In this document: in pieces, positions 1-64,000 of the stretch
Layout: every line of letters starts with the position of its first letter
Position numbering within the stretch: the first letter of the stretch is position 1
Assembly (NCBI GenBank): GCA_963717315.1
Contig: CAVQWA010000056.1
Span: 5,960-69,959, forward strand
Origin: an uncultured Gemmatimonadales bacterium
GTDB taxonomy: Bacteria > Gemmatimonadota > Gemmatimonadetes > Gemmatimonadales > GWC2-71-9
Reading direction: 5' to 3'
Length of the DNA stretch: 64,000 bases
The notes under the pieces: model-generated
Databases searched by the model: none
What the model was told of the DNA's origin: nothing
Seen by the model: the letters and a program-made list of their open reading frames with translations, nothing else
Made by a program: the position numbers and the translations under genes

Positions 1-2
1 AG

Positions 3-1151
3 TGCATCACCCTCTGCAACGAGATCCTGGCGGAGGACGAGGAGCGCGAGGTCTCGGAGAGCATCACCCGGGTCCCCTCCCCCAGCGAGATCAAGGCGGT
101 CCTCGACCAGTACGTGATCGGGCAGGAGCGCGCCAAGCGCACCCTGGCCGTCGCCGTCTACAACCACTTCAAGCGGGTCAACTCGGGGCCGCGCGACACC
201 GACGTCGAGCTGGAGAAGTCGAACATCCTGCTCCTCGGCCCGACCGGCGTCGGCAAGACCCTGCTGGCGCAGACCCTCGCCCGCATCCTCGACGTGCCGT
301 TCACCATCGCCGACGCCACCACGCTCACCGAGGCGGGGTACGTGGGCGAGGACGTGGAGAACATCCTCGTGCGGCTGCTCCAGGCCGGCGACTTCAACGT
401 CGCCGAGTGCGAGCGCGGCATCGTCTACATCGACGAGATCGACAAGATCGCCCGGAAGTCGGAGAACCCGAGCATCACGCGGGACGTGTCGGGCGAGGGG
501 GTGCAGCAGGCGCTGCTCAAGATCCTGGAGGGGACCATCGCCTCCGTGCCGCCGCAGGGCGGCCGGAAGCATCCCCAGCAGGAGTACATCCAGATCAACA
601 CCCGGGACATCCTGTTCGTCTGCGGCGGCGCCTTCGACGGGCTGGAGAAGATCATCGAGGCGCGGCAGGGCCGGCAGCGGATCGGCTTCGGGCAGGAGGA
701 GAAGAAGCCGCGCACCGGCCCGCCCCGCGGCGACGGCGCGTACGCCGACGTGGAGCCGGAGGACCTGCTCCGCTTCGGCCTGATCCCGGAGCTGGTCGGG
801 CGCCTGCCGGTGATGGTCTCCCTGGGCGCGCTGGACGAGGAGGCGCTGGTGCGCATCCTCACCGAGCCCAAGAACGCGCTCACCAAGCAGTACCAGCGGC
901 TCTTCGAGCTCGAGGACGTGGGGCTGACGTTCGACTCCGAGGCGCTCCGCGCGGTGGCGCACCACGCCATCTCCCGCGGCACCGGCGCCCGCGGGCTCCG
1001 CGCCATCCTCGAGACCATCATGACCGACCTGATGTTCGAGCTGCCCGACCGCGAGGACGTGCGCGAGGTCGTGATCACCAAGGAGAGCGTCACCGAGGGG
1101 CGCCCGCCCCTCGTGGTCACCGAGCGGGCCCGCACCAAGCGCGAAGCCTGA
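3..1151 (+). CDS. clpX: ATP-dependent Clp protease ATP-binding subunit ClpX (5' end outside window)
   Basis: Frame +3 is open from the window edge ([14 protein letters not shown]... precedes the listed 114..1151 ORF). Walker [26 protein letters not shown] and the sensor region are typical ClpX. Confidence 0.95.
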
Positions 1152-1180
1152 GCGCGTCCTCCCCGCTCGCCGCCCTCCCG

Positions 1181-1762
1181 GTGGAGTTCGCCGGGAGCTT
1201 CCCCGACCCGCTCGTCCGCCTCGATCCCGCCCTGCCCGAGGTCGCCTTCGTCGGGCGCTCGAACGTCGGCAAGTCGAGCCTGATCAACCGGGTCCTCGGC
1301 CGGAAAGGGCTGGCCCGGGTCAGCCAGACCCCGGGCAAGACCACGCTCCTCAACGTCTACCGGCTCCCGGCGTTCTACCTCGTGGACCTGCCGGGCTACG
1401 GCTTCGCCAAGGCGAGCAAGCCGGAGCGCGCCGCCTACCGGCTGCTGCTGGAGCGCTACCTGCGCGAGCGCGCGTCCCTGGCCGGGGTGGTCTGGCTGCT
1501 CGACATCCGGCACGACCCGAGCGCCGAGGACGCCGGGTTCGGCGAGCTCCTGGCCGCCACCGGCGTGCCCACGCTGCCGGTGCTCACCAAGGGGGACAAG
1601 CTGGCCCAGGGCGCCCGGACGAAGCGCGCCCGGGAGCTGGGCCGGGCCCTCGGTGCGGAGGCCGAGCCCCCGCTCGTCACCAGCAGCAGCACCGGCCTCG
1701 GGATCGCCGATCTCGGGGCATCCATTCTCGCCGCCGTCGCCGGCGGAGGACCGACCCCGTGA
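1181..1762 (+). CDS. engB: ribosome biogenesis GTP-binding protein EngB/YsxC
   Basis: C-terminal part of the 2..1762 frame. G1 [10 protein letters not shown]3 DLPGYG, G4 TKGDK. GTG at 1181 is the first plausible start after the clpX stop; the start is uncertain. Confidence 0.85.
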
Positions 1763-2406
1763 AGCGCACCCTCCCGCTGCTCGTCCTCGCCGCGCTCGCC
1801 GCCTGCGCGCCGGCCACCCGGGCCCAGACGCCGGACGATCGCGGGGACACCCTCCACGACGCCGCGCTGCCGCCGGTCGGGTTCGGGACCCTCTCCCAGA
1901 ACGACGTCTCGGTGCTCCTCCGCGACGACGAGATCGAGCTCCGCTTCCTCCCGCTCGACGAGCGGGTGATCCGGCTGCTCGCCCCCGACGCCTACCAGGC
2001 GCTCTCGGCCCTGGTGCGCCAGAACCAGCCCGCCATCGATTCCATCGCGAGCAGCCGCGGCCTGAGCTCGCCGGGCCTCGCGCTGGTGACCTTCTACGGC
2101 CGGGTGCCACGCGCGCGCTTCGACCCGCAGCTGGTGTCGCTGCAGGTCCGCGGCCACCAGATCTTCCCGCTCGGGACGGTGCCGATCGGCCCCGGTTTCT
2201 CCAACCGGGAGCTCGGGGTGCGCGGCCAGGCCCGCGCGATCTTCGTGTTCGAGGAGATCGTGCCGGTGATCGAGCCGTTCACCCTGGCCTACGGGACCCA
2301 GCAGTCCGCCGCGTGGGAGAGCCGCATCCAGCTCCTCTCCCGCGAACGGGGTCGGGCCGTCCGCCGGGCCCAGGCGGCGGACACGACGGGGAGCGGGGAG
2401 CAGTAG
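1759..2406 (+). CDS. hypothetical secreted protein or lipoprotein
   Basis: GTG start overlaps the engB stop (GTGA). N-terminus [18 protein letters not shown] has a signal peptide and a lipobox-like AAC. No family recognised. Confidence 0.7.
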
Positions 2407-2409
2407 CCG

Positions 2410-2438
2410 GAAGAAGGGAGAGGGGAGAGGGGAGAGGG
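2410..2438. repeat. (GGGGAGA)n heptamer array, about 4 units
   Basis: gaagaagggagaggggagaggggagaggg lies directly after the stop at 2406. It has four G-runs (G-quadruplex-type pattern). Confidence 0.9.
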
Positions 2439-2462
2439 CCGCCCCACCGCCCCGAGTCACCG

Positions 2463-2921
2463 TCACGCCGGGTTCATCCCGTTCCCCGCTCCCCGTTCCC
2501 CGTTCCCCTGCTTCACCACCACCTGGTGCACCCCCAGCCCCAGGGCGAACACCACTCCCGTCCCGACGTGGATCCACTGCGCCACCGCCAGGAGCGGTGC
2601 TGCGGTGACCACCTGGATCAGGTAGCCCGTGAGCACCATCGGCGCGGTGGCGAGCACCGTCGTCACCCCGCTCCGCCGGCCCCATCCCACCCCCGACCGC
2701 CAGTGCCGCCAGATGTGACGGGTGGCGATCATCCCGATCGCGAAGAGCAGCAGCGGCGACACCACGATGTGCGCCTTCAGCACCACGGGCTGGAGCGGAT
2801 GGTTGATGACCGCCCACGGCTCGGCCGGCTCGAGGCCGTACTTCAGCCAGAGGTAGGCCAGCCCGGTCGCCACGGTGAGCAGCGAGGTCGTCCACACCGC
2901 CCAGCGCTCGAACCGGCTCAC
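2463..2921 (-). CDS. His-rich four-helix integral membrane protein (possible cytochrome-b/DUF4405-like redox subunit)
   Basis: Four hydrophobic segments with conserved-looking His (INHPLQ, KAHIVV, TRHIWRHW, WIHVG, GVHQVV). GTG start overlaps the upstream stop by 4 bp. The C-terminal GNGERGAGNG tail is encoded by a heptamer repeat. Confidence 0.7.
   Translation of the reverse strand: MSRFERWAVWTTSLLTVATGLAYLWLKYGLEPAEPWAVINHPLQPVVLKAHIVVSPLLLFAIGMIATRHIWRHWRSGVGWGRRSGVTTVLATAPMVLTGYLIQVVTAAPLLAVAQWIHVGTGVVFALGLGVHQVVVKQGNGERGAGNGMNPA
2478..2508. repeat. (CCCGTTC)n heptamer array, about 4 units (complement GGGGAAC-type)
   Basis: ccgttccccgctccccgttccccgttcccc. Partly complementary to the 2410..2438 array. 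Overlaps the 3' end of CDS 2463..2921. Confidence 0.9.
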
Positions 2922-3556
2922 CGGGCGTCCTCCGGGAACAGCACCGCGTGGAGCGCGAGCGCCCGGCGCGTGGCCGCCGTCACCGCCTCGGCGGTGAGGG
3001 TGGCGCCGGCGAGCGGCGGCACCCCGCCCCGGAGCGACAGCCCCTCGAGCGGCCGCCCCGCCAGCAGCGCGAGCCAGCCGGCCGGCGGCCGGTAATCGGG
3101 CGGCTCGTCGAACCGGAGCACCTCCACCCGCCGCACCGTGCCGCCGGGCGCCACCACGACCATCAGCACCTCGGAGAGGGTCCGCACCCGGTGCGCGTCG
3201 AAGTATGCCGTGCCCACCCGGGCACCATCCTTCCTGGCCACGTAGTACGTCACCACCGAGGGGGGCGCCACCGTGCCGCGGCCGGCCCTGGCCTGCACCG
3301 CCCCGAGCTGCGCCGGCGTCAGGAAGGCCGTCTGCCGCTCCACCTCGGCCCCGGGAAAGGCGAGCCGCAGCGCCTCGTCCTGGGTGAGGCGCTCCTGGGC
3401 GACGGCCGGCGTGGCCACGAGGGCGAGCATCAGGACGGCAGGGACGGCAGGGACGGCGAGACGGCGGGACGGCGGGTTGCGCCCCCCTCCCCGTTCCCCT
3501 CTCCCCTCTCCCTTCTCCCGTCTCACGTCTCCCGTCCCACTAGAAGAGGTACCCAA
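2918..3556 (-). CDS. exported FMN-binding domain protein (predicted ApbE flavinylation substrate)
   Basis: FMN_bind-like core with an AGATLT motif matching the (S/T)GA(T/S) flavinylation site. Has a SRRLAVPAVPAVLMLALVATPAVA-QE signal-like segment. Start ambiguous: TTG 3556, GTG 3526 or ATG 3430. The first ~30 codons are repeat-encoded. Confidence 0.75.
   Translation of the reverse strand: MGTSSSGTGDVRREKGEGRGERGGGRNPPSRRLAVPAVPAVLMLALVATPAVAQERLTQDEALRLAFPGAEVERQTAFLTPAQLGAVQARAGRGTVAPPSVVTYYVARKDGARVGTAYFDAHRVRTLSEVLMVVVAPGGTVRRVEVLRFDEPPDYRPPAGWLALLAGRPLEGLSLRGGVPPLAGATLTAEAVTAATRRALALHAVLFPEDAR
3432..3540. repeat. composite repeat block: (GGGACGGC)-like units followed by ~8 CCNTCTC-type heptamers
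   Basis: ggacggcagggacggcagggacggcgagacggcgggacggcggg ... cccctccccgttcccctctcccctctcccttctcccgtctcacgtctcccgtccc. Begins right at the porin stop codon. Confidence 0.9.
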
Positions 3557-4829
3557 GGTTCACGCTGAGCTGGTTCACCCCCGTGTCCGCCTCGTTGGCG
3601 TGCCACTGGTAGTCGGCCTTGAGCGCCACCTGCGGGATCGGCTTCCACATCGCGCCGAGCGAGACGACGGACCGCTCGTTCGCCGGGTCCCGCGCGAAGC
3701 CGGCCGGCACCTCGCGCTGGGTGTCGAGCCGCTCGTAGCGCAGGTAGGGGACCAGTTGATGCGAGGTGCGGGCGAAGCGGAGGACGTCGAACCCGCCCTG
3801 GAGGTACCAGCCGAGCGCCTCCTCGCCCACCGACTCCGCGCCGGCGAGCCCGTTGAGCTCGTTCACCTCCGCGGCGTCGTCGAGCGTGCTTCGCGCCACG
3901 AGTCCCCGGAGCTCGAGGCCGCCCCGACGGTATTCGGCGTGGCCCTCGAGGATCGTCGTCCGGGCGTCCACGACCACCGCGGGGTCGGACGGTAGGGTCG
4001 CCGCCTGCCCCGAGTTGCCGGCATACGCCGAGGCACCCAGCAGCAGGCCGGGCACGCCGGTCCAGTCCACCCGGCCGACGATCCCGAAGTCCTCCGCCAG
4101 CGAGTGCGACCCGTTCTGCCGCCCGCCGCGCAGGCCCGACGCGGTGAACCCCGCGGCGTCGAAGCCGGCCATCAGGTAGGCGCGCCAGGTGAAGTCGCCG
4201 AGGGACCCGAAGGCCCCGAGGCCGTTCTCCCGCCAGGTGGAGGGGATGATCTGTCGCTCGGTCTCCGGGCGCGCCGTGCCGAGGAAGACCGGTGGCTCGT
4301 GCAGCTCGTTGAGGAAGCCCATCGGGGCGAGGAGGAGGCCGCCGCGGAACCCGAATGCCGGCGAGAGGCGGTAGTCGAGGTAGGCGAACTCGACCGAGAC
4401 CTCGCCGCCTTCCCCGGTGGAGGCGTGCTCGAACTCGACCTCGGAGTTGAAGAGCAGCTTGTCGTTGAACTTGTAGCCGAAGTAGACGATGGCCCGGAGG
4501 TAGTCGAGCTCATCGAGCCGCCCGGAAGGCGCACCGTCCTCCCGTTCCGCGCCGAAGTTCTGGTAGAGGGCCTCGCCGTACCCGCCGATCGAGACGCCCT
4601 GGCGCACCCGGTAGACCTTCGACGCGGCCGGGCCGAAGCCCTCGGAGCTCGTATCCGCCTCCGCCACGACGTCCTTGCCGAGCTGCAATTCCTCGAGCGT
4701 GCGGGTGATCGCCTCGATCTGCTCCCGGAGCTTCCGGATCTCGGCGCTGTCGGCCTGCTGGGCGGCCGCGGGTGCGGCGGTGGCGAAGAGGGCGAGCGCG
4801 GCCAGGGCCGCGCGGGCAGGTCGGGACAA
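3540..4829 (-). CDS. outer-membrane porin-like beta-barrel protein
   Basis: TTG at 4829 gives the signal peptide MSRPARAALAALALFATAAPAAAQQ. A coiled-coil EIRKLREQIEAITRTLEELQ is followed by alternating beta-strand-like sequence ending in ...NLGYLF. The 772-aa ORF upstream of this point is an artefact. Confidence 0.75.
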   Translation of the reverse strand: MSRPARAALAALALFATAAPAAAQQADSAEIRKLREQIEAITRTLEELQLGKDVVAEADTSSEGFGPAASKVYRVRQGVSIGGYGEALYQNFGAEREDGAPSGRLDELDYLRAIVYFGYKFNDKLLFNSEVEFEHASTGEGGEVSVEFAYLDYRLSPAFGFRGGLLLAPMGFLNELHEPPVFLGTARPETERQIIPSTWRENGLGAFGSLGDFTWRAYLMAGFDAAGFTASGLRGGRQNGSHSLAEDFGIVGRVDWTGVPGLLLGASAYAGNSGQAATLPSDPAVVVDARTTILEGHAEYRRGGLELRGLVARSTLDDAAEVNELNGLAGAESVGEEALGWYLQGGFDVLRFARTSHQLVPYLRYERLDTQREVPAGFARDPANERSVVSLGAMWKPIPQVALKADYQWHANEADTGVNQLSVNLGYLF

Positions 4830-4831
4830 GG

Positions 4832-5758
4832 TCAGTGTGCTCCGGAAGGGGTGAAGGGGGAATGCAGCGTGACGCGCCCGTCGAGGGCCGCGCTCCACCG
4901 CGCGCGCGGCGCGGGCCCGTCCTCGAGGACGAGGATGCCCACGTCGGGATGCGTGGCGGCCCAAGCCAGGGCTGCGTCGGGGCCGAGCACGAAGAGCGCG
5001 GTGGAGAGGACGTCCGCGGCGAACGGGTCGACCGCCACGACGGTGATGCTGCCCCACGCCGGCGCGGGCCGCCCGGTGCGGGGGTCGAGCAGGTGACCGA
5101 TCGCAGCGCCGTTCACGACGACGCGGCGCTCGGACTGGGACGAAGTGGCGGCCGACCCGGTGATCCCGGCGATCGTGGCTGCGGGGCGATGCCGTTCGGC
5201 GGGATGGGCCACGAGGACGTCGCGCGGCGCGCCGGTCACGGCCACCTGCCCGCCGAAGTCGAGCATCGCGCCGAGGCCGCGCGCCCGGAGCGCGGCGAGC
5301 GCCGTGCGCAGGGCGAGCCCCTTGCCGAAGCCGCCCGAATCGAGCCAGGTGCGGGCATCGAGCCGGCGGAGGCAGGGGCCGGGACCGAGCTGCACGAGGT
5401 GCCATCCGGTCGCGGCGCGGGCGGCCTCGAGCTCGGCGGCCGACGGAACCCGCCCGGCGCCGCGGAGGTCCCACGCGTCCACCAGCGCCCCGATCGCGGG
5501 GTCGAACGCCCCGCCGGTGCGTTCCACCCAGTAGCCGGCCTCCGAGAGCGCCTCCGTCAGGCGAGTGGTGATCGTGACGCATTCCCCCACGGGGGCACGA
5601 TTCGCCCGCGCGAGCTCGGCCTCGGCGCGCCAGGTGGAGAGCACGGGCTCCCACCCTTCGACGGCAGCGAGGGCTTCCTCCGAGGCTGCGGCGGCCGCGG
5701 CGTGCGGTGCCCCGATCTCGATCCGGAGGGTCGTGCCCATCACCGCGGCCTCCCGCAC
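4832..5758 (-). CDS. apbE: FAD:protein FMN transferase ApbE
   Basis: Full-length ApbE-family similarity (MGTTLRIEI..., FDPAIGALVDAW, DSGGFGKGLAL, SSQSERRVV.NG..IGHLLDPRTG). GTG 5758 or ATG 5740 start. Confidence 0.9.
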   Translation of the reverse strand: MREAAVMGTTLRIEIGAPHAAAAAASEEALAAVEGWEPVLSTWRAEAELARANRAPVGECVTITTRLTEALSEAGYWVERTGGAFDPAIGALVDAWDLRGAGRVPSAAELEAARAATGWHLVQLGPGPCLRRLDARTWLDSGGFGKGLALRTALAALRARGLGAMLDFGGQVAVTGAPRDVLVAHPAERHRPAATIAGITGSAATSSQSERRVVVNGAAIGHLLDPRTGRPAPAWGSITVVAVDPFAADVLSTALFVLGPDAALAWAATHPDVGILVLEDGPAPRARWSAALDGRVTLHSPFTPSGAH

Positions 5759-5854
5759 GAAGGGTGCGGCGGCCGACTGGAGGAGGGCGGCGATGAGCGG
5801 GGCGGCGAGCAGGGGCGAATGAGGGAACGGGACGAGGATAAGTGAGAGCTATTC

Positions 5855-5873
5855 TCAAATGAAAATGACTATC
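5855..5873. promoter_or_regulatory. Fur-box-like site in an AT-rich island of the divergent apbE / acyltransferase promoter region
   Basis: tcaaATGAaAATgAcTATC matches 13 of 19 positions of GATAATGATAATCATTATC and contains a direct AAATGA AAATGA repeat. It lies in the only strongly AT-rich stretch seen in the window. Confidence 0.4.
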
Positions 5874-5977
5874 ATCCCATTGCCAAGTACTTTATTCGTG
5901 ATTCCATCCGCCGTCAACCGCGGCGTTTGCCTCCTCGCCCCCGGGGGTCTAGACTCCGGCGCTCAGGAGGCCTTCCC

Positions 5978-6829
5978 ATGCCATTGATGCCGCTTCGCAC
6001 CCTCACCCTGCCCCAGCCCGCCGCCGGCGCCTACGAGGCCTGGTTGGCCGAACTGGACGCCCGCCTCGGCGAGCCGGCGGCGGACTGGAACGCCATCTGC
6101 CGCGACACCCTCTTCCGGCTCTGGTACCCGGCCGAGTCGGACTGGGCGGCGCTGGTGGAGGACCCGGCCCTGCCCCTCGCGTCGCGCGCGGCGCTCCTCG
6201 CCCTCGACCCGCGCCACGTCACCCTCGAGCCGGAGTACTACGCGGACGTGGACCCGGTGAAGTTCGCCCGGGTGAAGCCGCTCCTCTGGCTCTGGTACTC
6301 GTTCGACCGCTCCCCCCTCGGCGGCCAGCACGTGGACCTCGGCGTGCGCTTCCGGCGGATGCTGGCGCCGCGGATCTTCAAGTCCTGCGGCGAGCGCTTC
6401 AAGTGCTTCCAGCACGTCGAGTTCTCCTACGGGTACAACCTCGAGGTGGGCGACGGCGTGGTGGTGCACCGCCACGTGCTGCTCGACGACCGGGGCGGCA
6501 TCCGGCTGGGCAACCGGGTGAGCGTGGCCGACTACGCCAACGTCTACAGTCACACGCACAGCATCGTGGACCAGGTGGACGTCACCCTGGCGAGGACGGT
6601 GCTCGACGACGACGTGCGCGTCACCTACCACGCCACGGTGCTGGCGGGGGTCCACGTGGGGGTGAACGGGATGGTCGGGGCGGGCGCGCTCGCCACCAAG
6701 GACGTGCGGCCCTACCACCTGAACGTGGGCGTGCCGGCCAAGTCCATCCGCGTGAAGCCGAATGCCCCGACGGAACTGGCGCGCACCGTGCGGACCGGCG
6801 GCGACGACGACGAGGACGACGACCGCTGA
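5978..6829 (+). CDS. hexapeptide-repeat (left-handed beta-helix) acyltransferase
   Basis: AGGAGG at 5965..5970 precedes ATG 5978. Hexapeptide repeats LEVGDGVVVHRHVLLDDRGGIRLGNRVSVADYANV...VGVNGMVGAGA. Acidic tail GGDDDEDDDR. Confidence 0.8.
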   Translation: MPLMPLRTLTLPQPAAGAYEAWLAELDARLGEPAADWNAICRDTLFRLWYPAESDWAALVEDPALPLASRAALLALDPRHVTLEPEYYADVDPVKFARVKPLLWLWYSFDRSPLGGQHVDLGVRFRRMLAPRIFKSCGERFKCFQHVEFSYGYNLEVGDGVVVHRHVLLDDRGGIRLGNRVSVADYANVYSHTHSIVDQVDVTLARTVLDDDVRVTYHATVLAGVHVGVNGMVGAGALATKDVRPYHLNVGVPAKSIRVKPNAPTELARTVRTGGDDDEDDDR

Positions 6830-6846
6830 GCGGCCCGGTCGCGTGG

Positions 6847-8883
6847 GTGCTGGTGGCCGGCGCCACGCTGCTGGGCGCCGCCGCCCTCGGCCTCGGGGGG
6901 GCGTGGCGCCGCGAGCGTGCCGCCCGCCTGGCCGCGGAGGCGGACCGGGACCGGGCGGCGCGCGAGCTGGACCGGCGGCTGAACGAACTCTTCTCCCTCC
7001 GGGAGCTGGGCTACGCGCTCGCGGCCTCGCTCCAGCTCGACCGGCTGTCCCGCGAGGTGGTGCGTTACGCCACCCGCTTCCTCCGCGCCCGCGGCGCGAT
7101 GCTCCTCCTCACCGAACCGGACGCCCACGCCCTCCGCGTTGCCGCGGCCGAGGGGACGCTGCTGGCGCACGCCGGCCGCCTCCTGCCCGACGCCGACGAC
7201 ACCATCGTGCTCCGCGCCATCGGCGAGGAGCACCTCCAGGTGGCCGCCGCGTCCGCGGGCGAGCCGGTGCGGCTGGGCGGCGGGATCACGGTGCAGTCGG
7301 CGGCGGTGGTGCCGCTCCGGGCCCACGGGGTGATGATGGGCGCGCTGGTGGTGGTGGACCGGGAGGAAGGGCCCTTCACCCCCGAGGACCTCTGGCTCCT
7401 CTCCACCGTGGCGACCCAGGTGGCGGTGGTGGTGGCGAACAGCCGCTTCTTCGAGCTGATCCGGCAGGGGAAGGAGGCGTGGGAGTCCACCTTCGACGCG
7501 CTCACCGCGGGCGTGGCCATCCTCGACACCGCGGGCCGGGTGCGGCGCGCGAACCGCGCGCTGGGCCAGCTCGTCGGGCTGGGCGAGCCGGCGCTGGTGG
7601 GGCGGCCGCTCGTCGGGTTCCTCTTCGACGTGCCCGGCGCGGCCGGCGGCTTCCTGGAGGACGCGGTGGCGGGTCGGCGCGCCGATCCGCTGGTGACCCG
7701 CTCCGACCGGCTGGGCCGCCTGCTCCGGCTCAACGCCGCGCCGGTGCCCGAGGCCGCCGGCTCCGGGGCGGCGGTGGTGCTGGTCGAGGACGTGACGGCC
7801 CAGCGGCGGATCGAGGAGCAGCTCATCCAGGCCGACAAGATGGGCGCGGTGGGCCAGCTCGTCTCCGGCGTGGCGCACGAGCTCAACAACCCGCTCGCGA
7901 GCATCGCCGGGCTGGCCGAGCTCCTGCTCGAGCAGGCCCCCGCGGGGGACCGGAACCGCGAGCACCTGCGGGTGATCCACGAGCAGGCGGAGCGGGCGGG
8001 GCGGATCGTCCGGAACCTGCTGACCTTCGCCCGGACAGGCACGCCCGAGAAGGGCATCGTGGACCTGAACGACATCGGCCGCCGCTCCGCCCAGCTGCTC
8101 GCGTACGAATTCCGGCTGCGCGGCGTGACCTTCGAGGAGCGGCTCCACGCCGCGCCGGTCGAGGTCCGCGGCGACCCGCACGAGCTGCAGCAGGCGGTGC
8201 TCAACCTTCTCACCAACGCGAGCTGGGCGGTGAGCGCGGAAGGGGGGCACGCGGGCCCGCGGGTCGTGAGCCTCGAGACCGGCGCCGAGGCCGGGGAGGC
8301 GTGGCTCCGGGTGTCCGACTCCGGCCCGGGGGTGCCCGAGGACCACGTGACCGACCTCTTCACGCCGTTCTTCACCACGAAGCCGCCCGGCAAGGGCACC
8401 GGGCTCGGGCTGCCGATCAGCTACGGCATCGTGAAGTCGCACGGGGGCCGGCTGGGGTACGAACGCGCGCCGGGCGGGGGCGCGGCGTTCACCATGCGAC
8501 TGCCCGTGACGGGTGAGGCCAGCCTGCCGCGGGCGCCGGTGGTGCTGGTGGCCGACACCGACCCGTGGGCGCTCCGCACGGCAAGCGCCGTGCTCACCGC
8601 CGAGCACGCGCGGGTGGTGACCGCCGCCACCGCCGAGGCGGCCCTCGCCGCCGTCCGGCAGGAGCGGTTCGACCTGGTGGTGGCGGACGTCCGGCTCGCG
8701 CTCCCGTCCGGCGTCCGGTTCCTCGCGGTGCTCGCCGACCCGGCCCTCGCCCCGCGCGCGACCCTCGGCATCGGCGGACCGGCCGACGCCGTGCCCGCCG
8801 CCCCCACGCCCTTCGCGATGCTCGTCCGGCCGTTCAGCCCGCGCGAGCTGCGCGAGGCGGCGAGGAGGCTGATGGACGGCTGA
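6847..8883 (+). CDS. hybrid sensor histidine kinase (TM-GAF-PAS-HisKA-HATPase_c plus C-terminal receiver-like domain)
   Basis: H-box SGVAHELNNPL, N-box LLTNASWA, G-boxes DSGPGV and GKGTGLGL. C-terminal VLVADTD...DLVVADVRL...LVRPF receiver-like region. Start GTG 6847, or CTG 6826 overlapping the upstream stop. Confidence 0.85.
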   Translation: MLVAGATLLGAAALGLGGAWRRERAARLAAEADRDRAARELDRRLNELFSLRELGYALAASLQLDRLSREVVRYATRFLRARGAMLLLTEPDAHALRVAAAEGTLLAHAGRLLPDADDTIVLRAIGEEHLQVAAASAGEPVRLGGGITVQSAAVVPLRAHGVMMGALVVVDREEGPFTPEDLWLLSTVATQVAVVVANSRFFELIRQGKEAWESTFDALTAGVAILDTAGRVRRANRALGQLVGLGEPALVGRPLVGFLFDVPGAAGGFLEDAVAGRRADPLVTRSDRLGRLLRLNAAPVPEAAGSGAAVVLVEDVTAQRRIEEQLIQADKMGAVGQLVSGVAHELNNPLASIAGLAELLLEQAPAGDRNREHLRVIHEQAERAGRIVRNLLTFARTGTPEKGIVDLNDIGRRSAQLLAYEFRLRGVTFEERLHAAPVEVRGDPHELQQAVLNLLTNASWAVSAEGGHAGPRVVSLETGAEAGEAWLRVSDSGPGVPEDHVTDLFTPFFTTKPPGKGTGLGLPISYGIVKSHGGRLGYERAPGGGAAFTMRLPVTGEASLPRAPVVLVADTDPWALRTASAVLTAEHARVVTAATAEAALAAVRQERFDLVVADVRLALPSGVRFLAVLADPALAPRATLGIGGPADAVPAAPTPFAMLVRPFSPRELREAARRLMDG

Positions 8884-8939
8884 CGGGAAGGCGGGACGCC
8901 GGGAGGACGTGGAGTCACCCGTCTTCCCGTCCTTCCGTC
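8882..8939. repeat. imperfect GGGA-rich inverted repeat (hairpin) after the kinase stop
   Basis: gacgggaaggcgggacgccgggaggacg ... cccgtcttcccgtccttccgtc. The outer gacgg(g)aagg / ccttccgtc and inner cggga / tcccg segments pair. Confidence 0.6.
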
Positions 8940-9037
8940 ATCCAGTCTCTCCGCCTCTCCGCCCTCCCCCGTGACCCGGGCGTGACCGCCCCCCCGCGTC
9001 CCGCCACTCCGTGACCAGACCGTTGCAGGTACGTGGC

Positions 9038-9067
9038 CTCCCCGTCTCGCCCGCCGGGGAGCTTTTC
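9038..9067 (+). terminator. stem-loop with T-tract (terminator or leader attenuator upstream of the TonB-dependent receptor)
   Basis: ctccccg-tctcgcccgc-cggggag followed by cttttc. 7-bp stem, 10-nt loop, T4. Lies about 60 bp before ATG 9125. Confidence 0.35.
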
Positions 9068-9124
9068 GTGCGCGACCGGCACGACCCCGCGGCGGCCCGG
9101 ACGGCCGTCACACGAACGACTGCG

Positions 9125-11947
9125 ATGATGACGAACTTCCGGATCCAAGACGTGCCCCTCCGCGGGCTGGCCGCGGCGGCCGCTGCCCTCCTCCTGGCGC
9201 TCCCGGCCGCGGCGCAGGAGCCCGCCCCGCAGCGGGCCGCGACCACGCGCACGGGCCGGATCGTCGGCCGGGTGCTCGACGCGGCCACGGGCGGCCCGGT
9301 GGTCGGCGCGGTGGTCGAGGTCGTGGGCATCGTGGCGCCACCCCGCTCCACCTCGGGCGTGAACGGGCGGTACTCACTCGACGTCGTCCCGGTCGGGCCC
9401 ACCACCATCCGGGTACGGATGATCGGCTTCACGCCGAAGACGGTGACCGGCATCCTCGTCGCCGAGGGACGGGCGGTGGAGCAGGACCTGAGCCTGACCG
9501 CCCAGACGGTGGAGCTCGAGGAGGTGACCGTCACCGCCGCGGCGGAGCGGGGGACCGTGGCGCGCGCCCTCGACGAGCAGCGGACCGCACTCGGCGTCAC
9601 CAGCGCGATCACCGGCGAGCAGATCGCGCGGAGCCCCGACGGCGACGCCGCCGCCGCGGTCCAGCGGGTGAGCGGGGTGAGCGTCCAGGACGGGCGGTAC
9701 GTGGTGGTGCGCGGCCTCGGCGAGCGCTACACCCAGACCTCGCTCAACGGCGCCCGGCTCCCGAGCCCGGAGCCGGAGCGCAAGGTGGTGCCGCTCGACC
9801 TCTTCCCGGCGGGCCTCCTCCAGGCGATCCGGACCGCGAAGACGTTCACCCCCGACCTCCCGGGCGACTTTTCCGGCGCCCAGGTGGACATCCAGACCCG
9901 GGAGTTCCCGGCCCGGGGCCAGTTCACCTTCTCCGGGGGCACCGGGTACAACTCGGCGGCCACCGGGAGCAGCATCCTCGTCGCCCCCCGCGAGGCGGGC
10001 GACCTCCTCGCGCTCGGCGCGGGCGAGCGGTCCCTCCCCTCCCTCCTGCCGCGGTTCGGGAACTTCCAGGTCAGCGCGCCGACCCAGGAGGAGACCAACG
10101 CGATCGTCAACGACTTCCGGGACGTCTGGTCGCCGCGGCGGAACACGGGCGCGCCGAGCAGCTCGTTCGCGGCGTCGCTCGGCGGCACCGCCCCGGTCCT
10201 CGGCCAGCCGATCGGCCTCGTGGCCTCGGCCACCTACGGCCTCGCATGGGAGTCGCGCCAGGACCAGCGCCGGGCCCAGGCGATCCCCGGCTCCGAACCC
10301 GGCACCACGATGGAGAGCGACCACTTCAGCGGCAGATCCGGCACCGCGAGCGTGCTCTGGGGGGGGATCCTCAACCTGAGCACCTTCATCGGGACCGGCA
10401 CCCGGCTCGCGTTCAACAACACGCTCAACCGGAGCTCCGACAACGAGGCCCGCTTCGAGACCGGCTATTACGAGCAGTTCGCGCAGGACTTCCAGCTGGA
10501 GCGGCTCACCTACGTGGAACGGAGCATCCGGTCGAACCAGCTGATCGGCGAGCACCAGCTCGGTGACCGCCACCGGTTCGACTGGAGCCTCACGTCCGCG
10601 GGGGTGACCCGGGAAGAGCCGGACCGGTCGGAGGTCCTGTACACGCTCGACGCCACCGGCGCCGCCGCGCCCGCCTGGTTCAGCGCCTACACCGAGGGCG
10701 CGGTGCGGACGTTCGCCGCCCTCGACGAGTCGAGCCTCGAGGGCGCCGGCAACGTCCGGCTCCTCTTCGGCAGCCCGTCACAGCTCCACCAGCTCCGGGT
10801 CGGCGCCCTGTACCGTGCCACCGACCGGGATGCCGACAACAGCTCCTACGGCATCACCGCCAGCGCCCTCGCGACGGCGGACCGGGAGCTCGCGCCGGAG
10901 CAGATCTTCGACGGCCGCTTCGCCCAGCCGGGCGACGCCTTCTTCCGGATCGTCCCGCTGGGCGCGGGCGGCTCGTACACCGCCGAGGACCGGCTGGCCG
11001 CCGCCTACGCCATGGTGGACTACGCCCTCTCCAGCCGGCTCCGCTTCGTGGGCGGCGCCCGGGTGGAGCGGTCCGACGTCACCGTGGTGGCCGAGCCGAC
11101 CATCGGTGACGCGGTGACCGCCGACCCGTCGTACACCGACATCCTCCCGTCCGTGGCGCTCAACTACCAGCTCGCCGACAACCAGGTGCTCCGCCTCGCG
11201 GCCTCGCAGACCCTGGCCCGTCCGGAGTACCGCGAGCTGGCGAACGTGACCTACCGCGACGTGCTGGGCGGTGACGCGGTCCTTGGCAACGCCAACCTGG
11301 AGCGGACCCTGATCCAGAACGTCGACCTGCGCTGGGAGTGGTACCTCCAGCCGGGCGAGGTGATCAGCGTCGGGGTCTTCGCCAAGCACTTCGACAAGCC
11401 GATCGAGCGGGTCTACCTGGCGACCTCGGGCAGCCGGCTCATCTCGTTCCTCAACGCCGAGAGCGCCCGGAACCTGGGGATCGAGCTGGAGGTGCGGCGG
11501 GGCCTCGGATGGATCGCCGATCCCCTCGCCGGCTTCACCGCCTTCGGCAACGTCACGCTGATGGACAGCAACGTGGACTTCGGCCCGGGGTCGGGCGCCG
11601 AGATCGAGGACGACCGCGCCATGGTCGGGCAGTCGCCCTACGTGGTGAACCTGGGGCTCTCCTGGTCGGCGCCCGACGGGGGGCTGAGCGCCACGGCCCT
11701 CTACAACGTCCAGGGCCGCCGGGTCTCGAGCGCGGGCGAGTCCCCGCTCCCCAGCGTCTACGAGGAGGCGCGGAACGTCCTCGACCTCTCGCTCCGGGTG
11801 CCCATCGGCAACGGCGTCGCCCTCAAGGCCGACGCGCGGAACCTCCTCGACGACCCCTACGAGTTCACCCAGGGCTCGGTGGTGCGCGACACCTGGCGGG
11901 TGGGCCGCACCTTCGGCGTGGGGATCTCGTGGGGCGCCGGGCTCTGA
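9125..11947 (+). CDS. TonB-dependent receptor with N-terminal carboxypeptidase-regulatory-like domain
   Basis: ATG 9125 gives the signal MMTNFRIQDVPLRGLAAAAAALLLALPAAAQE. CarboxypepD_reg-like GRIVGRVLDAATGGPVVGAVVEV. Plug domain ITGEQIARSPDGDAAAAVQRVSGVSV. Long barrel. Confidence 0.9.
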   Translation: MMTNFRIQDVPLRGLAAAAAALLLALPAAAQEPAPQRAATTRTGRIVGRVLDAATGGPVVGAVVEVVGIVAPPRSTSGVNGRYSLDVVPVGPTTIRVRMIGFTPKTVTGILVAEGRAVEQDLSLTAQTVELEEVTVTAAAERGTVARALDEQRTALGVTSAITGEQIARSPDGDAAAAVQRVSGVSVQDGRYVVVRGLGERYTQTSLNGARLPSPEPERKVVPLDLFPAGLLQAIRTAKTFTPDLPGDFSGAQVDIQTREFPARGQFTFSGGTGYNSAATGSSILVAPREAGDLLALGAGERSLPSLLPRFGNFQVSAPTQEETNAIVNDFRDVWSPRRNTGAPSSSFAASLGGTAPVLGQPIGLVASATYGLAWESRQDQRRAQAIPGSEPGTTMESDHFSGRSGTASVLWGGILNLSTFIGTGTRLAFNNTLNRSSDNEARFETGYYEQFAQDFQLERLTYVERSIRSNQLIGEHQLGDRHRFDWSLTSAGVTREEPDRSEVLYTLDATGAAAPAWFSAYTEGAVRTFAALDESSLEGAGNVRLLFGSPSQLHQLRVGALYRATDRDADNSSYGITASALATADRELAPEQIFDGRFAQPGDAFFRIVPLGAGGSYTAEDRLAAAYAMVDYALSSRLRFVGGARVERSDVTVVAEPTIGDAVTADPSYTDILPSVALNYQLADNQVLRLAASQTLARPEYRELANVTYRDVLGGDAVLGNANLERTLIQNVDLRWEWYLQPGEVISVGVFAKHFDKPIERVYLATSGSRLISFLNAESARNLGIELEVRRGLGWIADPLAGFTAFGNVTLMDSNVDFGPGSGAEIEDDRAMVGQSPYVVNLGLSWSAPDGGLSATALYNVQGRRVSSAGESPLPSVYEEARNVLDLSLRVPIGNGVALKADARNLLDDPYEFTQGSVVRDTWRVGRTFGVGISWGAGL

Positions 11948-12078
11948 CCCGGGGCACGTGACCCGATCGTGACGGCGCCGAGGGCGCATCGCCATCCGGG
12001 CCCGGTAGACATTCCGCGCTCGGACGGCGCCCCGGCGACCGGCCTGAACCAACCTCGATCCGAAAGGACCCTCCCACA

Positions 12079-13797
12079 ATGAAGCTCGCTTCCCGTTCGT
12101 GGCTGGCCACCGCCCTGCTGGCGACGACGGTGCTGGCCGGCGCCTGCAGCGACGACGACGACGGCGGCACCGGCCCGAACACCCCGCCCGCGCCGGCCAA
12201 CGTCCAGGCGGCCGCGGTGACCGAGACCAGCGTCTCGCTGACCTGGGACGCCGTGGCCGGGGCCGACAGCTACGTGGTGCAGCGCGAGGTCGCGGCCGCG
12301 CCCGCGGTCCGCGGCACGGCGCTCAGCGTGAGCCTGGTCTTCGAGACCGTCGGCACCCCGGCGACCAACGCGTTCATCGACGAGACGGTGAGCGCCGGCA
12401 CGACCTACAACTACCGGGTCGCGGCCGTGGTGGACGGGACCCAGGGCACCTTCAGCACCCCGATCCAGGTGAGCACCGGCGCGGGCGCGAAGGTGGCAAT
12501 CGTGGACGAGGACATCACGGCCGACCGGACCTTCTTCTCCGACTCGACCTACATCCTCACCGGTTTCATCCACGTCGCCAACGGCGCCACGCTGACGATC
12601 CAGGCGGGCACCACCATCATCGGCGACTACGACATCGTGGGCTCCTCGCTCTTCGTCCTCCGGGGCTCGCGGATCGAGGCCAACGGCACCGCCGAGGCGC
12701 CGATCGTCTTCACCTCGGAGCGCGCCCCCGGGCAGCGCCTCGCCGGCGACTGGGGCGGTCTGATCATCGTGGGTGACGGGATCATCAACCGGACCGGCCC
12801 GATCATCCTCGAGGGCTCGGGCACCAACACCAACAACAACTACCCGGTGGACTACGCCGGCGGCACCAACAACGCCGACGACAGCGGCATCCTCCGGTAC
12901 GTGCGCATCGAGTTCGCCGGCTACGGGCCCCTCGAGGCCGCGGAGCTGAACGGGCTCACCCTGGCCGCGGTCGGGTCCGGCACCACCATCGAGTACATCC
13001 AGGTCCTGCGCGGCCTCGACGACTCCTACGAGTGGTTCGGCGGCGCCGTGGACGCGAAGTACCTCGTCTCCTACGAGTCGGGCGACGACCACTTCGACAT
13101 GTCGGAGGGCTACGTCGGCCGGGTCCAGTACGCCATCGCCTTCCAGTCCGAGGTGCCGACCCAGCGGCCCGGCGCGGGCAGCGCGTCCGGCGACCCGCAG
13201 TCGGTGGAGAACGACGGCTGTGGCGGCGGGGCAAGCTGCCCCCTGGGCCACGCCTCCACGCCGTTCAACCAGCCGATGCTCGCCAACTTCACCCTGGTCG
13301 GGCCGCCGGACGGCATCTTCACCGCGGGGAGCGGCGGCTACGGGATGGTGCTCCGCCGCGGCACGGCCGGGTTCTACGTGAACGGGCTCGTCGCCCGCTT
13401 CGAGAAGGCGGCCTACTCGCTCCGGGACACCGAGACGGCCAACCGCGTGGCGGACAGCAGCCTCATCCTGAGCCACGTGGTGGACGCCGAGGTCGGCGCC
13501 CAGTTCCATGCCGGCCAGACCGGCGGCACGTTCGACCCGGGCACCTACAGCCTGACCGCGTCCGCGCTCACCGCCGCGGCGAGCTTCCTCGCCCTCCCGG
13601 CCAACCCCGCGGCCCCGGGCGACTTCGACTGGACCCCGGCCGCGGCCTCGGAGGCGACCGCCGGCGGGATGAACCCCTTCACCGGGGACATCCTCACCAA
13701 GGCGGGCGCATTCGTGACCGCCACCGGCTACCGCGGCGCCGTGGATCCCGCGGGCCCGAAGTGGTGGCAGAACTGGACCAACTACCTCGACAACTGA
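12079..13797 (+). CDS. lipoprotein with fibronectin type III domain (receptor-associated surface protein)
   Basis: Lipobox LAGAC. FN3-like PANVQAAAVTETSVSLTWDAVAGADSYVVQ. Conserved-looking tail GYRGAVDPAGPKWWQNWTNY. Confidence 0.8.
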   Translation: MKLASRSWLATALLATTVLAGACSDDDDGGTGPNTPPAPANVQAAAVTETSVSLTWDAVAGADSYVVQREVAAAPAVRGTALSVSLVFETVGTPATNAFIDETVSAGTTYNYRVAAVVDGTQGTFSTPIQVSTGAGAKVAIVDEDITADRTFFSDSTYILTGFIHVANGATLTIQAGTTIIGDYDIVGSSLFVLRGSRIEANGTAEAPIVFTSERAPGQRLAGDWGGLIIVGDGIINRTGPIILEGSGTNTNNNYPVDYAGGTNNADDSGILRYVRIEFAGYGPLEAAELNGLTLAAVGSGTTIEYIQVLRGLDDSYEWFGGAVDAKYLVSYESGDDHFDMSEGYVGRVQYAIAFQSEVPTQRPGAGSASGDPQSVENDGCGGGASCPLGHASTPFNQPMLANFTLVGPPDGIFTAGSGGYGMVLRRGTAGFYVNGLVARFEKAAYSLRDTETANRVADSSLILSHVVDAEVGAQFHAGQTGGTFDPGTYSLTASALTAAASFLALPANPAAPGDFDWTPAAASEATAGGMNPFTGDILTKAGAFVTATGYRGAVDPAGPKWWQNWTNYLDN

Positions 13798-13820
13798 GCC
13801 GGGGTGACCCCTGAACGCGG

Positions 13821-13850
13821 ACGGCCGGCGCCCCTCGCGCCGGCCGTTTC
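13821..13850 (+). terminator. intrinsic terminator-like hairpin
   Basis: acggccggcgc-ccctc-gcgccggccgt (11-bp perfect stem, 5-nt loop) followed by ttt. Lies 24 bp after the stop at 13797. Confidence 0.6.
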
Positions 13851-13870
13851 GCTGGCCCACATTCCATCCC

Positions 13871-14476
13871 ATGCGCTTTCACTCCCTCGCCGCCCTCCTG
13901 CTCCTCGCCGCCTGCACCGCCGAGCCGCCGGCCCACCAGGCCGCCGAGCCGCCGGCGGGGCCGCGGCGGGTGGTCGACAGCATCTTCCCCATCGAGGAGG
14001 AGATCCGGCGCTTCCAGGCCACCCTCCCCGACACCGCCCGGGCCCTCGCCGGCGGCGAGGCGAGCCGCGACGCCCTGGTGCGCCGCTTCGTCCGGGCGCT
14101 CGAGGGCGGCGACTCCACCGCCTTCGCGCCGATGGCCGTGACCCGGGCCGAGTTCGGGTACCTCTACTTCCCGGAGTCCCGCTTCAGCCGGAAGCCCTAC
14201 CGGACCAAGCCCGGGCTCCTCTGGAGCCAGATCGAGAACGGCTCGAGCCGCGGGATCAACCGGGCCTACCTCCGCTTCGGCGGCCAGCCGCTCGGCTTCT
14301 CCGGCTACGACTGCCCCGCCGAGCCGGCGGCGGAGGGGGCGAACCGGGTCTGGGAGGGCTGCACCGTCACCATCCGCCCCGCCGGCAGCGACTCCGCCCG
14401 GAGCCTCCGCCTCTTCGGCTCCATTCTCGAGCGGGAGGGGAGCTGGAAGTTCCTGAGCTATTCGAACGACCTCTGA
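13871..14476 (+). CDS. hypothetical lipoprotein
   Basis: MRFHSLAALLLLAACTAEP signal with lipobox. High third-position GC. No family recognised. Confidence 0.7.
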   Translation: MRFHSLAALLLLAACTAEPPAHQAAEPPAGPRRVVDSIFPIEEEIRRFQATLPDTARALAGGEASRDALVRRFVRALEGGDSTAFAPMAVTRAEFGYLYFPESRFSRKPYRTKPGLLWSQIENGSSRGINRAYLRFGGQPLGFSGYDCPAEPAAEGANRVWEGCTVTIRPAGSDSARSLRLFGSILEREGSWKFLSYSNDL

Positions 14477-14489
14477 CGGACGGGACGGC

Positions 14490-15944
14490 CTAGTACCCCG
14501 CCTCGCTCGCCGCCTGCCACGGGTCCACCGTCACCTTCCCGCGGACCCGCGCGAGGGTCTCCTCCTTCGTGGGCGTGCCCCAGATATTGCCGCCGGCGGC
14601 GAGGCCGGTCGCGTCCACGTACCATTCCCGGGCCCGGAGGAAGACGTTGCCGGTCACCACGGCGCCGGCGGAGACGTCGTCCACGACGAGGCCCGTCCCC
14701 ACCCCGTCGAAGAGGTTCCCCCGCACCCGCGCCTGCGTGGTCCGCTCGAGCACCAGCCCGCGCTCGACATTCGCGAGCACGTTGTCGTCCACGGCGTACC
14801 CGCGGCTCTGCTCCGCGCCCGCGGTGGGCGCGAAGAGCCGGATGCCCACGCCGCCCCCGATGATCACGTTCGCCGCCAGCGCGTTGTCGCTCCCGTGCTC
14901 GACGGCGATGCCCGCGGTCCGCGAGCCGACCACGATGTTCCCCCGCACCACCGTGCCGGTCGAGTAGCCCAGCCAGAAGCCGTAGTCGCTCGAGTCGGCC
15001 CGGTTCTCGAGGAACGCATTCCCCCAGCTGAACGTGGACTCGAACGCGTTGTGCCGCGCGTGCGAGCCGTCGTTCCGGATGACGATGTTCCCCTGGGAGG
15101 GCCTCACCCGCGGCCGGTGGCCGCTCAGGAAGAAACCGTCGCCCGAATGGGAGAGGTCGTTCTCCGCGACGTAGTTCGAGTCGCTCTCCTCCCGGAGCAG
15201 GAGGGCGGCGGAGTCGCACCCGCGGCTCCAGGTGCCGAAGGCGCAGCGGATGTTGTGCGAGGCGCGGTTCCGCACGATGACGTTCCGCGCGCTGGCCCAG
15301 AGGTGGATGCCCCAGCCGGAGTTCCGGGAGACGTCGTTGTCCGCCAGGTAGCTCCCCCGGGTGCCGACGAGCCCGATGCCGTTCTGGGCCCCGTTGGCCT
15401 TGACCCCGGTGACGGTGACCCCGTCGGCCCACTTCACCAGCAGGCCGCCGCCGTAGGTCTCGAAACTGTCGGGCCGGAAGATGTCGAGCCAGTCGCGCTC
15501 GTCGTAGCGGTCGGCGGTGGAGAGCAGCCGCTGCCGCCGCGAGCCGCTCAGGTCGGCCCCGCTCACCCGGTGGCCGCGCCCGCCCTCGACCCGGATGCCG
15601 TAGCGGTACCCCGAGATCCTCCCGCCGGTGATGACGACGCTGTCCACCCCGCGGCTCACGACCCCGGTGCCGACGAACGCCTCCGGCAGGGTGTCGCCGC
15701 TCTCCAGGACCACGCCGGAGAGGTCGAGCGTGGTGCCCGACCCGACCACCACCAGCACCCCCTTCTCCTCCGGGTCACGGATCCGGTAGCGGCCGGGGCA
15801 GACCCGGACGTCGCCCTGGACGTGGGTCTCGGCGCGCGAGGGACGGATGCAGGTGGGCATCACCTGCGCGGCGGCGCGACCGACCGGCAGTAACGCGGCA
15901 GCGACGAGGACGACGGGGATCCAGCGCGAAACCCTGGGGACCAT
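14490..15944 (-). CDS. right-handed parallel beta-helix repeat protein (NosD/pectate-lyase-fold), secreted
   Basis: Signal MVPRVSRWIPVVLVAAALLPVGRAAAQ. Repeated ~22-aa beta-helix turns (GIRVEGGRGHRVSGADLSG, NGIGLVGTRGSYLADNDVSRNSGWGIHLW, and others). Confidence 0.85.
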   Translation of the reverse strand: MVPRVSRWIPVVLVAAALLPVGRAAAQVMPTCIRPSRAETHVQGDVRVCPGRYRIRDPEEKGVLVVVGSGTTLDLSGVVLESGDTLPEAFVGTGVVSRGVDSVVITGGRISGYRYGIRVEGGRGHRVSGADLSGSRRQRLLSTADRYDERDWLDIFRPDSFETYGGGLLVKWADGVTVTGVKANGAQNGIGLVGTRGSYLADNDVSRNSGWGIHLWASARNVIVRNRASHNIRCAFGTWSRGCDSAALLLREESDSNYVAENDLSHSGDGFFLSGHRPRVRPSQGNIVIRNDGSHARHNAFESTFSWGNAFLENRADSSDYGFWLGYSTGTVVRGNIVVGSRTAGIAVEHGSDNALAANVIIGGGVGIRLFAPTAGAEQSRGYAVDDNVLANVERGLVLERTTQARVRGNLFDGVGTGLVVDDVSAGAVVTGNVFLRAREWYVDATGLAAGGNIWGTPTKEETLARVRGKVTVDPWQAASEAGY

Positions 15945-15954
15945 TGACGGCTTT

Positions 15955-15989
15955 CTCGTGACTCGTGACTCGCGACTCGCGACTCCCCT
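15955..15989. repeat. (CTCGYGA)n heptamer array, 4 units plus 1 degenerate
   Basis: ctcgtga ctcgtga ctcgcga ctcgcga ctcccct. Fills the gap between the NUDIX stop and the beta-helix gene start. Reverse complement of the 52387 array unit. Confidence 0.9.
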
Positions 15990-16458
15990 ACCTCACCCGC
16001 AGCACATCCTCCACCGTCCCGGCATCGCCCGCCGCGAGGAGCCGCCCGGCGTCCTCCAGCGCGCGCGCGCTCCGCGGCCAGGTGCACCGGGCGCGCGCCG
16101 CCTCGAGCGGCAGCCACTCGGCGGCGTCGTGCTCGCGGGAGAGCCGCACCGGCGCGCCGGGCGCCACGAACGCCGCGAAGGCGGGCACCAATTGCACCGC
16201 GCCGCTTGCCTCCACCCAGAACGCATCCACCCGGCTCAGGTTGTACAGCCGCTCCGCGGGGAGGCCGGTTTCCTCCTCCAGTTCCCGCAGGGCGGCGTGG
16301 GCCGGGGAGGGATCACCGGCCTCGACGTGGCCGTGCACCGCCTCCCAGGAGCCGGGGCAGCGGCCGTGCGGGCCGCGGCGGAGCACCAGCGCCTCGAGCC
16401 CCGCGGGGCCCTGGCGGAGGGGGTAGAGGTCCACCAGCCCGGCCCGGACCCCGGTCAC
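15988..16458 (-). CDS. NUDIX hydrolase
   Basis: Nudix box GHVEAGDPSPAHAALRELEEETGL. GTG start overlaps the upstream ATPase stop (GTGA). Confidence 0.85.
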   Translation of the reverse strand: MTGVRAGLVDLYPLRQGPAGLEALVLRRGPHGRCPGSWEAVHGHVEAGDPSPAHAALRELEEETGLPAERLYNLSRVDAFWVEASGAVQLVPAFAAFVAPGAPVRLSREHDAAEWLPLEAARARCTWPRSARALEDAGRLLAAGDAGTVEDVLRVR

Positions 16459-18710
16459 GGGCGGCCGCGGCCAAGCACCGCCTCGAGCCGGGCGGAGAGA
16501 GCGCGCGCCCGGAACGGCTTGGTGAGGAAGTCGTCGGCGCCGAGCTCGAACACCCGTACCTCGTTGTCCTCGTCTCCCTTCGCGGTGAGCACCACCACCG
16601 GCGTCCTTGCGGTGGCGGGATGCGCCCGGAGGCGCTGGAGCACGTCGTACCCCGAGAGCCCCGGGAGGTTGAGGTCGAGCACGATGATGTCGGGCGCGCC
16701 CTTGTCGGCCTGGTCGAGCGCCTCGACGCCGTCCCGCGCCTCGCTCACGTCGAAGCCGTCGCGCTCGAGCAGGTCGCGCATCACCTTGCGCAGGGTGTCC
16801 TCGTCGTCCACCAGCAGCACGTGCACTCCGCGGCGCCCCTCGGCCACCGGCGGCGGCGGCGCCACCAGCTCCTCCTCCAGCAGGTCGAAGGCGGAGGAGA
16901 GGTCCACCTCGGCGGCTCGGCGGCTCGGCGGCTCGGCGGCTGGTGCCGATGGGGCGGCGGGAGGACGGGGCGGCGGGGTTGCGACCGCCCCGCCGATCGG
17001 CAGCGCATCCAGCCCCCCGTGCCCCGGCACGTCACACACCCGGAGCAGCTCGTCGATGGAGGTCTCGCCGGCGAGCACGTGGCGGAGGCCGCTCTCCCAC
17101 AGCGACTTCATCCCCTGCTGGCGGGCCAGCCGGCCGATCCGGTCGGCGGTGGCGCCCTCCCCGATCAGCTGCTCGAGGTCCTGCGTCATCGTGAGGATCT
17201 CGGTGATGCTGAAGCGGCCGCGGTACCCGGTCTGGGCGCACTCCGAGCAGCCGACGGCCTTGTAGATCTGGGCGCCGGCGGGCACGCGGTCCCGGGCCAG
17301 CTCCGGCACCAGGTCGCCGGGGGGCACCGGCAGCGCCTCCCGGCAGATGGGGCAGAGCCGGCGCATCAGCCGCTGGGCGACGATGCCCCGGAGCGCCGAG
17401 CCGAGCTTGTACGCCTCGATGCCCATGTCCACCAGGCGCGTCACCGCGTTGGGCGCGTCGTTGGTGTGCAGGGTCGAGAGCACCAGGTGGCCGGTGAGCG
17501 AGGCCTGCACGGCGATCTGTGCCGTCTCCCGGTCGCGGATCTCCCCCACCAGCACCACGTCGGGGTCCTGCCGCAGGATGGACCGGAGCGCCGAGGCGAA
17601 GGTCAGCCCCGCCTTCTCGTTCACCTGCACCTGCACGATGTTCTGGCCCAGCTTGTACTCGACCGGGTCTTCCACCGTGACGATGTTGACGCCCTCGCCC
17701 TGGATGAGCCGGATGGCGGAGTAGAGCGTGGTCGTCTTGCCCGAGCCGGTGGGCCCGGTCACCAGCACGATCCCCTCCTTGTGGTCGAGCAGCTTGGTGA
17801 TCTTCCGCCGCTCGTCGTCGTGGAGGCCGAGCGCCTCGAGGGCCAGCACCGTGGCCTTCGAGTTGAGGATCCGGATCACGACCTTCTCGCCCAGCGAGGC
17901 CGGCAGGGTCGACACCCGGAGGTCGATCTTCTCCTGGTTCACCTGCACCCGCGCCCGCCCGTCCTGGGGCCGCAGCCGGTCCGCGATGTCGAGCCCGCTC
18001 ATGATCTTCACCCGGGAGATCACCGGAAGCCCGGCGTTCCGCGGGATCCGCATCACCTGCCGCAACACGCCGTCGATCCGGTAGCGGACGACGACGCCGC
18101 CCTCGCTCGGCTCGATGTGGATGTCGCTCGCGCGGCTGGTGACGCCGTCGGCGAGCAGCATGTCCACCAGCCGGATGATGGGGCGGGCGCTGGCCTCGTC
18201 GGCCGAGACGTTGACGTCGTCCGGCTCGTCGGTGAGCTGCCGGACCATCGGCTCGTCCATCCCGCCGAGCAGCTTGGAGAGCACCTCCTCGGGGCGGTAG
18301 TGCTCGTCGATCTTCTCCCGGAGGCGCACCGGGGGCGCGAGCGCCATCCGCACGTCGCGGCCGGTGGCGAACGCGAGCTCCTTCTCGGCGTTGATGTCGA
18401 AGGGATTCGAGGTGGCCACCTCGAGCACGGCATCGGAGATCCGGAGCGGGAGCACGTGGTGCTTCCGGGCGAGCGCCTCCGGCACCGCAACCCGCGCCTC
18501 GAGCTCGGTGCTCGAGAGGTCGGCCACCGGCAGGCGGAAGCGCTGGGCCACCGCCTGCAGGATCTGCTGGTCGGTGAGCGCACGGCGCTGCACCAGCGCC
18601 TCCCAGAGGGAGAGGTTGGTGGTCGCCTGTTCCCGCTGGAGCCCGGCCATCATCTCCGGGGCCACCAGGGGCTCGACGGACGGGACCAGCCACTCGTCGG
18701 TGAAGGGCAT
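16455..18710 (-). CDS. GspE/PilB-family secretion ATPase fused to a C-terminal response-regulator receiver domain
   Basis: ATG 18710 (MPFTDEWLV). T2SSE_N-like N-domain. Walker A GPTGSGKTTT. Asp/His boxes. CPIC...CSEC zinc motif. Pro-rich linker. Then REC with DD (LLVDDED), D (IIVLDLNLPG), T (VLTAKG) and K (LTKPF). Confidence 0.9.
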   Translation of the reverse strand: MPFTDEWLVPSVEPLVAPEMMAGLQREQATTNLSLWEALVQRRALTDQQILQAVAQRFRLPVADLSSTELEARVAVPEALARKHHVLPLRISDAVLEVATSNPFDINAEKELAFATGRDVRMALAPPVRLREKIDEHYRPEEVLSKLLGGMDEPMVRQLTDEPDDVNVSADEASARPIIRLVDMLLADGVTSRASDIHIEPSEGGVVVRYRIDGVLRQVMRIPRNAGLPVISRVKIMSGLDIADRLRPQDGRARVQVNQEKIDLRVSTLPASLGEKVVIRILNSKATVLALEALGLHDDERRKITKLLDHKEGIVLVTGPTGSGKTTTLYSAIRLIQGEGVNIVTVEDPVEYKLGQNIVQVQVNEKAGLTFASALRSILRQDPDVVLVGEIRDRETAQIAVQASLTGHLVLSTLHTNDAPNAVTRLVDMGIEAYKLGSALRGIVAQRLMRRLCPICREALPVPPGDLVPELARDRVPAGAQIYKAVGCSECAQTGYRGRFSITEILTMTQDLEQLIGEGATADRIGRLARQQGMKSLWESGLRHVLAGETSIDELLRVCDVPGHGGLDALPIGGAVATPPPRPPAAPSAPAAEPPSRRAAEVDLSSAFDLLEEELVAPPPPVAEGRRGVHVLLVDDEDTLRKVMRDLLERDGFDVSEARDGVEALDQADKGAPDIIVLDLNLPGLSGYDVLQRLRAHPATARTPVVVLTAKGDEDNEVRVFELGADDFLTKPFRARALSARLEAVLGRGRP

Positions 18711-18741
18711 CGCGGTTCCGGGAGGCGGGGGAGGCGCTCCG

Positions 18742-18990
18742 CTAACTTGTGTCAATCCCGCAAGATAGAACCCACCGGCGGGGCCGGGTAGGGCTCGGGA
18801 ACGGCGCCCGACCCGACCCATCGCGCCCGCCCGCCCCGCTTGGCCGCGAACGCCCAGAGGCCCCCCTCCGGGCCAGCGCCAGCAGGCCTGACGGGATGCA
18901 GATTCGCGCGTCGCAGCGGAGGCTCGTGGCCACCAGGGCGAGGCTCACCATCGAGACCTCGAACTGGCCCGTCGCCGTCGTCACCGCCAT
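18742..18990 (-). CDS. small ORF or former C-terminal extension, in frame with and just downstream of the outer-membrane protein stop
   Basis: 38 of the first 40 third-codon positions are G/C, versus about 62% and 55% in the other two phases (hand count). Same frame as 19039..21078 and separated from it only by TGA plus 16 codons. No family recognised. Confidence 0.3.
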   Translation of the reverse strand: MAVTTATGQFEVSMVSLALVATSLRCDARICIPSGLLALARRGASGRSRPSGAGGRDGSGRAPFPSPTRPRRWVLSCGIDTS

Positions 18991-19038
18991 CCGGCACCCC
19001 CGCTCGGAGAGACCGGCACAATCCAGGCATCGGGCCGG

Positions 19039-21078
19039 TCACAGAATCCCCCACCACGCCCGGCTCACGTCCACCGTGACGCCCGCCTGCCCGGTGCGGA
19101 GCGCCACCCCCGCCTCGACCCGCAGGAGGCCCATCGGCCACTCCAGCGCGAGGCCGGCCACCGGGCGCACGCCGTCGGTCGGCATCCACGATACGCCGGC
19201 CAGCGCGCCGTCGGCCCATCCCGCCGACGCGAACGGCGCCACGGTGACGCCGCCGGTCCCGACCAGGCCGCCGAGGCGGATCTCCGGCGCGGGCACGGCG
19301 ACCCGCCACTCGAGGTGCGCCACCCCGCCGCGGCGGCCGCCGAAGGCCCGATAGTCCTCCCCCACCTGCGTCCCCCGGCCGCCGAACGCGACGCCGCGCC
19401 AGGCGGGGAGCTCGTCGCTGCCGGCGATCCCGTGCGCGCGGAGGACGAGCGCCCCCGGGCCCGCCGGCCACCGCGCCTCGAGGTCGAGCGCCGCGCGGAC
19501 CCAGTCGAGCCGCCCGGTCGAGGCCTCGAGCCACACCCGTCCCGCCACGTCCCGCCGCGCGAGCCCACCGGCCGCCCTCCGCTCGAGGCCGAGCGTGGCG
19601 GTGGCCGCGCTCCCCGCACCGAGCGGTGGATTCTCCCGGTACTCGCCGCTCGACGGCTCGGCCCGCACCGCGAGCGAGCGGGTGCGTCCCGCCGCGATCG
19701 CGAGCGTGAGCCTCTCGCGACCGCCGAGGGCGCGCGCCACGCCCGCCTCCACCGCCTCGTCCAGCAGCCAGTCGCCGAAGTCCTGCCCTCCCTCCTGCGC
19801 CAGGATGCTGTTGAGGAGGGGCGAGATCGGCCGCAGGTCTCCCGCGTCCCGCACGCTCCGCCGCGCCTCGGCGTGGAGCGTGGTGGCGCCGAGCCCGGCG
19901 TCGAGCCGGAGCGAGCCGGTGACCCGTCCGTCGGAGAACCCGTATGCCACCCGGGGCCGGAGGGCGAGCCGGCGGTCGCGCGAGCCGAAGGTCCAGCCGG
20001 CGCCCACCGTGAGGCCCTGCACCCGGGTCACCCGGGCCACCTCGCTCACCGAGCCGACGGCCGGCCGGCTGGCGGCGAGTCCGCTCAGCGCCTGCGCCCC
20101 CGCCAGCCGCTCGAGATCCCGCCGGAGTGCCGCGAGGTCCTCCCGCGTGACCGGCGCCGCCACGTCGGCAATGGCCTCGTCGAGTGGCCGCACCCACGCA
20201 CCCGCCGTGTCCGGCGCGGGCAGCCCGGCGATGGCGGGGCCGCGGAACAGCGAGTCGGCGAGCGGCGGGTTGAACGCGTAGTCGCCGATCTCCCAGCGCC
20301 CACGGATGATCCCGCGCGCCGGGAAGTCGAGCCACTCGCTCCGGCGGCGGATCTCGATCTCCTGCCGGAAGGGGAGCCACCAGCGCCCCTCCCAGCGGCC
20401 GTTCTCGAGCACCACCGCGATGTCCTCCACGTCGGCGTCGAGGTAGGCCGCCGGCGTGAAGCCGAAGCGGAACCGTACCACCTCCGCGGTGGCGGCATCG
20501 AGGAAGAGTTCGCCGATCACCGCGGGACGGGCGTGGTCCTTCGGGCGCACCGAGAGCACCCGGACGGCCACCTCGCCCCCGGGCCCCCGGATGGCGAGCG
20601 AGTCGGTGAGCGCGAAGTCGTAGACCCGGAGCCCGCCGGGGCTCAGCGGGTGGGGGACGCCGCGGACCTCCTCGCCGTCGCCGAGCCGGATCACCGGCCC
20701 GAAGTCGCCGGTGACGATGCCGAGGTGGTCGCGGTGGTAATGGACGCCGGTGGGGAGCCAGCGGCCGTCGCGCCAGGCGCGGATCACCTGCTTGTGGGGC
20801 CCCGGCGCGCGCCAGTACACTTCGACCGACAGCTCGTCCGCCTTCACGAGGCGGGGCGGGTCGGCGAGCCCCTCGCCCACCTGCGCCAGGAAGAAGACGA
20901 ACCCGTGCGCCACCGCCGTCCAGCTCCGCAGGGCGGAATCGCGCTCGGCGGCGGTGCGGCGGGCGGCGGCGCGCTCGGCCAGGGCGCGGGCGGCGGGCTC
21001 GTCCCTCCCCTGCGCCGCGGCCGGCGGGACGCCGGCGGCGAGAGCCAGCACGGAGAGGACGGCCAGGTGGCGCGACAT
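19039..21078 (-). CDS. hypothetical outer-membrane/surface-antigen-like protein
   Basis: ATG 21078 gives the signal MSRHLAVLSVLALAAGVPPAAAQ. The C-terminal half is rich in alternating beta-strand segments (GLALEWPMGLLRVEAGVAL). The competing ORFs 18752..21238(-) and 19315..21669(+) look like compositional artefacts. Confidence 0.75.
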   Translation of the reverse strand: MSRHLAVLSVLALAAGVPPAAAQGRDEPAARALAERAAARRTAAERDSALRSWTAVAHGFVFFLAQVGEGLADPPRLVKADELSVEVYWRAPGPHKQVIRAWRDGRWLPTGVHYHRDHLGIVTGDFGPVIRLGDGEEVRGVPHPLSPGGLRVYDFALTDSLAIRGPGGEVAVRVLSVRPKDHARPAVIGELFLDAATAEVVRFRFGFTPAAYLDADVEDIAVVLENGRWEGRWWLPFRQEIEIRRRSEWLDFPARGIIRGRWEIGDYAFNPPLADSLFRGPAIAGLPAPDTAGAWVRPLDEAIADVAAPVTREDLAALRRDLERLAGAQALSGLAASRPAVGSVSEVARVTRVQGLTVGAGWTFGSRDRRLALRPRVAYGFSDGRVTGSLRLDAGLGATTLHAEARRSVRDAGDLRPISPLLNSILAQEGGQDFGDWLLDEAVEAGVARALGGRERLTLAIAAGRTRSLAVRAEPSSGEYRENPPLGAGSAATATLGLERRAAGGLARRDVAGRVWLEASTGRLDWVRAALDLEARWPAGPGALVLRAHGIAGSDELPAWRGVAFGGRGTQVGEDYRAFGGRRGGVAHLEWRVAVPAPEIRLGGLVGTGGVTVAPFASAGWADGALAGVSWMPTDGVRPVAGLALEWPMGLLRVEAGVALRTGQAGVTVDVSRAWWGIL

Positions 21079-21669
21079 TCCCGGGCAATATCCGGAGGGC
21101 TGGCGGCCGCGGCAACGGCGCTCCTCGCGTGCGGGGGCGGCGGCGGGCCGGCAGGAGCCGCGGGCGGAGACGGCGCGGTGCCGGCGCCGGTCCCCACCGC
21201 CGTCGTGGCGGAGGACCGCCTCTTCGTCCTCGAGGCATTCGGCGCGCCGCCCGCCGACACCGTGGTCCGGTTCGACCGCGCCCTCCCCCGCGTGATCATC
21301 CTCCGCCACGCCCCGCCGGACAACAGCCCCTTCGCGGAGCTCCACTTCCCCGCCGGCTCCTTCGACGGCGCCGGCGAGGTGGAGGTGCGCGTCACCATCG
21401 AGCCGGGGGTGTACGGCCTCGGGTTCACCACCTCGGCCGACCTCCGCCCGGTGGCGCGGGTGACCTTCAAGTATCCGCTCCATTTCGCGGCTCCCTCGGG
21501 GGCGAGGGAGCGGTACGGGAGCGACGTGGCGTTCGAGCAGGCGCTCGTGGTCGGGCAGGCACTCCCCGAAGGACGCATGGCCCTCCTCCCCTCCAGCCGT
21601 CCCGCGGCCGACAACCTCGCCGCCATCATCCCCGGCACGGGCCGCTACCTGGTCGTGGCCCCGCGATGA
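21067..21669 (+). CDS. hypothetical lipoprotein
   Basis: GTG 21067 gives MARHSRAISGGLAAAATALLACGGGGG (lipobox LLAC). The stop overlaps the trpE start (ATGA). The start overlaps the divergent gene start by 12 bp, so the start is uncertain. Confidence 0.55.
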   Translation: MARHSRAISGGLAAAATALLACGGGGGPAGAAGGDGAVPAPVPTAVVAEDRLFVLEAFGAPPADTVVRFDRALPRVIILRHAPPDNSPFAELHFPAGSFDGAGEVEVRVTIEPGVYGLGFTTSADLRPVARVTFKYPLHFAAPSGARERYGSDVAFEQALVVGQALPEGRMALLPSSRPAADNLAAIIPGTGRYLVVAPR

Positions 21670-23099
21670 CCGCGCCCGCCGGCACGGAGCGGCGCCGCGT
21701 GCCGGTGGTCCGCGAGGTGGTGCTCGACGGCGACACCGCCGTGGGTGCCTTCGCGAAGCTGCACCGCGGCCCGTGGGGCTTCCTGCTCGAGTCGCTGGAG
21801 GGGGGCGAGCGGTGGGCGCGGTACAGCTTCCTCGGCACCGAGCCGCGCGAGGTGCTCCGCTACCGGGGCCGGAGCGTCGAGTCGTGGACCGCAGCCGGCG
21901 GCTGGCGGCCCGAAGCCGAGGACGTCGCCCCGCTCGAGCACCTCGGTGCCCGGCTCGCGGGCGCCACCGTGCGCGTGCCCGGCCTGCCGCGCTTCACCGG
22001 AGGCGCGGTCGGCTGGATCGGGTACGAGGTGGCGCGGACCCTCGAGCGGCTCCCCGAGGGCCCGCCGGACGACCGCGGGCTCCCCGACGCCGTGCTGATG
22101 CTCTGCGACACCGTGCTGGTGCTCGACAACCTGCGCCAGCGGGCGTACGTCGTGGCCACGGCGGCGCCGGACGACTCGGCGGACGCCGAGGCGAGGATCG
22201 AGGAGTGGCTGTCCCGGCTCGCCGCGCCGTCAGCGCTGGCGCCGCTCCCCATCGGCGGGCCCGCAGTACCGGCCGTCGCCGAGTCGGGCTACTCCGGCGC
22301 CCGGTTCGAGCGCGACGTGGAGCGGGTCCACGAGCACATCGCCGCCGGCGACGCCTTCCAGGTGGTGCTCTCCCGCCGGATGGACCTGCCGGCGCCGGAC
22401 GCGTTCCTCACCTACCGCTACCTCCGGGCGCTCAACCCTGCGCCCTACCTCCATTATCTCCGCTGCGACGACGTCGAGCTGGCCGGGTCCTCCCCCGAGG
22501 TCCTCGTGCGGGTGGAGGACCGGGAGGTGACGGTGCGCCCGATCGCGGGCACCCGGCCGCGCGGCGCCACGCCGGAGCAGGACGCGGCCCTCGAGGCAGA
22601 GCTCCGCGCCGACCCCAAGGAGCGGGCGGAGCACCTGATGCTGGTGGACCTCGGGCGGAACGACGTCGGGCGCGTGGCGGAATACGGGTCGGTGCGCGTG
22701 ACCGACCTGATGACGGTGGAGCGCTACTCCCACGTGATGCACCTGGTGAGCGAGGTGCGCGGCCGGCTCCGGCCGGGCCTCGACGCGCTCGACGCGCTCG
22801 CCGCGGCCTTCCCCGCCGGCACGGTGAGCGGGGCGCCCAAGGTGCGCGCGATGGAGATCATCGCCGGGCTCGAGCCGGTGCGCCGCGGGCCGTACGCCGG
22901 TGCGGTGGGTTACGCCGGCTGGGGCGCGGAGGCGCTCGACACCGCCATCGCGATCCGGACGGCGGTGTTCCGCGGCGGCCGCGCGTGGGTCCAGGCCGGC
23001 GCCGGCATCGTGGCGGACTCGGTGCCGGCGGCCGAGCTCCGCGAGACCGAGGCGAAGGCAGGCGCCGTGCTGGCGGCGCTGGGGCTCGCGGCCCGGTGA
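21666..23099 (+). CDS. trpE: anthranilate synthase component I
   Basis: MTAPAGTERRRVPVV... with family-wide similarity (LESLEGGERWARYSF, GAVGWIGYE, IAGTRPRG, MHLVSEV.G, FPAGTVSGAPKVRAMEII, RGPYAGAVGY). Confidence 0.93.
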   Translation: MTAPAGTERRRVPVVREVVLDGDTAVGAFAKLHRGPWGFLLESLEGGERWARYSFLGTEPREVLRYRGRSVESWTAAGGWRPEAEDVAPLEHLGARLAGATVRVPGLPRFTGGAVGWIGYEVARTLERLPEGPPDDRGLPDAVLMLCDTVLVLDNLRQRAYVVATAAPDDSADAEARIEEWLSRLAAPSALAPLPIGGPAVPAVAESGYSGARFERDVERVHEHIAAGDAFQVVLSRRMDLPAPDAFLTYRYLRALNPAPYLHYLRCDDVELAGSSPEVLVRVEDREVTVRPIAGTRPRGATPEQDAALEAELRADPKERAEHLMLVDLGRNDVGRVAEYGSVRVTDLMTVERYSHVMHLVSEVRGRLRPGLDALDALAAAFPAGTVSGAPKVRAMEIIAGLEPVRRGPYAGAVGYAGWGAEALDTAIAIRTAVFRGGRAWVQAGAGIVADSVPAAELRETEAKAGAVLAALGLAAR

Positions 23100-24592
23100 C
23101 CTGGCGGCTCGAGGCCATCGGCGGGGAGCAGGCCTGGGTCCTGCCCCGGGGTCGGCCCGCGGTTCTCGGCCGCGACCCGGAGTGCGACCTCGTGGTGCTC
23201 GACGCGACGATCTCGCGCCGCCACGCGCAGCTCACCTCGTACGAGGCGGGCGTGGAGGTGCGCGACCTCGGGAGCTCGAACGGCACGCTGCTCAACGGCG
23301 CCGGCGTCGAGGTGGCGCTGGCCGGCGACGGCGACACTCTCACCTTCGGCGGGGCCTCCTTCACGCTGCGCGCACCGGCCATACCGGGCGGACCCACGCC
23401 GGCGGGCGAGATGGTCCGGCACCTGCCCCTGGGTGACGCCGATGAGGCGCTGGCCGGCGCGGGTGAGGGCGAGCGGCTCGCGCGGCTGCTCGACGTGGCC
23501 CGCCGCTTCGCCGCCGAGCCCGACCTCGGCGCGCTGCTCGACACCATCGTCCGCGCCGCGCTCGAGCTCCTCGGCGCCGACCGGGTGGCGCTCCTCCTCG
23601 CCGAGGAGAAGAGCGGCGAGCTCATCCCCGCCGCGGCACGGAGCCGCACCGGGCCGCCGGGCGAGGTGCGGGTCCCGAAGACCATCGTCCGCGCCGCCAT
23701 CGAGGGCCGGGAGGCGCTGCAGACCGACAACGCGCCGGCGGACCCGCGCTTCCGCGGCGCGTCGGTCAAGCTGCTCAACGTGCGGAGCGCACTCGCCGCC
23801 CCGCTGCTGGGCGACACCGGACCTCTCGGCGTGCTCTACGCCGACCTGCTGGGCGACCGGAGCTTCACCGAGGAGGACCTCCAGCTCCTGGCCGCGTTCG
23901 CCGGCCTCGCCGCGGCCGCGCTCCGGAACGCCCGGGCGCAGCAGGCGCTCCGGCGCGGGGCGCTGCTCCGCTCCAACCTCGAGCGGTTCGTGGCGCCCGA
24001 CGTGGCCGCGGCCATCGCGAAGGCGCCCGGAGGCCTCGTGCCCGGCGGCGTCCGGCGGCACATCGTGGTCCTCTTCTGCGACATCCGCGGCTTCACCCGG
24101 CTGGCGGAGCAGATGCCGCCCGACACCCTCGCCGCCCTCCTCTCCGAATACTTCTCCGAGCTCGCGGACGTGGTGTTCGAGCACGGCGGCACGCTGGACA
24201 AGTTCATCGGCGACGCGGTGCTGGCGCTCTGGGGCGCGCCGGAACCGCAGGCCGACGCCGCCGACCGCGCGCTCACCGCCGCGCGCGGGATGCGCGACGC
24301 CGTGGCGGCGCTCGACCGGCGCTGGCGAGCGGAAGGCCGGCCCGCGATCGAGGTGGGAATCGGGATCAACGCCGGCGAGGCGTTCACCGGGGTGATCGGC
24401 AGCCCGCGCCGGCTGGAGTACACCGCGGTGGGCGACGTGGTGAACGTCGCGGCGCGGCTCTGCGACGTGGCGGGGCCCGGCGAGATCCTGGTGAGCGGGA
24501 GCCTCCTGATGGCGCTGGCGGTGCAGCGGCCCTCGGTGGAGCCGCGGCCCGGCGTGGCGGAGGGGCGGGAGGTGTACTCGCTGGTCGGGTAG
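23096..24592 (+). CDS. FHA-GAF-class III adenylate/guanylate cyclase
   Basis: GTG overlaps the trpE stop (GTGA). FHA: LGRDPECDLVVLDATISRRHAQL...GSSNGTLLNG. Central GAF-like region. Cyclase: VVLFCDIRGFTRLAE...KFIGDAVLALWGAP...TAVGDVVNVAARL. Confidence 0.9.
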   Translation: MTWRLEAIGGEQAWVLPRGRPAVLGRDPECDLVVLDATISRRHAQLTSYEAGVEVRDLGSSNGTLLNGAGVEVALAGDGDTLTFGGASFTLRAPAIPGGPTPAGEMVRHLPLGDADEALAGAGEGERLARLLDVARRFAAEPDLGALLDTIVRAALELLGADRVALLLAEEKSGELIPAAARSRTGPPGEVRVPKTIVRAAIEGREALQTDNAPADPRFRGASVKLLNVRSALAAPLLGDTGPLGVLYADLLGDRSFTEEDLQLLAAFAGLAAAALRNARAQQALRRGALLRSNLERFVAPDVAAAIAKAPGGLVPGGVRRHIVVLFCDIRGFTRLAEQMPPDTLAALLSEYFSELADVVFEHGGTLDKFIGDAVLALWGAPEPQADAADRALTAARGMRDAVAALDRRWRAEGRPAIEVGIGINAGEAFTGVIGSPRRLEYTAVGDVVNVAARLCDVAGPGEILVSGSLLMALAVQRPSVEPRPGVAEGREVYSLVG

Positions 24593-24657
24593 GCGGACAG
24601 TCGGGCAGTCGGACGGTCGCACAGCTTCACAACCGCCCGACTGTCCGACCGTCCGAC
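24592..24657. repeat. inverted octamer (GTCGGACR / YGTCCGAC) repeat hairpin between convergent genes
   Basis: ggcggacagtcgggcagtcggacggtcgcac ... ccgcccgactgtccgaccgtccgac. cggacagtcgggc pairs with gcccgactgtccg. Spans exactly from stop 24592 to stop 24657. Confidence 0.9.
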
Positions 24658-25226
24658 TACTCCCCGAACCGATACCCCTCCCCCGCCGCCGCCAGCAGGT
24701 CCAGCACCAGCCGCACCGGCAGCCCCATCACGCTGAAGAAGTCGCCCTCGATCCGCTCCACCAGCGCCGCGCCGTAGCCCTGGATGCCGTAGGCGCCCGC
24801 CTTGTCCATCGGCTCGCCGGTGGCGACGTAGGCCCGCAGGAACGCCTCGCCCGCCGGGCGGAAGGTCACCCCGGTCACGTCGGTGGCCACCCGCATCTCG
24901 CCGCCGGCCAGCAGCGCCACCGAGCTCACCACCTCGTGGGTCCGTCCCTGGAGCCGGAGCAGCATCCGCACCGCGTCCTCCGCGTCGGCCGGCTTCTCGA
25001 GGATCTCCCCGTCCCGCACCACGATGGTGTCGGCCCCGAGCACGAGGCGGCCGGGCACGCCCTGCGCCTTCTCCCGCGCGAGCCGGCGGGAATACTCCAG
25101 CGGCGTCTCCCGCGGCAGCGGCACCTCGGGCACCGCGTGCGGGTGCACCAGGACCGGATAGCCCAGCATCTCGAGCAGCTGCTTGCGGCGGGGCGAGGCG
25201 GAGGCGAGGACGATGGTGGGGAGCAT
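24657..25226 (-). CDS. maf: Maf-like nucleoside triphosphate pyrophosphatase (septum formation protein)
   Basis: LASASPRRKQLLE...GADTIV...DKAGAYGIQG, typical Maf. Confidence 0.9.
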   Translation of the reverse strand: MLPTIVLASASPRRKQLLEMLGYPVLVHPHAVPEVPLPRETPLEYSRRLAREKAQGVPGRLVLGADTIVVRDGEILEKPADAEDAVRMLLRLQGRTHEVVSSVALLAGGEMRVATDVTGVTFRPAGEAFLRAYVATGEPMDKAGAYGIQGYGAALVERIEGDFFSVMGLPVRLVLDLLAAAGEGYRFGE

Positions 25227-25334
25227 GGGGAGAGGGGAGAGGGGAGAGGAGAGAGGGGAGAGGGGAGAGGCAAGCCGTGAGCGGTGAGCGGGAGGGGTGC
25301 CTCCCCGACTGTCCGTCTGTCCGACTGTCCGCCT
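25227..25334. repeat. intergenic region built mainly of three repeat families
   Basis: (GGGGAGA)x6 at 25227..25268, (GTGAGCG)x2, the small palindrome gggagg-ggtg-cctccc, then (CCGACTGT)-type octamers x3.5 up to the dtd stop. Confidence 0.9.
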
Positions 25335-25770
25335 ACCGCTCCAGCAATAGCGTCACCGGCCCGTCGTTCACCAGCGCCACGTCCATCATCGCGCCGAAGC
25401 GGCCGGAGGCGACCTCGAGGCCCTGCGCGCGGAGTTGCACGAGGAAGCGCTCATAGAGCGGAGTCGCGGTTTCGGGGCGCGCGGCGTCGATGAACGAGGG
25501 CCGCCGGCCCTTCTCGGCGTTGCCGTAGAGGGTGAACTGGGAGACGACCAGCACCGCGCCGCTCACCTCGGCCAGGCCGAGGTTCATCTTCCCGTCGACG
25601 TCGGTGAAGAGGCGGAGGCCGGCCACCTTCTCGGCCATCCAGTCCACCTGCGCCGCGGTGTCGGTGTGGGTGAAGCCGGCGAGCAGGAGGAAGCCGCGGC
25701 CGATCCGGCCCACGACCTCCCCCTCGATGGTGACGCTGGCGCTCGAGACCCGCTGCAGGACGACGCGCAT
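25333..25770 (-). CDS. dtd: D-aminoacyl-tRNA deacylase
   Basis: [13 protein letters not shown]...GFLLLAG...SQFTLYG...KGRRPSF, typical Dtd. ATG 25770 preferred over the longer 25794 start. Confidence 0.92.
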
Positions 25771-25793
25771 CGGGCGGGAAGGTAATGCGTTCA

Positions 25794-25855
25794 CCGCAGA
25801 GGCGCAGAGACCGCAGAGGACGCTGTGCCTCTCTGCGCTCTCCGCGCCTCTGCGG
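25794..25855. repeat. inverted array of 9-bp CGCAGAGRN units (hairpin)
   Basis: ccgcagaggcgcagagaccgcagagg-acgctgtg-cctctctgcgctctccgcgcctctgcgg. The outer 12 bp are perfectly complementary. Confidence 0.85.
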
Positions 25856-25861
25856 AGAATC

Positions 25862-26344
25862 TCAAACCGTGCCGTAGAGCTCGCTCGCCCGTCGCTTCTG
25901 CTCCTCGAGCGGGACTTCTTCCTTCCGGGTGGCGATCCACCACCGGTGCCCGAAGGGGTCGGTGATCTTGCCGCCGCGGTCGCCGTGGAACTGGTCCGCC
26001 ACCGGGGCGTCGAGCCTCGCCCCCGCCTCGACCGCGCGCGCCACCACCGCGTCCGCGTCCTCGACGTAGAGGTGGAGCATCACCGGCGACCCTCCGATGG
26101 TGTCGGGGCTCCGGGCGCCGTAGTCGGGATACTCGTCGGAGAGCATCAGCGTGGCGTCGCCGAACCGGAGGTCGGCGTGCCCGATCCTCCCGTCCCGCTC
26201 GGCGAAACGGTCCTCCTCCACGGCACCGAAGACGTGCTGGTAGTAGGCGATGGCTGCGGCCCCGTCCCGGACGGTGAGGTAGGCGGAGAGCCGGGGGCGA
26301 TCGGTGGGGATGGGAGTGATGGGGGACGGCATCGGGACCTCCAC
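25862..26344 (-). CDS. VOC/glyoxalase-family protein (PhnB-like)
   Basis: [20 protein letters not shown]...[17 protein letters not shown]...[10 protein letters not shown]. Start GTG 26344 or ATG 26332. Confidence 0.85.
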
Positions 26345-26488
26345 GTGGGGCCGGCGCTCGGGTTCCCTGGCCGGCGGGGTTCGAGATGGGTGACCCGAAC
26401 ATATGCCGAAGCCAGGAAAACGCGCAAGAGCCGGCAGGCTGGATGGCGGGATGGCAGCTCCATCTCATCCGCCGACCCGCCGAGCCGC

Positions 26489-27310
26489 CTACCCGAACAG
26501 TCCGTTCACCTCGGGGAACCCCGGCGCTCCCTCCAACGCTGCATAGCTCCCCCGCCCGAGCAGCTCGGCCGCGGCCCGCTGGACCTGCCCCATTACCGCG
26601 AGCGCCAGCTTGGGCCCCACGCTCACCCGGGCGACGCCCAGCGCGTGGAGCGCCGGCACGTCGGGCGATCCCGGCCCCGCCATCACGTTGAGCGGCGCTC
26701 CCACTGCGCCGGCGAGGCGCCGGATGACCTCGGCGTCGCTCACCCCCGGCACGAAGATCCCGTCGGCGCCAGCCGCGACGTACGCGCGGGCGCGCCGGAT
26801 GGTCTCGTCGAACCGCCGTTCCTCGGCGACCGCCTGCCGCAGGTAGACGTCCACCCGCGCGTTGATGAAGAGCCCGGCCCCCCCGCCCGCGCGCGCCCCC
26901 GCGATCCGCGCCGCGTGCTCCTCCGGGGCGAGCAGCACGGCGCCATCCCGCCCCGGCGAGTCCTCCAGGTTGATTCCCACCGCACCCGCCGCGATCACCT
27001 GCCGGGCCGTCTCCGCGGCGTCGTCCGGCACCCCGCGTCCGTAGCCGCCCTCGACGTCCGCGGTCACCGGCACCTGCACCGCGCGGACGATCCGGCCCAC
27101 GGCGGCGACCATCTCGTCCCGGGTGAGCCCCTGCCCGTCGGGCCGCCCCAGCGACCAGGAGACCCCGCTGCTGGTCGTCGCGATGGCGCGGGCCCCCGCC
27201 GCCTCGATCGCGCGGGCACTCATCGCGTCCCACGCGTTCGGCAGGACGAGGATGCCCGACGCGGGGGAGTGGAGCCGGCGGAACTCGTCGAATCGTCCTG
27301 TAGCGCTCAT
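26489..27310 (-). CDS. isocitrate lyase/PEP mutase superfamily protein (2-methylisocitrate lyase-like)
   Basis: ATG 27310 (MSATGRFDEFRRLH). LVLPNAWDAMSARAIEAAGA...TADVEGGYG...GINLEDS. The upstream part of the 363-aa ORF is an artefact. Confidence 0.88.
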   Translation of the reverse strand: MSATGRFDEFRRLHSPASGILVLPNAWDAMSARAIEAAGARAIATTSSGVSWSLGRPDGQGLTRDEMVAAVGRIVRAVQVPVTADVEGGYGRGVPDDAAETARQVIAAGAVGINLEDSPGRDGAVLLAPEEHAARIAGARAGGGAGLFINARVDVYLRQAVAEERRFDETIRRARAYVAAGADGIFVPGVSDAEVIRRLAGAVGAPLNVMAGPGSPDVPALHALGVARVSVGPKLALAVMGQVQRAAAELLGRGSYAALEGAPGFPEVNGLFG

Positions 27311-27714
27311 CGGTTGATCTCCGCGGCGATGGCGTGCGCGAGGTCGCGGTGACGCCGCTCGATCCGGAGCACTGCCCGCCCCGCGAGCGCGCCCGGGAGG
27401 CCGTCGAAGACGTCCAGCCGCCGGCCCCGGAGGATGAAGCGCGGCCACCACCACCCGCCGGCGAGCCACGCTTCCGCCACCAGCTCGATGGGCACCTCGA
27501 GCACCTCGGCCGGCAACAAATCCACGCGGTCCACCGCGCCGCTCAGCGACAGCCCCTGGGTGCTCCTCGTCCCTTCCCACTCGAACGCCAGCTGCGTGAC
27601 CTCGTGGTGGAGCAGCCCCGTGATCTTCCAGCTGATCGAGCGCGCGCCGTCCAGGCCGAGCTTGTCGCGGCCGGGGACGGCGATGCTGAACGGAAGGGGT
27701 TCTATGGGGGGCAT
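27307..27714 (-). CDS. hypothetical protein
   Basis: ATG 27714 (MPPIEPLPF...). Its stop overlaps the downstream start (ATGA). No family recognised. Confidence 0.6.
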   Translation of the reverse strand: MPPIEPLPFSIAVPGRDKLGLDGARSISWKITGLLHHEVTQLAFEWEGTRSTQGLSLSGAVDRVDLLPAEVLEVPIELVAEAWLAGGWWWPRFILRGRRLDVFDGLPGALAGRAVLRIERRHRDLAHAIAAEINR

Positions 27715-27717
27715 GGG

Positions 27718-27787
27718 GTCGAAGGTCAAAGGTCGAAGGCCGAAGGGCGAAGGGCGAAGGCCGAAGGGCGAAGGGCGAGGGTCAGGC
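27718..27787. repeat. (GNCGAAG)n heptamer array, 9 units plus 1 degenerate
   Basis: gtcgaag gtcaaag gtcgaag gccgaag ggcgaag ggcgaag gccgaag ggcgaag ggcgagg gtcaggc. Fills the gap between the ogt stop and the next start. Confidence 0.92.
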
Positions 27788-28318
27788 GGGCAGTTCCCTC
27801 TCCCCTCTCCCCTCTCCCCTCTCCCCGAACAGGTCCAGCCTCTCGTGATCGAGCAGCCACCGCTTCCGCTCGATGCCGCCGCCGAAGCCGGTGAGCGACC
27901 CGTCGGCGCCGATCACCCGGTGGCAGGGCACGATGATCGGGAGGGGATTCCGGCCGTTCGCGGCGCCCACCGCGCGCACCGCATCCGGCGACCCGATCCG
28001 GCGCGCGAGCTCGGCATAACTGACCGTCTCCCCGAAGCGGAGTCGGCGGAGTCCCTCCCACACCCGGAGCTGGAACGCGGTGCCCGCCGGTGCGAGCGGC
28101 AGGTCGAAGGTGCGCAGGCTCCCGGCGAAGTACGCACCGAGCTGCTCGCGCGCCGCCGCCAGCACCAGCGATGCCTTCCCCGACCGCCCGCGGTCGCGAT
28201 CCCACCCGGCGCCGATCCGGCCCTCGTGCGGCGCGAACCAGACCGAGGTGAGCCCCCCGTCCTCGGCACTCGTGAGCAGCGGCCCGACCGGGCTCGGGAT
28301 CACGTCGTACACGATCAT
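27782..28318 (-). CDS. ogt: methylated-DNA--protein-cysteine methyltransferase
   Basis: ATG 28318 (MIVYDVIPSPVGPLL). Active site IIVPCHRVIG. The HTH region ETVSYAELARRIG. About 15 C-terminal residues are repeat-encoded. Confidence 0.9.
   Translation of the reverse strand: MIVYDVIPSPVGPLLTSAEDGGLTSVWFAPHEGRIGAGWDRDRGRSGKASLVLAAAREQLGAYFAGSLRTFDLPLAPAGTAFQLRVWEGLRRLRFGETVSYAELARRIGSPDAVRAVGAANGRNPLPIIVPCHRVIGADGSLTGFGGGIERKRWLLDHERLDLFGERGEGRGERELPA
27796..27826. repeat. (CCCTCTC)n heptamer array, about 4 units, inside the 3' end of the ogt ORF
   Basis: ccctctcccctctcccctctcccctctcccc. Encodes the GERGEGRGE tail of the ogt ORF. Confidence 0.92.
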
Positions 28319-28983
28319 CGCCCTGCTCCTCCCGCCGTGTCGCCCAGGCTCGCCCACAGCTGCTGCGCCGCGTAGGCCCGCCAGGTCCGCCAGCGCTCCG
28401 CCGCCCCGCGCAGTGCCGCCTCCGTGATCCCGCCCATCGCCTTCCGGAGCCCAAGGTCGCCGGCCGGGAAGGCGTCCCGCCAGCCGAGCGCAGGCATCGC
28501 GACGTACTCCGCCGTCCAGGCCCCGATGCCGGGGAGGGCGGTGAACCGACGAATGAACTCCTCCGGCTCCGGCACGGACCCGTCGCCCGCGAGTTCCGGA
28601 AGGTCGCCGTCCGCCACCGCACGGGCCAGTGATACCAGGCACGCCGCCCGCGCCCGCGGGATCCCGATGCTGGCGATCGCGGCCGGCCGGGCCGCCGCGA
28701 GCCGCTCCGGCACGACTGGCAGGTGGGTCAGCACCACGGGCACCGCCCCCTCCTCCTGGAGGATCGGCTCGCCCACCAGCCGCACCAGCCGCCCCGCGAT
28801 CGTATGCACCGAACGCCTTCCTTTCATCCCGGAGCATCGCCTCCGCATCCCGCGCACCACTTCCCGGTTCCTGCGATCGAAGCGCCGGGGATTCCCGCGC
28901 AAGATCCGGGGCGCGGGCGTGGCGGGCCGGACGTAACGTGGACCCCTGCGAACGGTCACACCATTACCCACGGACGAAACCAT
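28315..28983 (-). CDS. alkA: DNA-3-methyladenine glycosylase II family (AlkA-like, HhH-GPD)
   Basis: HhH-GPD region TIAGRLVRLVGEP...LPGIGAWTAEYVAM...RDAFPAGDLGLRK. The stop overlaps the ogt start (ATGA). ATG 28983 is proposed as the start; the N-terminus is divergent. Confidence 0.7.
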   Translation of the reverse strand: MVSSVGNGVTVRRGPRYVRPATPAPRILRGNPRRFDRRNREVVRGMRRRCSGMKGRRSVHTIAGRLVRLVGEPILQEEGAVPVVLTHLPVVPERLAAARPAAIASIGIPRARAACLVSLARAVADGDLPELAGDGSVPEPEEFIRRFTALPGIGAWTAEYVAMPALGWRDAFPAGDLGLRKAMGGITEAALRGAAERWRTWRAYAAQQLWASLGDTAGGAGR

Positions 28984-29860
28984 GCAGGCTGCCACGCACG
29001 CCGCCGCCCCCGCCATCACCCACCCCACCGGCCGCCACGTGGACGTCGGCGCAACCCGTCTTTGGATCGAGGAGGAGGGCCAGGGCGAACCGCTCCTCCT
29101 GCTCGCCGGCGGGCCGGCCAACTCGCACCTCACCTTTCACCCGTACTTCTCGGCGCTGGCCGACGCGTACCGGGTGATCTACGTGGACTACCGCGGCCGG
29201 GGACGGAGCGCGCCGGTGGCGACCCGCGAGAGGTCACCTTCGCAGGGGACGTCGCCGACATCGCCGCCCTTATCGACGCGCTCGACCATCCCGCGCTGGT
29301 GCGCCGCCTGGTGCTCGCCAACACCGTGCACAGCGCGGAGATGTGGCAGAAGAGCCACGAGAACACCAATCGCGAGCTCGAGCTCCAGCACCCCGGGGTG
29401 TGGGACGAGATCCTGGCGCTCCGGGCCGGGGGCGTCCGGTCCACCTACCCGCGGATGCAGAGGCTGTACGCCGTGCACTCGAGGCTGGTGCGCTTCTACA
29501 ACCCCGACAATGCCGTGAAGCTGCTGACCGAGCCGGGATCGCGGAACGCGGAGCTCTACCCGGTCTTCGCCGGCGACGACGTCGAGTTCTTCATCGGCGG
29601 CGAGGTGGCACGGCTCCCCGACTTCCGCCCGCGGCTCAGGGAGCTCGCGATGCCCACGCTCATCCTCGCCGGCCGCTCCGACCGCGCACTCTACCCGAAG
29701 TACCAGTACCAGTTCGCCCAGCGCCGCGCCGCAGGCGGAGTTCACCTGGATGGAGCGGAGCGGCACGTTCGCGCACATCGAGGAACCGGACGCCGTGATG
29801 GCGTTGCTCAGGCGGTTCCTGCGCGGAAGAACCTCGCCGCCATCCGGACCATCGTGTTGA
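28982..29860 (+). pseudogene. decayed alpha/beta-hydrolase gene (two frame changes, nucleophile segment missing)
   Basis: Frame 2 reads MQAATHAA...VIYVDYRGRGRSAPV. Frame 1 then reads DPREVTFAGDVADIAALIDALD-HPALVRRLVLANT...LILAGRSDRALYPKYQYQFAQR. Frame 2 then reads APQAEFTWMERSGTFAHIEEPDAVMALLRRFL. No GxSxG elbow between ALIDAL and VRRLVL. Confidence 0.6.
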
Positions 29861-30356
29861 CATTGCGGAAGGTGACCGGCACGCCCAGCCGGCGCTCGAG
29901 GAGGGCGTTGGCGATCCTGGATTGGCCCACGCCGGCACGTGGCATCCACCAGATCTCGCGGCCGTCCACCTCGAAGGCGTCGGCGGGCGACTCGAGCGCG
30001 GCGAGCGCCTTCCTCCCTGCCGGGGCGAGCGGCTCGTGCAGGAGCCCGACGTGGATCGAGTGGGCCGCGGCGCGCCGCTTCGCACCGAACGGCTCGTATG
30101 CCGCGATCGCCGTCACTTCGGCGCCGGTGCGGAGGAAGGTGGGCACCTCGTAGCCGAGCGCGCCCGCGAGCGCCCGCTCGAGCTTCGATTCGAGGGCGGC
30201 CGGCCGGGCGCGGGACGCGAACACCACGTTGCCGCTCGCGATGAAGGTCTCCACGCCCTCGAGGCCGAGCCCGGCGAAGAGGCGGCGGAACTCCGCCATC
30301 GGCACCACCCGGCCGCCGACGTTCACCGCGCGGAGGAAGGCGGCGTAGCGCGGCAT
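29808..30356 (-). CDS. DUF1697 domain-containing protein
   Basis: ATG 30356 (MPRYAAFLRAVNVGGRVVPMAEFRRLF...), the characteristic DUF1697 N-terminus. Confidence 0.85.
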   Translation of the reverse strand: MPRYAAFLRAVNVGGRVVPMAEFRRLFAGLGLEGVETFIASGNVVFASRARPAALESKLERALAGALGYEVPTFLRTGAEVTAIAAYEPFGAKRRAAAHSIHVGLLHEPLAPAGRKALAALESPADAFEVDGREIWWMPRAGVGQSRIANALLERRLGVPVTFRNVNTMVRMAARFFRAGTA

Positions 30357-30431
30357 CAGAACCGCGCGCGGTCGGCGGTCAAGAGGACATCCGCAAGCAC
30401 CATCCCACGCATCACGAACCACCTCCACCGT

Positions 30432-31100
30432 TCAGGCCGTTCCCGTTCCCCGTTCTCTGTTCCCTGTTCCCTGTTCCCCGCCTTGCCCCTCCCTCCGCCT
30501 CCGGCTCTTCTCCCGCGTCCCGCACGTCGCCATCTCGCACCAGCGGCGGAGCCCGTTCCGGCTCCGGTCCACGTACATCCAGCCGCAGTCCGGGCCGGCG
30601 CACGTCCGGATCCGGTCCGCCTCGTCCGACGCGAGGAGCTTCGCCGCCGACCAGACCGCGCCCCACACCGGGGACTCGAGCTTCGACTCGGCGTCCTGCC
30701 AGGCGAGCTCGAGGCCTTCCTTGCCGCGGGCGAGCCGGAGGTGGGGGAGCGCCTCCCCGAGAAGCCGGTTGAGCTCCGCCACGTCCGCCGCGGATGGGGC
30801 GCCGCGCACCCGGGCCGCCATCGCACGCCGGATCGCCTCCCGGGCCCCGTGGGCCAGCCGGAGTGCCGCCGACGCCTCCCGCGGCCGGGTCGCCGCGCGC
30901 GAACCCAGGGCTGCAGCCTCCCGGCGGGACGCCAGCCCGGCGCCCTGGGCCCACTCCACCAGCCGCGCATAGTCGCCCAGCCGATCGTCCACCAGGCCGT
31001 GCGGGGTCCAGTCCACGGTGTTCACCAGGTCGAGCGCGGGGTCCCCGCCGACGAAGCGGAGCGAGTGGCGGGCGGGACGGGGGGCGGCGGCGGTGGCCAT
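30432..31100 (-). CDS. CGNR zinc-finger (ABATE-domain) putative transcriptional regulator
   Basis: N-terminal LRFVGGDPALDLVNTV. C-terminal CAGPDCGWMYVDRSRNGLRRWCEMATCGTREKSRR zinc finger. The final ~19 residues are encoded by a heptamer array. Confidence 0.85.
   Translation of the reverse strand: MATAAAPRPARHSLRFVGGDPALDLVNTVDWTPHGLVDDRLGDYARLVEWAQGAGLASRREAAALGSRAATRPREASAALRLAHGAREAIRRAMAARVRGAPSAADVAELNRLLGEALPHLRLARGKEGLELAWQDAESKLESPVWGAVWSAAKLLASDEADRIRTCAGPDCGWMYVDRSRNGLRRWCEMATCGTREKSRRRREGQGGEQGTGNRERGTGTA
30437..30479. repeat. (CYGTTCC)n heptamer array, about 6 units
   Basis: ccgttc ccgttcc ccgttct ctgttcc ctgttcc ctgttcc cc. Begins 3 nt inside the CGNR stop region. Confidence 0.9.
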
Positions 31101-31129
31101 GCCCGCAATCTATCACCAGTATTCGGCCC

Positions 31130-31158
31130 TTGACAGGTGCAGGCCCGGGTTCTATCGT
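31130..31158 (+). promoter_or_regulatory. sigma70-type promoter for the ABM-like gene
   Basis: TTGACA (31130..31135), 17 bp, TATCGT (31153..31158). GGGAGG RBS at 31190..31195. ATG at 31204. Confidence 0.55.
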
Positions 31159-31188
31159 GCACCAGTATTATCGAACATACTGGTGCAC
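31157..31188. promoter_or_regulatory. perfect 12-bp inverted repeat operator candidate overlapping the -10/+1 region
   Basis: GTGCACCAGTAT-tatcgaac-ATACTGGTGCAC. A third half-site CACCAGTAT lies at 31114..31122, near the CGNR start codon. Confidence 0.55.
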
Positions 31189-31203
31189 CCGGGAGGCCCG
31201 ACG

Positions 31204-31533
31204 ATGATCGCCCGCATCTGGCAGGGAGCCACCGCCGCCAGGGACGGCGAGGAGTACGTGGAGTACCTGCGGCAGACCGGATTCAGCGAGTACGCCGCCA
31301 CCCCCGGCAACCGGGCGGTGCTCGGCCTCCGGCGCGTGAGGGACGGGCGCGCGGAGTTCCTGCTGCTCACGCTCTGGGAATCGGAGGAGGCCATCCGGCG
31401 CTTCGCCGGGCCCACGCCGGAGCAGGCCGTGTACTACCCCGAGGACGAGCGCTACCTGGTCGAGCGGGGGGAGATCGTGGACCACTGGGAGGTGGTCCAT
31501 CGCTTCGAGGCCGCCGAGCCCGCCGTCCGCTGA
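31204..31533 (+). CDS. small ABM/Dabb-fold (antibiotic biosynthesis monooxygenase-like) protein
   Basis: MIARIWQGATAARDGEEYVEYL...LLLTLWESEEAIRRFAG. The fold assignment is tentative. Confidence 0.7.
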   Translation: MIARIWQGATAARDGEEYVEYLRQTGFSEYAATPGNRAVLGLRRVRDGRAEFLLLTLWESEEAIRRFAGPTPEQAVYYPEDERYLVERGEIVDHWEVVHRFEAAEPAVR

Positions 31534-31547
31534 CCCCGCCGGGAGCG

Positions 31548-31574
31548 AAAAGGGGCGGCCACCCGCGCCGCCCC
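31548..31574 (-). terminator. intrinsic terminator (read on the minus strand), possibly bidirectional
   Basis: Plus strand aaaa-ggggcggc-cacccgc-gccgcccc. On the minus strand this is an 8-bp GC stem followed by TTTT. Sits between convergent stops at 31533 and 31610. Confidence 0.6.
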
Positions 31575-31577
31575 TGC

Positions 31578-31620
31578 CTTCTCCCCACTCCCCTCTCCCC
31601 TCTCCCCTCTCACTTCCCCC
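31578..31620. repeat. (CCYCTCC)-type heptamer array, about 6 units
   Basis: cttctcc ccactcc cctctcc cctctcc cctctca cttcccc. Overlaps the stop of CDS 31610..32191. Confidence 0.9.
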
Positions 31621-32191
31621 GCACCACCACGATCTCCCGCACCATCCCCATCTCCGCGTGCGCCCGCCGCGACACGGGATCGGGAATCAGGCAGGCCGCC
31701 ACGTAGCGGCCCGGCTCGAGGTCGAGGTCGAGGTGGACCTCCTGGCCGGGCCCCAGGCGCGACACGCCGCCGACCCGGGTGGAGGGGGCGTCCTCGTCCG
31801 CGAGGAACTCGGCGAACGAGACGCCCTCGCCCAGGCGGTGCAGCAGCAGGAGATGGTCCTGGCGCCCCTCGTTGGTCACCCGGATCCGGTGCACGCCCTC
31901 GTCGAGCGTGTCCGCACCCACGAAGGCGAAGTCCACGAGCTCGAGCGTCGCCGTCGCCTTCGGCCCCACGGAGCCGTTGCTGTCGGCGGTGGCCCGGAAC
32001 TCCCGCCACACGCCGTTGGTGACGTACCGGCGGTGGTTGGCGGCCCGCGACATGCTGGCCCAGACGTAGCGGCCCGGCTCGAGGTGGAGCACCAGGCTCG
32101 TCTCCTCGGCCGGCGACACGGGGCTCTCCGACCCGCCGCAGCCGAGCGTGAGCGCCCCCGCGAGGACCGCCGCGAGCGCCGGCGGCCTCAA
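31610..32191 (-). CDS. hypothetical lipoprotein
   Basis: TTG 32191 gives MRPPALAAVLAGALTLGCGG (lipobox). The start overlaps the upstream stop (TTGA). No family recognised with confidence. Confidence 0.65.
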   Translation of the reverse strand: MRPPALAAVLAGALTLGCGGSESPVSPAEETSLVLHLEPGRYVWASMSRAANHRRYVTNGVWREFRATADSNGSVGPKATATLELVDFAFVGADTLDEGVHRIRVTNEGRQDHLLLLHRLGEGVSFAEFLADEDAPSTRVGGVSRLGPGQEVHLDLDLEPGRYVAACLIPDPVSRRAHAEMGMVREIVVVRGK

Positions 32192-32403
32192 GCCTTCTTG
32201 CGCGCCCCGGCCGCGATCAGGCCGACGCCGGCCACCAGGGCCAGGATGCCGGTCCACTGGGGGAACCGCTCGGAGCCTTCGACTTCCGCCTTCACGTCAC
32301 CGATCTCGACCAGCGTCTCCGAGGTCTTCCGGGAGAACTGGCCGGTGAGGATCAGGCCGCCGAGGACGAGCAGCAGCACGCCGACGATGGTGAGGGCACG
32401 CAT
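32188..32403 (-). CDS. small two-helix membrane protein
   Basis: ATG 32403 is preceded by GGAGG. MRALTIVGVLLLVLGGLILTG...WTGILALVAGVGLIAAGARKKA. It is the tail of the artefactual 726-aa ORF. Confidence 0.6.
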   Translation of the reverse strand: MRALTIVGVLLLVLGGLILTGQFSRKTSETLVEIGDVKAEVEGSERFPQWTGILALVAGVGLIAAGARKKA

Positions 32404-32488
32404 GGGACCTCCGGGGGAATGGATGCCTGCCCCGCCAAGGTACTGTCCGGACCCCGGGGGGCGCGAGTGACACCCCTCACACGGCACC

Positions 32489-32514
32489 GGGGGCGGCCAT
32501 CCCGCGCCGCCCCC
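32489..32514 (-). terminator. GC hairpin downstream of glmS (no T-tract)
   Basis: gggggcggc-catcccgc-gccgccccc (9-bp perfect stem). Near-identical in design to the 31552..31574 hairpin. Confidence 0.45.
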
Positions 32515-32521
32515 GCAACCT

Positions 32522-32543
32522 GCCGTCCCGCCGTCCCGCCGTC

Positions 32544-32545
<2 letters not shown>
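32522..32545. repeat. (GCCGTCC)x3 heptamer array abutting the glmS stop
   Basis: gccgtcccgccgtcccgccgtcc, immediately before the stop codon complement at 32544..32546. Confidence 0.85.
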
Positions 32546-34370
<1,825 letters not shown>

Positions 34371-34386
34371 GGGTCCGGTATTCCCC

Positions 34387-35769
34387 TCAGCTCGGCGCGC
34401 CGAGCAGCGCGCGGGTCTCCTGGATCAGCGCCTCCGCCTCCCCGGCGGTGGGCGCCTCGGCGATGAGCCGGACGATCGGCTCCGTCCCCGAGGGACGGAG
34501 GTGCAGCCACCGGTCCGCCCAGCCGAGGCGGAGCCCGTCCCGTTCATCCACCTCGGCGTCCGGGTGCCGGGCCCGGAGCGCCGCAGAGGCCGCCCCCAGG
34601 TCGGACCGGGGCGCCTTGGCCTTCACGATGCAATACCGCGGGGCGGCCTGCACGAGCTCCGACACCCGCCGGCCGGTGCTGGCCAGGAGGGTCAGGAGCA
34701 GTGCCGCCGCCAGCGGGGCGTCCCGGCCGATGTGGAGGGCCGGGAGGATGACCCCGCCGTTCCCCTCGCCGCCGATGACGGCCCCCTCGTCCCGCATCAT
34801 CCGGGCCACGTTGGCCTCCCCGACGGGCGCCCGGAGGTACCGCGCCCCCGCCTCCCGGGCGGCGTCGGCGACGACGAGGGAGGTGGAGAGGTTGGCGACG
34901 ACGGTCGGACGGTCGGACTGTCCGACTGCCCGACTGCCCGACTGTCCCAGCACCGCCCTCACCGCGAACGCCAGCGTGTAGTCCTCCCCGATCGGCTGGC
35001 CGGTCTCGTCCACGATGGCCAGGCGGTCCACGTCGGGGTCCACGGCGATTCCCACGTCGGCGCCGGCCGCGCGCACGAGACGCCCGAGGTCGCCGAGATG
35101 TTCCGGGAGCGGTTCCGGCGGGCGGGGGAAGCGGCCGTCGGTCTCGAGGTTGATGCCTGCCACCCGGCAGCCGAGCCGCTCGAGCAGCGCCGGCATCGTC
35201 GTCCCGCCGGCGCCGCGGACGCAATCGAGCGCCACGGTGAAGTGCCTCGCGCGCACGGTGGCCGCATCCACCTCCGGCAGCGCGAGCACCAGGTCGAGGT
35301 GCCGGGCGATCGCTCCGGCGTCGTCCTCCAACGCGCCGATCCCGTCCCACCCCGCGCGGGCGGGCCCCTCCTCCGCCAGCGCGCGCACCCGGGCGCCCGC
35401 CTCCGCGTCGAGGAAGATCCCGTCCGGGCCCACGAACTTGAGCGCGTTCCACTCGATCGGGTTGTGGCTCGCGGTGAGGATGAGGCCCGCCCCGGCGTGG
35501 TGGTGCTCCACCGCGAGCTGTACCGTGGGCGTGGGGGCGACGCCCACGTCGATCACCCGCGCGCCCACCGACATCAGCCCCGCGGCCGCCGCGCGCGCGA
35601 ACATCGGGCCGCTGGTGCGCGCGTCCCGCCCCAGCACCACCGCCGGCCGGCCGTTCGCCGCGGCCCAGGCGCCGAGCGCGGCGGCATGCCGGGCCACCCG
35701 CTCCGGCGTCAGGTCGGTCCCGACCAGTCCCCGCATCCCGGAGACGCTGATCATCAGGGTGTCGGACAT
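34387..35769 (-). CDS. glmM: phosphoglucosamine/phosphohexose mutase (GlmM-type)
   Basis: ATG 35769 (MSDTLMISVSGMRG). Active-site TASHNPIEWNALK. Metal site DPDVDR. GGEGNGG. This is only the C-terminal third of the 1377-aa ORF in the track. Confidence 0.9.
   Translation of the reverse strand: MSDTLMISVSGMRGLVGTDLTPERVARHAAALGAWAAANGRPAVVLGRDARTSGPMFARAAAAGLMSVGARVIDVGVAPTPTVQLAVEHHHAGAGLILTASHNPIEWNALKFVGPDGIFLDAEAGARVRALAEEGPARAGWDGIGALEDDAGAIARHLDLVLALPEVDAATVRARHFTVALDCVRGAGGTTMPALLERLGCRVAGINLETDGRFPRPPEPLPEHLGDLGRLVRAAGADVGIAVDPDVDRLAIVDETGQPIGEDYTLAFAVRAVLGQSGSRAVGQSDRPTVVANLSTSLVVADAAREAGARYLRAPVGEANVARMMRDEGAVIGGEGNGGVILPALHIGRDAPLAAALLLTLLASTGRRVSELVQAAPRYCIVKAKAPRSDLGAASAALRARHPDAEVDERDGLRLGWADRWLHLRPSGTEPIVRLIAEAPTAGEAEALIQETRALLGAPS
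34899..34948. repeat. octamer palindrome embedded in frame inside glmM
   Basis: gacggtcggacggtcggac-t-gtccgactgcccgactgcccgactgtccc. Translated on the coding strand as ...GQSGSRAVGQSDRP... Confidence 0.9.
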
Positions 35770-35780
35770 CGCGCCGGCCG

Positions 35781-36851
35781 TCAGCTCGAGGAGGCGATCG
35801 GGAGGAGTGCGGGATCGGGAAAGGCGGCCTGGAAGGCGTCCACCACCACGGGATCGAACTGGGAGCCGGTGTGGCGGCGAAGCTCCTCCATCGCGTTGGC
35901 GGGCTCGCGCGCCTCGCGGTAGGCGCGGTTCGTGGTCATCGCGTCGAAGGCGTCCACCACGGCGACGATCCGGGCCTCGAGCGGGATCCGCTCGCCGGCG
36001 AGGCCGTCGGGGAACCCGCGCCCGTCGAGCCGCTCGTGGTGCGACCGGACGATCTGCATCACCGCGGTGCGGTCGCGGAGGAGTGGGGCCAGGATCCGCT
36101 CCCCGTCGGTGGTGTGGCGCTGGATCACCGCGAACTCCTCGTCGGTGAGCGGCCCCGGCTTGTGCAGGATGTGGTCCGCCGTGCCGATCTTGCCGATGTC
36201 GTGGAGCTCGCCGCCGAGCCTCACCTGCTCGAGCCGCTCGCCGGTGAGGCCGAGCCGGACCGCCGTGCCCACGGCATAGCGCGCCACCCGCTGCGAATGC
36301 CCCCGGGTGTAGCTGTCGCGCGCCTCGAGCAGGCGCACCGCGAGCTGGATCTGCTCGACGAAGAGCTCGCGGTTCCGCGCCGTCAGCTCCCGCACCCGCG
36401 ACTCGAGCTGGAGCTGGTAGTACCGGTTCTGGAGCCGGAGCTCGTGTTTCTCCAGCGCCTGGTTCACCCGCGCCCGGAGCTCGTCCACCAGCACCGGCTT
36501 GGACAGGTAGTCGATCGCGCCGTGCTGGAGGCAGTCCACCGCCGTCTGCACCTCCGCCAGGCCGGACAGCATGATCACGACCGTGTCGGGCCGCTTCTCG
36601 CGCAGCACCCGGAGGAGGGCGATCCCGTCCATCCCCGGCATCTGGATGTCGGAGATGACCAGCGGCACGTCGCCGAGCTGTTCCAGGAGCGCGAGCGCCT
36701 CCTCCCCGCCGGCCGCCTCGCGGCAGGCAATGCCGAGGCTCTCGACCATCCGCGTGACCGCCCGCCGGACCACCGGTTCGTCGTCCACCACCAGGCAGCG
36801 GATCGGGGAGCCCCCTCCGTCCGTCGAGGGGCCCGGAAAGGGCTGGGCCAT
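35781..36851 (-). CDS. response regulator with HD-GYP phosphodiesterase domain (RpfG-like)
   Basis: REC (LVVDDEP...VISDIQMPGMDG...YLSKP) followed by HD-GYP (GGELHDIGKIG...HHERLDGRGFPDG). Confidence 0.9.
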   Translation of the reverse strand: MAQPFPGPSTDGGGSPIRCLVVDDEPVVRRAVTRMVESLGIACREAAGGEEALALLEQLGDVPLVISDIQMPGMDGIALLRVLREKRPDTVVIMLSGLAEVQTAVDCLQHGAIDYLSKPVLVDELRARVNQALEKHELRLQNRYYQLQLESRVRELTARNRELFVEQIQLAVRLLEARDSYTRGHSQRVARYAVGTAVRLGLTGERLEQVRLGGELHDIGKIGTADHILHKPGPLTDEEFAVIQRHTTDGERILAPLLRDRTAVMQIVRSHHERLDGRGFPDGLAGERIPLEARIVAVVDAFDAMTTNRAYREAREPANAMEELRRHTGSQFDPVVVDAFQAAFPDPALLPIASSS

Positions 36852-36957
36852 GCCGTAAGTTAGCGGTCCACCGGAACCTGCGACAACGCCCCGCTTGCCG
36901 CCCGCCGGGGGCGGGGCCTACGTTTCGGTCCTCCCTTCCCCGGTCCGGCCGGTCCCG

Positions 36958-38130
36958 ATGACCCACGTTGAGCCCAGCGACATCGATCACGCCCTCGCCA
37001 CCCGGGCGGTGCACGCCGGCCAGGCGCCGGACCCCCTCTCCGGGGCGGTGATGACGCCGATCTACCAGACGAGCACCTACGTCCAGGAAGGGCTTGGCAG
37101 GAACAAGGGCTACGAGTACGGCCGCACCCGGAACCCCACCCGCGACGCGCTCGAGCGGAACATCGCGAGCCTCGAGGGGGGAGCGAACGGGTTCGCCTTC
37201 GCCTCCGGCCTCGCGGCCACCGACGCGGTGATGAAGCTGCTCAAGGCCGGCGACCACGTCGTCTGCGGGGAGAACGTGTACGGCGGCACCCACCGGCTGA
37301 TCGAGCGGATCTACGGCCCCCTCGGCATCCAGGTGACCTTCGCCGACCTGCGCGACGTGGCCAATGCCGAGCGCGCCATCACGCCCGCCACCCGGATGCT
37401 GTACGCCGAAACCCCCACCAACCCGATGATGGCGCTCTGCGACCTCTCGGCGGTGGGCGACCTGGCGCAGGCCCGCGGGCTCCTCTTCGTGGTGGACAAC
37501 ACCTTCGCGACTCCGGTCTTCCAGCGCCCCCTCTCGCTCGGCGCCGACGTGGTGCTTCACTCCACCACCAAGTACCTGAACGGCCATAGCGACATGGTGG
37601 GCGGGATGCTGGTGACGAGCCGCGACGACCTCGCCGAGCGGTTCGCGTTCATCCAGAACGCCTCGGGGGCGGTGCCGGGGCCGTTCGACTGCTGGCTGGC
37701 GCTCCGCGGCACCAAGACCCTCCCGCTCCGGATGAAGCAGCACGATGCCAACGGCCGCGCGGTCGCGGCGTGGCTCAAGGGGCGGAAGGAGGTCGTGAAG
37801 CTCTACTATCCCGGCCTCCCGGATCATCCGCAGCACGAGCTGGCGGCACGGCAGATGAGCGGCTTCGGCGGGATGATCTCGCTCGACCTGGGCGACGCCG
37901 AGCGGGCCCGCCGGTTCGTCGGCGCCACGAAGCTCTTCGCCCTTGCCGAGTCGCTCGGCGGGGTGGAGAGCCTGATCGGGCATCCGGCCTCGATGACCCA
38001 CGCCTCGGTGCCGAAGCCGATGCGGGAGGCGATGGGCCTCACCGACAGCCTGGTGCGGCTCTCGTGCGGGATCGAGGAGGTGGGGGACCTGGTTGCGGAC
38101 CTGGAGCAGGCGTTCGGGGCGAGTCGGTGA
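36958..38130 (+). CDS. cystathionine gamma-synthase/beta-lyase family PLP enzyme
   Basis: ATG 36958 (MTHVEPSD). TRAVHAG...IYQTSTY...HSTTKYLNGHSD (PLP lysine)...RLSCGIE. Confidence 0.92.
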   Translation: MTHVEPSDIDHALATRAVHAGQAPDPLSGAVMTPIYQTSTYVQEGLGRNKGYEYGRTRNPTRDALERNIASLEGGANGFAFASGLAATDAVMKLLKAGDHVVCGENVYGGTHRLIERIYGPLGIQVTFADLRDVANAERAITPATRMLYAETPTNPMMALCDLSAVGDLAQARGLLFVVDNTFATPVFQRPLSLGADVVLHSTTKYLNGHSDMVGGMLVTSRDDLAERFAFIQNASGAVPGPFDCWLALRGTKTLPLRMKQHDANGRAVAAWLKGRKEVVKLYYPGLPDHPQHELAARQMSGFGGMISLDLGDAERARRFVGATKLFALAESLGGVESLIGHPASMTHASVPKPMREAMGLTDSLVRLSCGIEEVGDLVADLEQAFGASR

Positions 38131-38205
38131 GTCGAACGGTCGGACAGGAACCGCCCGACCGCCGACTGTCCGACTGTCGGACTGTTCGACCGCCGTACTG
38201 TCGCA
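38122..38205. repeat. nested inverted octamer (GTCGGAC/GTCCGAC) repeats
   Basis: gtcgaacggtcggacagg...ccgactgtccgac-t-gtcggactgttcgac. Central perfect palindrome gtccgac-t-gtcggac. Starts within the stop region of the upstream gene. Confidence 0.88.
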
Positions 38206-38266
38206 ACTTGAAACACCCCGGGCGGCTCTACCGTAAGGGGGCCAGCCCTCACCCGGAGTCCCGGCC

Positions 38267-39286
38267 ATGACCACCATCCCCGCCCCCCGGCCCCGCGTCG
38301 CCTTCCCCGGCATCTCGGGCGTCTCGTGGGAGCATCCCGCCGACCGCGCGGCACTGCAGGCGCTGCGCTCCATGCCCGGCTTCGACGAGGCGGTCCGGAA
38401 GATCATCTCCTTCATCGGCGGGGAGCGGGGCGTCCGGCTCCTCTTCCAGGGGAACGCGGTGCGCGCAGGCGCCGACCAGTTCCCCCGGCTCCACGCCCTC
38501 CACGTCGAGAACGTCGCCACCTTCGACTGGCCCGAGATTCCCGAGCTCTACGTCTCCCAGACGCCGGTCTTCAACGCCGGCGCCTACGGGGTGGACCATC
38601 CCTTCATCGTGATCCACTCCGCCGCGCTCGAGCTCCTCACCGAGGACGAGCTCCGGGTGCTGCTGGCCCACGAGATGGGCCACGTGGTGAGCGGCCACGC
38701 CCTCTACCGCACCATCGCCGCGATCCTGCTGGCGGTGAGCTTCTCCGCGCTCCCGATCCTCGCCGGCATCGCGCTCCTCCCGATCCGGCTCGCGATCCTC
38801 GAGTGGAGCCGGAAGGCGGAGCTCTCGGCCGACCGCGCGGGGCTCCTCGGCAGCCAGGACGTGCGCGCCACCCAGTCGCTCTTCCTCAAGATGGCCGGCG
38901 GGGTGCACGAGGGTCAGCTCTCCGGCGAGCCGATGAACCTCGACCGGTTCATCGCCCAGGCGCACGAGTACGCCGCGAGCAGCGAGGGGCTCGACCTGCT
39001 CTACAAGATCCTCAACACCCTCGCGCTCTCCCACCCGATGCACACCATCCGCGCCGCGGAGCTGCAGCGCTGGGTGGCGAGCGGCGAGTACGAGCGGATC
39101 CTGCGGGGCGAGTACGTCCGCCGCGGGCACGAGCAGCAGGAGCGGCCGGTCGGGCCCGACCTGAAGGAGGCCGGCGCCTACTACGCGCAGGAGGCGCGGG
39201 AGGTGGCCGGGAAGGTGGCCGACGCCGCGAAGAGGGCGGCGGAGATGGCCCAGGAGGCCTTCCGGAAGGCGCAGCAGAAGGCGTGA
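38267..39286 (+). CDS. M48-family zinc metallopeptidase
   Basis: HEMGH motif (LLAHEMGHVVSGH). Downstream E (ELSADRAG). Hydrophobic segment between them. Confidence 0.88.
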   Translation: MTTIPAPRPRVAFPGISGVSWEHPADRAALQALRSMPGFDEAVRKIISFIGGERGVRLLFQGNAVRAGADQFPRLHALHVENVATFDWPEIPELYVSQTPVFNAGAYGVDHPFIVIHSAALELLTEDELRVLLAHEMGHVVSGHALYRTIAAILLAVSFSALPILAGIALLPIRLAILEWSRKAELSADRAGLLGSQDVRATQSLFLKMAGGVHEGQLSGEPMNLDRFIAQAHEYAASSEGLDLLYKILNTLALSHPMHTIRAAELQRWVASGEYERILRGEYVRRGHEQQERPVGPDLKEAGAYYAQEAREVAGKVADAAKRAAEMAQEAFRKAQQKA

Positions 39287-41490
39287 GGATCCTGGTCGTC
39301 GGCGGCGGCGGCCGCGAGCACGCGCTCTGCTGGGCGGCGCGCCGCGAGCATCCCGAGGCCGAGCTCTGGTGCGCGCCGGGGAACCCCGGCACCGCCGCCG
39401 TCGCGACCAACCTCCCCGTCGCGGCCGACGATCTCGGCGGGATCGTCGCGGCCGCGCGGGAGCACACCACCCACCTCGTCATCGTCGGCCCCGAGGCGCC
39501 GCTGGCACTGGGCCTCGCCGACCGGCTCCGCGCCGAGCGTTGCCCCGTGTTCGGGCCCTCCGCCGCCGCCGCGCGGCTCGAGGCCTCCAAGGCGTTCGCC
39601 AAGGAGGTGATGGCGCACGCCGGGGTGCCCACCGCCGCGAGCCGCACCTTCACCGACGGCACGGCGGCGCTGGCGTACGTGGCGGCGCACGCGGAGCCGC
39701 TCGTGGTGAAGGCGTCGGGCCTCGCCGCCGGGAAGGGCGCGATCGTCTGCGCCACGCGGGCCGAGGCCGAGGCTGCGGTGCGTGCGATGCTGGTGGAGGG
39801 AAAGTTCGGCGAGGCGGGGCGCACCGTGGTGGTGGAGGAGTTCCTCCGGGGCGAGGAGCTCTCGGTGCTCGCCATCACCGACGGGGAGGAGGTGGTGCTC
39901 CTCCCGCCGTCGCAGGACCACAAGCGGCTGGGCGAGGGCGACACCGGCCCGAACACCGGCGGGATGGGCGCCTACAGCCCCGTGGCCATCGCCACCCCCG
40001 CGCTCCTCGGCCGCGCCATCTCCACGGTGATCAAGCCCACGCTCGCGGCACTCCGCGACCTCGGCGCCCCGTTCAGCGGGCTCCTCTACGCCGGGCTGAT
40101 GGTGGAGGAGGACGGCACGATCAACGTGGTGGAGTTCAACTGCCGCTTCGGCGACCCCGAGGCGCAGGTGGTGCTGCCGCTGGTGCGGGAGGGGTTCACG
40201 GACTGCCTCCTCGCGGTGGCGGAGGGGAGGTCACCCACCCCGTTGAGGCTGAGCCGGGACGCCGCGGTCACCACCGTGCTCGCCGCGCGGGGCTATCCCG
40301 ACGCACCGGAAAAGGGTGCCGCCATCACCATCCCCACGGACCTCCCCGCCGGCGTGACCGTCTTCCACGCCGGCACCAATCGTGACGCCGACGGCACCCT
40401 CCGGGTGAATGGCGGCCGGGTCCTCAACGTCACCGCCGTGGCGCCGACGTTCGAGGCGGCGCAGTTCCTCAGCCGCGACGCCGCCGACCGCATCGCGTTC
40501 GAGGGGAAGACCTGGCGGCGGGACGTGGGGTGGCGGGAGGCCGAGCGGCGGACGGGCGGGAAGGCGGCGGGAGCGGCGGGTTGCGCCCTCCTGCAACTCG
40601 CCGTCCCGCCCTCCCGCCGCCTATTCTTCCCCCGTGCCCGAGCTCCCCGAAGTCGAGACCATCGTCCGCGACATCCGGCCCCGCCTGGTGGGCCGGACCA
40701 TCACGCGGGCTTCCCTCTCCCACGACGACGTCCTCCGCGGGGTCACGAAGCGGAGGCTCCTCGCCGCCCTCGCGGGCGCGCGGATCGTGGCGGTCGAGCG
40801 CCGGGCCAAGCACGCCGTCCTCACCCTGCTCCCCTCTCCCCTCTCCCCTCTCCCCTCTCCCCGACTCGTCATCCAGCCCGGCATGTCCGGCTCCCTCATC
40901 GTCCACGACGCGCCCCTCCGGCGGGCCCAGGCCGCGTACGCCGTCCTCCGCGCCCCGCTCGACGACGGCGCCGAGCTGGTCTACCGCGACGTGCGCCGGC
41001 TCGGCACCCTGCTCCTCCTCGACACCGGGGGCTGGGCCGCGTACGACGCCGCCATCGGGCCGGAGCCGCTGGCCCCCGACTGGACGCCGGAGGCTCTCCT
41101 TCGCACCTTGAAAGGAAGTCGGCAGGCGGTGAAGAAGGTGCTGATGGACCAGCGGAAGGTCGCGGGAGTGGGGAACATCTACGCCAACGAGGCGCTCTGG
41201 GCCGCACGGGTGGACCCGTCCCGCCCCGCCTGCCGGGTCACCCCCGCGGAGGCGGAGGCGCTGCACGGCCACGTGCGCCGGATCCTCGCCGCCGCCATCC
41301 ACTCCAAGGGCACCACGCTCCGCGACTATCGCACCGGCACCGGCGGGCGGGGCAGCTTCCAGCTCGAGCTCTTCGTCTACGGGCGGGAGGGAGAGCCCTG
41401 CCGCGCCTGCGGCACGCGGCTCGCCGGCACCCACGCCATCGACGCGCGCATCACCGTCTTCTGCCACCGCTGCCAGGCCTGAACGAGTGA
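39283..41490 (+). CDS. purD: phosphoribosylamine--glycine ligase PurD; homology ends near 40560 but the frame has no stop until 41490
   Basis: GTG overlaps the M48 stop (GTGA). MRILVVGGGGREHALCW...full ATP-grasp...FEGKTWRRDVGWREAER matches the usual PurD C-terminus. The frame then runs through a hairpin repeat and across mutM out of frame. Confidence 0.85.
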   Translation: MRILVVGGGGREHALCWAARREHPEAELWCAPGNPGTAAVATNLPVAADDLGGIVAAAREHTTHLVIVGPEAPLALGLADRLRAERCPVFGPSAAAARLEASKAFAKEVMAHAGVPTAASRTFTDGTAALAYVAAHAEPLVVKASGLAAGKGAIVCATRAEAEAAVRAMLVEGKFGEAGRTVVVEEFLRGEELSVLAITDGEEVVLLPPSQDHKRLGEGDTGPNTGGMGAYSPVAIATPALLGRAISTVIKPTLAALRDLGAPFSGLLYAGLMVEEDGTINVVEFNCRFGDPEAQVVLPLVREGFTDCLLAVAEGRSPTPLRLSRDAAVTTVLAARGYPDAPEKGAAITIPTDLPAGVTVFHAGTNRDADGTLRVNGGRVLNVTAVAPTFEAAQFLSRDAADRIAFEGKTWRRDVGWREAERRTGGKAAGAAGCALLQLAVPPSRRLFFPRARAPRSRDHRPRHPAPPGGPDHHAGFPLPRRRPPRGHEAEAPRRPRGRADRGGRAPGQARRPHPAPLSPLPSPLSPTRHPARHVRLPHRPRRAPPAGPGRVRRPPRPARRRRRAGLPRRAPARHPAPPRHRGLGRVRRRHRAGAAGPRLDAGGSPSHLERKSAGGEEGADGPAEGRGSGEHLRQRGALGRTGGPVPPRLPGHPRGGGGAARPRAPDPRRRHPLQGHHAPRLSHRHRRAGQLPARALRLRAGGRALPRLRHAARRHPRHRRAHHRLLPPLPGLNE
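40563..40621. repeat. GC-rich inverted repeat at the expected purD end
   Basis: ggcggcgggag (40563..40573) is the exact reverse complement of ctcccgccgcc (40611..40621). Flanked by GGGA/GGCG-type short repeats. Confidence 0.75.
40634..41482 (+). CDS. mutM: formamidopyrimidine-DNA glycosylase
   Basis: GTG 40634 gives (M)PELPEVETIVRDI. RRAKH...GMSGSL. H2TH KVLMDQRKVAGVGNIYANEALW. C-terminal zinc finger CRACGTRL...FCHRCQ. Confidence 0.88.
   Translation: MPELPEVETIVRDIRPRLVGRTITRASLSHDDVLRGVTKRRLLAALAGARIVAVERRAKHAVLTLLPSPLSPLPSPRLVIQPGMSGSLIVHDAPLRRAQAAYAVLRAPLDDGAELVYRDVRRLGTLLLLDTGGWAAYDAAIGPEPLAPDWTPEALLRTLKGSRQAVKKVLMDQRKVAGVGNIYANEALWAARVDPSRPACRVTPAEAEALHGHVRRILAAAIHSKGTTLRDYRTGTGGRGSFQLELFVYGREGEPCRACGTRLAGTHAIDARITVFCHRCQA
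40831..40862. repeat. (CCCCTCT)x4 heptamer array embedded in frame inside mutM
   Basis: cccctctcccctctcccctctcccctctcccc. Encodes LPSPLSPLPSP between RRAKHAVLTL and RLVIQPGMSGSL. Confidence 0.9.
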
Positions 41491-42566
41491 CCGCGGTCCT
41501 CCCCTTCGCCGCCGCCGACCACGAGGTGCTGCTCGAGCGGGTGAAGCGGCTGGCGGAGAACCGGCCGGGGACCTATCGCATGACCGACGAGGCGGGCCGG
41601 CTGCTCTACGTCGGCAAGGCCAAGCGGCTCCGCACCCGGCTCCTCACCTATTTCCGCGCCGCTCCCGAGGACAAGGCCGCCCGGATCCTCCAGGCGGCGC
41701 GGAACGTCGCCTGGGAATACGCGCCGAGCGAGTTCGCCGCGGGGCTCGCCGAGCTGCGGCTCATCCGCCGCCACCGGCCGCCGTACAACGTGCAGTACAA
41801 CCGGAACCGGCGGCTCGCCTTCGTCCGGGTCACCGCGGAGGCCGCCCCGCGGGTCCTCGTGGCGGCGGCGCCGGGCGAGAGCGGCCGGAGCTACGGGCCG
41901 TTCGCCGCGCCCTCGCGCGTGACCGAGGCGGTGCGGGTGCTCGGCGACCTGCTCGGCCTCCGGGACTGCGGCGCGAAGATGCCGGTGGTCTTCGCCGCGC
42001 AGGAGGACCTCTTCACGGCGCCGGCGCTGGCCGCCTGTCCCCGGCACGCCTTCGGCACCTGCGCCGGGCCGTGCGCCGGGCTGGTGGCGCAGGCCGCATA
42101 CGCGGCGCGGGTCGAGGCGGCCGCCGCCTTCCTCGAGGGCCGCGCCGTCCGGCCGATCGACCGCGCGGTGGCCGAGATGGCCCGCGCCGCCGGCCAGGAG
42201 GAATTCGAACTCGCGCTGAGGTGGCGCGAGCGCTACGAGGCGCTCGAGTGGCTGCTCGCCACGGTGGCCCGCGCGCGCGCCGCGCGGGACCTCCTCACGT
42301 TCGTCTACCGCGACACCGGGGCCCACGGCGACGACCGGGCCTACCTCGTCCGCGGCGGCGAGGTGCGCGCCGCCTTCCCCTGGCCCGGCACCCCGATCGA
42401 GGCGGAGGCGTTCCGCGCCGTCGTCCGGGAGGAGCTCGCCCGGCCGATGGACCCGACCGGCCCGCTCCCCCTCGACCGGGCGGACGAGATCCTGCTGGTG
42501 ATGAGCTGGTTCCGCCGGCACCCGGAGGCCCTTCGCCGGACAACGCCGCTCGCGGAATGGACCTAG
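41487..42566 (+). CDS. UvrC-like GIY-YIG nuclease domain protein (Cho-like)
   Basis: GIY-YIG module GTYRMTDEAGRLLYVGKAKRLRTRLLTYF...EFAAGLAELRLIRRHRPPYN. Shorter than full UvrC. Confidence 0.8.
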   Translation: MTAVLPFAAADHEVLLERVKRLAENRPGTYRMTDEAGRLLYVGKAKRLRTRLLTYFRAAPEDKAARILQAARNVAWEYAPSEFAAGLAELRLIRRHRPPYNVQYNRNRRLAFVRVTAEAAPRVLVAAAPGESGRSYGPFAAPSRVTEAVRVLGDLLGLRDCGAKMPVVFAAQEDLFTAPALAACPRHAFGTCAGPCAGLVAQAAYAARVEAAAAFLEGRAVRPIDRAVAEMARAAGQEEFELALRWRERYEALEWLLATVARARAARDLLTFVYRDTGAHGDDRAYLVRGGEVRAAFPWPGTPIEAEAFRAVVREELARPMDPTGPLPLDRADEILLVMSWFRRHPEALRRTTPLAEWT

Positions 42567-42586
42567 AGAGGGGAGAGGGGAGAGGG
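42567..42586. repeat. (GGGGAGA)x~2.7 directly after the stop at 42566
   Basis: agaggggagaggggagaggg. Confidence 0.85.
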
Positions 42587-42604
42587 CCCCCCCACCACAC
42601 CCCC

Positions 42605-42775
42605 CCGACTCTCCGACTGTCCGACCGTCCGACCGTCCGACCGTCCGACTGTCCGACCGTCCGACCGTCCGACCGTCCGACCGTCCGACTGTCCGACCGT
42701 CCGACCGTCCGACCGTCCGACCGTCCGACCGTCCGACTGTCCGACCGTCCGACCGTCCGACTGTCCGACTCCGAC
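42605..42775. repeat. 21-unit phased octamer array (CCGACYGT) plus one truncated unit
   Basis: CCGAC recurs every 8 bp from 42605 to 42765 (21 units). The spacer alternates CGT/TGT. A final out-of-phase CCGAC lies at 42771. Confidence 0.95.
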
Positions 42776-42859
42776 CCTGAAACTTCCCCCGTCACCCGGC
42801 CGTGAGCCCCCCGTCGCCTCCTTCGAGGTGCCGATGCGCCGCTCGCCCTGCTGGCCGCC

Positions 42860-43306
42860 GTGGCGGCCGCCATTCACGCCGCCCCCGCCGCCGCGCAGTC
42901 CGCGCCGGCCGCGCGGGACGACCCGCTCAACGTCGGCCGGAAGGGCGTGCAGTGGGTCCACGATCAACCGCTCGACAGCCTGTGGAATCGCATCGACGAG
43001 CGGATGCAGGGCGCGCTGGGGTCGAAGGACGGGCTGCAGCAGCAGATCGACCGGATCGGCATCACCTTCGGGGCCGAGGTCGAGGTGGTCGAGGAAACGG
43101 TGGGCGCGAAGGACGGGAACCTGGTCCAGGCCCGCGAGGTCAAGTTCGAGGACGGACGGCTGAGCCGCCTCACTCCTCCCCCGCCGGCAGCAGCGGCATC
43201 AGCCGCCCGCGGGGGGGGATGCCCGGCTCGAGCTCGAGAATGCCGACGGAGGGCGGGAGCCCATCCTTCGTCTTCCTGCCCGCCGCCCCGGGGTTCATCA
43301 CGGTGA
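42860..43306 (+). CDS. hypothetical small (possibly secreted) protein
   Basis: Coding-like codon usage through ...DDPLNVGRKGVQWVHDQPLDSLWNRIDERMQGALGSKDGLQQQIDRIGITFGAEVEVVEE... An upstream in-frame RRLLRGADAPLALLAAVAAAIHAAPAAAQ looks like a signal peptide but has no canonical start. The 3' third overlaps the convergent gene and is probably not real. Confidence 0.4.
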   Translation: MAAAIHAAPAAAQSAPAARDDPLNVGRKGVQWVHDQPLDSLWNRIDERMQGALGSKDGLQQQIDRIGITFGAEVEVVEETVGAKDGNLVQAREVKFEDGRLSRLTPPPPAAAASAARGGGCPARARECRRRAGAHPSSSCPPPRGSSR

Positions 43307-43664
43307 CCGTCAGGTCCACCGTGGTGAGCACGGGGCGGTGCGTGTGCCCGTAGAGCAGGATCTCCGCGTCGGGAAACTCCGCGTGCAGGACCTCGGCGGA
43401 TGGCACCCCGAACTGGTCGCCGTGGGTGACCACGATCCGGAAGCCGTCGAGCTCGAGCTCCGCCACCTTCGGGCAGCGCTGCCGGATGTCGAATCCGTCG
43501 GTGTTGCCGTACACCGCCGTCACCGGCGCGATCGCCTCCAGCTCCGTCAGCAGCTCGAGCGGCCCGATGTCGCCTGCGTGGAGGATGTGATCCACCTCGG
43601 CGAACGCCTCGAAGACCTCGGGGCGGAGGAGGGAGTGGGTGTCGGAGATGACGCCGAGTCTCAC
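43170..43664 (-). CDS. YfcE/MJ0936-family metallophosphoesterase
   Basis: GTG 43664 overlaps the ubiX stop. ISDTHS...HAGDIG...GNTD...THGD...GHTH metal-ligand motifs. Confidence 0.88.
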   Translation of the reverse strand: MRLGVISDTHSLLRPEVFEAFAEVDHILHAGDIGPLELLTELEAIAPVTAVYGNTDGFDIRQRCPKVAELELDGFRIVVTHGDQFGVPSAEVLHAEFPDAEILLYGHTHRPVLTTVDLTVTVMNPGAAGRKTKDGLPPSVGILELEPGIPPRGRLMPLLPAGEE

Positions 43665-44242
43665 CCCTCCCACCGCTTCCCCACCCCGGCCTCGATCCCG
43701 AACTGGTCGAGGATGCGCTGCACCACGAAGTCCACCAGCTCGCCGACCTGTTCCGGGCGATGGTAGAAGCCGGGGGCGGCGGGCAGGATCGTGGCGCCCG
43801 CCTCCGCCGCCGCCACGAGGTTCCGGAGGTGCACCAGCGAGAGCGGCGTCTCCCGCGGCACCAGCACCAGCCTGCGGCCCTCCTTGAGCGTCACGTCGGC
43901 GGCGCGCTCCACCAGCGAGCGGCTGGTGGCGTGGGCCACCGCCGCCACGGTGCCCATCGAGCAGGGACAGATCACCATCCCGCGGGTGCGCTGCGAGCCC
44001 GAGGCGGGGAGCGCACCGCGGTCTCCGTCGGGGAAGAGCGTGACGCTCGACCAGTCGCCGGTGGCGGCCTCGAGCGCTTCGAGCGACTCGATGCCGCACT
44101 CGTCGCGGAGCAGCCGCTGCCCGTGGCCCGAGACGATGAGCCAGGTCGGCACCTCGTGCCGCACGAGGACCTCGAGGAGCCGCACGGCGTATGGCGCGCC
44201 GGAGGCGCCGGTGACGGCGAGGACGAGCGGGAACCGGCTCAC
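43661..44242 (-). CDS. ubiX: flavin prenyltransferase UbiX family
   Basis: LAVTGASGAPYAVRLLE...MVICPCSMGTVAAVA...RRLVLVPRETPL...PGFYHRP. Confidence 0.92.
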   Translation of the reverse strand: MSRFPLVLAVTGASGAPYAVRLLEVLVRHEVPTWLIVSGHGQRLLRDECGIESLEALEAATGDWSSVTLFPDGDRGALPASGSQRTRGMVICPCSMGTVAAVAHATSRSLVERAADVTLKEGRRLVLVPRETPLSLVHLRNLVAAAEAGATILPAAPGFYHRPEQVGELVDFVVQRILDQFGIEAGVGKRWEG

Positions 44243-44305
44243 CGGCCCCTCTTGTTGGGTGTCGGGGAATGCACGGGGTGCCTCGGCGGAACGGGCGGGG
44301 GCACA

Positions 44306-44366
44306 GTCGGTGCCCGGTGCCCGGTGCCCGGTGCCCAGGGGGTGCCCCGTTTCCGGTGCCCCGTGG
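44306..44366. repeat. (GGTGCCC)x4 heptamer array with degenerate continuation
   Basis: gtcggtgcccggtgcccggtgcccggtgccc then agggggtgccccgtttccggtgcccc. Lies in the 229-bp ubiA-ubiX spacer. Confidence 0.85.
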
Positions 44367-44471
44367 GCTCGGGCGGCTGCGCACCCCGCTTCGAACCCTT
44401 CCCCCCTCGCACACTTGGCACTGGGCTCTTGGCACCCCCTTGCCCCTCGTCACCTGCCACCTGGCACTCTG

Positions 44472-45374
44472 TCATATCAGCCTATCCACCAGCGCAAAGA
44501 CGAACACCGTGCCCGAGAGAATCGCGTTCATGTTGAAGAACGCCGCGCCGAGCTTGGAGAGGTCGTCGGGCCGGACGAGCCGGTGCTCGTACGCCAGCAC
44601 CCCGGCAGCCACGACCACGCCGACGTGGTACACCGCCCCGAATCCCACCCTCCAGCCGAAGAGCGCCAGCGCCGGGATCGTGACGCCGTGAAGCAGCTTC
44701 GCCACCAGCATCGCGCGCGGAACGCCGAGCCGGACCACCGCGCTCCGGAGTCCCTGCGACCGGTCGAACTGCTCGTCCGGCAGGGCGTAGAAGATGTCGA
44801 ATCCCGCCACCCACGTCGCCACCGCGACGGTGATCGAGGCGAGCACCCACCACGGGTCGCTCCACCGGCCGGTCACCGCCAGCCAGCCCCCCACCGGCGC
44901 GATGGCGAGGCTCATCCCGAGCCAGAGGTGGGGCCAGTGCGTGAAGCGCTTGGCCAGCGCATAGAGCGCCACCCAGCCGAGCGCCAGGGGGGCGAGGAGC
45001 CGCGTGATCGGGTTGATCGCCGCGGCGGCGGCCAGGAAGACCGCCGCGGCCACCACCACCGAGGCCCAGGCCTGGGACAGGGTGAGGTGCCCCTGGGGGA
45101 GCGGCCGGCCCCGGTTCCGCGGGTTCGCCGAATCGAACCGGATGTCGGCGATCATGTTGAGGCCGAGCGCCACCCAGCGGGCAGCCGAGAAGGCCACGAC
45201 CACCAGCAGCACCAGGCGCCAGCCGACCGGTGCCTGGAGCGAGGCGGCCACGACGCCCAGCAGTGCGAACGGCAGGGCGAAGAGCGTGTGGGGGAACTTG
45301 ACGAAGTTCAGGTACCGCACGGCCAGGGAGCGGCCGGCGATGACCTGTCCGTCGGGAGGGGCGGTGGCGGTCAC
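44472..45374 (-). CDS. ubiA: UbiA-family aromatic polyprenyltransferase
   Basis: Multi-TM protein with RWVALGLNMIADIRFD and DIFYALPDEQFD Asp-rich motifs. Confidence 0.9.
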   Translation of the reverse strand: MTATAPPDGQVIAGRSLAVRYLNFVKFPHTLFALPFALLGVVAASLQAPVGWRLVLLVVVAFSAARWVALGLNMIADIRFDSANPRNRGRPLPQGHLTLSQAWASVVVAAAVFLAAAAAINPITRLLAPLALGWVALYALAKRFTHWPHLWLGMSLAIAPVGGWLAVTGRWSDPWWVLASITVAVATWVAGFDIFYALPDEQFDRSQGLRSAVVRLGVPRAMLVAKLLHGVTIPALALFGWRVGFGAVYHVGVVVAAGVLAYEHRLVRPDDLSKLGAAFFNMNAILSGTVFVFALVDRLI

Positions 45375-45489
45375 GGGGGAAAAGTAGCCCGCCGGGAGCG
45401 GGGGGAAGGCGCGGCCTTCACGCCGGTTTCATTCCTTTTCGGGACGGAACGGGTAGGTTGGGGGGACACCCAACCCGGAGCCGCCCCCG

Positions 45490-46017
45490 ATGGCCGACCG
45501 CGATCACATCGTCGCCGCGATCCGTGCGAGCGGGAACTTCCAGTCCGAGGTGCGCTACATCGCGCGCGGGGGCTATGTCGTGGCCGATTCACCCCGGCTC
45601 TTCAAGCACCTCGAGAACGGCCTGGTCCGCGTCGTCTTCCCCACCACCGCCACGGAGATGAATGACGGCACCGTCGTGGCGATGGTCTGCCTCTGGGACT
45701 CGAACGAGGGGTACAACATCTACGCGCACACCATCTGCGCCGGCGGCGGGGTGAACATCCTGCTCCGGACGATGGACCACCCGATGCCGCAGGCCCTGCC
45801 CCAGCCGCTGCCCGAGGGGCCCCGCGCCATCCGGAAGTTCGTGGCCTGGAAGGAAGCCTCCTGGGTGAAGTTCCTGAACGACGAGCTCGCGGTCGGCAAC
45901 GCCCGCGCCTCGCGGCTCTGGATCGCGTGCTTCTGGAAGGCGCTGGACCGGATGTTCGGCGGCGGGAACCTGCTGGGCTTCGATCCCGAGGCGGAGATGC
46001 GGGCGGCGGAAGGCTGA
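45490..46017 (+). CDS. hypothetical protein
   Basis: ATG preceded by ggag. Coding-like composition. No family recognised. Opposite strand to the surrounding quinone genes. Confidence 0.65.
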   Translation: MADRDHIVAAIRASGNFQSEVRYIARGGYVVADSPRLFKHLENGLVRVVFPTTATEMNDGTVVAMVCLWDSNEGYNIYAHTICAGGGVNILLRTMDHPMPQALPQPLPEGPRAIRKFVAWKEASWVKFLNDELAVGNARASRLWIACFWKALDRMFGGGNLLGFDPEAEMRAAEG

Positions 46018-46086
46018 GGGGGGAGGGGAGAGGGGAGAGGGGGAGCGGCCCTCTCCCCTCTCCCCTCTCCCCTCTCCCCTCTCCCC
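46016..46086. repeat. G-arm/C-arm (GGGGAGA/TCTCCCC) hairpin between convergent stops
   Basis: 46016..46041 pairs with 46049..46074. Hand count: 25 Watson-Crick pairs plus one G-T, 7-nt loop. The C-arm extends to 46086. Confidence 0.95.
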
Positions 46087-46088
46087 GC

Positions 46089-47879
46089 CTACCACCTCCC
46101 CCGGGCCCGCCGCTCCAGCCGGTCCCCGAAGTACTCCCCCCACCGCCGCTCGACCAGTTTCTGGACCTCGTCCGGGACCGTCACCGGCGGGGGGTAGCCT
46201 TCCTTCCAGGTGGCGTCGATCCCGATCCGGCCGCGGTAGACCGGCCGCGCGCCGACGAACGACCGCTCCTGGAAGATCATGTCGCGCGCCGGGTCGAACC
46301 GGGTGAAGATCCCCCAGATGGTGCTGGTGTCGTCGGCCAGGTCCACGTCCCCGCTCACCGCCACGACGAACCGCACCGGGCCCAGGCCATCCCACTGCAC
46401 CAGCCGCTCCAGCACCTCGCGCGGGTCCTGCTCCACCTCGACCACCAGCCACCCCTCGATCAGCGCGTGCCGCCGGATCCGGCGGTCGAAGGCCGACGGG
46501 TCGTTCACCTCGTCCGGCGGGGGCGCAGTGGTGATCGCCTCGCCGGTGGCGTCGAGCACCAGCTTCGAGCCCACGTGGAGCCGGAACGAGGTGTAGTCGA
46601 GGGTGTCGAGCGGCGCGATCGGCAGGAGCAGCATCCGCTCCTCCGGCTCGAACCGGTGCCACAGCTCGCGAAGCACCGCGCGCAAGCTCCGCACCGGCAC
46701 CTCCTCGCGGACCATCACCGCCACCTTGGTGAGCGAGAGCTGGCCGGTGCCAAGGAGGTTGAACGCGGTCTTGAGGACCTCCCCGGGGTGCCGTTCGCGG
46801 AGCGACACCGCGAGAAGGTTGTGGAACACCGCGTCGTCGAAGGCGAAGAGGTCGGTGATGTTCGGGTTCACCACCTTGATGAGCGGCCCGATGATCTCCC
46901 CCGCCGCGATCCCGACCCACTTGTCCTCCTGCGGCGGCTTCCCCACCACCGCCGCGGGAATGACCGGGAGCCGGCGCCGCGTCACCGCCTTCACGTGGAA
47001 CACCGGGAACAGCTCGGCCTCGGAGTAGTGCCCGAAGTGGTCGCCGAAGGGGCCCTCGAGCCGGCGCTCGTGCGGCGGCACCACGCCCTCGAGGATCATC
47101 TCCGCGTTGGCGGGCACGAGAAGTCTCGTGGCGCGGCCGGGCGCCAGGCGGGTGGCCTTGCCGCGCACGTAGCCGGCGAAGGCCAGCTCGTCGAAGTCCT
47201 CCGGCAGCGGGAAGATGGCGGAGAGCATCGTGACCGGGTCGCCGCCCAGCACCACCGCCGCCTCGAGCGGCTCGTTCCGCCTCTCCGCCTCGAAGTGGTG
47301 CCCCCGTCCCCCCTTCATCGACTGCCAGTGCATCCCGGTGGTGGCGGCATCGAACACCTGCAGCCGGTAGAGCCCGAAGTTCCGCCGCCCCGTGCCGGGC
47401 GCCTCGGTGAGGGTCGGCCCCCAGGTGATGAACGGCCCGCCGTCCCGCGGCCAGGCGTGCAGGTTCGGCATCCGGTCGAGGGCGGGCGCCTCCACGACCT
47501 CCTGCGCCACGCCGCCCGACACCCGGCGCGGCGGCATGTGCCGGGCCCGGAGGAGCTGCGACCGCGCGCCCCAGAACGCCTTGAGCGTGGGCGGGTTGAG
47601 CCGCTGGATCAGCCCGAGCAGCTCCTCGCCGATCGCCTGCGGATGGCGGCCGAGCGCCAGCTCGATCCGGCGATGCGACCCGAACAGGTTGAGCACCGCC
47701 GGGAAGTCGGCGCCCCTCACCCGCTCGAAGAGCAGCGCCGGCCCGTCCTGGCGGATCACCCGCTGGACGATCTCCGCCATCTCGAGGTACGGGTCCACCT
47801 CCGCGGTGACGCGGAGCAGCTCGCCCTCGCGCTCGAGGGCGGCGATGAAGGACTGGAGATCGGCGAACGGGTAGGTCAT
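46089..47879 (-). CDS. ubiD: UbiD-family (prFMN-dependent) decarboxylase
   Basis: ATG 47879 (MTYPFADLQSFIAALEREGELLRV). Full-length UbiD similarity (NLFGS, GPFITWG, GMHWQ.MKGG, and others). Confidence 0.92.
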   Translation of the reverse strand: MTYPFADLQSFIAALEREGELLRVTAEVDPYLEMAEIVQRVIRQDGPALLFERVRGADFPAVLNLFGSHRRIELALGRHPQAIGEELLGLIQRLNPPTLKAFWGARSQLLRARHMPPRRVSGGVAQEVVEAPALDRMPNLHAWPRDGGPFITWGPTLTEAPGTGRRNFGLYRLQVFDAATTGMHWQSMKGGRGHHFEAERRNEPLEAAVVLGGDPVTMLSAIFPLPEDFDELAFAGYVRGKATRLAPGRATRLLVPANAEMILEGVVPPHERRLEGPFGDHFGHYSEAELFPVFHVKAVTRRRLPVIPAAVVGKPPQEDKWVGIAAGEIIGPLIKVVNPNITDLFAFDDAVFHNLLAVSLRERHPGEVLKTAFNLLGTGQLSLTKVAVMVREEVPVRSLRAVLRELWHRFEPEERMLLLPIAPLDTLDYTSFRLHVGSKLVLDATGEAITTAPPPDEVNDPSAFDRRIRRHALIEGWLVVEVEQDPREVLERLVQWDGLGPVRFVVAVSGDVDLADDTSTIWGIFTRFDPARDMIFQERSFVGARPVYRGRIGIDATWKEGYPPPVTVPDEVQKLVERRWGEYFGDRLERRARGRW

Positions 47880-47884
47880 GCGAC

Positions 47885-47996
47885 AGGGGAGAGGGGAGAA
47901 GGGAGAGGGGAGACGGGAGATGGGGGGGAGGGCATCACGCGCTTGCGCCCACGGTGCGCGTGCCGACCTCTCCCCTCTCCCCTCTCCCCTCTCCCC
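47885..47996. repeat. split G-arm (x6) / C-arm (x4) heptamer inverted repeat between ubiE and ubiD
   Basis: aggggagaggggagaagggagaggggagacgggagatggggggg ...37 nt... cctctcccctctcccctctcccctctcccc. The C-arm lies inside the ubiE ORF tail. Confidence 0.9.
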
Positions 47997-48717
47997 GCTC
48001 CGCGACGTGCAGCGCCGTCGCCCCACCGAGCAGGAGCTCGTGCTCCGCGGCCCGGAAGCCGCACTGCCGGAGCAGGTCGTCCAGCGCCGCGGGCTCGGGG
48101 AAGTGACGGGCCGACTCTGGAAGCCAGGAGTAGGCGTCCGTATGTTTCGAGAAGAACCGGCCCACGCGCGGCAGCACGCGCTCGAAGTAGAGATTGTAGA
48201 GCCCGCGAAGCGGCTGGCGCGGGGGATGGCAGGTGTCCAGCAGGACGAGCCGCGCGCCCGGCTTGAGCACCCGCGCCACCTCGCGCAGCCCGGCCTCGAG
48301 GTCCATCAGGTTCCGGAGCCCCCACCCCACCATCGCGCCGTCGAAGGTGGCGTCGGGAAACGGCAGCTGGAGCGCGTCGGCGGTCACCGGCTGCAGTCCC
48401 GGCGCCTTGCCGCGCCCGAGCCGGAGCATCGGCAGGACGAAGTCGGCGGCGGTGATCTTCCCGCGGAACCCGGGCTGACGGGCCAGGGCGGCCGAGAAAT
48501 CGAGCGTGCCGGCGCAGAGGTCGAGGTAGTGACCGTCGGGACGGCGCTCCCATCCGAGCCGCCGCACCGCCACCTTCCGCCAGTGAATGTCCAGGCGGAA
48601 GCTGATGATGCGGTTGAGGCGGTCGTAGCTCGGGGCGATGGCGGTGAACATCCCCCGCACATAGGCCCGCTTCTCCGCTCCGCCCGCAACGGGCAACTGT
48701 CCACCGGAGGCCGACAT
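47935..48717 (-). CDS. ubiE: demethylmenaquinone/ubiquinone C-methyltransferase (UbiE/MenG)
   Basis: FTAIAPSYDRLNRIISF...YLDLCAGT SAM motif...LRNLMD. The final AERGEGRGERGEVGTRTVGASA is repeat-derived. Confidence 0.9.
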   Translation of the reverse strand: MSASGGQLPVAGGAEKRAYVRGMFTAIAPSYDRLNRIISFRLDIHWRKVAVRRLGWERRPDGHYLDLCAGTLDFSAALARQPGFRGKITAADFVLPMLRLGRGKAPGLQPVTADALQLPFPDATFDGAMVGWGLRNLMDLEAGLREVARVLKPGARLVLLDTCHPPRQPLRGLYNLYFERVLPRVGRFFSKHTDAYSWLPESARHFPEPAALDDLLRQCGFRAAEHELLLGGATALHVAERGEGRGERGEVGTRTVGASA

Positions 48718-48770
48718 AGGCGCGGAATGTAGTCCCCGGCGCGGCGCGGCGGCAAGCGAGCTCGGCAGGC

Positions 48771-49376
48771 ATGGCTGATGCCCGTGCCGAGTATCCGGCG
48801 CTTTCCGACCAGGAGATCGTCACCCGCGCCCGCGAGGGGCGCGAGCCGGCGTACCGCGAACTCATCCGCCGGTACGAGCGGCCGGTGTTCTCGCTCATCT
48901 TCCGGATGGTGCGGGACCGCGAGCTCGCCGAGGATCTCACCCAGGAGACGTTCATCAAGGCGCTCAACGCCGTCGAGAGTTACCGCCCCGAGTTCAAGTT
49001 CTCGTCCTGGATCTTCAAGATCGCGAACAACGCCGCGATCGATCACCTGCGCCGCCGCGAGCTCCAGACCCTCTCCCTCGAGGGGGCTCCCAACGCCGTC
49101 ACGCCCGAGGCCATCGAGGCCACGGCACTCCAGCTCCGCGACCGGCTGGAGAGCCCGCTCGACGAGCTCGAGGCCCGCGAACTCGGCGGCCAGATCGAGT
49201 CGGCCATCGCCCGACTCCGTCCCGAGTATCGCAGCTGCATCCTGCTCCGCCACGTGGAGGGCCGGGCGTACGAGGAAATCGCCGAGATCCTGGACCTCCC
49301 CCTCGGCACGGTGAAGACCTACATACACAGGGCCCGCAACGAGTTACGGGCCTCGCTCGCGCATCTCCGCGAGTGA
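48771..49376 (+). CDS. ECF-type RNA polymerase sigma factor
   Basis: Region 2 YRELIRRYERPVFSLIFRMVRDRELAEDLTQETFIKA...FKFSSWIFKIANNAAIDHLRRR. Region 4 LDLPLGTVKTYIHRAR. Confidence 0.92.
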   Translation: MADARAEYPALSDQEIVTRAREGREPAYRELIRRYERPVFSLIFRMVRDRELAEDLTQETFIKALNAVESYRPEFKFSSWIFKIANNAAIDHLRRRELQTLSLEGAPNAVTPEAIEATALQLRDRLESPLDELEARELGGQIESAIARLRPEYRSCILLRHVEGRAYEEIAEILDLPLGTVKTYIHRARNELRASLAHLRE

Positions 49377-49413
49377 AACCTTCGCTCGGGACCGACCGTA
49401 GGAGGCCTCGAAC

Positions 49414-49998
49414 ATGAGCGACGTGCCCCTCACCCACCTGTCTGCCGACGACCTCGACGCCTGGATCGAGGGCCGCCTCGGGTCCGCCCGGGCCGGGCAC
49501 CTCCGCCACTGCGCGGAATGCCGGGACCTGGTCGAGCGCGAGCGTGCCCTGGTGGAACTCCTTGGAGCCCTCCCCCGCCTGGCCCCCGCGGCCGGGCTCG
49601 AGGACCGGGTCATGGCCCGCGTCCGGGTGCCCCAGCCCGCCGCGGCGGCGGTGGCCCACCGCCCCGCCGTCGCGCCGTCCCGCCGTCGCACCGCCGGGGC
49701 GGCGGTGCTTCTCGGCATGGCCGCGAGCATCGCGTGGAGCCTCGGCAACCGCGCGCTGCTGGACAGCTGGGGCACCTGGCTCCTGGGCGAGTCCAGCCAG
49801 CTCCTCTGGGTGAGCGTGCAGGCCGTCGCGTCGAACCTCCTCGAACAGCCCTGGTCCCGGGAAGTCCGGAGCTTCATTGCCGCTCCGGGCCGGCTCCTGC
49901 CGGTCCTGGGCGCGGCCTCCCTGGTCTACGCAAGCGGCCTCCTGGCGCTCCGGCGCCTGATGGCGCTGCCGACCGCCGGGGTGGCCCATGCGCGCTAG
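49414..49998 (+). CDS. anti-sigma factor (zf-HC2 type, membrane-anchored)
   Basis: AGGAGG RBS. HLRHCAECRDLV zinc motif. Later hydrophobic segments. Confidence 0.8.
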   Translation: MSDVPLTHLSADDLDAWIEGRLGSARAGHLRHCAECRDLVERERALVELLGALPRLAPAAGLEDRVMARVRVPQPAAAAVAHRPAVAPSRRRTAGAAVLLGMAASIAWSLGNRALLDSWGTWLLGESSQLLWVSVQAVASNLLEQPWSREVRSFIAAPGRLLPVLGAASLVYASGLLALRRLMALPTAGVAHAR

Positions 49999-51544
49999 CC
50001 ACCTCACCTCGGTCATCCTCGCCATCGTCGCGCTCGCCGGTCAGGCGGGCGTTGCGGCGGGGTCGCCCGATCCCCTGCGCGAAGCGGTGAACGCGGTGCG
50101 CGACCGGATCGAGGGCCGGCGCACCGCGACGGCCGCCCGGCACTTCGTCTCGCTCGAGCCGGGACTGGCGGCACTCCTCCTCGAGTTCCGCGACGCTCCC
50201 GCCCTCGAGGTGGCCCTCGAATCCGGCCACGTCTGGGTGGACGGGCGGGACGTCGGGACGTACGAGCCGAGCGGCGGGCTCGAGGCGAGCTGGCGCGGCT
50301 TCCTCTCCGAGGCCAATCATCTCGACGTGGTGGAGACGGTCCGCCGGCTGCACCGGTGGGAACCGACCGACGAGCGGGACGGGGGAGCGGTCCGCGCGGT
50401 CCGGCGCCGGGCCCAGGCGGTCCAGGCCCCGGCCGCCCCCCCGCCGGAGCCGACCCCCGTGCCCACGGCCCAGCCCGGCGGGCCCACGATCGACCTCTCC
50501 ACCCTCTCCGACCGACTCGCCCTCGAGGACCGGCTCCGCGCCCTGCTGCGTGACGCGCCGGCCGGCGAGCTCCGCCTCACGGTGACCGGCGGGGAGGCCC
50601 GGCTGGGCGACTTCTCGGTCGGCTCCACCGAGGTCCACCAGGGCCACCTCCTGGTGCTCCGGGGCACCGCCGACATCTACGGCCGGATGGTCGGCAACCT
50701 CGTCACCGTGGATGGCGACGTGGTGCTCCACCGCGGGGCCGTGGTCGAGGGCGACGTGCTCGCGATCGGCGGGCGGGTGCGGGACGGCGGCGGGACCGTG
50801 AGCGGGGAGATCGCCAGCCTCGCCGCGGCCGCCGCGCCGGCGGCCGCGGTGGCTCCCGCCGAGGCGGGCGTGGCGGCTCGGACGTTCTTCCGCCTGGTCG
50901 GCCTGGCGGGCGTCTTCCTCACCCTGGCCATCCTCGGCTTCGCCCTCGTCCTCTTCGGCCGTCCCCAGCTCGAAACCGTCTCCGACACCGTCAACCACTC
51001 CTTTGGCCGCGCCTTCGTGACCGGCCTGGTGGCGCAGGCGATGGTCGTCCCGACGTTCGGGATGCTGGTGGTGGGGCTCGCGCTCAGCATCGTGGGGGTG
51101 CTCCTGATCCCCTTCGTGGTGGTCGCCTATGCGCTCCTCGTGGTGGTGGGCCTGCTGGGCGGGCTGCTGGCGGTGGCGCACGCGATGGGGGAGACGTACA
51201 CGCGGCGGCGGATGGCCGCCGGCGCCGACATCGGCTCGCCGAACAGCTACCGCTACCTTCTCGTCGGGCTCGCGGGCGCCTGCGCGGTGTGGGCCACGTG
51301 GGTGGCGGTCGGATGGGTGCCGGTGGCGGGCGACCTCGTCCGCGCCGCGGCGATCCTCTGCACCTGGCTCCTCGGCACCGCCGGCTTCGGCGCGATGCTG
51401 CTCTCCCGTGCGGGGCTCCGGGAGAACTTCGCCGGCCGGATCATCCCGGCCGAGGCGCTCACCGACGAGTACCTCTGGGCCACGCCGCAGTTCGGCGTCC
51501 CGGCGGTGAAGCGGCCGGTGCCGCGCCGGACGCGCGACGAATGA
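49988..51544 (+). CDS. membrane protein with bactofilin-like beta-helical segment
   Basis: Signal/anchor MRASHLTSVILAIVALAGQAGVAAG. Repetitive GDVVLHRGAVVEGDVLAIGGRVRDGGGTVSGEI. C-terminal multi-TM region. Confidence 0.7.
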   Translation: MRASHLTSVILAIVALAGQAGVAAGSPDPLREAVNAVRDRIEGRRTATAARHFVSLEPGLAALLLEFRDAPALEVALESGHVWVDGRDVGTYEPSGGLEASWRGFLSEANHLDVVETVRRLHRWEPTDERDGGAVRAVRRRAQAVQAPAAPPPEPTPVPTAQPGGPTIDLSTLSDRLALEDRLRALLRDAPAGELRLTVTGGEARLGDFSVGSTEVHQGHLLVLRGTADIYGRMVGNLVTVDGDVVLHRGAVVEGDVLAIGGRVRDGGGTVSGEIASLAAAAAPAAAVAPAEAGVAARTFFRLVGLAGVFLTLAILGFALVLFGRPQLETVSDTVNHSFGRAFVTGLVAQAMVVPTFGMLVVGLALSIVGVLLIPFVVVAYALLVVVGLLGGLLAVAHAMGETYTRRRMAAGADIGSPNSYRYLLVGLAGACAVWATWVAVGWVPVAGDLVRAAAILCTWLLGTAGFGAMLLSRAGLRENFAGRIIPAEALTDEYLWATPQFGVPAVKRPVPRRTRDE

Positions 51545-51607
51545 GGCTCCCCGCGCTGGCCGCCCTCGCCCTGGCGCTGGTCTGCGCCGGCAGCGGGGGC
51601 GCAGACG

Positions 51608-52387
51608 ATGCGCTCGATGACCGTGGCCCGCCAGCAGCACGGCGAGACCCGGCTCCGCGCCGCCATCGGGTTCGGCGCCGGCGACGTCTCGATCCAGCCC
51701 GCCCCGGAGGGCACCCTCTACGCCGCGGACCTCACCTGGGACGCGGAGCGCTTCGCGCCCCGCACCCGCTACGATGCCGCCGCGGCGCACCTCTCCATCG
51801 CGCTCGAGCCCATCGGCGGCGGGGGGGTGCGCGTCGCCTCCACCCGCCACCTGGCGCAGCGGGCCGTGATCACGCTCTCCCCGACCGCCGAGCTCGACCT
51901 CGACGCCACGCTCGGCGCGGCGGACGCCACCCTCGAGCTGGGCGGGCTCCGCCTGGCGGAGCTCCGGGTCCGCACCGACGCGACGCGCGCCACGGTCCGG
52001 TTCAGCCGCCCGAATCCCGGGGCGTGCAGCCGGGCCGATTTCCGGGGCGGCGCCGCCGAGCTGGAGATTTCGCACCTGGGCGACGCCGGCTGCCGGGTGG
52101 TGCAGGTCGAGGGCGGCGTGGGCACCGTCACGCTCGACCTCGGCGGGGCGTGGCCCGCGGAGGCGAAGCTGGATGTCTCCGTCACCCTCGGCAGCGTCCG
52201 CCTCCGGGTGCCGCGGGACCTCGGCGTCAGGCTCACCCTGGAGCGATTCGTCGCGAGCTTCCAGCCCGCGGGGTTCGTCCAGGAGGGTGGCGCCTGGGTC
52301 ACCGAAGGCTACGCCTCGGCGGCCCGAAAGCTCGAGCTCCGCGTGGCCGCCACCGTCGGCGGCGTGCAGGTGGAGCGGGTGGAGTAG
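51608..52387 (+). CDS. toastrack/DUF2154-like beta-rich protein (possible frameshift from ATG 51541)
   Basis: Repeating LELGG..., VEGGVGTVTLDLGG, VTLGSVRLRVPRDLGV pattern. A signal peptide MRLPALAALALALVCAGSGGA is encoded from ATG 51541 in another frame and overlaps the upstream stop (ATGA). Confidence 0.7.
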   Translation: MRSMTVARQQHGETRLRAAIGFGAGDVSIQPAPEGTLYAADLTWDAERFAPRTRYDAAAAHLSIALEPIGGGGVRVASTRHLAQRAVITLSPTAELDLDATLGAADATLELGGLRLAELRVRTDATRATVRFSRPNPGACSRADFRGGAAELEISHLGDAGCRVVQVEGGVGTVTLDLGGAWPAEAKLDVSVTLGSVRLRVPRDLGVRLTLERFVASFQPAGFVQEGGAWVTEGYASAARKLELRVAATVGGVQVERVE

Positions 52388-52477
52388 TCGCGAGTCACGA
52401 GTCGCGAGACGCGAGTCGCGAGTCGCGAGACGCGAGTCACGAGTCGCGAGTCGCGAGTCGCGAGTCGCGAGTCACAC
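52387..52477. repeat. (GTCGCGA)n heptamer array, 12 units plus 1 degenerate
   Basis: Units gtcgcga/gtcacga/gacgcga, in phase from the last base of the stop codon at 52387. Confidence 0.95.
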
Positions 52478-52523
52478 CTCCCGCTCCCCGTTCCCCGTTC
52501 CCCGTCCGTGTTCCCCGTTCCCT
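52478..52523. repeat. (TCCCCGT)n heptamer array, about 6 units, contiguous with the previous array
   Basis: ctcccgc tccccgt tccccgt tccccgt ccgtgt tccccgt tccctcg. Confidence 0.9.
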
Positions 52524-52590
52524 CGCGGACACCTTCATCCGCGAGATGACCGCGGTGACCCGCGCGCCGGACGGGACTTCGTGACGGCAG

Positions 52591-52620
52591 GGCGGGGCCG
52601 CTCAGGTGGGCGGCCCCGCC
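52591..52620 (-). terminator. GC hairpin
   Basis: ggcggggccgc-tcaggtgg-gcggccccgcc (11-bp perfect stem). Confidence 0.4.
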
Positions 52621-52725
52621 TTCGCCTTCCCCGCCGCCGCTCCCCGCGCGCCGGCACCACCGCCCCGGCGTCGCGCACCGCAGCCGCCTCGATCGCGGCC
52701 ACTTCCGTGGCCTCCATCCGGCAGT

Positions 52726-52759
52726 CCCCTCCCCCTTCTCCCCTCTCCCCTCTCCCCTC
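52726..52759. repeat. (CCCCTCT)-type heptamer array, about 4.5 units
   Basis: cccctcccccttctcccctctcccctctcccctc. Confidence 0.88.
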
Positions 52760-53026
52760 GAGCGCCGCCCCCAGCAGCTCATCCAGGACCTGGCCGTCGT
52801 TCCCCTCCAACTCCTCCTTCCACCCCGGCCGGAACCGGTCGAGCAGGAACGCGATCGCCGGCCCCACGGCGTAGAAGCGGTCGCGCACGCCGGTTGCGGG
52901 CCACTCCGCCTCGGGGATCGTCACCGTGGTGCCGCCCGGGGCCCGGAGCTGGATGTAGGTGGCGAGCCCCTCGTTCAGCTCGCTCGCGCGCTCGGGGCGA
53001 CCGCGGCAGCCGCAAGCCGGCGCATC

Positions 53027-54625
53027 TCAGGCACCCCGAAGCTGCGCATCGGCTTCCCGTCCGATCCGCACCACGATGTCCGGCAGCGCCTCGACGTCCC
53101 GGAGCGTCGTCCGGAAGTTCACGATGCAGGCCCGGAGCGCGTAGCGGCCGTCCACCACGGCATTGGAGACGAAGGCCTCGCCGCCCCGCTGGAGCCGGTC
53201 GAGGATCGCCTTGTTGAGCCGGTCCAGGTACTCCCCGTGACTCGCCGAGTCGGCCCGCAGGTCGGCCGGGACGTAGCGGAAGGTCGAGATGCTGAGCCGG
53301 CAGGTGAGCGGCTCCAGCTCCGGGCGCTCCGCCACCGCGCGGTGGAGCGCCTGCGCGAGGGCGATGTCCTCGCGGATCAGCCGCACGATGCCGTCGCGGC
53401 CCGCCTGGCGGAGCCCGAGCCAGACCTTGAGCGCGCGGAACCCGCGGCTGTTCTGCGGACCGAGGGAGAGGAAGTTCACCGGTGGGTCGTCCGGGTCGCC
53501 GGCGAAGTTGTAGTAGACCGGGTCGAAGCTGAAGGTGCGGCTGAGCGAGTCCGGGTCGCGGACCAGCACGCACCCCGCCTCGAGCGGGGCGTAGAGCCAC
53601 TTGTGCGGGTCGAGGGCGATCGAATCGGCCTCGCCGAGCGCCCGGAATTCGGGATCGGATTCCGGGAGCGCCGCGGCCGGACCGCCGTAGGCCCCGTCCA
53701 CGTGGAACCAGAGGCCGTGGGCGCGGCAGGTTCGCGCGATGGCCCGGAGCGGATCCACCGTCCCGGTGCCCACGGTCCCCGCGGTCCCGACCGCGGCGAT
53801 CGGGTGGACGCCCGCGGCGCGATCGGCCACGATCGCGGCCTCGAGCGCGTCCACCCGCATCCGCCCCTCGCGGTCCAGCGGGATCCAGCGGATCGCGCTG
53901 GTCCCGATGCCCATCAGGTCGGCGGCCTTCTGCACCCAGGTATGGGTCTCGGTCGAGGCGTAGACCGCGAGCGGGGGGCCGCCGAGCACCCCGTCGGTCC
54001 GGACGTCGCCCGGGGCCTTCGCCTGCCGTGCGGCGAGGAGCCCGACGATGTTCGCCATGTTGCCCCCGCTCACCAGGAGCCCGCCCGCGCCCGCGGGGCA
54101 CCCCACCAGCTCGGCGATCCAGCGGACCGCCTGCAGCTCGATCTCCGTGGCCATCGGGGAGAGGATCGAGGCGCCCACGTTCGGGTTGACCGAGGCGGCG
54201 AGCAGGTCTCCCAGCATCCCGAGCGGCGCGGCCGAGCCGGTGACATACCCCCAGAACCGCGGATGCCCGTTGTGGAGCGAGTGGGAGAAGAGCAGGTCGG
54301 TGGCCTCGGCGAGCAATTCGGCTGGTGCGGTCCCGATGACCGGCAAGCCGTTGCCGCCCAGGGCGGCGCGCACCGCGCGCGGCGGTTCCCCGGGGGTGAC
54401 GGGTCCGTCCGGCATCGTCCCCAGCATCGTGGCGATCCGGTCCACCAGCTCGTGGCCGAGCCGGCGGAACTCGTCGGGCCCGATGTCGAGCGCGGGGTTG
54501 GGGGCGAGACGGGGCGGCTCGGCGGCTCGGCGGCCCGGCGGCCCGGCGGGGATGTCAGCGGGCCTGGCGGGAGCGGGGTCCGGGGTCATGCCCGGGATGC
54601 GCGTCGGGACGCCGGAATCCGACAT
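53027..54625 (-). CDS. group II pyridoxal-dependent decarboxylase (aromatic-amino-acid decarboxylase family)
   Basis: ATG 54625 (MSDSGVPTRIPG). HPRFWGYV, SGGNMANIVGL, DGAYGG, and PLP-lysine motif DPHKWLYAP. Pro/Ala-rich ~50-aa N-terminal extension. Confidence 0.92.
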   Translation of the reverse strand: MSDSGVPTRIPGMTPDPAPARPADIPAGPPGRRAAEPPRLAPNPALDIGPDEFRRLGHELVDRIATMLGTMPDGPVTPGEPPRAVRAALGGNGLPVIGTAPAELLAEATDLLFSHSLHNGHPRFWGYVTGSAAPLGMLGDLLAASVNPNVGASILSPMATEIELQAVRWIAELVGCPAGAGGLLVSGGNMANIVGLLAARQAKAPGDVRTDGVLGGPPLAVYASTETHTWVQKAADLMGIGTSAIRWIPLDREGRMRVDALEAAIVADRAAGVHPIAAVGTAGTVGTGTVDPLRAIARTCRAHGLWFHVDGAYGGPAAALPESDPEFRALGEADSIALDPHKWLYAPLEAGCVLVRDPDSLSRTFSFDPVYYNFAGDPDDPPVNFLSLGPQNSRGFRALKVWLGLRQAGRDGIVRLIREDIALAQALHRAVAERPELEPLTCRLSISTFRYVPADLRADSASHGEYLDRLNKAILDRLQRGGEAFVSNAVVDGRYALRACIVNFRTTLRDVEALPDIVVRIGREADAQLRGA

Positions 54626-55074
54626 CACGGCGCCCCGAAGCCGCGGGCCATTGCGGTGGCGGCCAGGACGATCGCCACCACCAGGAAGGCCTGCGCCCGG
54701 CTGGTGGCGGCGATCGCCGTTGCCCCAGCGGCATCCGGCAGGCCGCCGCGGGCCACCTGCCGCCGCCAGCGCGTGAAGGTCACGATCGGCCGGATCTCCA
54801 TCACGAGGATGAGCACGAAGAGGCCCAGCTTCGTCCAGAAGAGGTGGCTGGAGAGGTAGTAGCCGGTGGCCTTTTCCAGCCCCGCGAGGAGGCGCCAGAG
54901 GCCGGTCACCAGCCAGATCAGCGCCGCGACTCCCCACCAGGCGTCGGCCGCGAGGACCCGCCGGACCGCGGGCGCGTCGACCGGACCGGAGAGCGCGGAG
55001 GCCCGCGCCCAGACCGCGCCCAGGCCCACGCCGAGGCCGAGGAGGTGGAGCGAGGCGAGGACGAGCCGGATCAT
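54625..55074 (-). CDS. DUF2214-like integral membrane protein
   Basis: Four hydrophobic helices. The stop overlaps the decarboxylase start. The start abuts the upstream stop with no gap. Confidence 0.8.
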   Translation of the reverse strand: MIRLVLASLHLLGLGVGLGAVWARASALSGPVDAPAVRRVLAADAWWGVAALIWLVTGLWRLLAGLEKATGYYLSSHLFWTKLGLFVLILVMEIRPIVTFTRWRRQVARGGLPDAAGATAIAATSRAQAFLVVAIVLAATAMARGFGAP

Positions 55075-55308
55075 TCAGGCGTGGTCGGCCACCGCGGTGA
55101 CCCCCGCCTTCCGCGCGCAGTTGGCGCAGCAGAAGAAGGTGCCGTTCGCCTCGATGCCGTGGCCGATGATCCTGCAGCCGCAGTGGTCGCAGAAGGGCGC
55201 CAGCTTGTGGATCGCGCACTCGAAGCTGTCGAAGGTGTGGGTCGCACCGGCCGTCACCACCTCGAACGAGAGGTGGTAGTCGTTCCCGCAGGTTTCGCAG
55301 CGAGCCAT
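55075..55308 (-). CDS. small Cys/His-rich putative metal-binding protein
   Basis: 77 aa: CETCGN...FDSFECAIH...CDHCGCRIIGHG...FFCCANCA, with 10 Cys and several His. Confidence 0.8.
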   Translation of the reverse strand: MARCETCGNDYHLSFEVVTAGATHTFDSFECAIHKLAPFCDHCGCRIIGHGIEANGTFFCCANCARKAGVTAVADHA

Positions 55309-55401
55309 GGGAGCCCCCTTGGTGGGCGGGCGGCCGAGCGCCGCCCCACCACCAGTCTGGGCCCCGGGGCCGGGTTCCGGAAGTGACGGGGAGCACGGGC
55401 C

Positions 55402-55445
55402 GGCAGTCGGACAGTCGGGCCGTCGGACAGTCCGACCGTCCGTCT
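55402..55445. repeat. octamer palindrome (GTCGGAC-a-GTCCGAC core)
   Basis: ggcagtcggacagtcgggccgtcggacagtccgaccgtccgtc, ending at the stop of CDS 55444..56196. Confidence 0.9.
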
Positions 55446-56196
55446 ACCCGAGCACCGCCCGCACCGTCCCGCCGAGCCCCACGCCGATTCGCCGCGCCGC
55501 CGAGCCGCCGCGCACGGCGATCTCCACCGTGCCGCCGGAGCCGAGGTACGCCACCAGGCCGCCGTTCGGCACGTCGGCGAAGGTGCGCCGGAGCGGGCCC
55601 GCCGCCGAATCCTCGACGTGGAACGTGGTGGTGCGGCCCAGCAGGTCGGGGGTGAGGTCGGTGACCAGGTTGCCGAAACGGTCCACGTGCACCACGGTGC
55701 CGAGCAGCGTCTTGCCGTCGTAGCGGCGCTCGGGCGCGGGGAGCAGGAAGGGCGGCGAACCGGGCGGCGGGCCGAGCGAGGCGAGCGCGGCGCCGTTGGC
55801 AAGCGCCGCAGCCGCGGGGGCGAACACGTCGCGGCCGTGGAAGGTGGCCGACGCCTCGGCGGGCGGCGCCAGCTCCACCACCGCGGCGCCCTCGAGCACC
55901 GGCGTGAGCGCGCCGTTGTCGGGGCCGACGAAGCGGTGCCCCTCGAGCTCGGCGGCCAGCGCCGCGCGTCGCGTGCCGACCCCGGGGTCCACCACCACGA
56001 GGTGCACCGTGCCGGCCGGGAACCGGCGCCACGCGCGGCCGAGCAGGTAGGCGGCGGTGCGGACCGCCCCCGGCGTCACCTCGTGGCTCACGTCCACCAG
56101 CGTCGCGTCCGGCGCGGCGCTCAGCAGCACGCCCCGGACCTCCGCCACGTAGGAGTCGGCGGTACCGAAGTCGGTGAGGAGGGTGATCACGGTCAT
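55444..56196 (-). CDS. SAM hydroxide adenosyltransferase family protein (DUF62)
   Basis: ITLLTDFGTADSYVAEVRGV...VVDPGVGT...GPDNG...HGRDVFAP, typical of the family. Confidence 0.9.
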   Translation of the reverse strand: MTVITLLTDFGTADSYVAEVRGVLLSAAPDATLVDVSHEVTPGAVRTAAYLLGRAWRRFPAGTVHLVVVDPGVGTRRAALAAELEGHRFVGPDNGALTPVLEGAAVVELAPPAEASATFHGRDVFAPAAAALANGAALASLGPPPGSPPFLLPAPERRYDGKTLLGTVVHVDRFGNLVTDLTPDLLGRTTTFHVEDSAAGPLRRTFADVPNGGLVAYLGSGGTVEIAVRGGSAARRIGVGLGGTVRAVLG

Positions 56197-56280
56197 CGGG
56201 ACGGGGAACGGGGAGAGGGGAGAGGGGAGAGGGGAGCGGGGAGGGGGCCCTCTCCCCTCTCCCCTCTCCCCTCTCCCCCC
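56197..56280. repeat. G-arm/C-arm heptamer hairpin filling the whole intergenic gap
   Basis: 56210..56236 pairs with 56252..56278 (27 pairs by hand count). Three further GC pairs follow after one mismatch. Spans exactly from start codon 56196 to stop codon 56281. Confidence 0.95.
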
Positions 56281-57408
56281 TCACCCGCTCACCACCGGCA
56301 GCGTCGTCTCCAGCCCCGCCACCTCCTCCACCACCCGCTGGGCGATGTCGCGGAGGGCGGTGGCCGCCGGGCTCCCCGGCTGGGAGAGGACGATCGGGCG
56401 GCCGAGGTCGGCGTCGTCAGGGAGGCCGGGCTGGAGCGGGATCTTGCCGAGGAGCGGGATGCCAAGCTCCTCCGCCAGCCGCTGGCCGCCGCCGGTGAGG
56501 AAGATGTCGGAGTGCTGGCCGCAGTGGGTGCAGGTGAAGCCGCTCATGTTCTCCACCACGCCGGCCACGGGCACGCCGACCTTCTCGAACATCTTCGCCC
56601 CGCGGAGCGCGTCGCCGATCGCCACCACCTGCGGCGTCGTCACGATGATCGCGGCCGTGACCTTCGTGGTCTGCGCCAGCGAGAGCTGCGCGTCGCCGGT
56701 GCCGGGAGGCATGTCCACGATCAGGTAGTCGAGTTCGCCCCACGCGACGTCGTGCAGGAACTGGTGGATCACCTTCATGATGATCGGCCCGCGCCAGATG
56801 ACCGGCGCGTCGCGCTCGAGCAGGAACCCGAGCGACATCAGCTTCACCCCGTACGCCTCCAGCGGGACGATCCGGTTGCCGTCCCGCATCGGACGCTCGA
56901 AGACGCCCATCATCCTCGGCACGTTGGGGCCGTAGACGTCGGCGTCCATCATCCCCACCCGGTGCCCCGCCTCCGCGAGCGCCACCGCCAGGTTCACCGC
57001 CACCGTGGACTTCCCCACCCCGCCCTTCCCCGACGACACCGCGATGATCCGCCCGAGGTGCGGCAGCTCCATCCCCGCCGGAGCCGTCCCGGCCGCTCCA
57101 GCGGTCGCAGGCGCCCCCGCCCCCGCCCCCGCCCCCGGCGGCCCGTGCGTCGCCGGCGCCGGGCCCGCGGGATCGGTCACCCGGATCCGCGCCGGCGGCT
57201 CGACGCCCGTCACCCCCTCCACCGCCTTCCGCACCTGGCGCACCAGCGTCGCCGGGTCATCGCGGCCGAGGAGGAAGGTGAAGGAGACCTCGCCGGCGTC
57301 GGACACCGACAGGTCGCGCACCAGGCCGGCCGTGAGGACGTCGCCCTTCGCGGGATGCGCCACGCCGCGGAGCGCGGCGAGGACGCGGGAGTGGAGCGTA
57401 TCGGTCAT
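56281..57408 (-). CDS. apbC: Mrp/ApbC-family Fe-S cluster carrier ATPase
   Basis: ATG 57408 (MTDTLHSRVLAAL). N-terminal DUF59-like domain. Gly/Ala/Pro linker. Deviant Walker A SGKGGVGKST. CTHCG motif. Confidence 0.92.
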   Translation of the reverse strand: MTDTLHSRVLAALRGVAHPAKGDVLTAGLVRDLSVSDAGEVSFTFLLGRDDPATLVRQVRKAVEGVTGVEPPARIRVTDPAGPAPATHGPPGAGAGAGAPATAGAAGTAPAGMELPHLGRIIAVSSGKGGVGKSTVAVNLAVALAEAGHRVGMMDADVYGPNVPRMMGVFERPMRDGNRIVPLEAYGVKLMSLGFLLERDAPVIWRGPIIMKVIHQFLHDVAWGELDYLIVDMPPGTGDAQLSLAQTTKVTAAIIVTTPQVVAIGDALRGAKMFEKVGVPVAGVVENMSGFTCTHCGQHSDIFLTGGGQRLAEELGIPLLGKIPLQPGLPDDADLGRPIVLSQPGSPAATALRDIAQRVVEEVAGLETTLPVVSG

Positions 57409-57409
57409 C

Positions 57410-57655
57410 TCAGATCGCCTCGACGGTCCGCACCTCCGGCACCGCCTGCCGGAGCCGGGACTCGATGCCGTGCTTGAGCGTGAGCGTGCTGGCGGCGCAG
57501 CCGTGGCAGGTGCCGCCCATCCGCAGCAGGAGGATGCCGTCGGCGGCGTCGAAGTCCACCACCTCGACGTGCCCGCGGTGCGAGTTGATGTAGGGGCGGA
57601 TCGTGTCGAGCGTGTGCTCGATGCGGGCCAGGATCTCTTCGGTGGGGCTGGACAT
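57410..57655 (-). CDS. NifU-like (Nfu C-terminal domain) Fe-S assembly protein
   Basis: ATG 57655 (MSSPTEEILARIEHTLDTIRPYINSHRGHVEVV...GTCHGCAAS). Confidence 0.88.
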   Translation of the reverse strand: MSSPTEEILARIEHTLDTIRPYINSHRGHVEVVDFDAADGILLLRMGGTCHGCAASTLTLKHGIESRLRQAVPEVRTVEAI

Positions 57656-57679
57656 CTCAATTCCTGGCAATATGGTCGG

Positions 57680-57708
57680 ATTATCGCCGGGCCGGGAGCC
57701 GGGGTCAA
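57680..57708 (-). promoter_or_regulatory. sigma70-type promoter for nfu-apbC
   Basis: Minus strand TTGACC (57708..57703), 17 bp, GATAAT (57685..57680). The ATG lies 25 nt downstream of the -10 hexamer. The -35 overlaps the nrnA stop codon. Confidence 0.5.
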
Positions 57709-58730
57709 CCGGCAACCGCCCCGTCGACCAGCCAGGCCCGCGCCTCGGCCAGCAGGCTGTCCTGCACCTCGGCCAGCTTCCCCTCGAACGAGACGCCCGC
57801 TGCCTTGGTGTGGCCGCCGCCGCCGTACCGCCGGGCGAAGCTCGCCACGTCCACCTCCCCCACCGAGCGGAGGCTCACCTTGATCCGGCCCCCGGAGATC
57901 TCGCGGAAGAGGAGCGCCAGCCGCACGCCGGCGATGCTCCGCGCGTGCTCGATGACGCCGTCGAGGTCGTCGGCCGACACGCCGTGGCGGTCGAGCGCGC
58001 CGGGCGGGACGGTGAGCCAGGCGAGCCCCGCCTCCGGCTCCACCACCAGCGTGTCGAGCGCCTCCGCCAGCAGCCGCACGCGGCCCTCGGGGGCGTTGGC
58101 GTAGACGTCGAGGTAGATCCGCTCGGGGTCGATGCCGGTCTCGAGCAGCTCCGCCGCGATCCGGAGGGTACGCGGGTGGGTGTTGCTGAAGCGGAACCCG
58201 CCGGTGTCGGTGAGGATCGCCACGTAGAGCGCGCGGGCCGCGTCGCGGGTGAGCGGCCAGCCGTTGGCCTGCGCCAGCTCCCAGACCAGCTCCCCGGTGG
58301 CGGCGGCAGTGGGGTCCACGTACCGCGTGCCGGGCGGGAGGTCGCCGCCGCTCACGTGGTGGTCCACGCAGAGCACCGGCACGCCGCGGTCCCGCACCAC
58401 GTCGCCCAGCATCCCGAGCCGGCCGAGGTCGGAGATGTCGAGCACGATCACGGCCTCGGCCCGGCGGATCTCCTTCACCGCCTCCGCGCTCCGGTCCGTG
58501 CCGTCGAGGCCGTCGAGGAGGAACCGGAACCGGGGCGGCGTCGGGTTCGGGTTCGCCACGGTCACCGTGAACCCCGCCCCGCGGAGCAGGTGGGCGAGCC
58601 CGGCCTCGCTGCCGAGCCCGTCGCCATCCGGGTTCACGTGGGTGGTGAGGCAGACGCGGGCGCCGGCCGGCAGGCCGGCGGCGAACTCGCGGGCGGCGGC
58701 GGTCTTCGCCGCCGAGAGGGTGAGCGGCAT
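57705..58730 (-). CDS. nrnA: DHH-family phosphoesterase NrnA (oligoribonuclease/pAp phosphatase)
   Basis: THVNPDGDGLGS, DHH (VDHH), TDTGGF, GGGGHTKAAG motifs. Confidence 0.88.
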   Translation of the reverse strand: MPLTLSAAKTAAAREFAAGLPAGARVCLTTHVNPDGDGLGSEAGLAHLLRGAGFTVTVANPNPTPPRFRFLLDGLDGTDRSAEAVKEIRRAEAVIVLDISDLGRLGMLGDVVRDRGVPVLCVDHHVSGGDLPPGTRYVDPTAAATGELVWELAQANGWPLTRDAARALYVAILTDTGGFRFSNTHPRTLRIAAELLETGIDPERIYLDVYANAPEGRVRLLAEALDTLVVEPEAGLAWLTVPPGALDRHGVSADDLDGVIEHARSIAGVRLALLFREISGGRIKVSLRSVGEVDVASFARRYGGGGHTKAAGVSFEGKLAEVQDSLLAEARAWLVDGAVAG

Positions 58731-58751
58731 GGCGCCAAAGATAAGCGGCGG

Positions 58752-60669
<1,918 letters not shown>

Positions 60670-60686
60670 CCCGGCGTGCTCCTTTC

Positions 60687-60771
60687 GGGGGAGAGGGGAG
60701 AGGGGAGAGGGCCGAGCGGCCGTCGCGCGTCTCCCGTCTCCCCTCTCCCCTCTCCCCTCTCCCCTCTCCCC
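60687..60771. repeat. G-arm/C-arm heptamer inverted repeat
   Basis: 60688..60711 pairs with 60741..60764 (24 Watson-Crick pairs by hand count), with a 29-nt loop. The C-arm ends at the stop of CDS 60771..61859. Confidence 0.93.
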
Positions 60772-61859
60772 TACTCGACCACTTCGGCGAGCTCGACGAC
60801 GGGATTGGGCAGCCACCGCGTGCTCGCCGCGCGCAGGATGACGCGCCCCGTGAACTCGGAGAGCGGCGCCATCCCCTTGAACCGTGCCGCCTGCGGCGGG
60901 GAGACGATCACGTACACGTACCCCGGCTCCGGCAGCGGGCCGCGGGCGAGGAGGTACTCCCGACCCTCCGGCAGCTCGGGGCGGAGCGCGTCGGCGGTCT
61001 GCACCGCCACCAGCTGCAGGCGCCACTCGATGAGCTGCCCGGTGTAGCGGTCCGGCTGTGCCCGCACCTCCGAGGTGGAGACGCCGCGGAGCGCGCCGCC
61101 CGGCGCCGGCCGCGCGTCGCCCGCCGGGAGCCAGCCCTCGATCCGCACCTTCACCCACTCGCCGGAACGCGCGATGACCTCGCCCTCCGCCCCGTCGGCC
61201 AGCGTGGCGATCCCCGCGCCGCCCGGCTCCGCGGCGAGGAGCGCGTTGGTGGCGGTGGCGACGCGGTCGCTCGACGGGGCGACGGGGCCCGCAGGCGGCG
61301 CGGCGGCTCCGCCGCCTGGCGGCGGGACGGAGGGTTGCGGGGACGGCGCGCGGACGGCGTCCCCCGACGCGCCGTCCCGCCGCCCCGCCGTCCGCTCCGC
61401 GAACGCCGACCGGAGCGCCCACCCCTCCCGCCGCACCCGGACCCATCGCCCCTGCGTCGTGCGCCGGTCGAGCAGCGCGCCCCGCGAGAGCTTCGCCACC
61501 ATCGCCCCGTTCGGCGCGGCGCGGAGGTTCTCCCCGCCGTCGGCGCTCACCACCAGGTCGAAGCCGTCGCGCGTGGTGCGCGCCACGCTCGGCGCGTAGA
61601 TCCAGCCGTCGAGCGTCACCTCCACCCAGCCGCCCCGGGTGCGCCCGGTGGGCACCCGCGCGCCGGGCTGGAGCATCCCGAGCTGCGTCCCGCCGGGCTC
61701 CTTCCGGAACGCGGTGGCGCGCCGCACCGCCTGCGCATCCTGCGCGGCGAGCGGGCCCGCGAGGAGCGCGAGCGCCGCGGCGATCGAGGCTGTCAGGCGG
61801 GAGGGGACCGGGATAGATTGCGGCTCCAGTCTCACGATCCCGAATCGTAGGAGCCGCAC
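60771..61859 (-). CDS. secreted protein with bacterial SH3-like repeats
   Basis: Signal ...LTASIAAALALLAGPLAAQ. Repeated GGWVEVTLDGWI / GRWVRVRREGWA / GEWVKVRIEGWL SH3b-like motifs. Start GTG 61859, or more likely GTG 61832. Confidence 0.8.
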   Translation of the reverse strand: MRLLRFGIVRLEPQSIPVPSRLTASIAAALALLAGPLAAQDAQAVRRATAFRKEPGGTQLGMLQPGARVPTGRTRGGWVEVTLDGWIYAPSVARTTRDGFDLVVSADGGENLRAAPNGAMVAKLSRGALLDRRTTQGRWVRVRREGWALRSAFAERTAGRRDGASGDAVRAPSPQPSVPPPGGGAAAPPAGPVAPSSDRVATATNALLAAEPGGAGIATLADGAEGEVIARSGEWVKVRIEGWLPAGDARPAPGGALRGVSTSEVRAQPDRYTGQLIEWRLQLVAVQTADALRPELPEGREYLLARGPLPEPGYVYVIVSPPQAARFKGMAPLSEFTGRVILRAASTRWLPNPVVELAEVVE

Positions 61860-61865
61860 ACGGGC

Positions 61866-63413
61866 ATGTCAAACCGCGAGCGAGGGGTGGTCCTCGTCGT
61901 CCTCGACGGCTGGGGCCACCGCGCCGAGCGCGAGGGCAACGCCATCGAGCTCGCCCGCACGCCGGTCTGGCACCGGCTCTGGGAACGGGCCCCGCGGACG
62001 CTCCTCGCCGCCAGCGGCCGCGCCGTGGGGCTCCCCGAGGGGCAGATGGGCAACTCCGAGGTGGGCCACCTGAATCTCGGCGCCGGCCGCGTGGTGCCGC
62101 AGGACCTCGTGCGCATCTCCGACAGCTTCGCCGACGGGAGCTTCTGGCAGCTCGCGCCGGTGCAGGCCCTCGCCGGGGGGGTCAGGCGCCGCGGCGCCAC
62201 CCTGCACCTCGCCGGGCTCCTCGGCCCGGGCGGGGTGCACGCCATCGACGCGCACCTGCGCGCCGCGCTGGAGTTCGCCCGCCGGTTCGACCTGCCGCGC
62301 CTCGCCGTCCACGGCTTCCTCGACGGCCGCGACTCCCCGCCCACCTCCGGGCTCGACGTCGTCCGCCGGCTGCAGGAGGACCTGGCCCGGATCACCGACG
62401 GCCGCGGCGTCATCGCCACGCTCACCGGCCGCTACTTCGCGATGGACCGCGACCGCCGCTGGGAGCGGACGAAGCTCGCCTACGATGCGCTGGTCCACGG
62501 CGCGGGCCACGCCGAGTCCGACCCGGTCGAGGCGGTGCGGCACGCGTACGAGCGGGGCGAGACCGACGAGTTCATCCGCCCGGTCGTGCTGCAGCGGGAG
62601 GGCGCCCCCGCCGCGCTCCTCCGCGACGGCGACGGGCTCTTCTGCTTCAACTACCGCAGTGACCGGATGCGGCAGATCCTCCGGGCGCTCGCCGTCGAGG
62701 GGTTCGACGACTTCGACGTCGCGGGCCGTCCCCGGCTCGACGTCGTGACGATGACGCAGTACGACCGCACCTTCCCCTTCCCCGCCGCCTTCCCGCCGAT
62801 GACGCTGGCGAAGATCGTCGCCGAGGTGCTGGCCGACCACGGGCGCACCCAGCTCCGCACCGCGGAGACCGAGAAGTACCCGCACGTGACCTACTTCTTC
62901 AACGGCGGCCACGAGCCGCCGTATCCGGGCGAGGAGCGGCGCCTGGTGCCGAGCCCCAAGGTCGCGACCTACGACCTGCAGCCGGAGATGAGCGCCGCGG
63001 GCGTCACCGACGTCCTCTGTGCCGGCATCGAGGCCCGGGAGCACGACTTCATCCTCGCCAACTACGCCAACGCCGACATGGTCGGGCACACCGGCGTCGT
63101 CCCCGCGATCATCCACGCGGTGGAGACGGTGGACCAGTGCCTCGGCCGGGTGCTCGCGAGCGCCGGGCGCGCCGGCGCCGCCCTCATCGTCACCGCCGAT
63201 CACGGAAACTGCGAAGTGATGATCGACCCCGGGACCGGCGGCCCCCACACCGCCCACACCACGAACCCGGTGCCGCTGGTCCTCGCCGGCGCCGCGCCGG
63301 CCACCCTCCGGAGCGGCGGTGCCCTCTGCGACGTCGGCCCCACGCTCCTCCGGATGATGGGGCTCGAGCCGCCGCCCGAGATGACCGGCCGCGACCTGCG
63401 GGAGGGTGCCTGA
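61866..63413 (+). CDS. gpmI: 2,3-bisphosphoglycerate-independent phosphoglycerate mutase
   Basis: VVLVVLDGWG...GNSEVGH...ANYANADMVGHTG...TADHGN, full length. Confidence 0.96.
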   Translation: MSNRERGVVLVVLDGWGHRAEREGNAIELARTPVWHRLWERAPRTLLAASGRAVGLPEGQMGNSEVGHLNLGAGRVVPQDLVRISDSFADGSFWQLAPVQALAGGVRRRGATLHLAGLLGPGGVHAIDAHLRAALEFARRFDLPRLAVHGFLDGRDSPPTSGLDVVRRLQEDLARITDGRGVIATLTGRYFAMDRDRRWERTKLAYDALVHGAGHAESDPVEAVRHAYERGETDEFIRPVVLQREGAPAALLRDGDGLFCFNYRSDRMRQILRALAVEGFDDFDVAGRPRLDVVTMTQYDRTFPFPAAFPPMTLAKIVAEVLADHGRTQLRTAETEKYPHVTYFFNGGHEPPYPGEERRLVPSPKVATYDLQPEMSAAGVTDVLCAGIEAREHDFILANYANADMVGHTGVVPAIIHAVETVDQCLGRVLASAGRAGAALIVTADHGNCEVMIDPGTGGPHTAHTTNPVPLVLAGAAPATLRSGGALCDVGPTLLRMMGLEPPPEMTGRDLREGA

Positions 63414-64000
63414 TGCGCACGGCGATCCTCGCGGTCGCCGGCCTCCTCGCCGCGGCGCCCGCCGCCGCGCAGGTCGGGAGCCTCCCCGGGAAGTCGCCGT
63501 ACCGCGACATCCGCTTCGGCCACGGGATCTCTTTCACCGTGGCGCAGTGGGCCGGCGACGGCGGCGAGGTGGGGGTCGGGCCCGGCGACGGCACCACCTT
63601 CGGGCTGCGCTACGACCTCCGGGTCAGCCAGCCGGTGTCGCTCTCGGTCGGCGTCGCCCGCGGCGACTTCGACCGGGTGGTGCTCGACCCCACGGCGCTC
63701 CCCGAGGACCGCGAGGCCGTGCCGGTCACCGGGTCCCTGAGCCTGATCGACCTCGGCCTCCAGTTCACCCTCACCGGCGCCAAGACCTGGCACGGCCTCG
63801 CCCCCTACATCGGCGCGGCGGCCGGCATCGCGCTCGGGGGGGACGTGGACGATGCGAGCGGCTACGAGTTCGGCAACAAGGTCACCTTCGCGCCGCTCAT
63901 CGGCACCCGGTTCTTCGCCGGCGACAACTTCTTCGCCCGGCTGGAGCTCAGGGGCACCTTCTGGAAGCTCTCCTATCCCACCTCGTTCCTCACCTCGCCC
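63413..64000 (+). CDS. hypothetical outer-membrane beta-barrel-like protein (3' end outside window)
   Basis: ATG 63413 overlaps the gpmI stop (TGATG). Signal MRTAILAVAGLLAAAPAAAQ. Alternating beta-strand pattern. The frame is open to the window edge. Confidence 0.6.
   Translation, partial: MRTAILAVAGLLAAAPAAAQVGSLPGKSPYRDIRFGHGISFTVAQWAGDGGEVGVGPGDGTTFGLRYDLRVSQPVSLSVGVARGDFDRVVLDPTALPEDREAVPVTGSLSLIDLGLQFTLTGAKTWHGLAPYIGAAAGIALGGDVDDASGYEFGNKVTFAPLIGTRFFAGDNFFARLELRGTFWKLSYPTSFLTSP

What the first reader, a model, noticed from the sequence alone, without database searches (positions are those of the whole stretch)
46016..46086. Near-perfect 26-position G-arm/C-arm hairpin exactly between two convergent stop codons
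Positions 46016..46041 pair with 46049..46074. By hand count that is 25 Watson-Crick pairs, one G-T and a 7-nt loop. The structure starts inside the TGA at 46015..46017 and ends 3 nt before the ubiD stop complement at 46089. It would form in both transcripts. It is a candidate bidirectional terminator or RNA-stability element with no U-tract. The G-rich arm could alternatively fold as a quadruplex.
Basis: seen in the sequence. Interest (0 to 1): 0.6.

Follow-up and report, generated by a model that had tools for sequence, protein, structure and literature searches.

The report
Hairpin built from inverted heptamer microsatellites
The hairpin is real, but it is two back-to-back seven-base microsatellites, (GGGGAGA)n then (TCTCCCC)n, and is one of dozens of such arrays sitting after gene ends in this Gemmatimonadales genome; it is a local example of a known but functionally unexplained repeat class rather than a one-off terminator.

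Summary
Observation confirmed exactly: 46016-46041 pairs with 46049-46074 through 25 Watson-Crick pairs and 1 G-T, with a 7-nt loop. It lies between the TGA of a conserved 175-aa gene and the TAG of a UbiD-family gene. It ties with one sister hairpin as the strongest fold in the window.

They belong to a family: about 37 arrays of 7-8 nt make up 22% of the non-coding DNA. Every adjacent pair reads G-rich arm, then C-rich arm. Arrays occur in 20 of 28 spacers that contain a gene 3' end and in 0 of 7 divergent spacers.

At the same site, close relatives carry the same architecture with other units (GGTGAGC/GCTCACC; GGGGAGC). Copy number differs between samples (5 vs 7 units). A more distant relative has an unrelated, non-repeat hairpin there.

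Best reading: a microsatellite-built, REP-like 3'-end hairpin that acts as a partial, factor-assisted attenuator and exonuclease barrier in both directions. It is not a canonical intrinsic terminator: it has no U-tract, and sister copies lie inside operons and coding regions. The closest known kind is the G-rich heptamer repeats of Xanthomonas and Nostoc. Function is inferred, not shown.

The parts
45490..46017 (+). Conserved 175-aa hypothetical gene with no Pfam or NCBIfam family. Its TGA stop (46015-46017) overlaps the first base of the G arm.
   Evidence: ORF list. GC3 is 0.94. 161 homologs, mostly in Gemmatimonadota. It sits divergent from ubiA in the window and in L083, L092 and L093. No family hit.
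46016..46042 (+). G arm: tandem heptamer array (GAGGGGA/GGGGAGA) x3.9. It is homopurine and has four G runs of 4 or more.
   Evidence: TRF, own scan, sequence, G4-aware fold.
46043..46048 (.). Loop and spacer between the arms (GAGCGG).
46049..46086 (+). C arm: tandem heptamer array (CCCTCTC/TCTCCCC) x5.4, 100% matches. The roughly 12-nt surplus forms a pyrimidine-only tail 3' of the stem in the + strand transcript.
   Evidence: TRF.
46089..47879 (-). UbiD-family decarboxylase of the menaquinone-biosynthesis type, 596 aa. TAG stop at 46089-46091, ATG at 47879.
   Evidence: Pfam UbiD_N/UbiD/UbiD_C. TIGR03701 scores 479 bits against a cut-off of 495.9. Translation.
47882..48001 (.). Sister hairpin at the ubiE-ubiD junction: G array 47882-47924 and C array 47967-48001. 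On the mRNA (- strand), the G-rich arm encodes the last residues of UbiE and the C-rich arm ends 2 nt before the ubiD ATG.
56198..56293 (.). Sister hairpin (GGGGAGA)x5.4 / (CCCTCTC)x5. It fills the whole 84-nt spacer between the mrp/apbC stop (56281) and the SAM-hydroxide-adenosyltransferase start (56196).
60688..60772 (.). Sister hairpin (GGGGAGA)x3.4 / (TCTCCCC)x6.7 between two co-directional - strand genes.
25227..25331 (.). dtd-maf spacer made entirely of three arrays: GGGGAGA x6.3, AGCGGTG x4 and CCGACTGT x3.4. They abut the maf start and the dtd stop.
42566..42770 (.). (GAGAGGG)x3 overlapping a stop codon, followed by (TCCGACCG)x21, the longest array in the window. It lies upstream of a TGAAAC promoter-like motif at 42778.

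Best explanation
The element is an inverted pair of heptanucleotide microsatellite arrays, (GGGGAGA)~4 followed by (TCTCCCC)~5.5, that fills the 71-nt spacer between two convergent stop codons.

It is one member of a family of 7-8-nt tandem arrays, dense throughout this 64-kb window. Their rule is: stop codon, then G-rich array(s), then C-rich array(s), then the next start codon or a convergent stop.

Shown here: the arrays are real, abundant and tied to gene 3' ends. The two arms are usually complementary. The unit changes in concert on both arms between close relatives. Unit number varies between samples.

Inferred: slipped-strand expansion builds and resizes the arms. In RNA the 26-30-bp stem forms in both convergent transcripts and acts like an E. 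coli REP element. That is, it works as a context-dependent, partial, factor-assisted (Rho/NusA/NusG) pause or attenuator and as a barrier to 3'-to-5' exonucleases. This would define and protect both mRNA 3' ends and limit antisense read-through.

The constant G-first/C-second order places a pyrimidine-only RNA 3' arm and tail in the RNA:DNA hybrid. By established thermodynamics this is the weakest hybrid type available in a 74% GC genome with no U-tracts.
For: Structure: 25 WC + 1 GT; -86/-90 kcal/mol; z about -5.7; strongest fold in the window.

SSR nature and family: TRF; 33 arrays of 7-8 nt by my scan; 37 once TRF-only arrays are added; GGGGAGAGGGG 39 times against 0.32 expected; 37 arrays, 2.45% of the window, 1189 of 5312 non-coding bases.

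Position: arrays occur in 20 of 28 spacers of at least 40 nt that contain a gene 3' end, and in 0 of 7 divergent spacers (Fisher p = 0.001). At 38131-38266 and 42567-42833 the arrays lie between the upstream stop and a TGAAAC motif 56-58 nt before the next start, which is the terminator slot.

Orientation: all 15 adjacent array pairs are G-rich first, then C-rich (p = 3e-5).

Complementarity: about 10 of those 15 pairs have complementary units (my tally; one search gives p = 1e-4 against an assumed 20% chance rate).

Orthologous site: L091 (89% identical neighbour protein) has TGA-(GGTGAGC)4-loop-(GCTCACC)7. L083-L090 (88%) have TGA-(GGGGAGC)5-7 plus a degenerate C arm. L002 (UbiD 76% identical) has an unrelated perfect 16-bp non-repeat hairpin in the same convergent spacer. 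So structure is kept while sequence is replaced.

Canonical hairpin-plus-U terminators are absent: 2 found against 3.6 expected by chance.

Functional analogy: REPs act as partly Rho-dependent terminators and as mRNA stabilisers, and REPs between convergent genes correlate with higher expression of both genes (bioRxiv 10.64898/2026.03.23.713779). The G-rich heptamer repeats of Xanthomonas show the same positional rules, and transcripts more often start or end at them (PMC4692102).
Against: No transcript data exist, so termination and stabilisation are wholly inferred.

There is no U-tract, and the hybrid after the stem is C-rich, so unaided intrinsic termination is improbable.

Sister hairpins fill intra-operon spacers and abut start codons (47882-48001, 56198-56293, 25227-25331). 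Others lie in frame inside mutM and glmM. A strong terminator would be harmful in those places. This fits tolerated microsatellite spread as well as it fits function.

In relatives L005 and L014, arrays also occur in a divergent spacer.

The gene map used for the spacer statistics is a crude GC3-based call that I corrected by hand.
Confidence: 0.5

Rival explanations
1. Neutral or selfish microsatellite growth. Replication slippage, possibly favoured for 7-8-nt units, seeds and expands arrays wherever they are tolerated. The hairpin is a by-product of inverted duplication and has no role in gene expression. The positional bias only reflects purifying selection against arrays in promoters and out-of-frame in genes.
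For: Arrays occur in frame inside mutM (an 8-aa insertion relative to three orthologs) and inside glmM. They form the C-terminal tails of UbiE and Ogt. Copy number differs between samples (5 vs 7 units, L083 vs L089). The first unit differs between two assemblies of the same strain (L001 vs window). Arm lengths are unequal (3.9 vs 5.4 units). Units are lineage-specific and absent from relatives at 70% identity. No function was found for the Xanthomonas/Nostoc repeats either (PMC4692102).
Against: The arms are complementary far more often than random juxtaposition of the window's unit types would give. All 15 pairs have the same G-then-C order. At the orthologous site the architecture persists through three different units, and a non-repeat hairpin occupies the same spacer in L002. 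Together these suggest the stem itself is maintained.
Confidence: 0.3
2. Stand-alone bidirectional intrinsic terminator. The long GC stem alone releases RNA polymerase in both directions without a U-tract or any factor.
For: It lies exactly between convergent stops and folds very stably in both transcripts. Canonical terminators are lacking in this genome region. The + strand transcript has a 12-nt pyrimidine tail after the stem.
Against: There is no U-tract. The stem, at 26-30 bp, is far longer than terminator stems. Identical hairpins sit inside apparent operons with no room for a promoter before the next start codon and inside coding sequence. From established knowledge, hairpins without U-tracts did not terminate mycobacterial RNA polymerase in vitro (Czyz et al. 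2014, recalled, not checked here).
Confidence: 0.1
3. Non-B nucleic-acid element. The G arm folds as a G-quadruplex, the C arm as an i-motif, or each homopurine-homopyrimidine mirror-repeat arm as H-DNA. Any of these could act on replication, transcription or translation, possibly as a hairpin/G4 switch.
For: There are four G4-6 runs with 1-3-nt loops on the + strand and five or six on the - strand. The predicted G4 energy of the isolated arm is -35 kcal/mol. A near-identical HSV-1 repeat, GGGGGAGAGGGGAGAGGGGGGGAGAGGGG, is listed among in-vitro G4-forming sequences (PMC5137459). G-rich heptamer repeats of Xanthomonas/Nostoc form G4 in vitro and favour four units (PMC4692102); the G arm here has 3.9 units.
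Against: With the complementary arm 6 nt away, the hairpin is predicted to be about 50 kcal/mol more stable. Many sister arrays in the same positions (CCGACTGT, TCGCGAG, CGGTGCC) cannot form G4, so G4 cannot explain the family.
Confidence: 0.07
4. Recognition site or product of a trans-acting system. This would be a REP/RAYT-like mobile palindrome, or a binding array for an RNA- or DNA-binding protein, with the lineage-specific unit set by that protein.
For: The dominant unit differs between close genomes but is shared by many loci within a genome: GGGGAGA in the window and GGGGAGC in L083/L084. In relatives, hairpin loops carry insertions: a 110-nt indel between L083 and L084, and a 3.2-kb, 4-gene segment between same-orientation arrays. 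This recalls insertion sequences that target REP loops.
Against: There are no fixed element ends, no terminal inverted repeats and no target duplications. Arm lengths vary in whole units. No transposase was noticed next to any copy, although I did not scan all the window's proteins. Several unrelated units coexist.
Confidence: 0.03

Closest known systems
G-rich heptameric simple sequence repeats of Xanthomonas (GGGAATC) and Nostoc (GGGGAYT), Rehm et al. 2015 (PMC4692102)
   Same: Both are head-to-tail 7-nt G-rich units with about four units preferred. Both are over-represented in non-coding DNA. Both lie within 0-50 bp of, or overlap, the stop codon with the G-rich strand on the coding strand, and within 0-50 bp upstream of ORFs on the non-coding strand. 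Both are under-represented between divergent ORFs. Both often occur as convergent (inverted) pairs able to form stem-loops (70-75 pairs per Xanthomonas genome). Unit number varies between relatives while position is kept. Function is unknown in both.
   Different: The phylum differs (Gemmatimonadota) and so does the unit (GGGGAGA). Several unrelated 7- and 8-nt units coexist here. Density is roughly 7-15 times higher: 0.25-0.55 arrays per kb here against about 0.04 per kb for Xcc, which I computed from 186 repeats (PMC4692102) and a genome size of about 5.1 Mb recalled from memory. Here inverted pairing and the G-then-C order are the rule, and arrays also enter coding regions in frame.
REP/BIME (REPIN) elements of E. 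coli and Pseudomonas
   Same: Both are abundant extragenic GC-rich hairpins in 3' UTRs, inside operons and between convergent genes. They are the best functional model: partial, partly Rho-dependent attenuation plus protection of upstream mRNA, and REPs between convergent genes associate with higher expression of both genes (bioRxiv 10.64898/2026.03.23.713779).
   Different: REPs are fixed-length imperfect palindromes with a family consensus and are spread by RAYT transposases. This element is built from tandem microsatellite units, has variable arm lengths, and has no known mobilising enzyme.
Canonical Rho-independent (intrinsic) terminators, including bidirectional ones
   Same: Both are GC-rich stem-loops just downstream of stop codons, usable from both strands between convergent genes.
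   Different: There is no U-tract or A-tract here. The stem is 26-30 bp rather than about 5-14 bp. The arms are repetitive and allow several registers.
Other intergenic heptamer repeats: cyanobacterial tandem heptanucleotides and Beggiatoaceae TAACTGA repeats (PMC4679880)
   Same: Both are lineage-specific heptamer direct repeats concentrated in intergenic DNA, often within a few nucleotides of start codons. Binding of S1, Csp or CsrA-like proteins has been suggested for them.
   Different: Those are AT-rich or mixed units, nearly always direct rather than inverted, and are mostly upstream of genes.

Membership tests
Canonical intrinsic terminator | GC-rich stem-loop immediately downstream of a stop codon | tested here: met
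Canonical intrinsic terminator | U-tract directly 3' of the stem (A-tract 5' for bidirectional use) | tested here: not met
   The tails are UCCCCUCUCCCC on the + strand and AGCCUUCCGCC on the - strand. The consensus scan did not report it, and found 2 sites against 3.6 expected in 20 kb.
Canonical intrinsic terminator | Releases RNA polymerase without factors | not testable with these tools
   Needs in vitro transcription or Term-seq.
G-rich heptameric SSR (Rehm et al. 2015 type) | Head-to-tail G-rich 7-nt units, with four or more G-tracts | tested here: met
   TRF period 7, x3.9 and x5.4. G4-aware fold.
G-rich heptameric SSR (Rehm et al. 2015 type) | Genome-wide over-representation with bias to non-coding DNA | tested here: met
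   39 hits against 0.32 expected. 22% of non-coding bases are arrays. Tested in one 64-kb window only.
G-rich heptameric SSR (Rehm et al. 2015 type) | Close to or overlapping stop codons on the coding strand; rare between divergent ORFs | tested here: met
   Caveat: relatives L005 and L014 have arrays in one divergent spacer.
G-rich heptameric SSR (Rehm et al. 2015 type) | Occurs as inverted pairs; unit number varies between relatives | tested here: met
G-rich heptameric SSR (Rehm et al. 2015 type) | Unit sequence GGGNATC or GGGGAYT | tested here: not met
   The unit is GGGGAGA. It is the same kind of repeat with a different unit.
REP/BIME (REPIN) | Fixed-length imperfect palindrome with a conserved family consensus | tested here: not met
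   Arms vary in whole 7-nt units (3.4-6.7). Loops and flanks are not conserved among the four GGGGAGA hairpins.
REP/BIME (REPIN) | Extragenic, at gene 3' ends, within operons or between convergent genes | tested here: met
REP/BIME (REPIN) | Cognate RAYT transposase in the genome | not tested
   Only a 64-kb window was available, and its proteins were not all scanned.
MITE | Terminal inverted repeats flanked by target-site duplication; defined length | tested here: not met
   No unique termini or duplications. The element abuts the two stop codons directly.

The most novel reading that the evidence does not exclude
These Gemmatimonadales may have replaced conventional terminators and REPs with self-resizing microsatellite hairpins. 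Stem length would change in 7-bp steps by slippage, giving heritable and reversible tuning of 3'-end formation, antisense read-through and intercistronic expression. This would amount to phase-variable terminators or insulators. The units change in concert on both arms and across many loci between sister genomes (GGGGAGA, GGGGAGC, GGTGAGC), which would imply a trans-acting partner or an active spreading and homogenising mechanism, analogous to REP-RAYT but built from SSRs.
Probability: 0.12. Interest if true: 0.65.

Novelty: new member of a known kind. Interest (0 to 1): 0.4.

Why it matters
Transcript 3'-end formation in very GC-rich, uncultured phyla is essentially unknown, and canonical terminators are missing from this 20-kb neighbourhood. 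If these microsatellite hairpins mark or shape 3' ends, they would explain a class of repeats, the bacterial heptamer SSRs, whose function has stayed open since they were noticed in Xanthomonas and cyanobacteria. They would also give a simple way to annotate operon ends in such genomes.

There are practical consequences. Short-read assemblies break at these arrays: contig L001 ends inside this one. Arrays lengthen ORFs and insert residues into proteins (UbiE, Ogt, MutM, GlmM). In relatives they coincide with indels and gene insertions. They therefore matter for MAG quality, gene calling and genome plasticity.

Tried and rejected
- I queried genome contigs with ubiD coordinates off by one base, so the frame was wrong and nothing was found. 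One search repeated it correctly.
- a metagenome scan for alleles of this exact locus, using the 33-nt end of the 175-aa gene, gave 0 hits.
- a metagenome scan for the hairpin pattern (GGGGAGA)2.5-N0-30-(CCCCTCT)2.5 gave one unrelated, lower-GC contig (L082). It was uninformative. Short-read assemblies probably break at such arrays.
- exact-protein look-ups for UbiD (596 and 645 aa versions) and SAM-HAT, meant to find other assemblies spanning the hairpins, found nothing on record.
- the best long contig for a 68%-identical homolog had no DNA available.
- Rfam gathering thresholds and a tRNA/tmRNA scan gave no hits in the window.
- the canonical terminator/promoter consensus scan found nothing above chance.
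- Considered and rejected: CRISPR (no spacers of constant length, two inverted arms only); MITE (no termini or target duplications); attenuator or riboswitch (the element lies between two stop codons, with no downstream ORF).
- A covariance-model approach was not used, because low-complexity arrays of variable length cannot be aligned meaningfully.

Full report
**1. What is at the coordinates**

The window is 73.6% GC. Its closest public genomes are Gemmatimonadales MAGs; the UbiD protein is 76% identical to the best of them, L002.

At 46015-46017 a TGA ends a 175-aa ORF on the + strand (45490-46017, GC3 0.94). This ORF belongs to a conserved hypothetical family of about 175 aa with 161 detected homologs and no Pfam or NCBIfam model. 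At 46089-46091 the complement of a TAG ends a 596-aa UbiD-family decarboxylase of the menaquinone type (46089-47879, - strand). The two genes are therefore real and convergent, with 71 nt between their stops.

Pairing 46016+k with 46074-k gives 25 Watson-Crick pairs and one G-T, with no mismatch, around the loop GGAGCGG. Predicted RNA folding energy of 46000-46100 is -86.3 kcal/mol on the + strand and -90.5 on the - strand. Both have z about -5.7 against dinucleotide shuffles. In a 90-nt sliding fold of the whole window this is the most stable position (-83.9; window mean -37.8, sd 8.2). It ties with 56201-56290.

**2.

Tandem Repeats Finder reports 46016-46042 as a period-7 array (GAGGGGA, 3.9 copies) and 46049-46086 as a perfect period-7 array (CCCTCTC, 5.4 copies). 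Because the C arm is about 1.5 units longer, registers shifted by 7 or 14 nt pair equally well.

The 11-mer GGGGAGAGGGG occurs 39 times in the window, at 16 sites, against 0.32 expected. Counting all period-7 and period-8 arrays of about three or more units gives 37 arrays. They total 1566 nt, which is 2.45% of the window. Of these bases, 1189 lie in the 5312 non-coding bases, or 22% of non-coding DNA. The units include:
- GGGGAGA/TCTCCCC, the commonest
- GGGGAAC/GTTCCCC
- ACAGTCGG/CCGACTGT
- GGACGGCG
- TCGCGAG
- CGAAGGG
- CGGTGCC
- AGCGGTG

Three other loci carry the same GGGGAGA/TCTCCCC inverted pair: 47882-48001, 56198-56293 and 60688-60772. Several others carry inverted octamer pairs (24584-24658, 34899-47, 38155-38202, 55400-40).

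**3. Positional rules**

I used a GC3-based gene map. I corrected it by hand for purD and for a small gene at 42834-43167 that it had missed. On this map, arrays occur in:
- 6 of 6 convergent spacers of at least 40 nt
- 14 of 22 co-directional spacers of at least 40 nt
- 0 of 7 divergent spacers (Fisher p = 0.001)

All 15 adjacent array pairs read G-rich first and C-rich second. Because they are inverted repeats, this holds on either strand (p = 3e-5). In mRNA terms the order is always stop codon, G-rich array, C-rich array, then the next start or the convergent stop. By my tally, about 10 of those 15 pairs have complementary units. That is far more than random juxtaposition of the unit types would give (p about 1e-4 against an assumed 20% chance rate).

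Where a downstream gene has its own promoter-like motif, the arrays lie between the upstream stop and that motif. The motif is TGAAAC, 56-58 nt before the start codon (38209, 42778 and 45426), and it is conserved in relatives. In several other co-directional spacers the arrays fill the spacer completely and abut the next start codon:
- ubiE-ubiD, where the C-rich arm ends 2 nt before the ATG
- mrp to SAM-hydroxide adenosyltransferase, and dtd to maf; Pfam confirms these genes are full length

Arrays also lie in frame inside coding sequence:
- (CCCTCTC)5.4 in mutM adds eight residues (LPSPLSPL) that are absent from three orthologs.
- A 48-nt inverted octamer pair sits inside glmM.
- Array sequence forms the C-terminal tails of UbiE and Ogt.

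Canonical hairpin-plus-U-tract terminators are not found above chance: 2 against 3.6 expected in 20 kb.

**4. Comparative evidence at the same site**

L002 is the closest genome-collection relative and has the same convergent gene pair. Its 88-nt spacer shares no sequence with the window but contains a perfect 16-bp non-repeat hairpin, CGAAGGGCGGGAGCAC-CCG-GTGCTCCCGCCCTTCG. The spacer MFE is -70 to -74.5 kcal/mol, and there is no U-tract.

Two much closer relatives were recovered through homologs of the 175-aa protein.
- In L091 (89% identical protein), the stop is followed directly by (GGTGAGC)4, a C-rich loop, and (GCTCACC/GCTTACC)7. This is the same architecture, with a short G arm at the stop and a longer C arm, built from a different heptamer.
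- In L083-L090 (88% identical, eight contigs from different samples), the stop is followed by (GGGGAGC)5 and a degenerate C arm. L089 has seven units instead of five, and L085 and L088 differ by one G in a run.

In that second genome a 3.2-kb segment with four genes separates the 175-aa gene from ubiD. The ubiD stop is followed by its own G-arm/(GCTCCCC)3 hairpin, which abuts the next ATG. A neighbouring convergent spacer is filled by a clean (GGGGAGC)4/(GCTCCCC)n hairpin in L084. In L083 and L085 the arms of that hairpin are split by a 110-nt insert.

A second assembly of the window's own strain (L001, 99.7% identical over 1056 nt) ends inside the G arm and differs from the window only there in the last 100 nt.

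Relatives at about 70% identity and 66% GC (L092, L093) have no arrays. Other Gemmatimonadales carry other units at lower density: GAGGACT right after ubiD in L004-L006 and L014, CACGAAAN inverted pairs, and GGGAACA x9. These are mostly just after stop codons, but once in a divergent spacer. GGGGAGAGGGG is absent from all of these Gemmatimonadales loci (L002-L006, L014).

In short, position and architecture persist, the unit is replaced with matching changes on both arms, and copy number is polymorphic.

**5. Mechanism**

Shown: the element is an inverted pair of SSR arrays from a dense family tied to gene 3' ends, with maintained arm complementarity and a fixed G-then-C polarity.

Inferred:
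(a) Slipped-strand mispairing creates and resizes the arms. This is the established behaviour of SSRs. The over-representation of heptamers in large GC-rich genomes is discussed in PMC4692102.
(b) The RNA stem forms in both convergent transcripts.
(c) It works like REP elements. A recent study shows these to be partly Rho-dependent attenuators and upstream-mRNA stabilisers, and finds that REPs between convergent genes associate with higher expression of both genes (bioRxiv 10.64898/2026.03.23.713779).

The G-then-C polarity makes the RNA 3' arm and tail pyrimidine-only. By established nucleic-acid thermodynamics, r(pyrimidine):d(purine) hybrids are the weakest for a given GC content. This would be the nearest substitute for a U-tract in a 74% GC genome. 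That last point is my inference.

I put about 0.95 on the structural identity and about 0.45-0.5 on the functional reading.

The main rival (0.3) is neutral microsatellite spread filtered by selection. It is favoured by the copies inside coding regions and inside operons. A stand-alone intrinsic terminator (0.1) is disfavoured by the missing U-tract and by those same copies. A G-quadruplex role (0.07) is possible kinetically: a near-identical HSV-1 repeat is listed among in-vitro G4-forming sequences (PMC5137459), and the isolated arm is predicted at -35 kcal/mol. However, the hairpin is predicted about 50 kcal/mol more stable, and most sister units cannot form G4. A REP-RAYT-like or protein-recognition system (0.03) is suggested only by the genome-specific units and by insertions in hairpin loops.

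**6. Comparison with what is known**

The closest described kind is the G-rich heptameric SSRs of Xanthomonas (GGGAATC) and Nostoc (GGGGAYT) (PMC4692102). These show the same unit length, a preference for about four units, and a bias to non-coding DNA. They lie close to or overlap stop codons on the coding strand and are depleted between divergent ORFs. Xanthomonas has 70-75 inverted pairs per genome. Length varies between relatives while position is kept, and transcripts start or end at them more often. Their function is unknown.

The present case differs in phylum and in unit. Several 7- and 8-nt units coexist here. Density is roughly 7-15 times higher. Inverted pairing and the G-then-C order are near-universal. 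Arrays also enter coding regions.

It fails the defining tests for a canonical intrinsic terminator (no U-tract), for REP/BIME (no fixed palindrome) and for MITEs. No paper in the searchable library describes such repeats in Gemmatimonadota.

**7. Verdict**

The hairpin is real and highly non-random, but within its genome it is ordinary. It is a new member of a known and poorly understood repeat class. Interest is 0.4. This reflects a tidy, testable system: architecture conserved through unit turnover, with a strict polarity. It bears on the open question of what bacterial heptamer repeats do and how 3' ends are made in very GC-rich phyla. It is not a categorically new element.

Noticed in passing
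window 40824-40862 (mutM, 40634-41482 +): A (CCCTCTC)x5.4 array lies in frame inside the formamidopyrimidine-DNA glycosylase gene. It adds eight residues (LPSPLSPL) absent from orthologs in L005, L006 and L014. Slippage by one 7-nt unit would frameshift this DNA-repair gene, so it could be a mutator contingency locus.
   Followed up: partly
window 34899-34947 (glmM-type phosphoglucosamine mutase, 34387-35769 -): A 48-nt inverted octamer pair (GACGGTCG.../...CCGACTGC) with no loop sits in frame inside the coding region, encoding GQSGSRAVGQSDRPTV.
   Followed up: partly
window 39290-41490 (+): The purD reading frame has no in-frame stop after its conserved C-terminus. It reads through the G/C hairpin at 40545-40620 and on to 41490, overlapping mutM in another frame. 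Either the stop was lost when the hairpin formed, or the assembly has an indel error in a G/C run.
   Followed up: no
window 47938-48000 and 27782-27826: The C-terminal tails of UbiE (…ERGEGRGERGEVGTRTVGASA) and of Ogt are encoded by array sequence. The arrays have extended the ORFs beyond the Pfam domains.
   Followed up: partly
window 38209, 42778 (+), 45426 (-), 49374 (+): TGAAAC occurs only five times in the window. Three occurrences are intergenic and lie 56-58 nt upstream of start codons (genes at 38267, 42834 and ubiA at 45374), and one lies 40 nt upstream of 49414. The motif and its position are conserved in L005, L006 and L014. It is probably a promoter element of this clade.
   Followed up: partly
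window 42603-42770: This is the longest array in the window: the octamer TCCGACCG/TCCGACTG x21 (168 nt, 94% matches). It is preceded by (GAGAGGG)x3 overlapping the upstream stop codon. The orthologous spacers of L005 and L006 have no array.
   Followed up: partly
L083 6743-6931 vs L084 6743-6820; L083 4529-7788: In the 88%-identical relative, one SSR hairpin in a convergent spacer carries a 110-nt insertion in its loop in two of three samples. A 3.2-kb, 4-gene segment lies between same-orientation (GGGGAGC)n arrays exactly where the window has its single hairpin. The arrays may act as insertion or recombination sites.
   Followed up: partly
L005 11787-11824; L004, L006, L014 same position: In four other Gemmatimonadales the spacer after ubiD holds (GAGGACT)n (5.4 copies in L005, about 3 degenerate copies elsewhere). 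It lies just upstream of a small conserved ORF and contains Shine-Dalgarno-like GAGGA.
   Followed up: no
window 45375-46017; L083, L092, L093: The 175-aa hypothetical gene is always divergently paired with ubiA (prenyltransferase). This suggests an uncharacterised role in prenylquinone biosynthesis. It matches no Pfam or NCBIfam model.
   Followed up: partly
L001 1044-1056 vs window 46019-46032: An independent short-read assembly of the same strain ends inside the G arm and reads GGGGGGAGAGGGGAG where the window reads GGGGGGAGGGGAGAG. This is either unit-level polymorphism or an assembly-tip error. Short-read contigs break at these arrays.
   Followed up: partly
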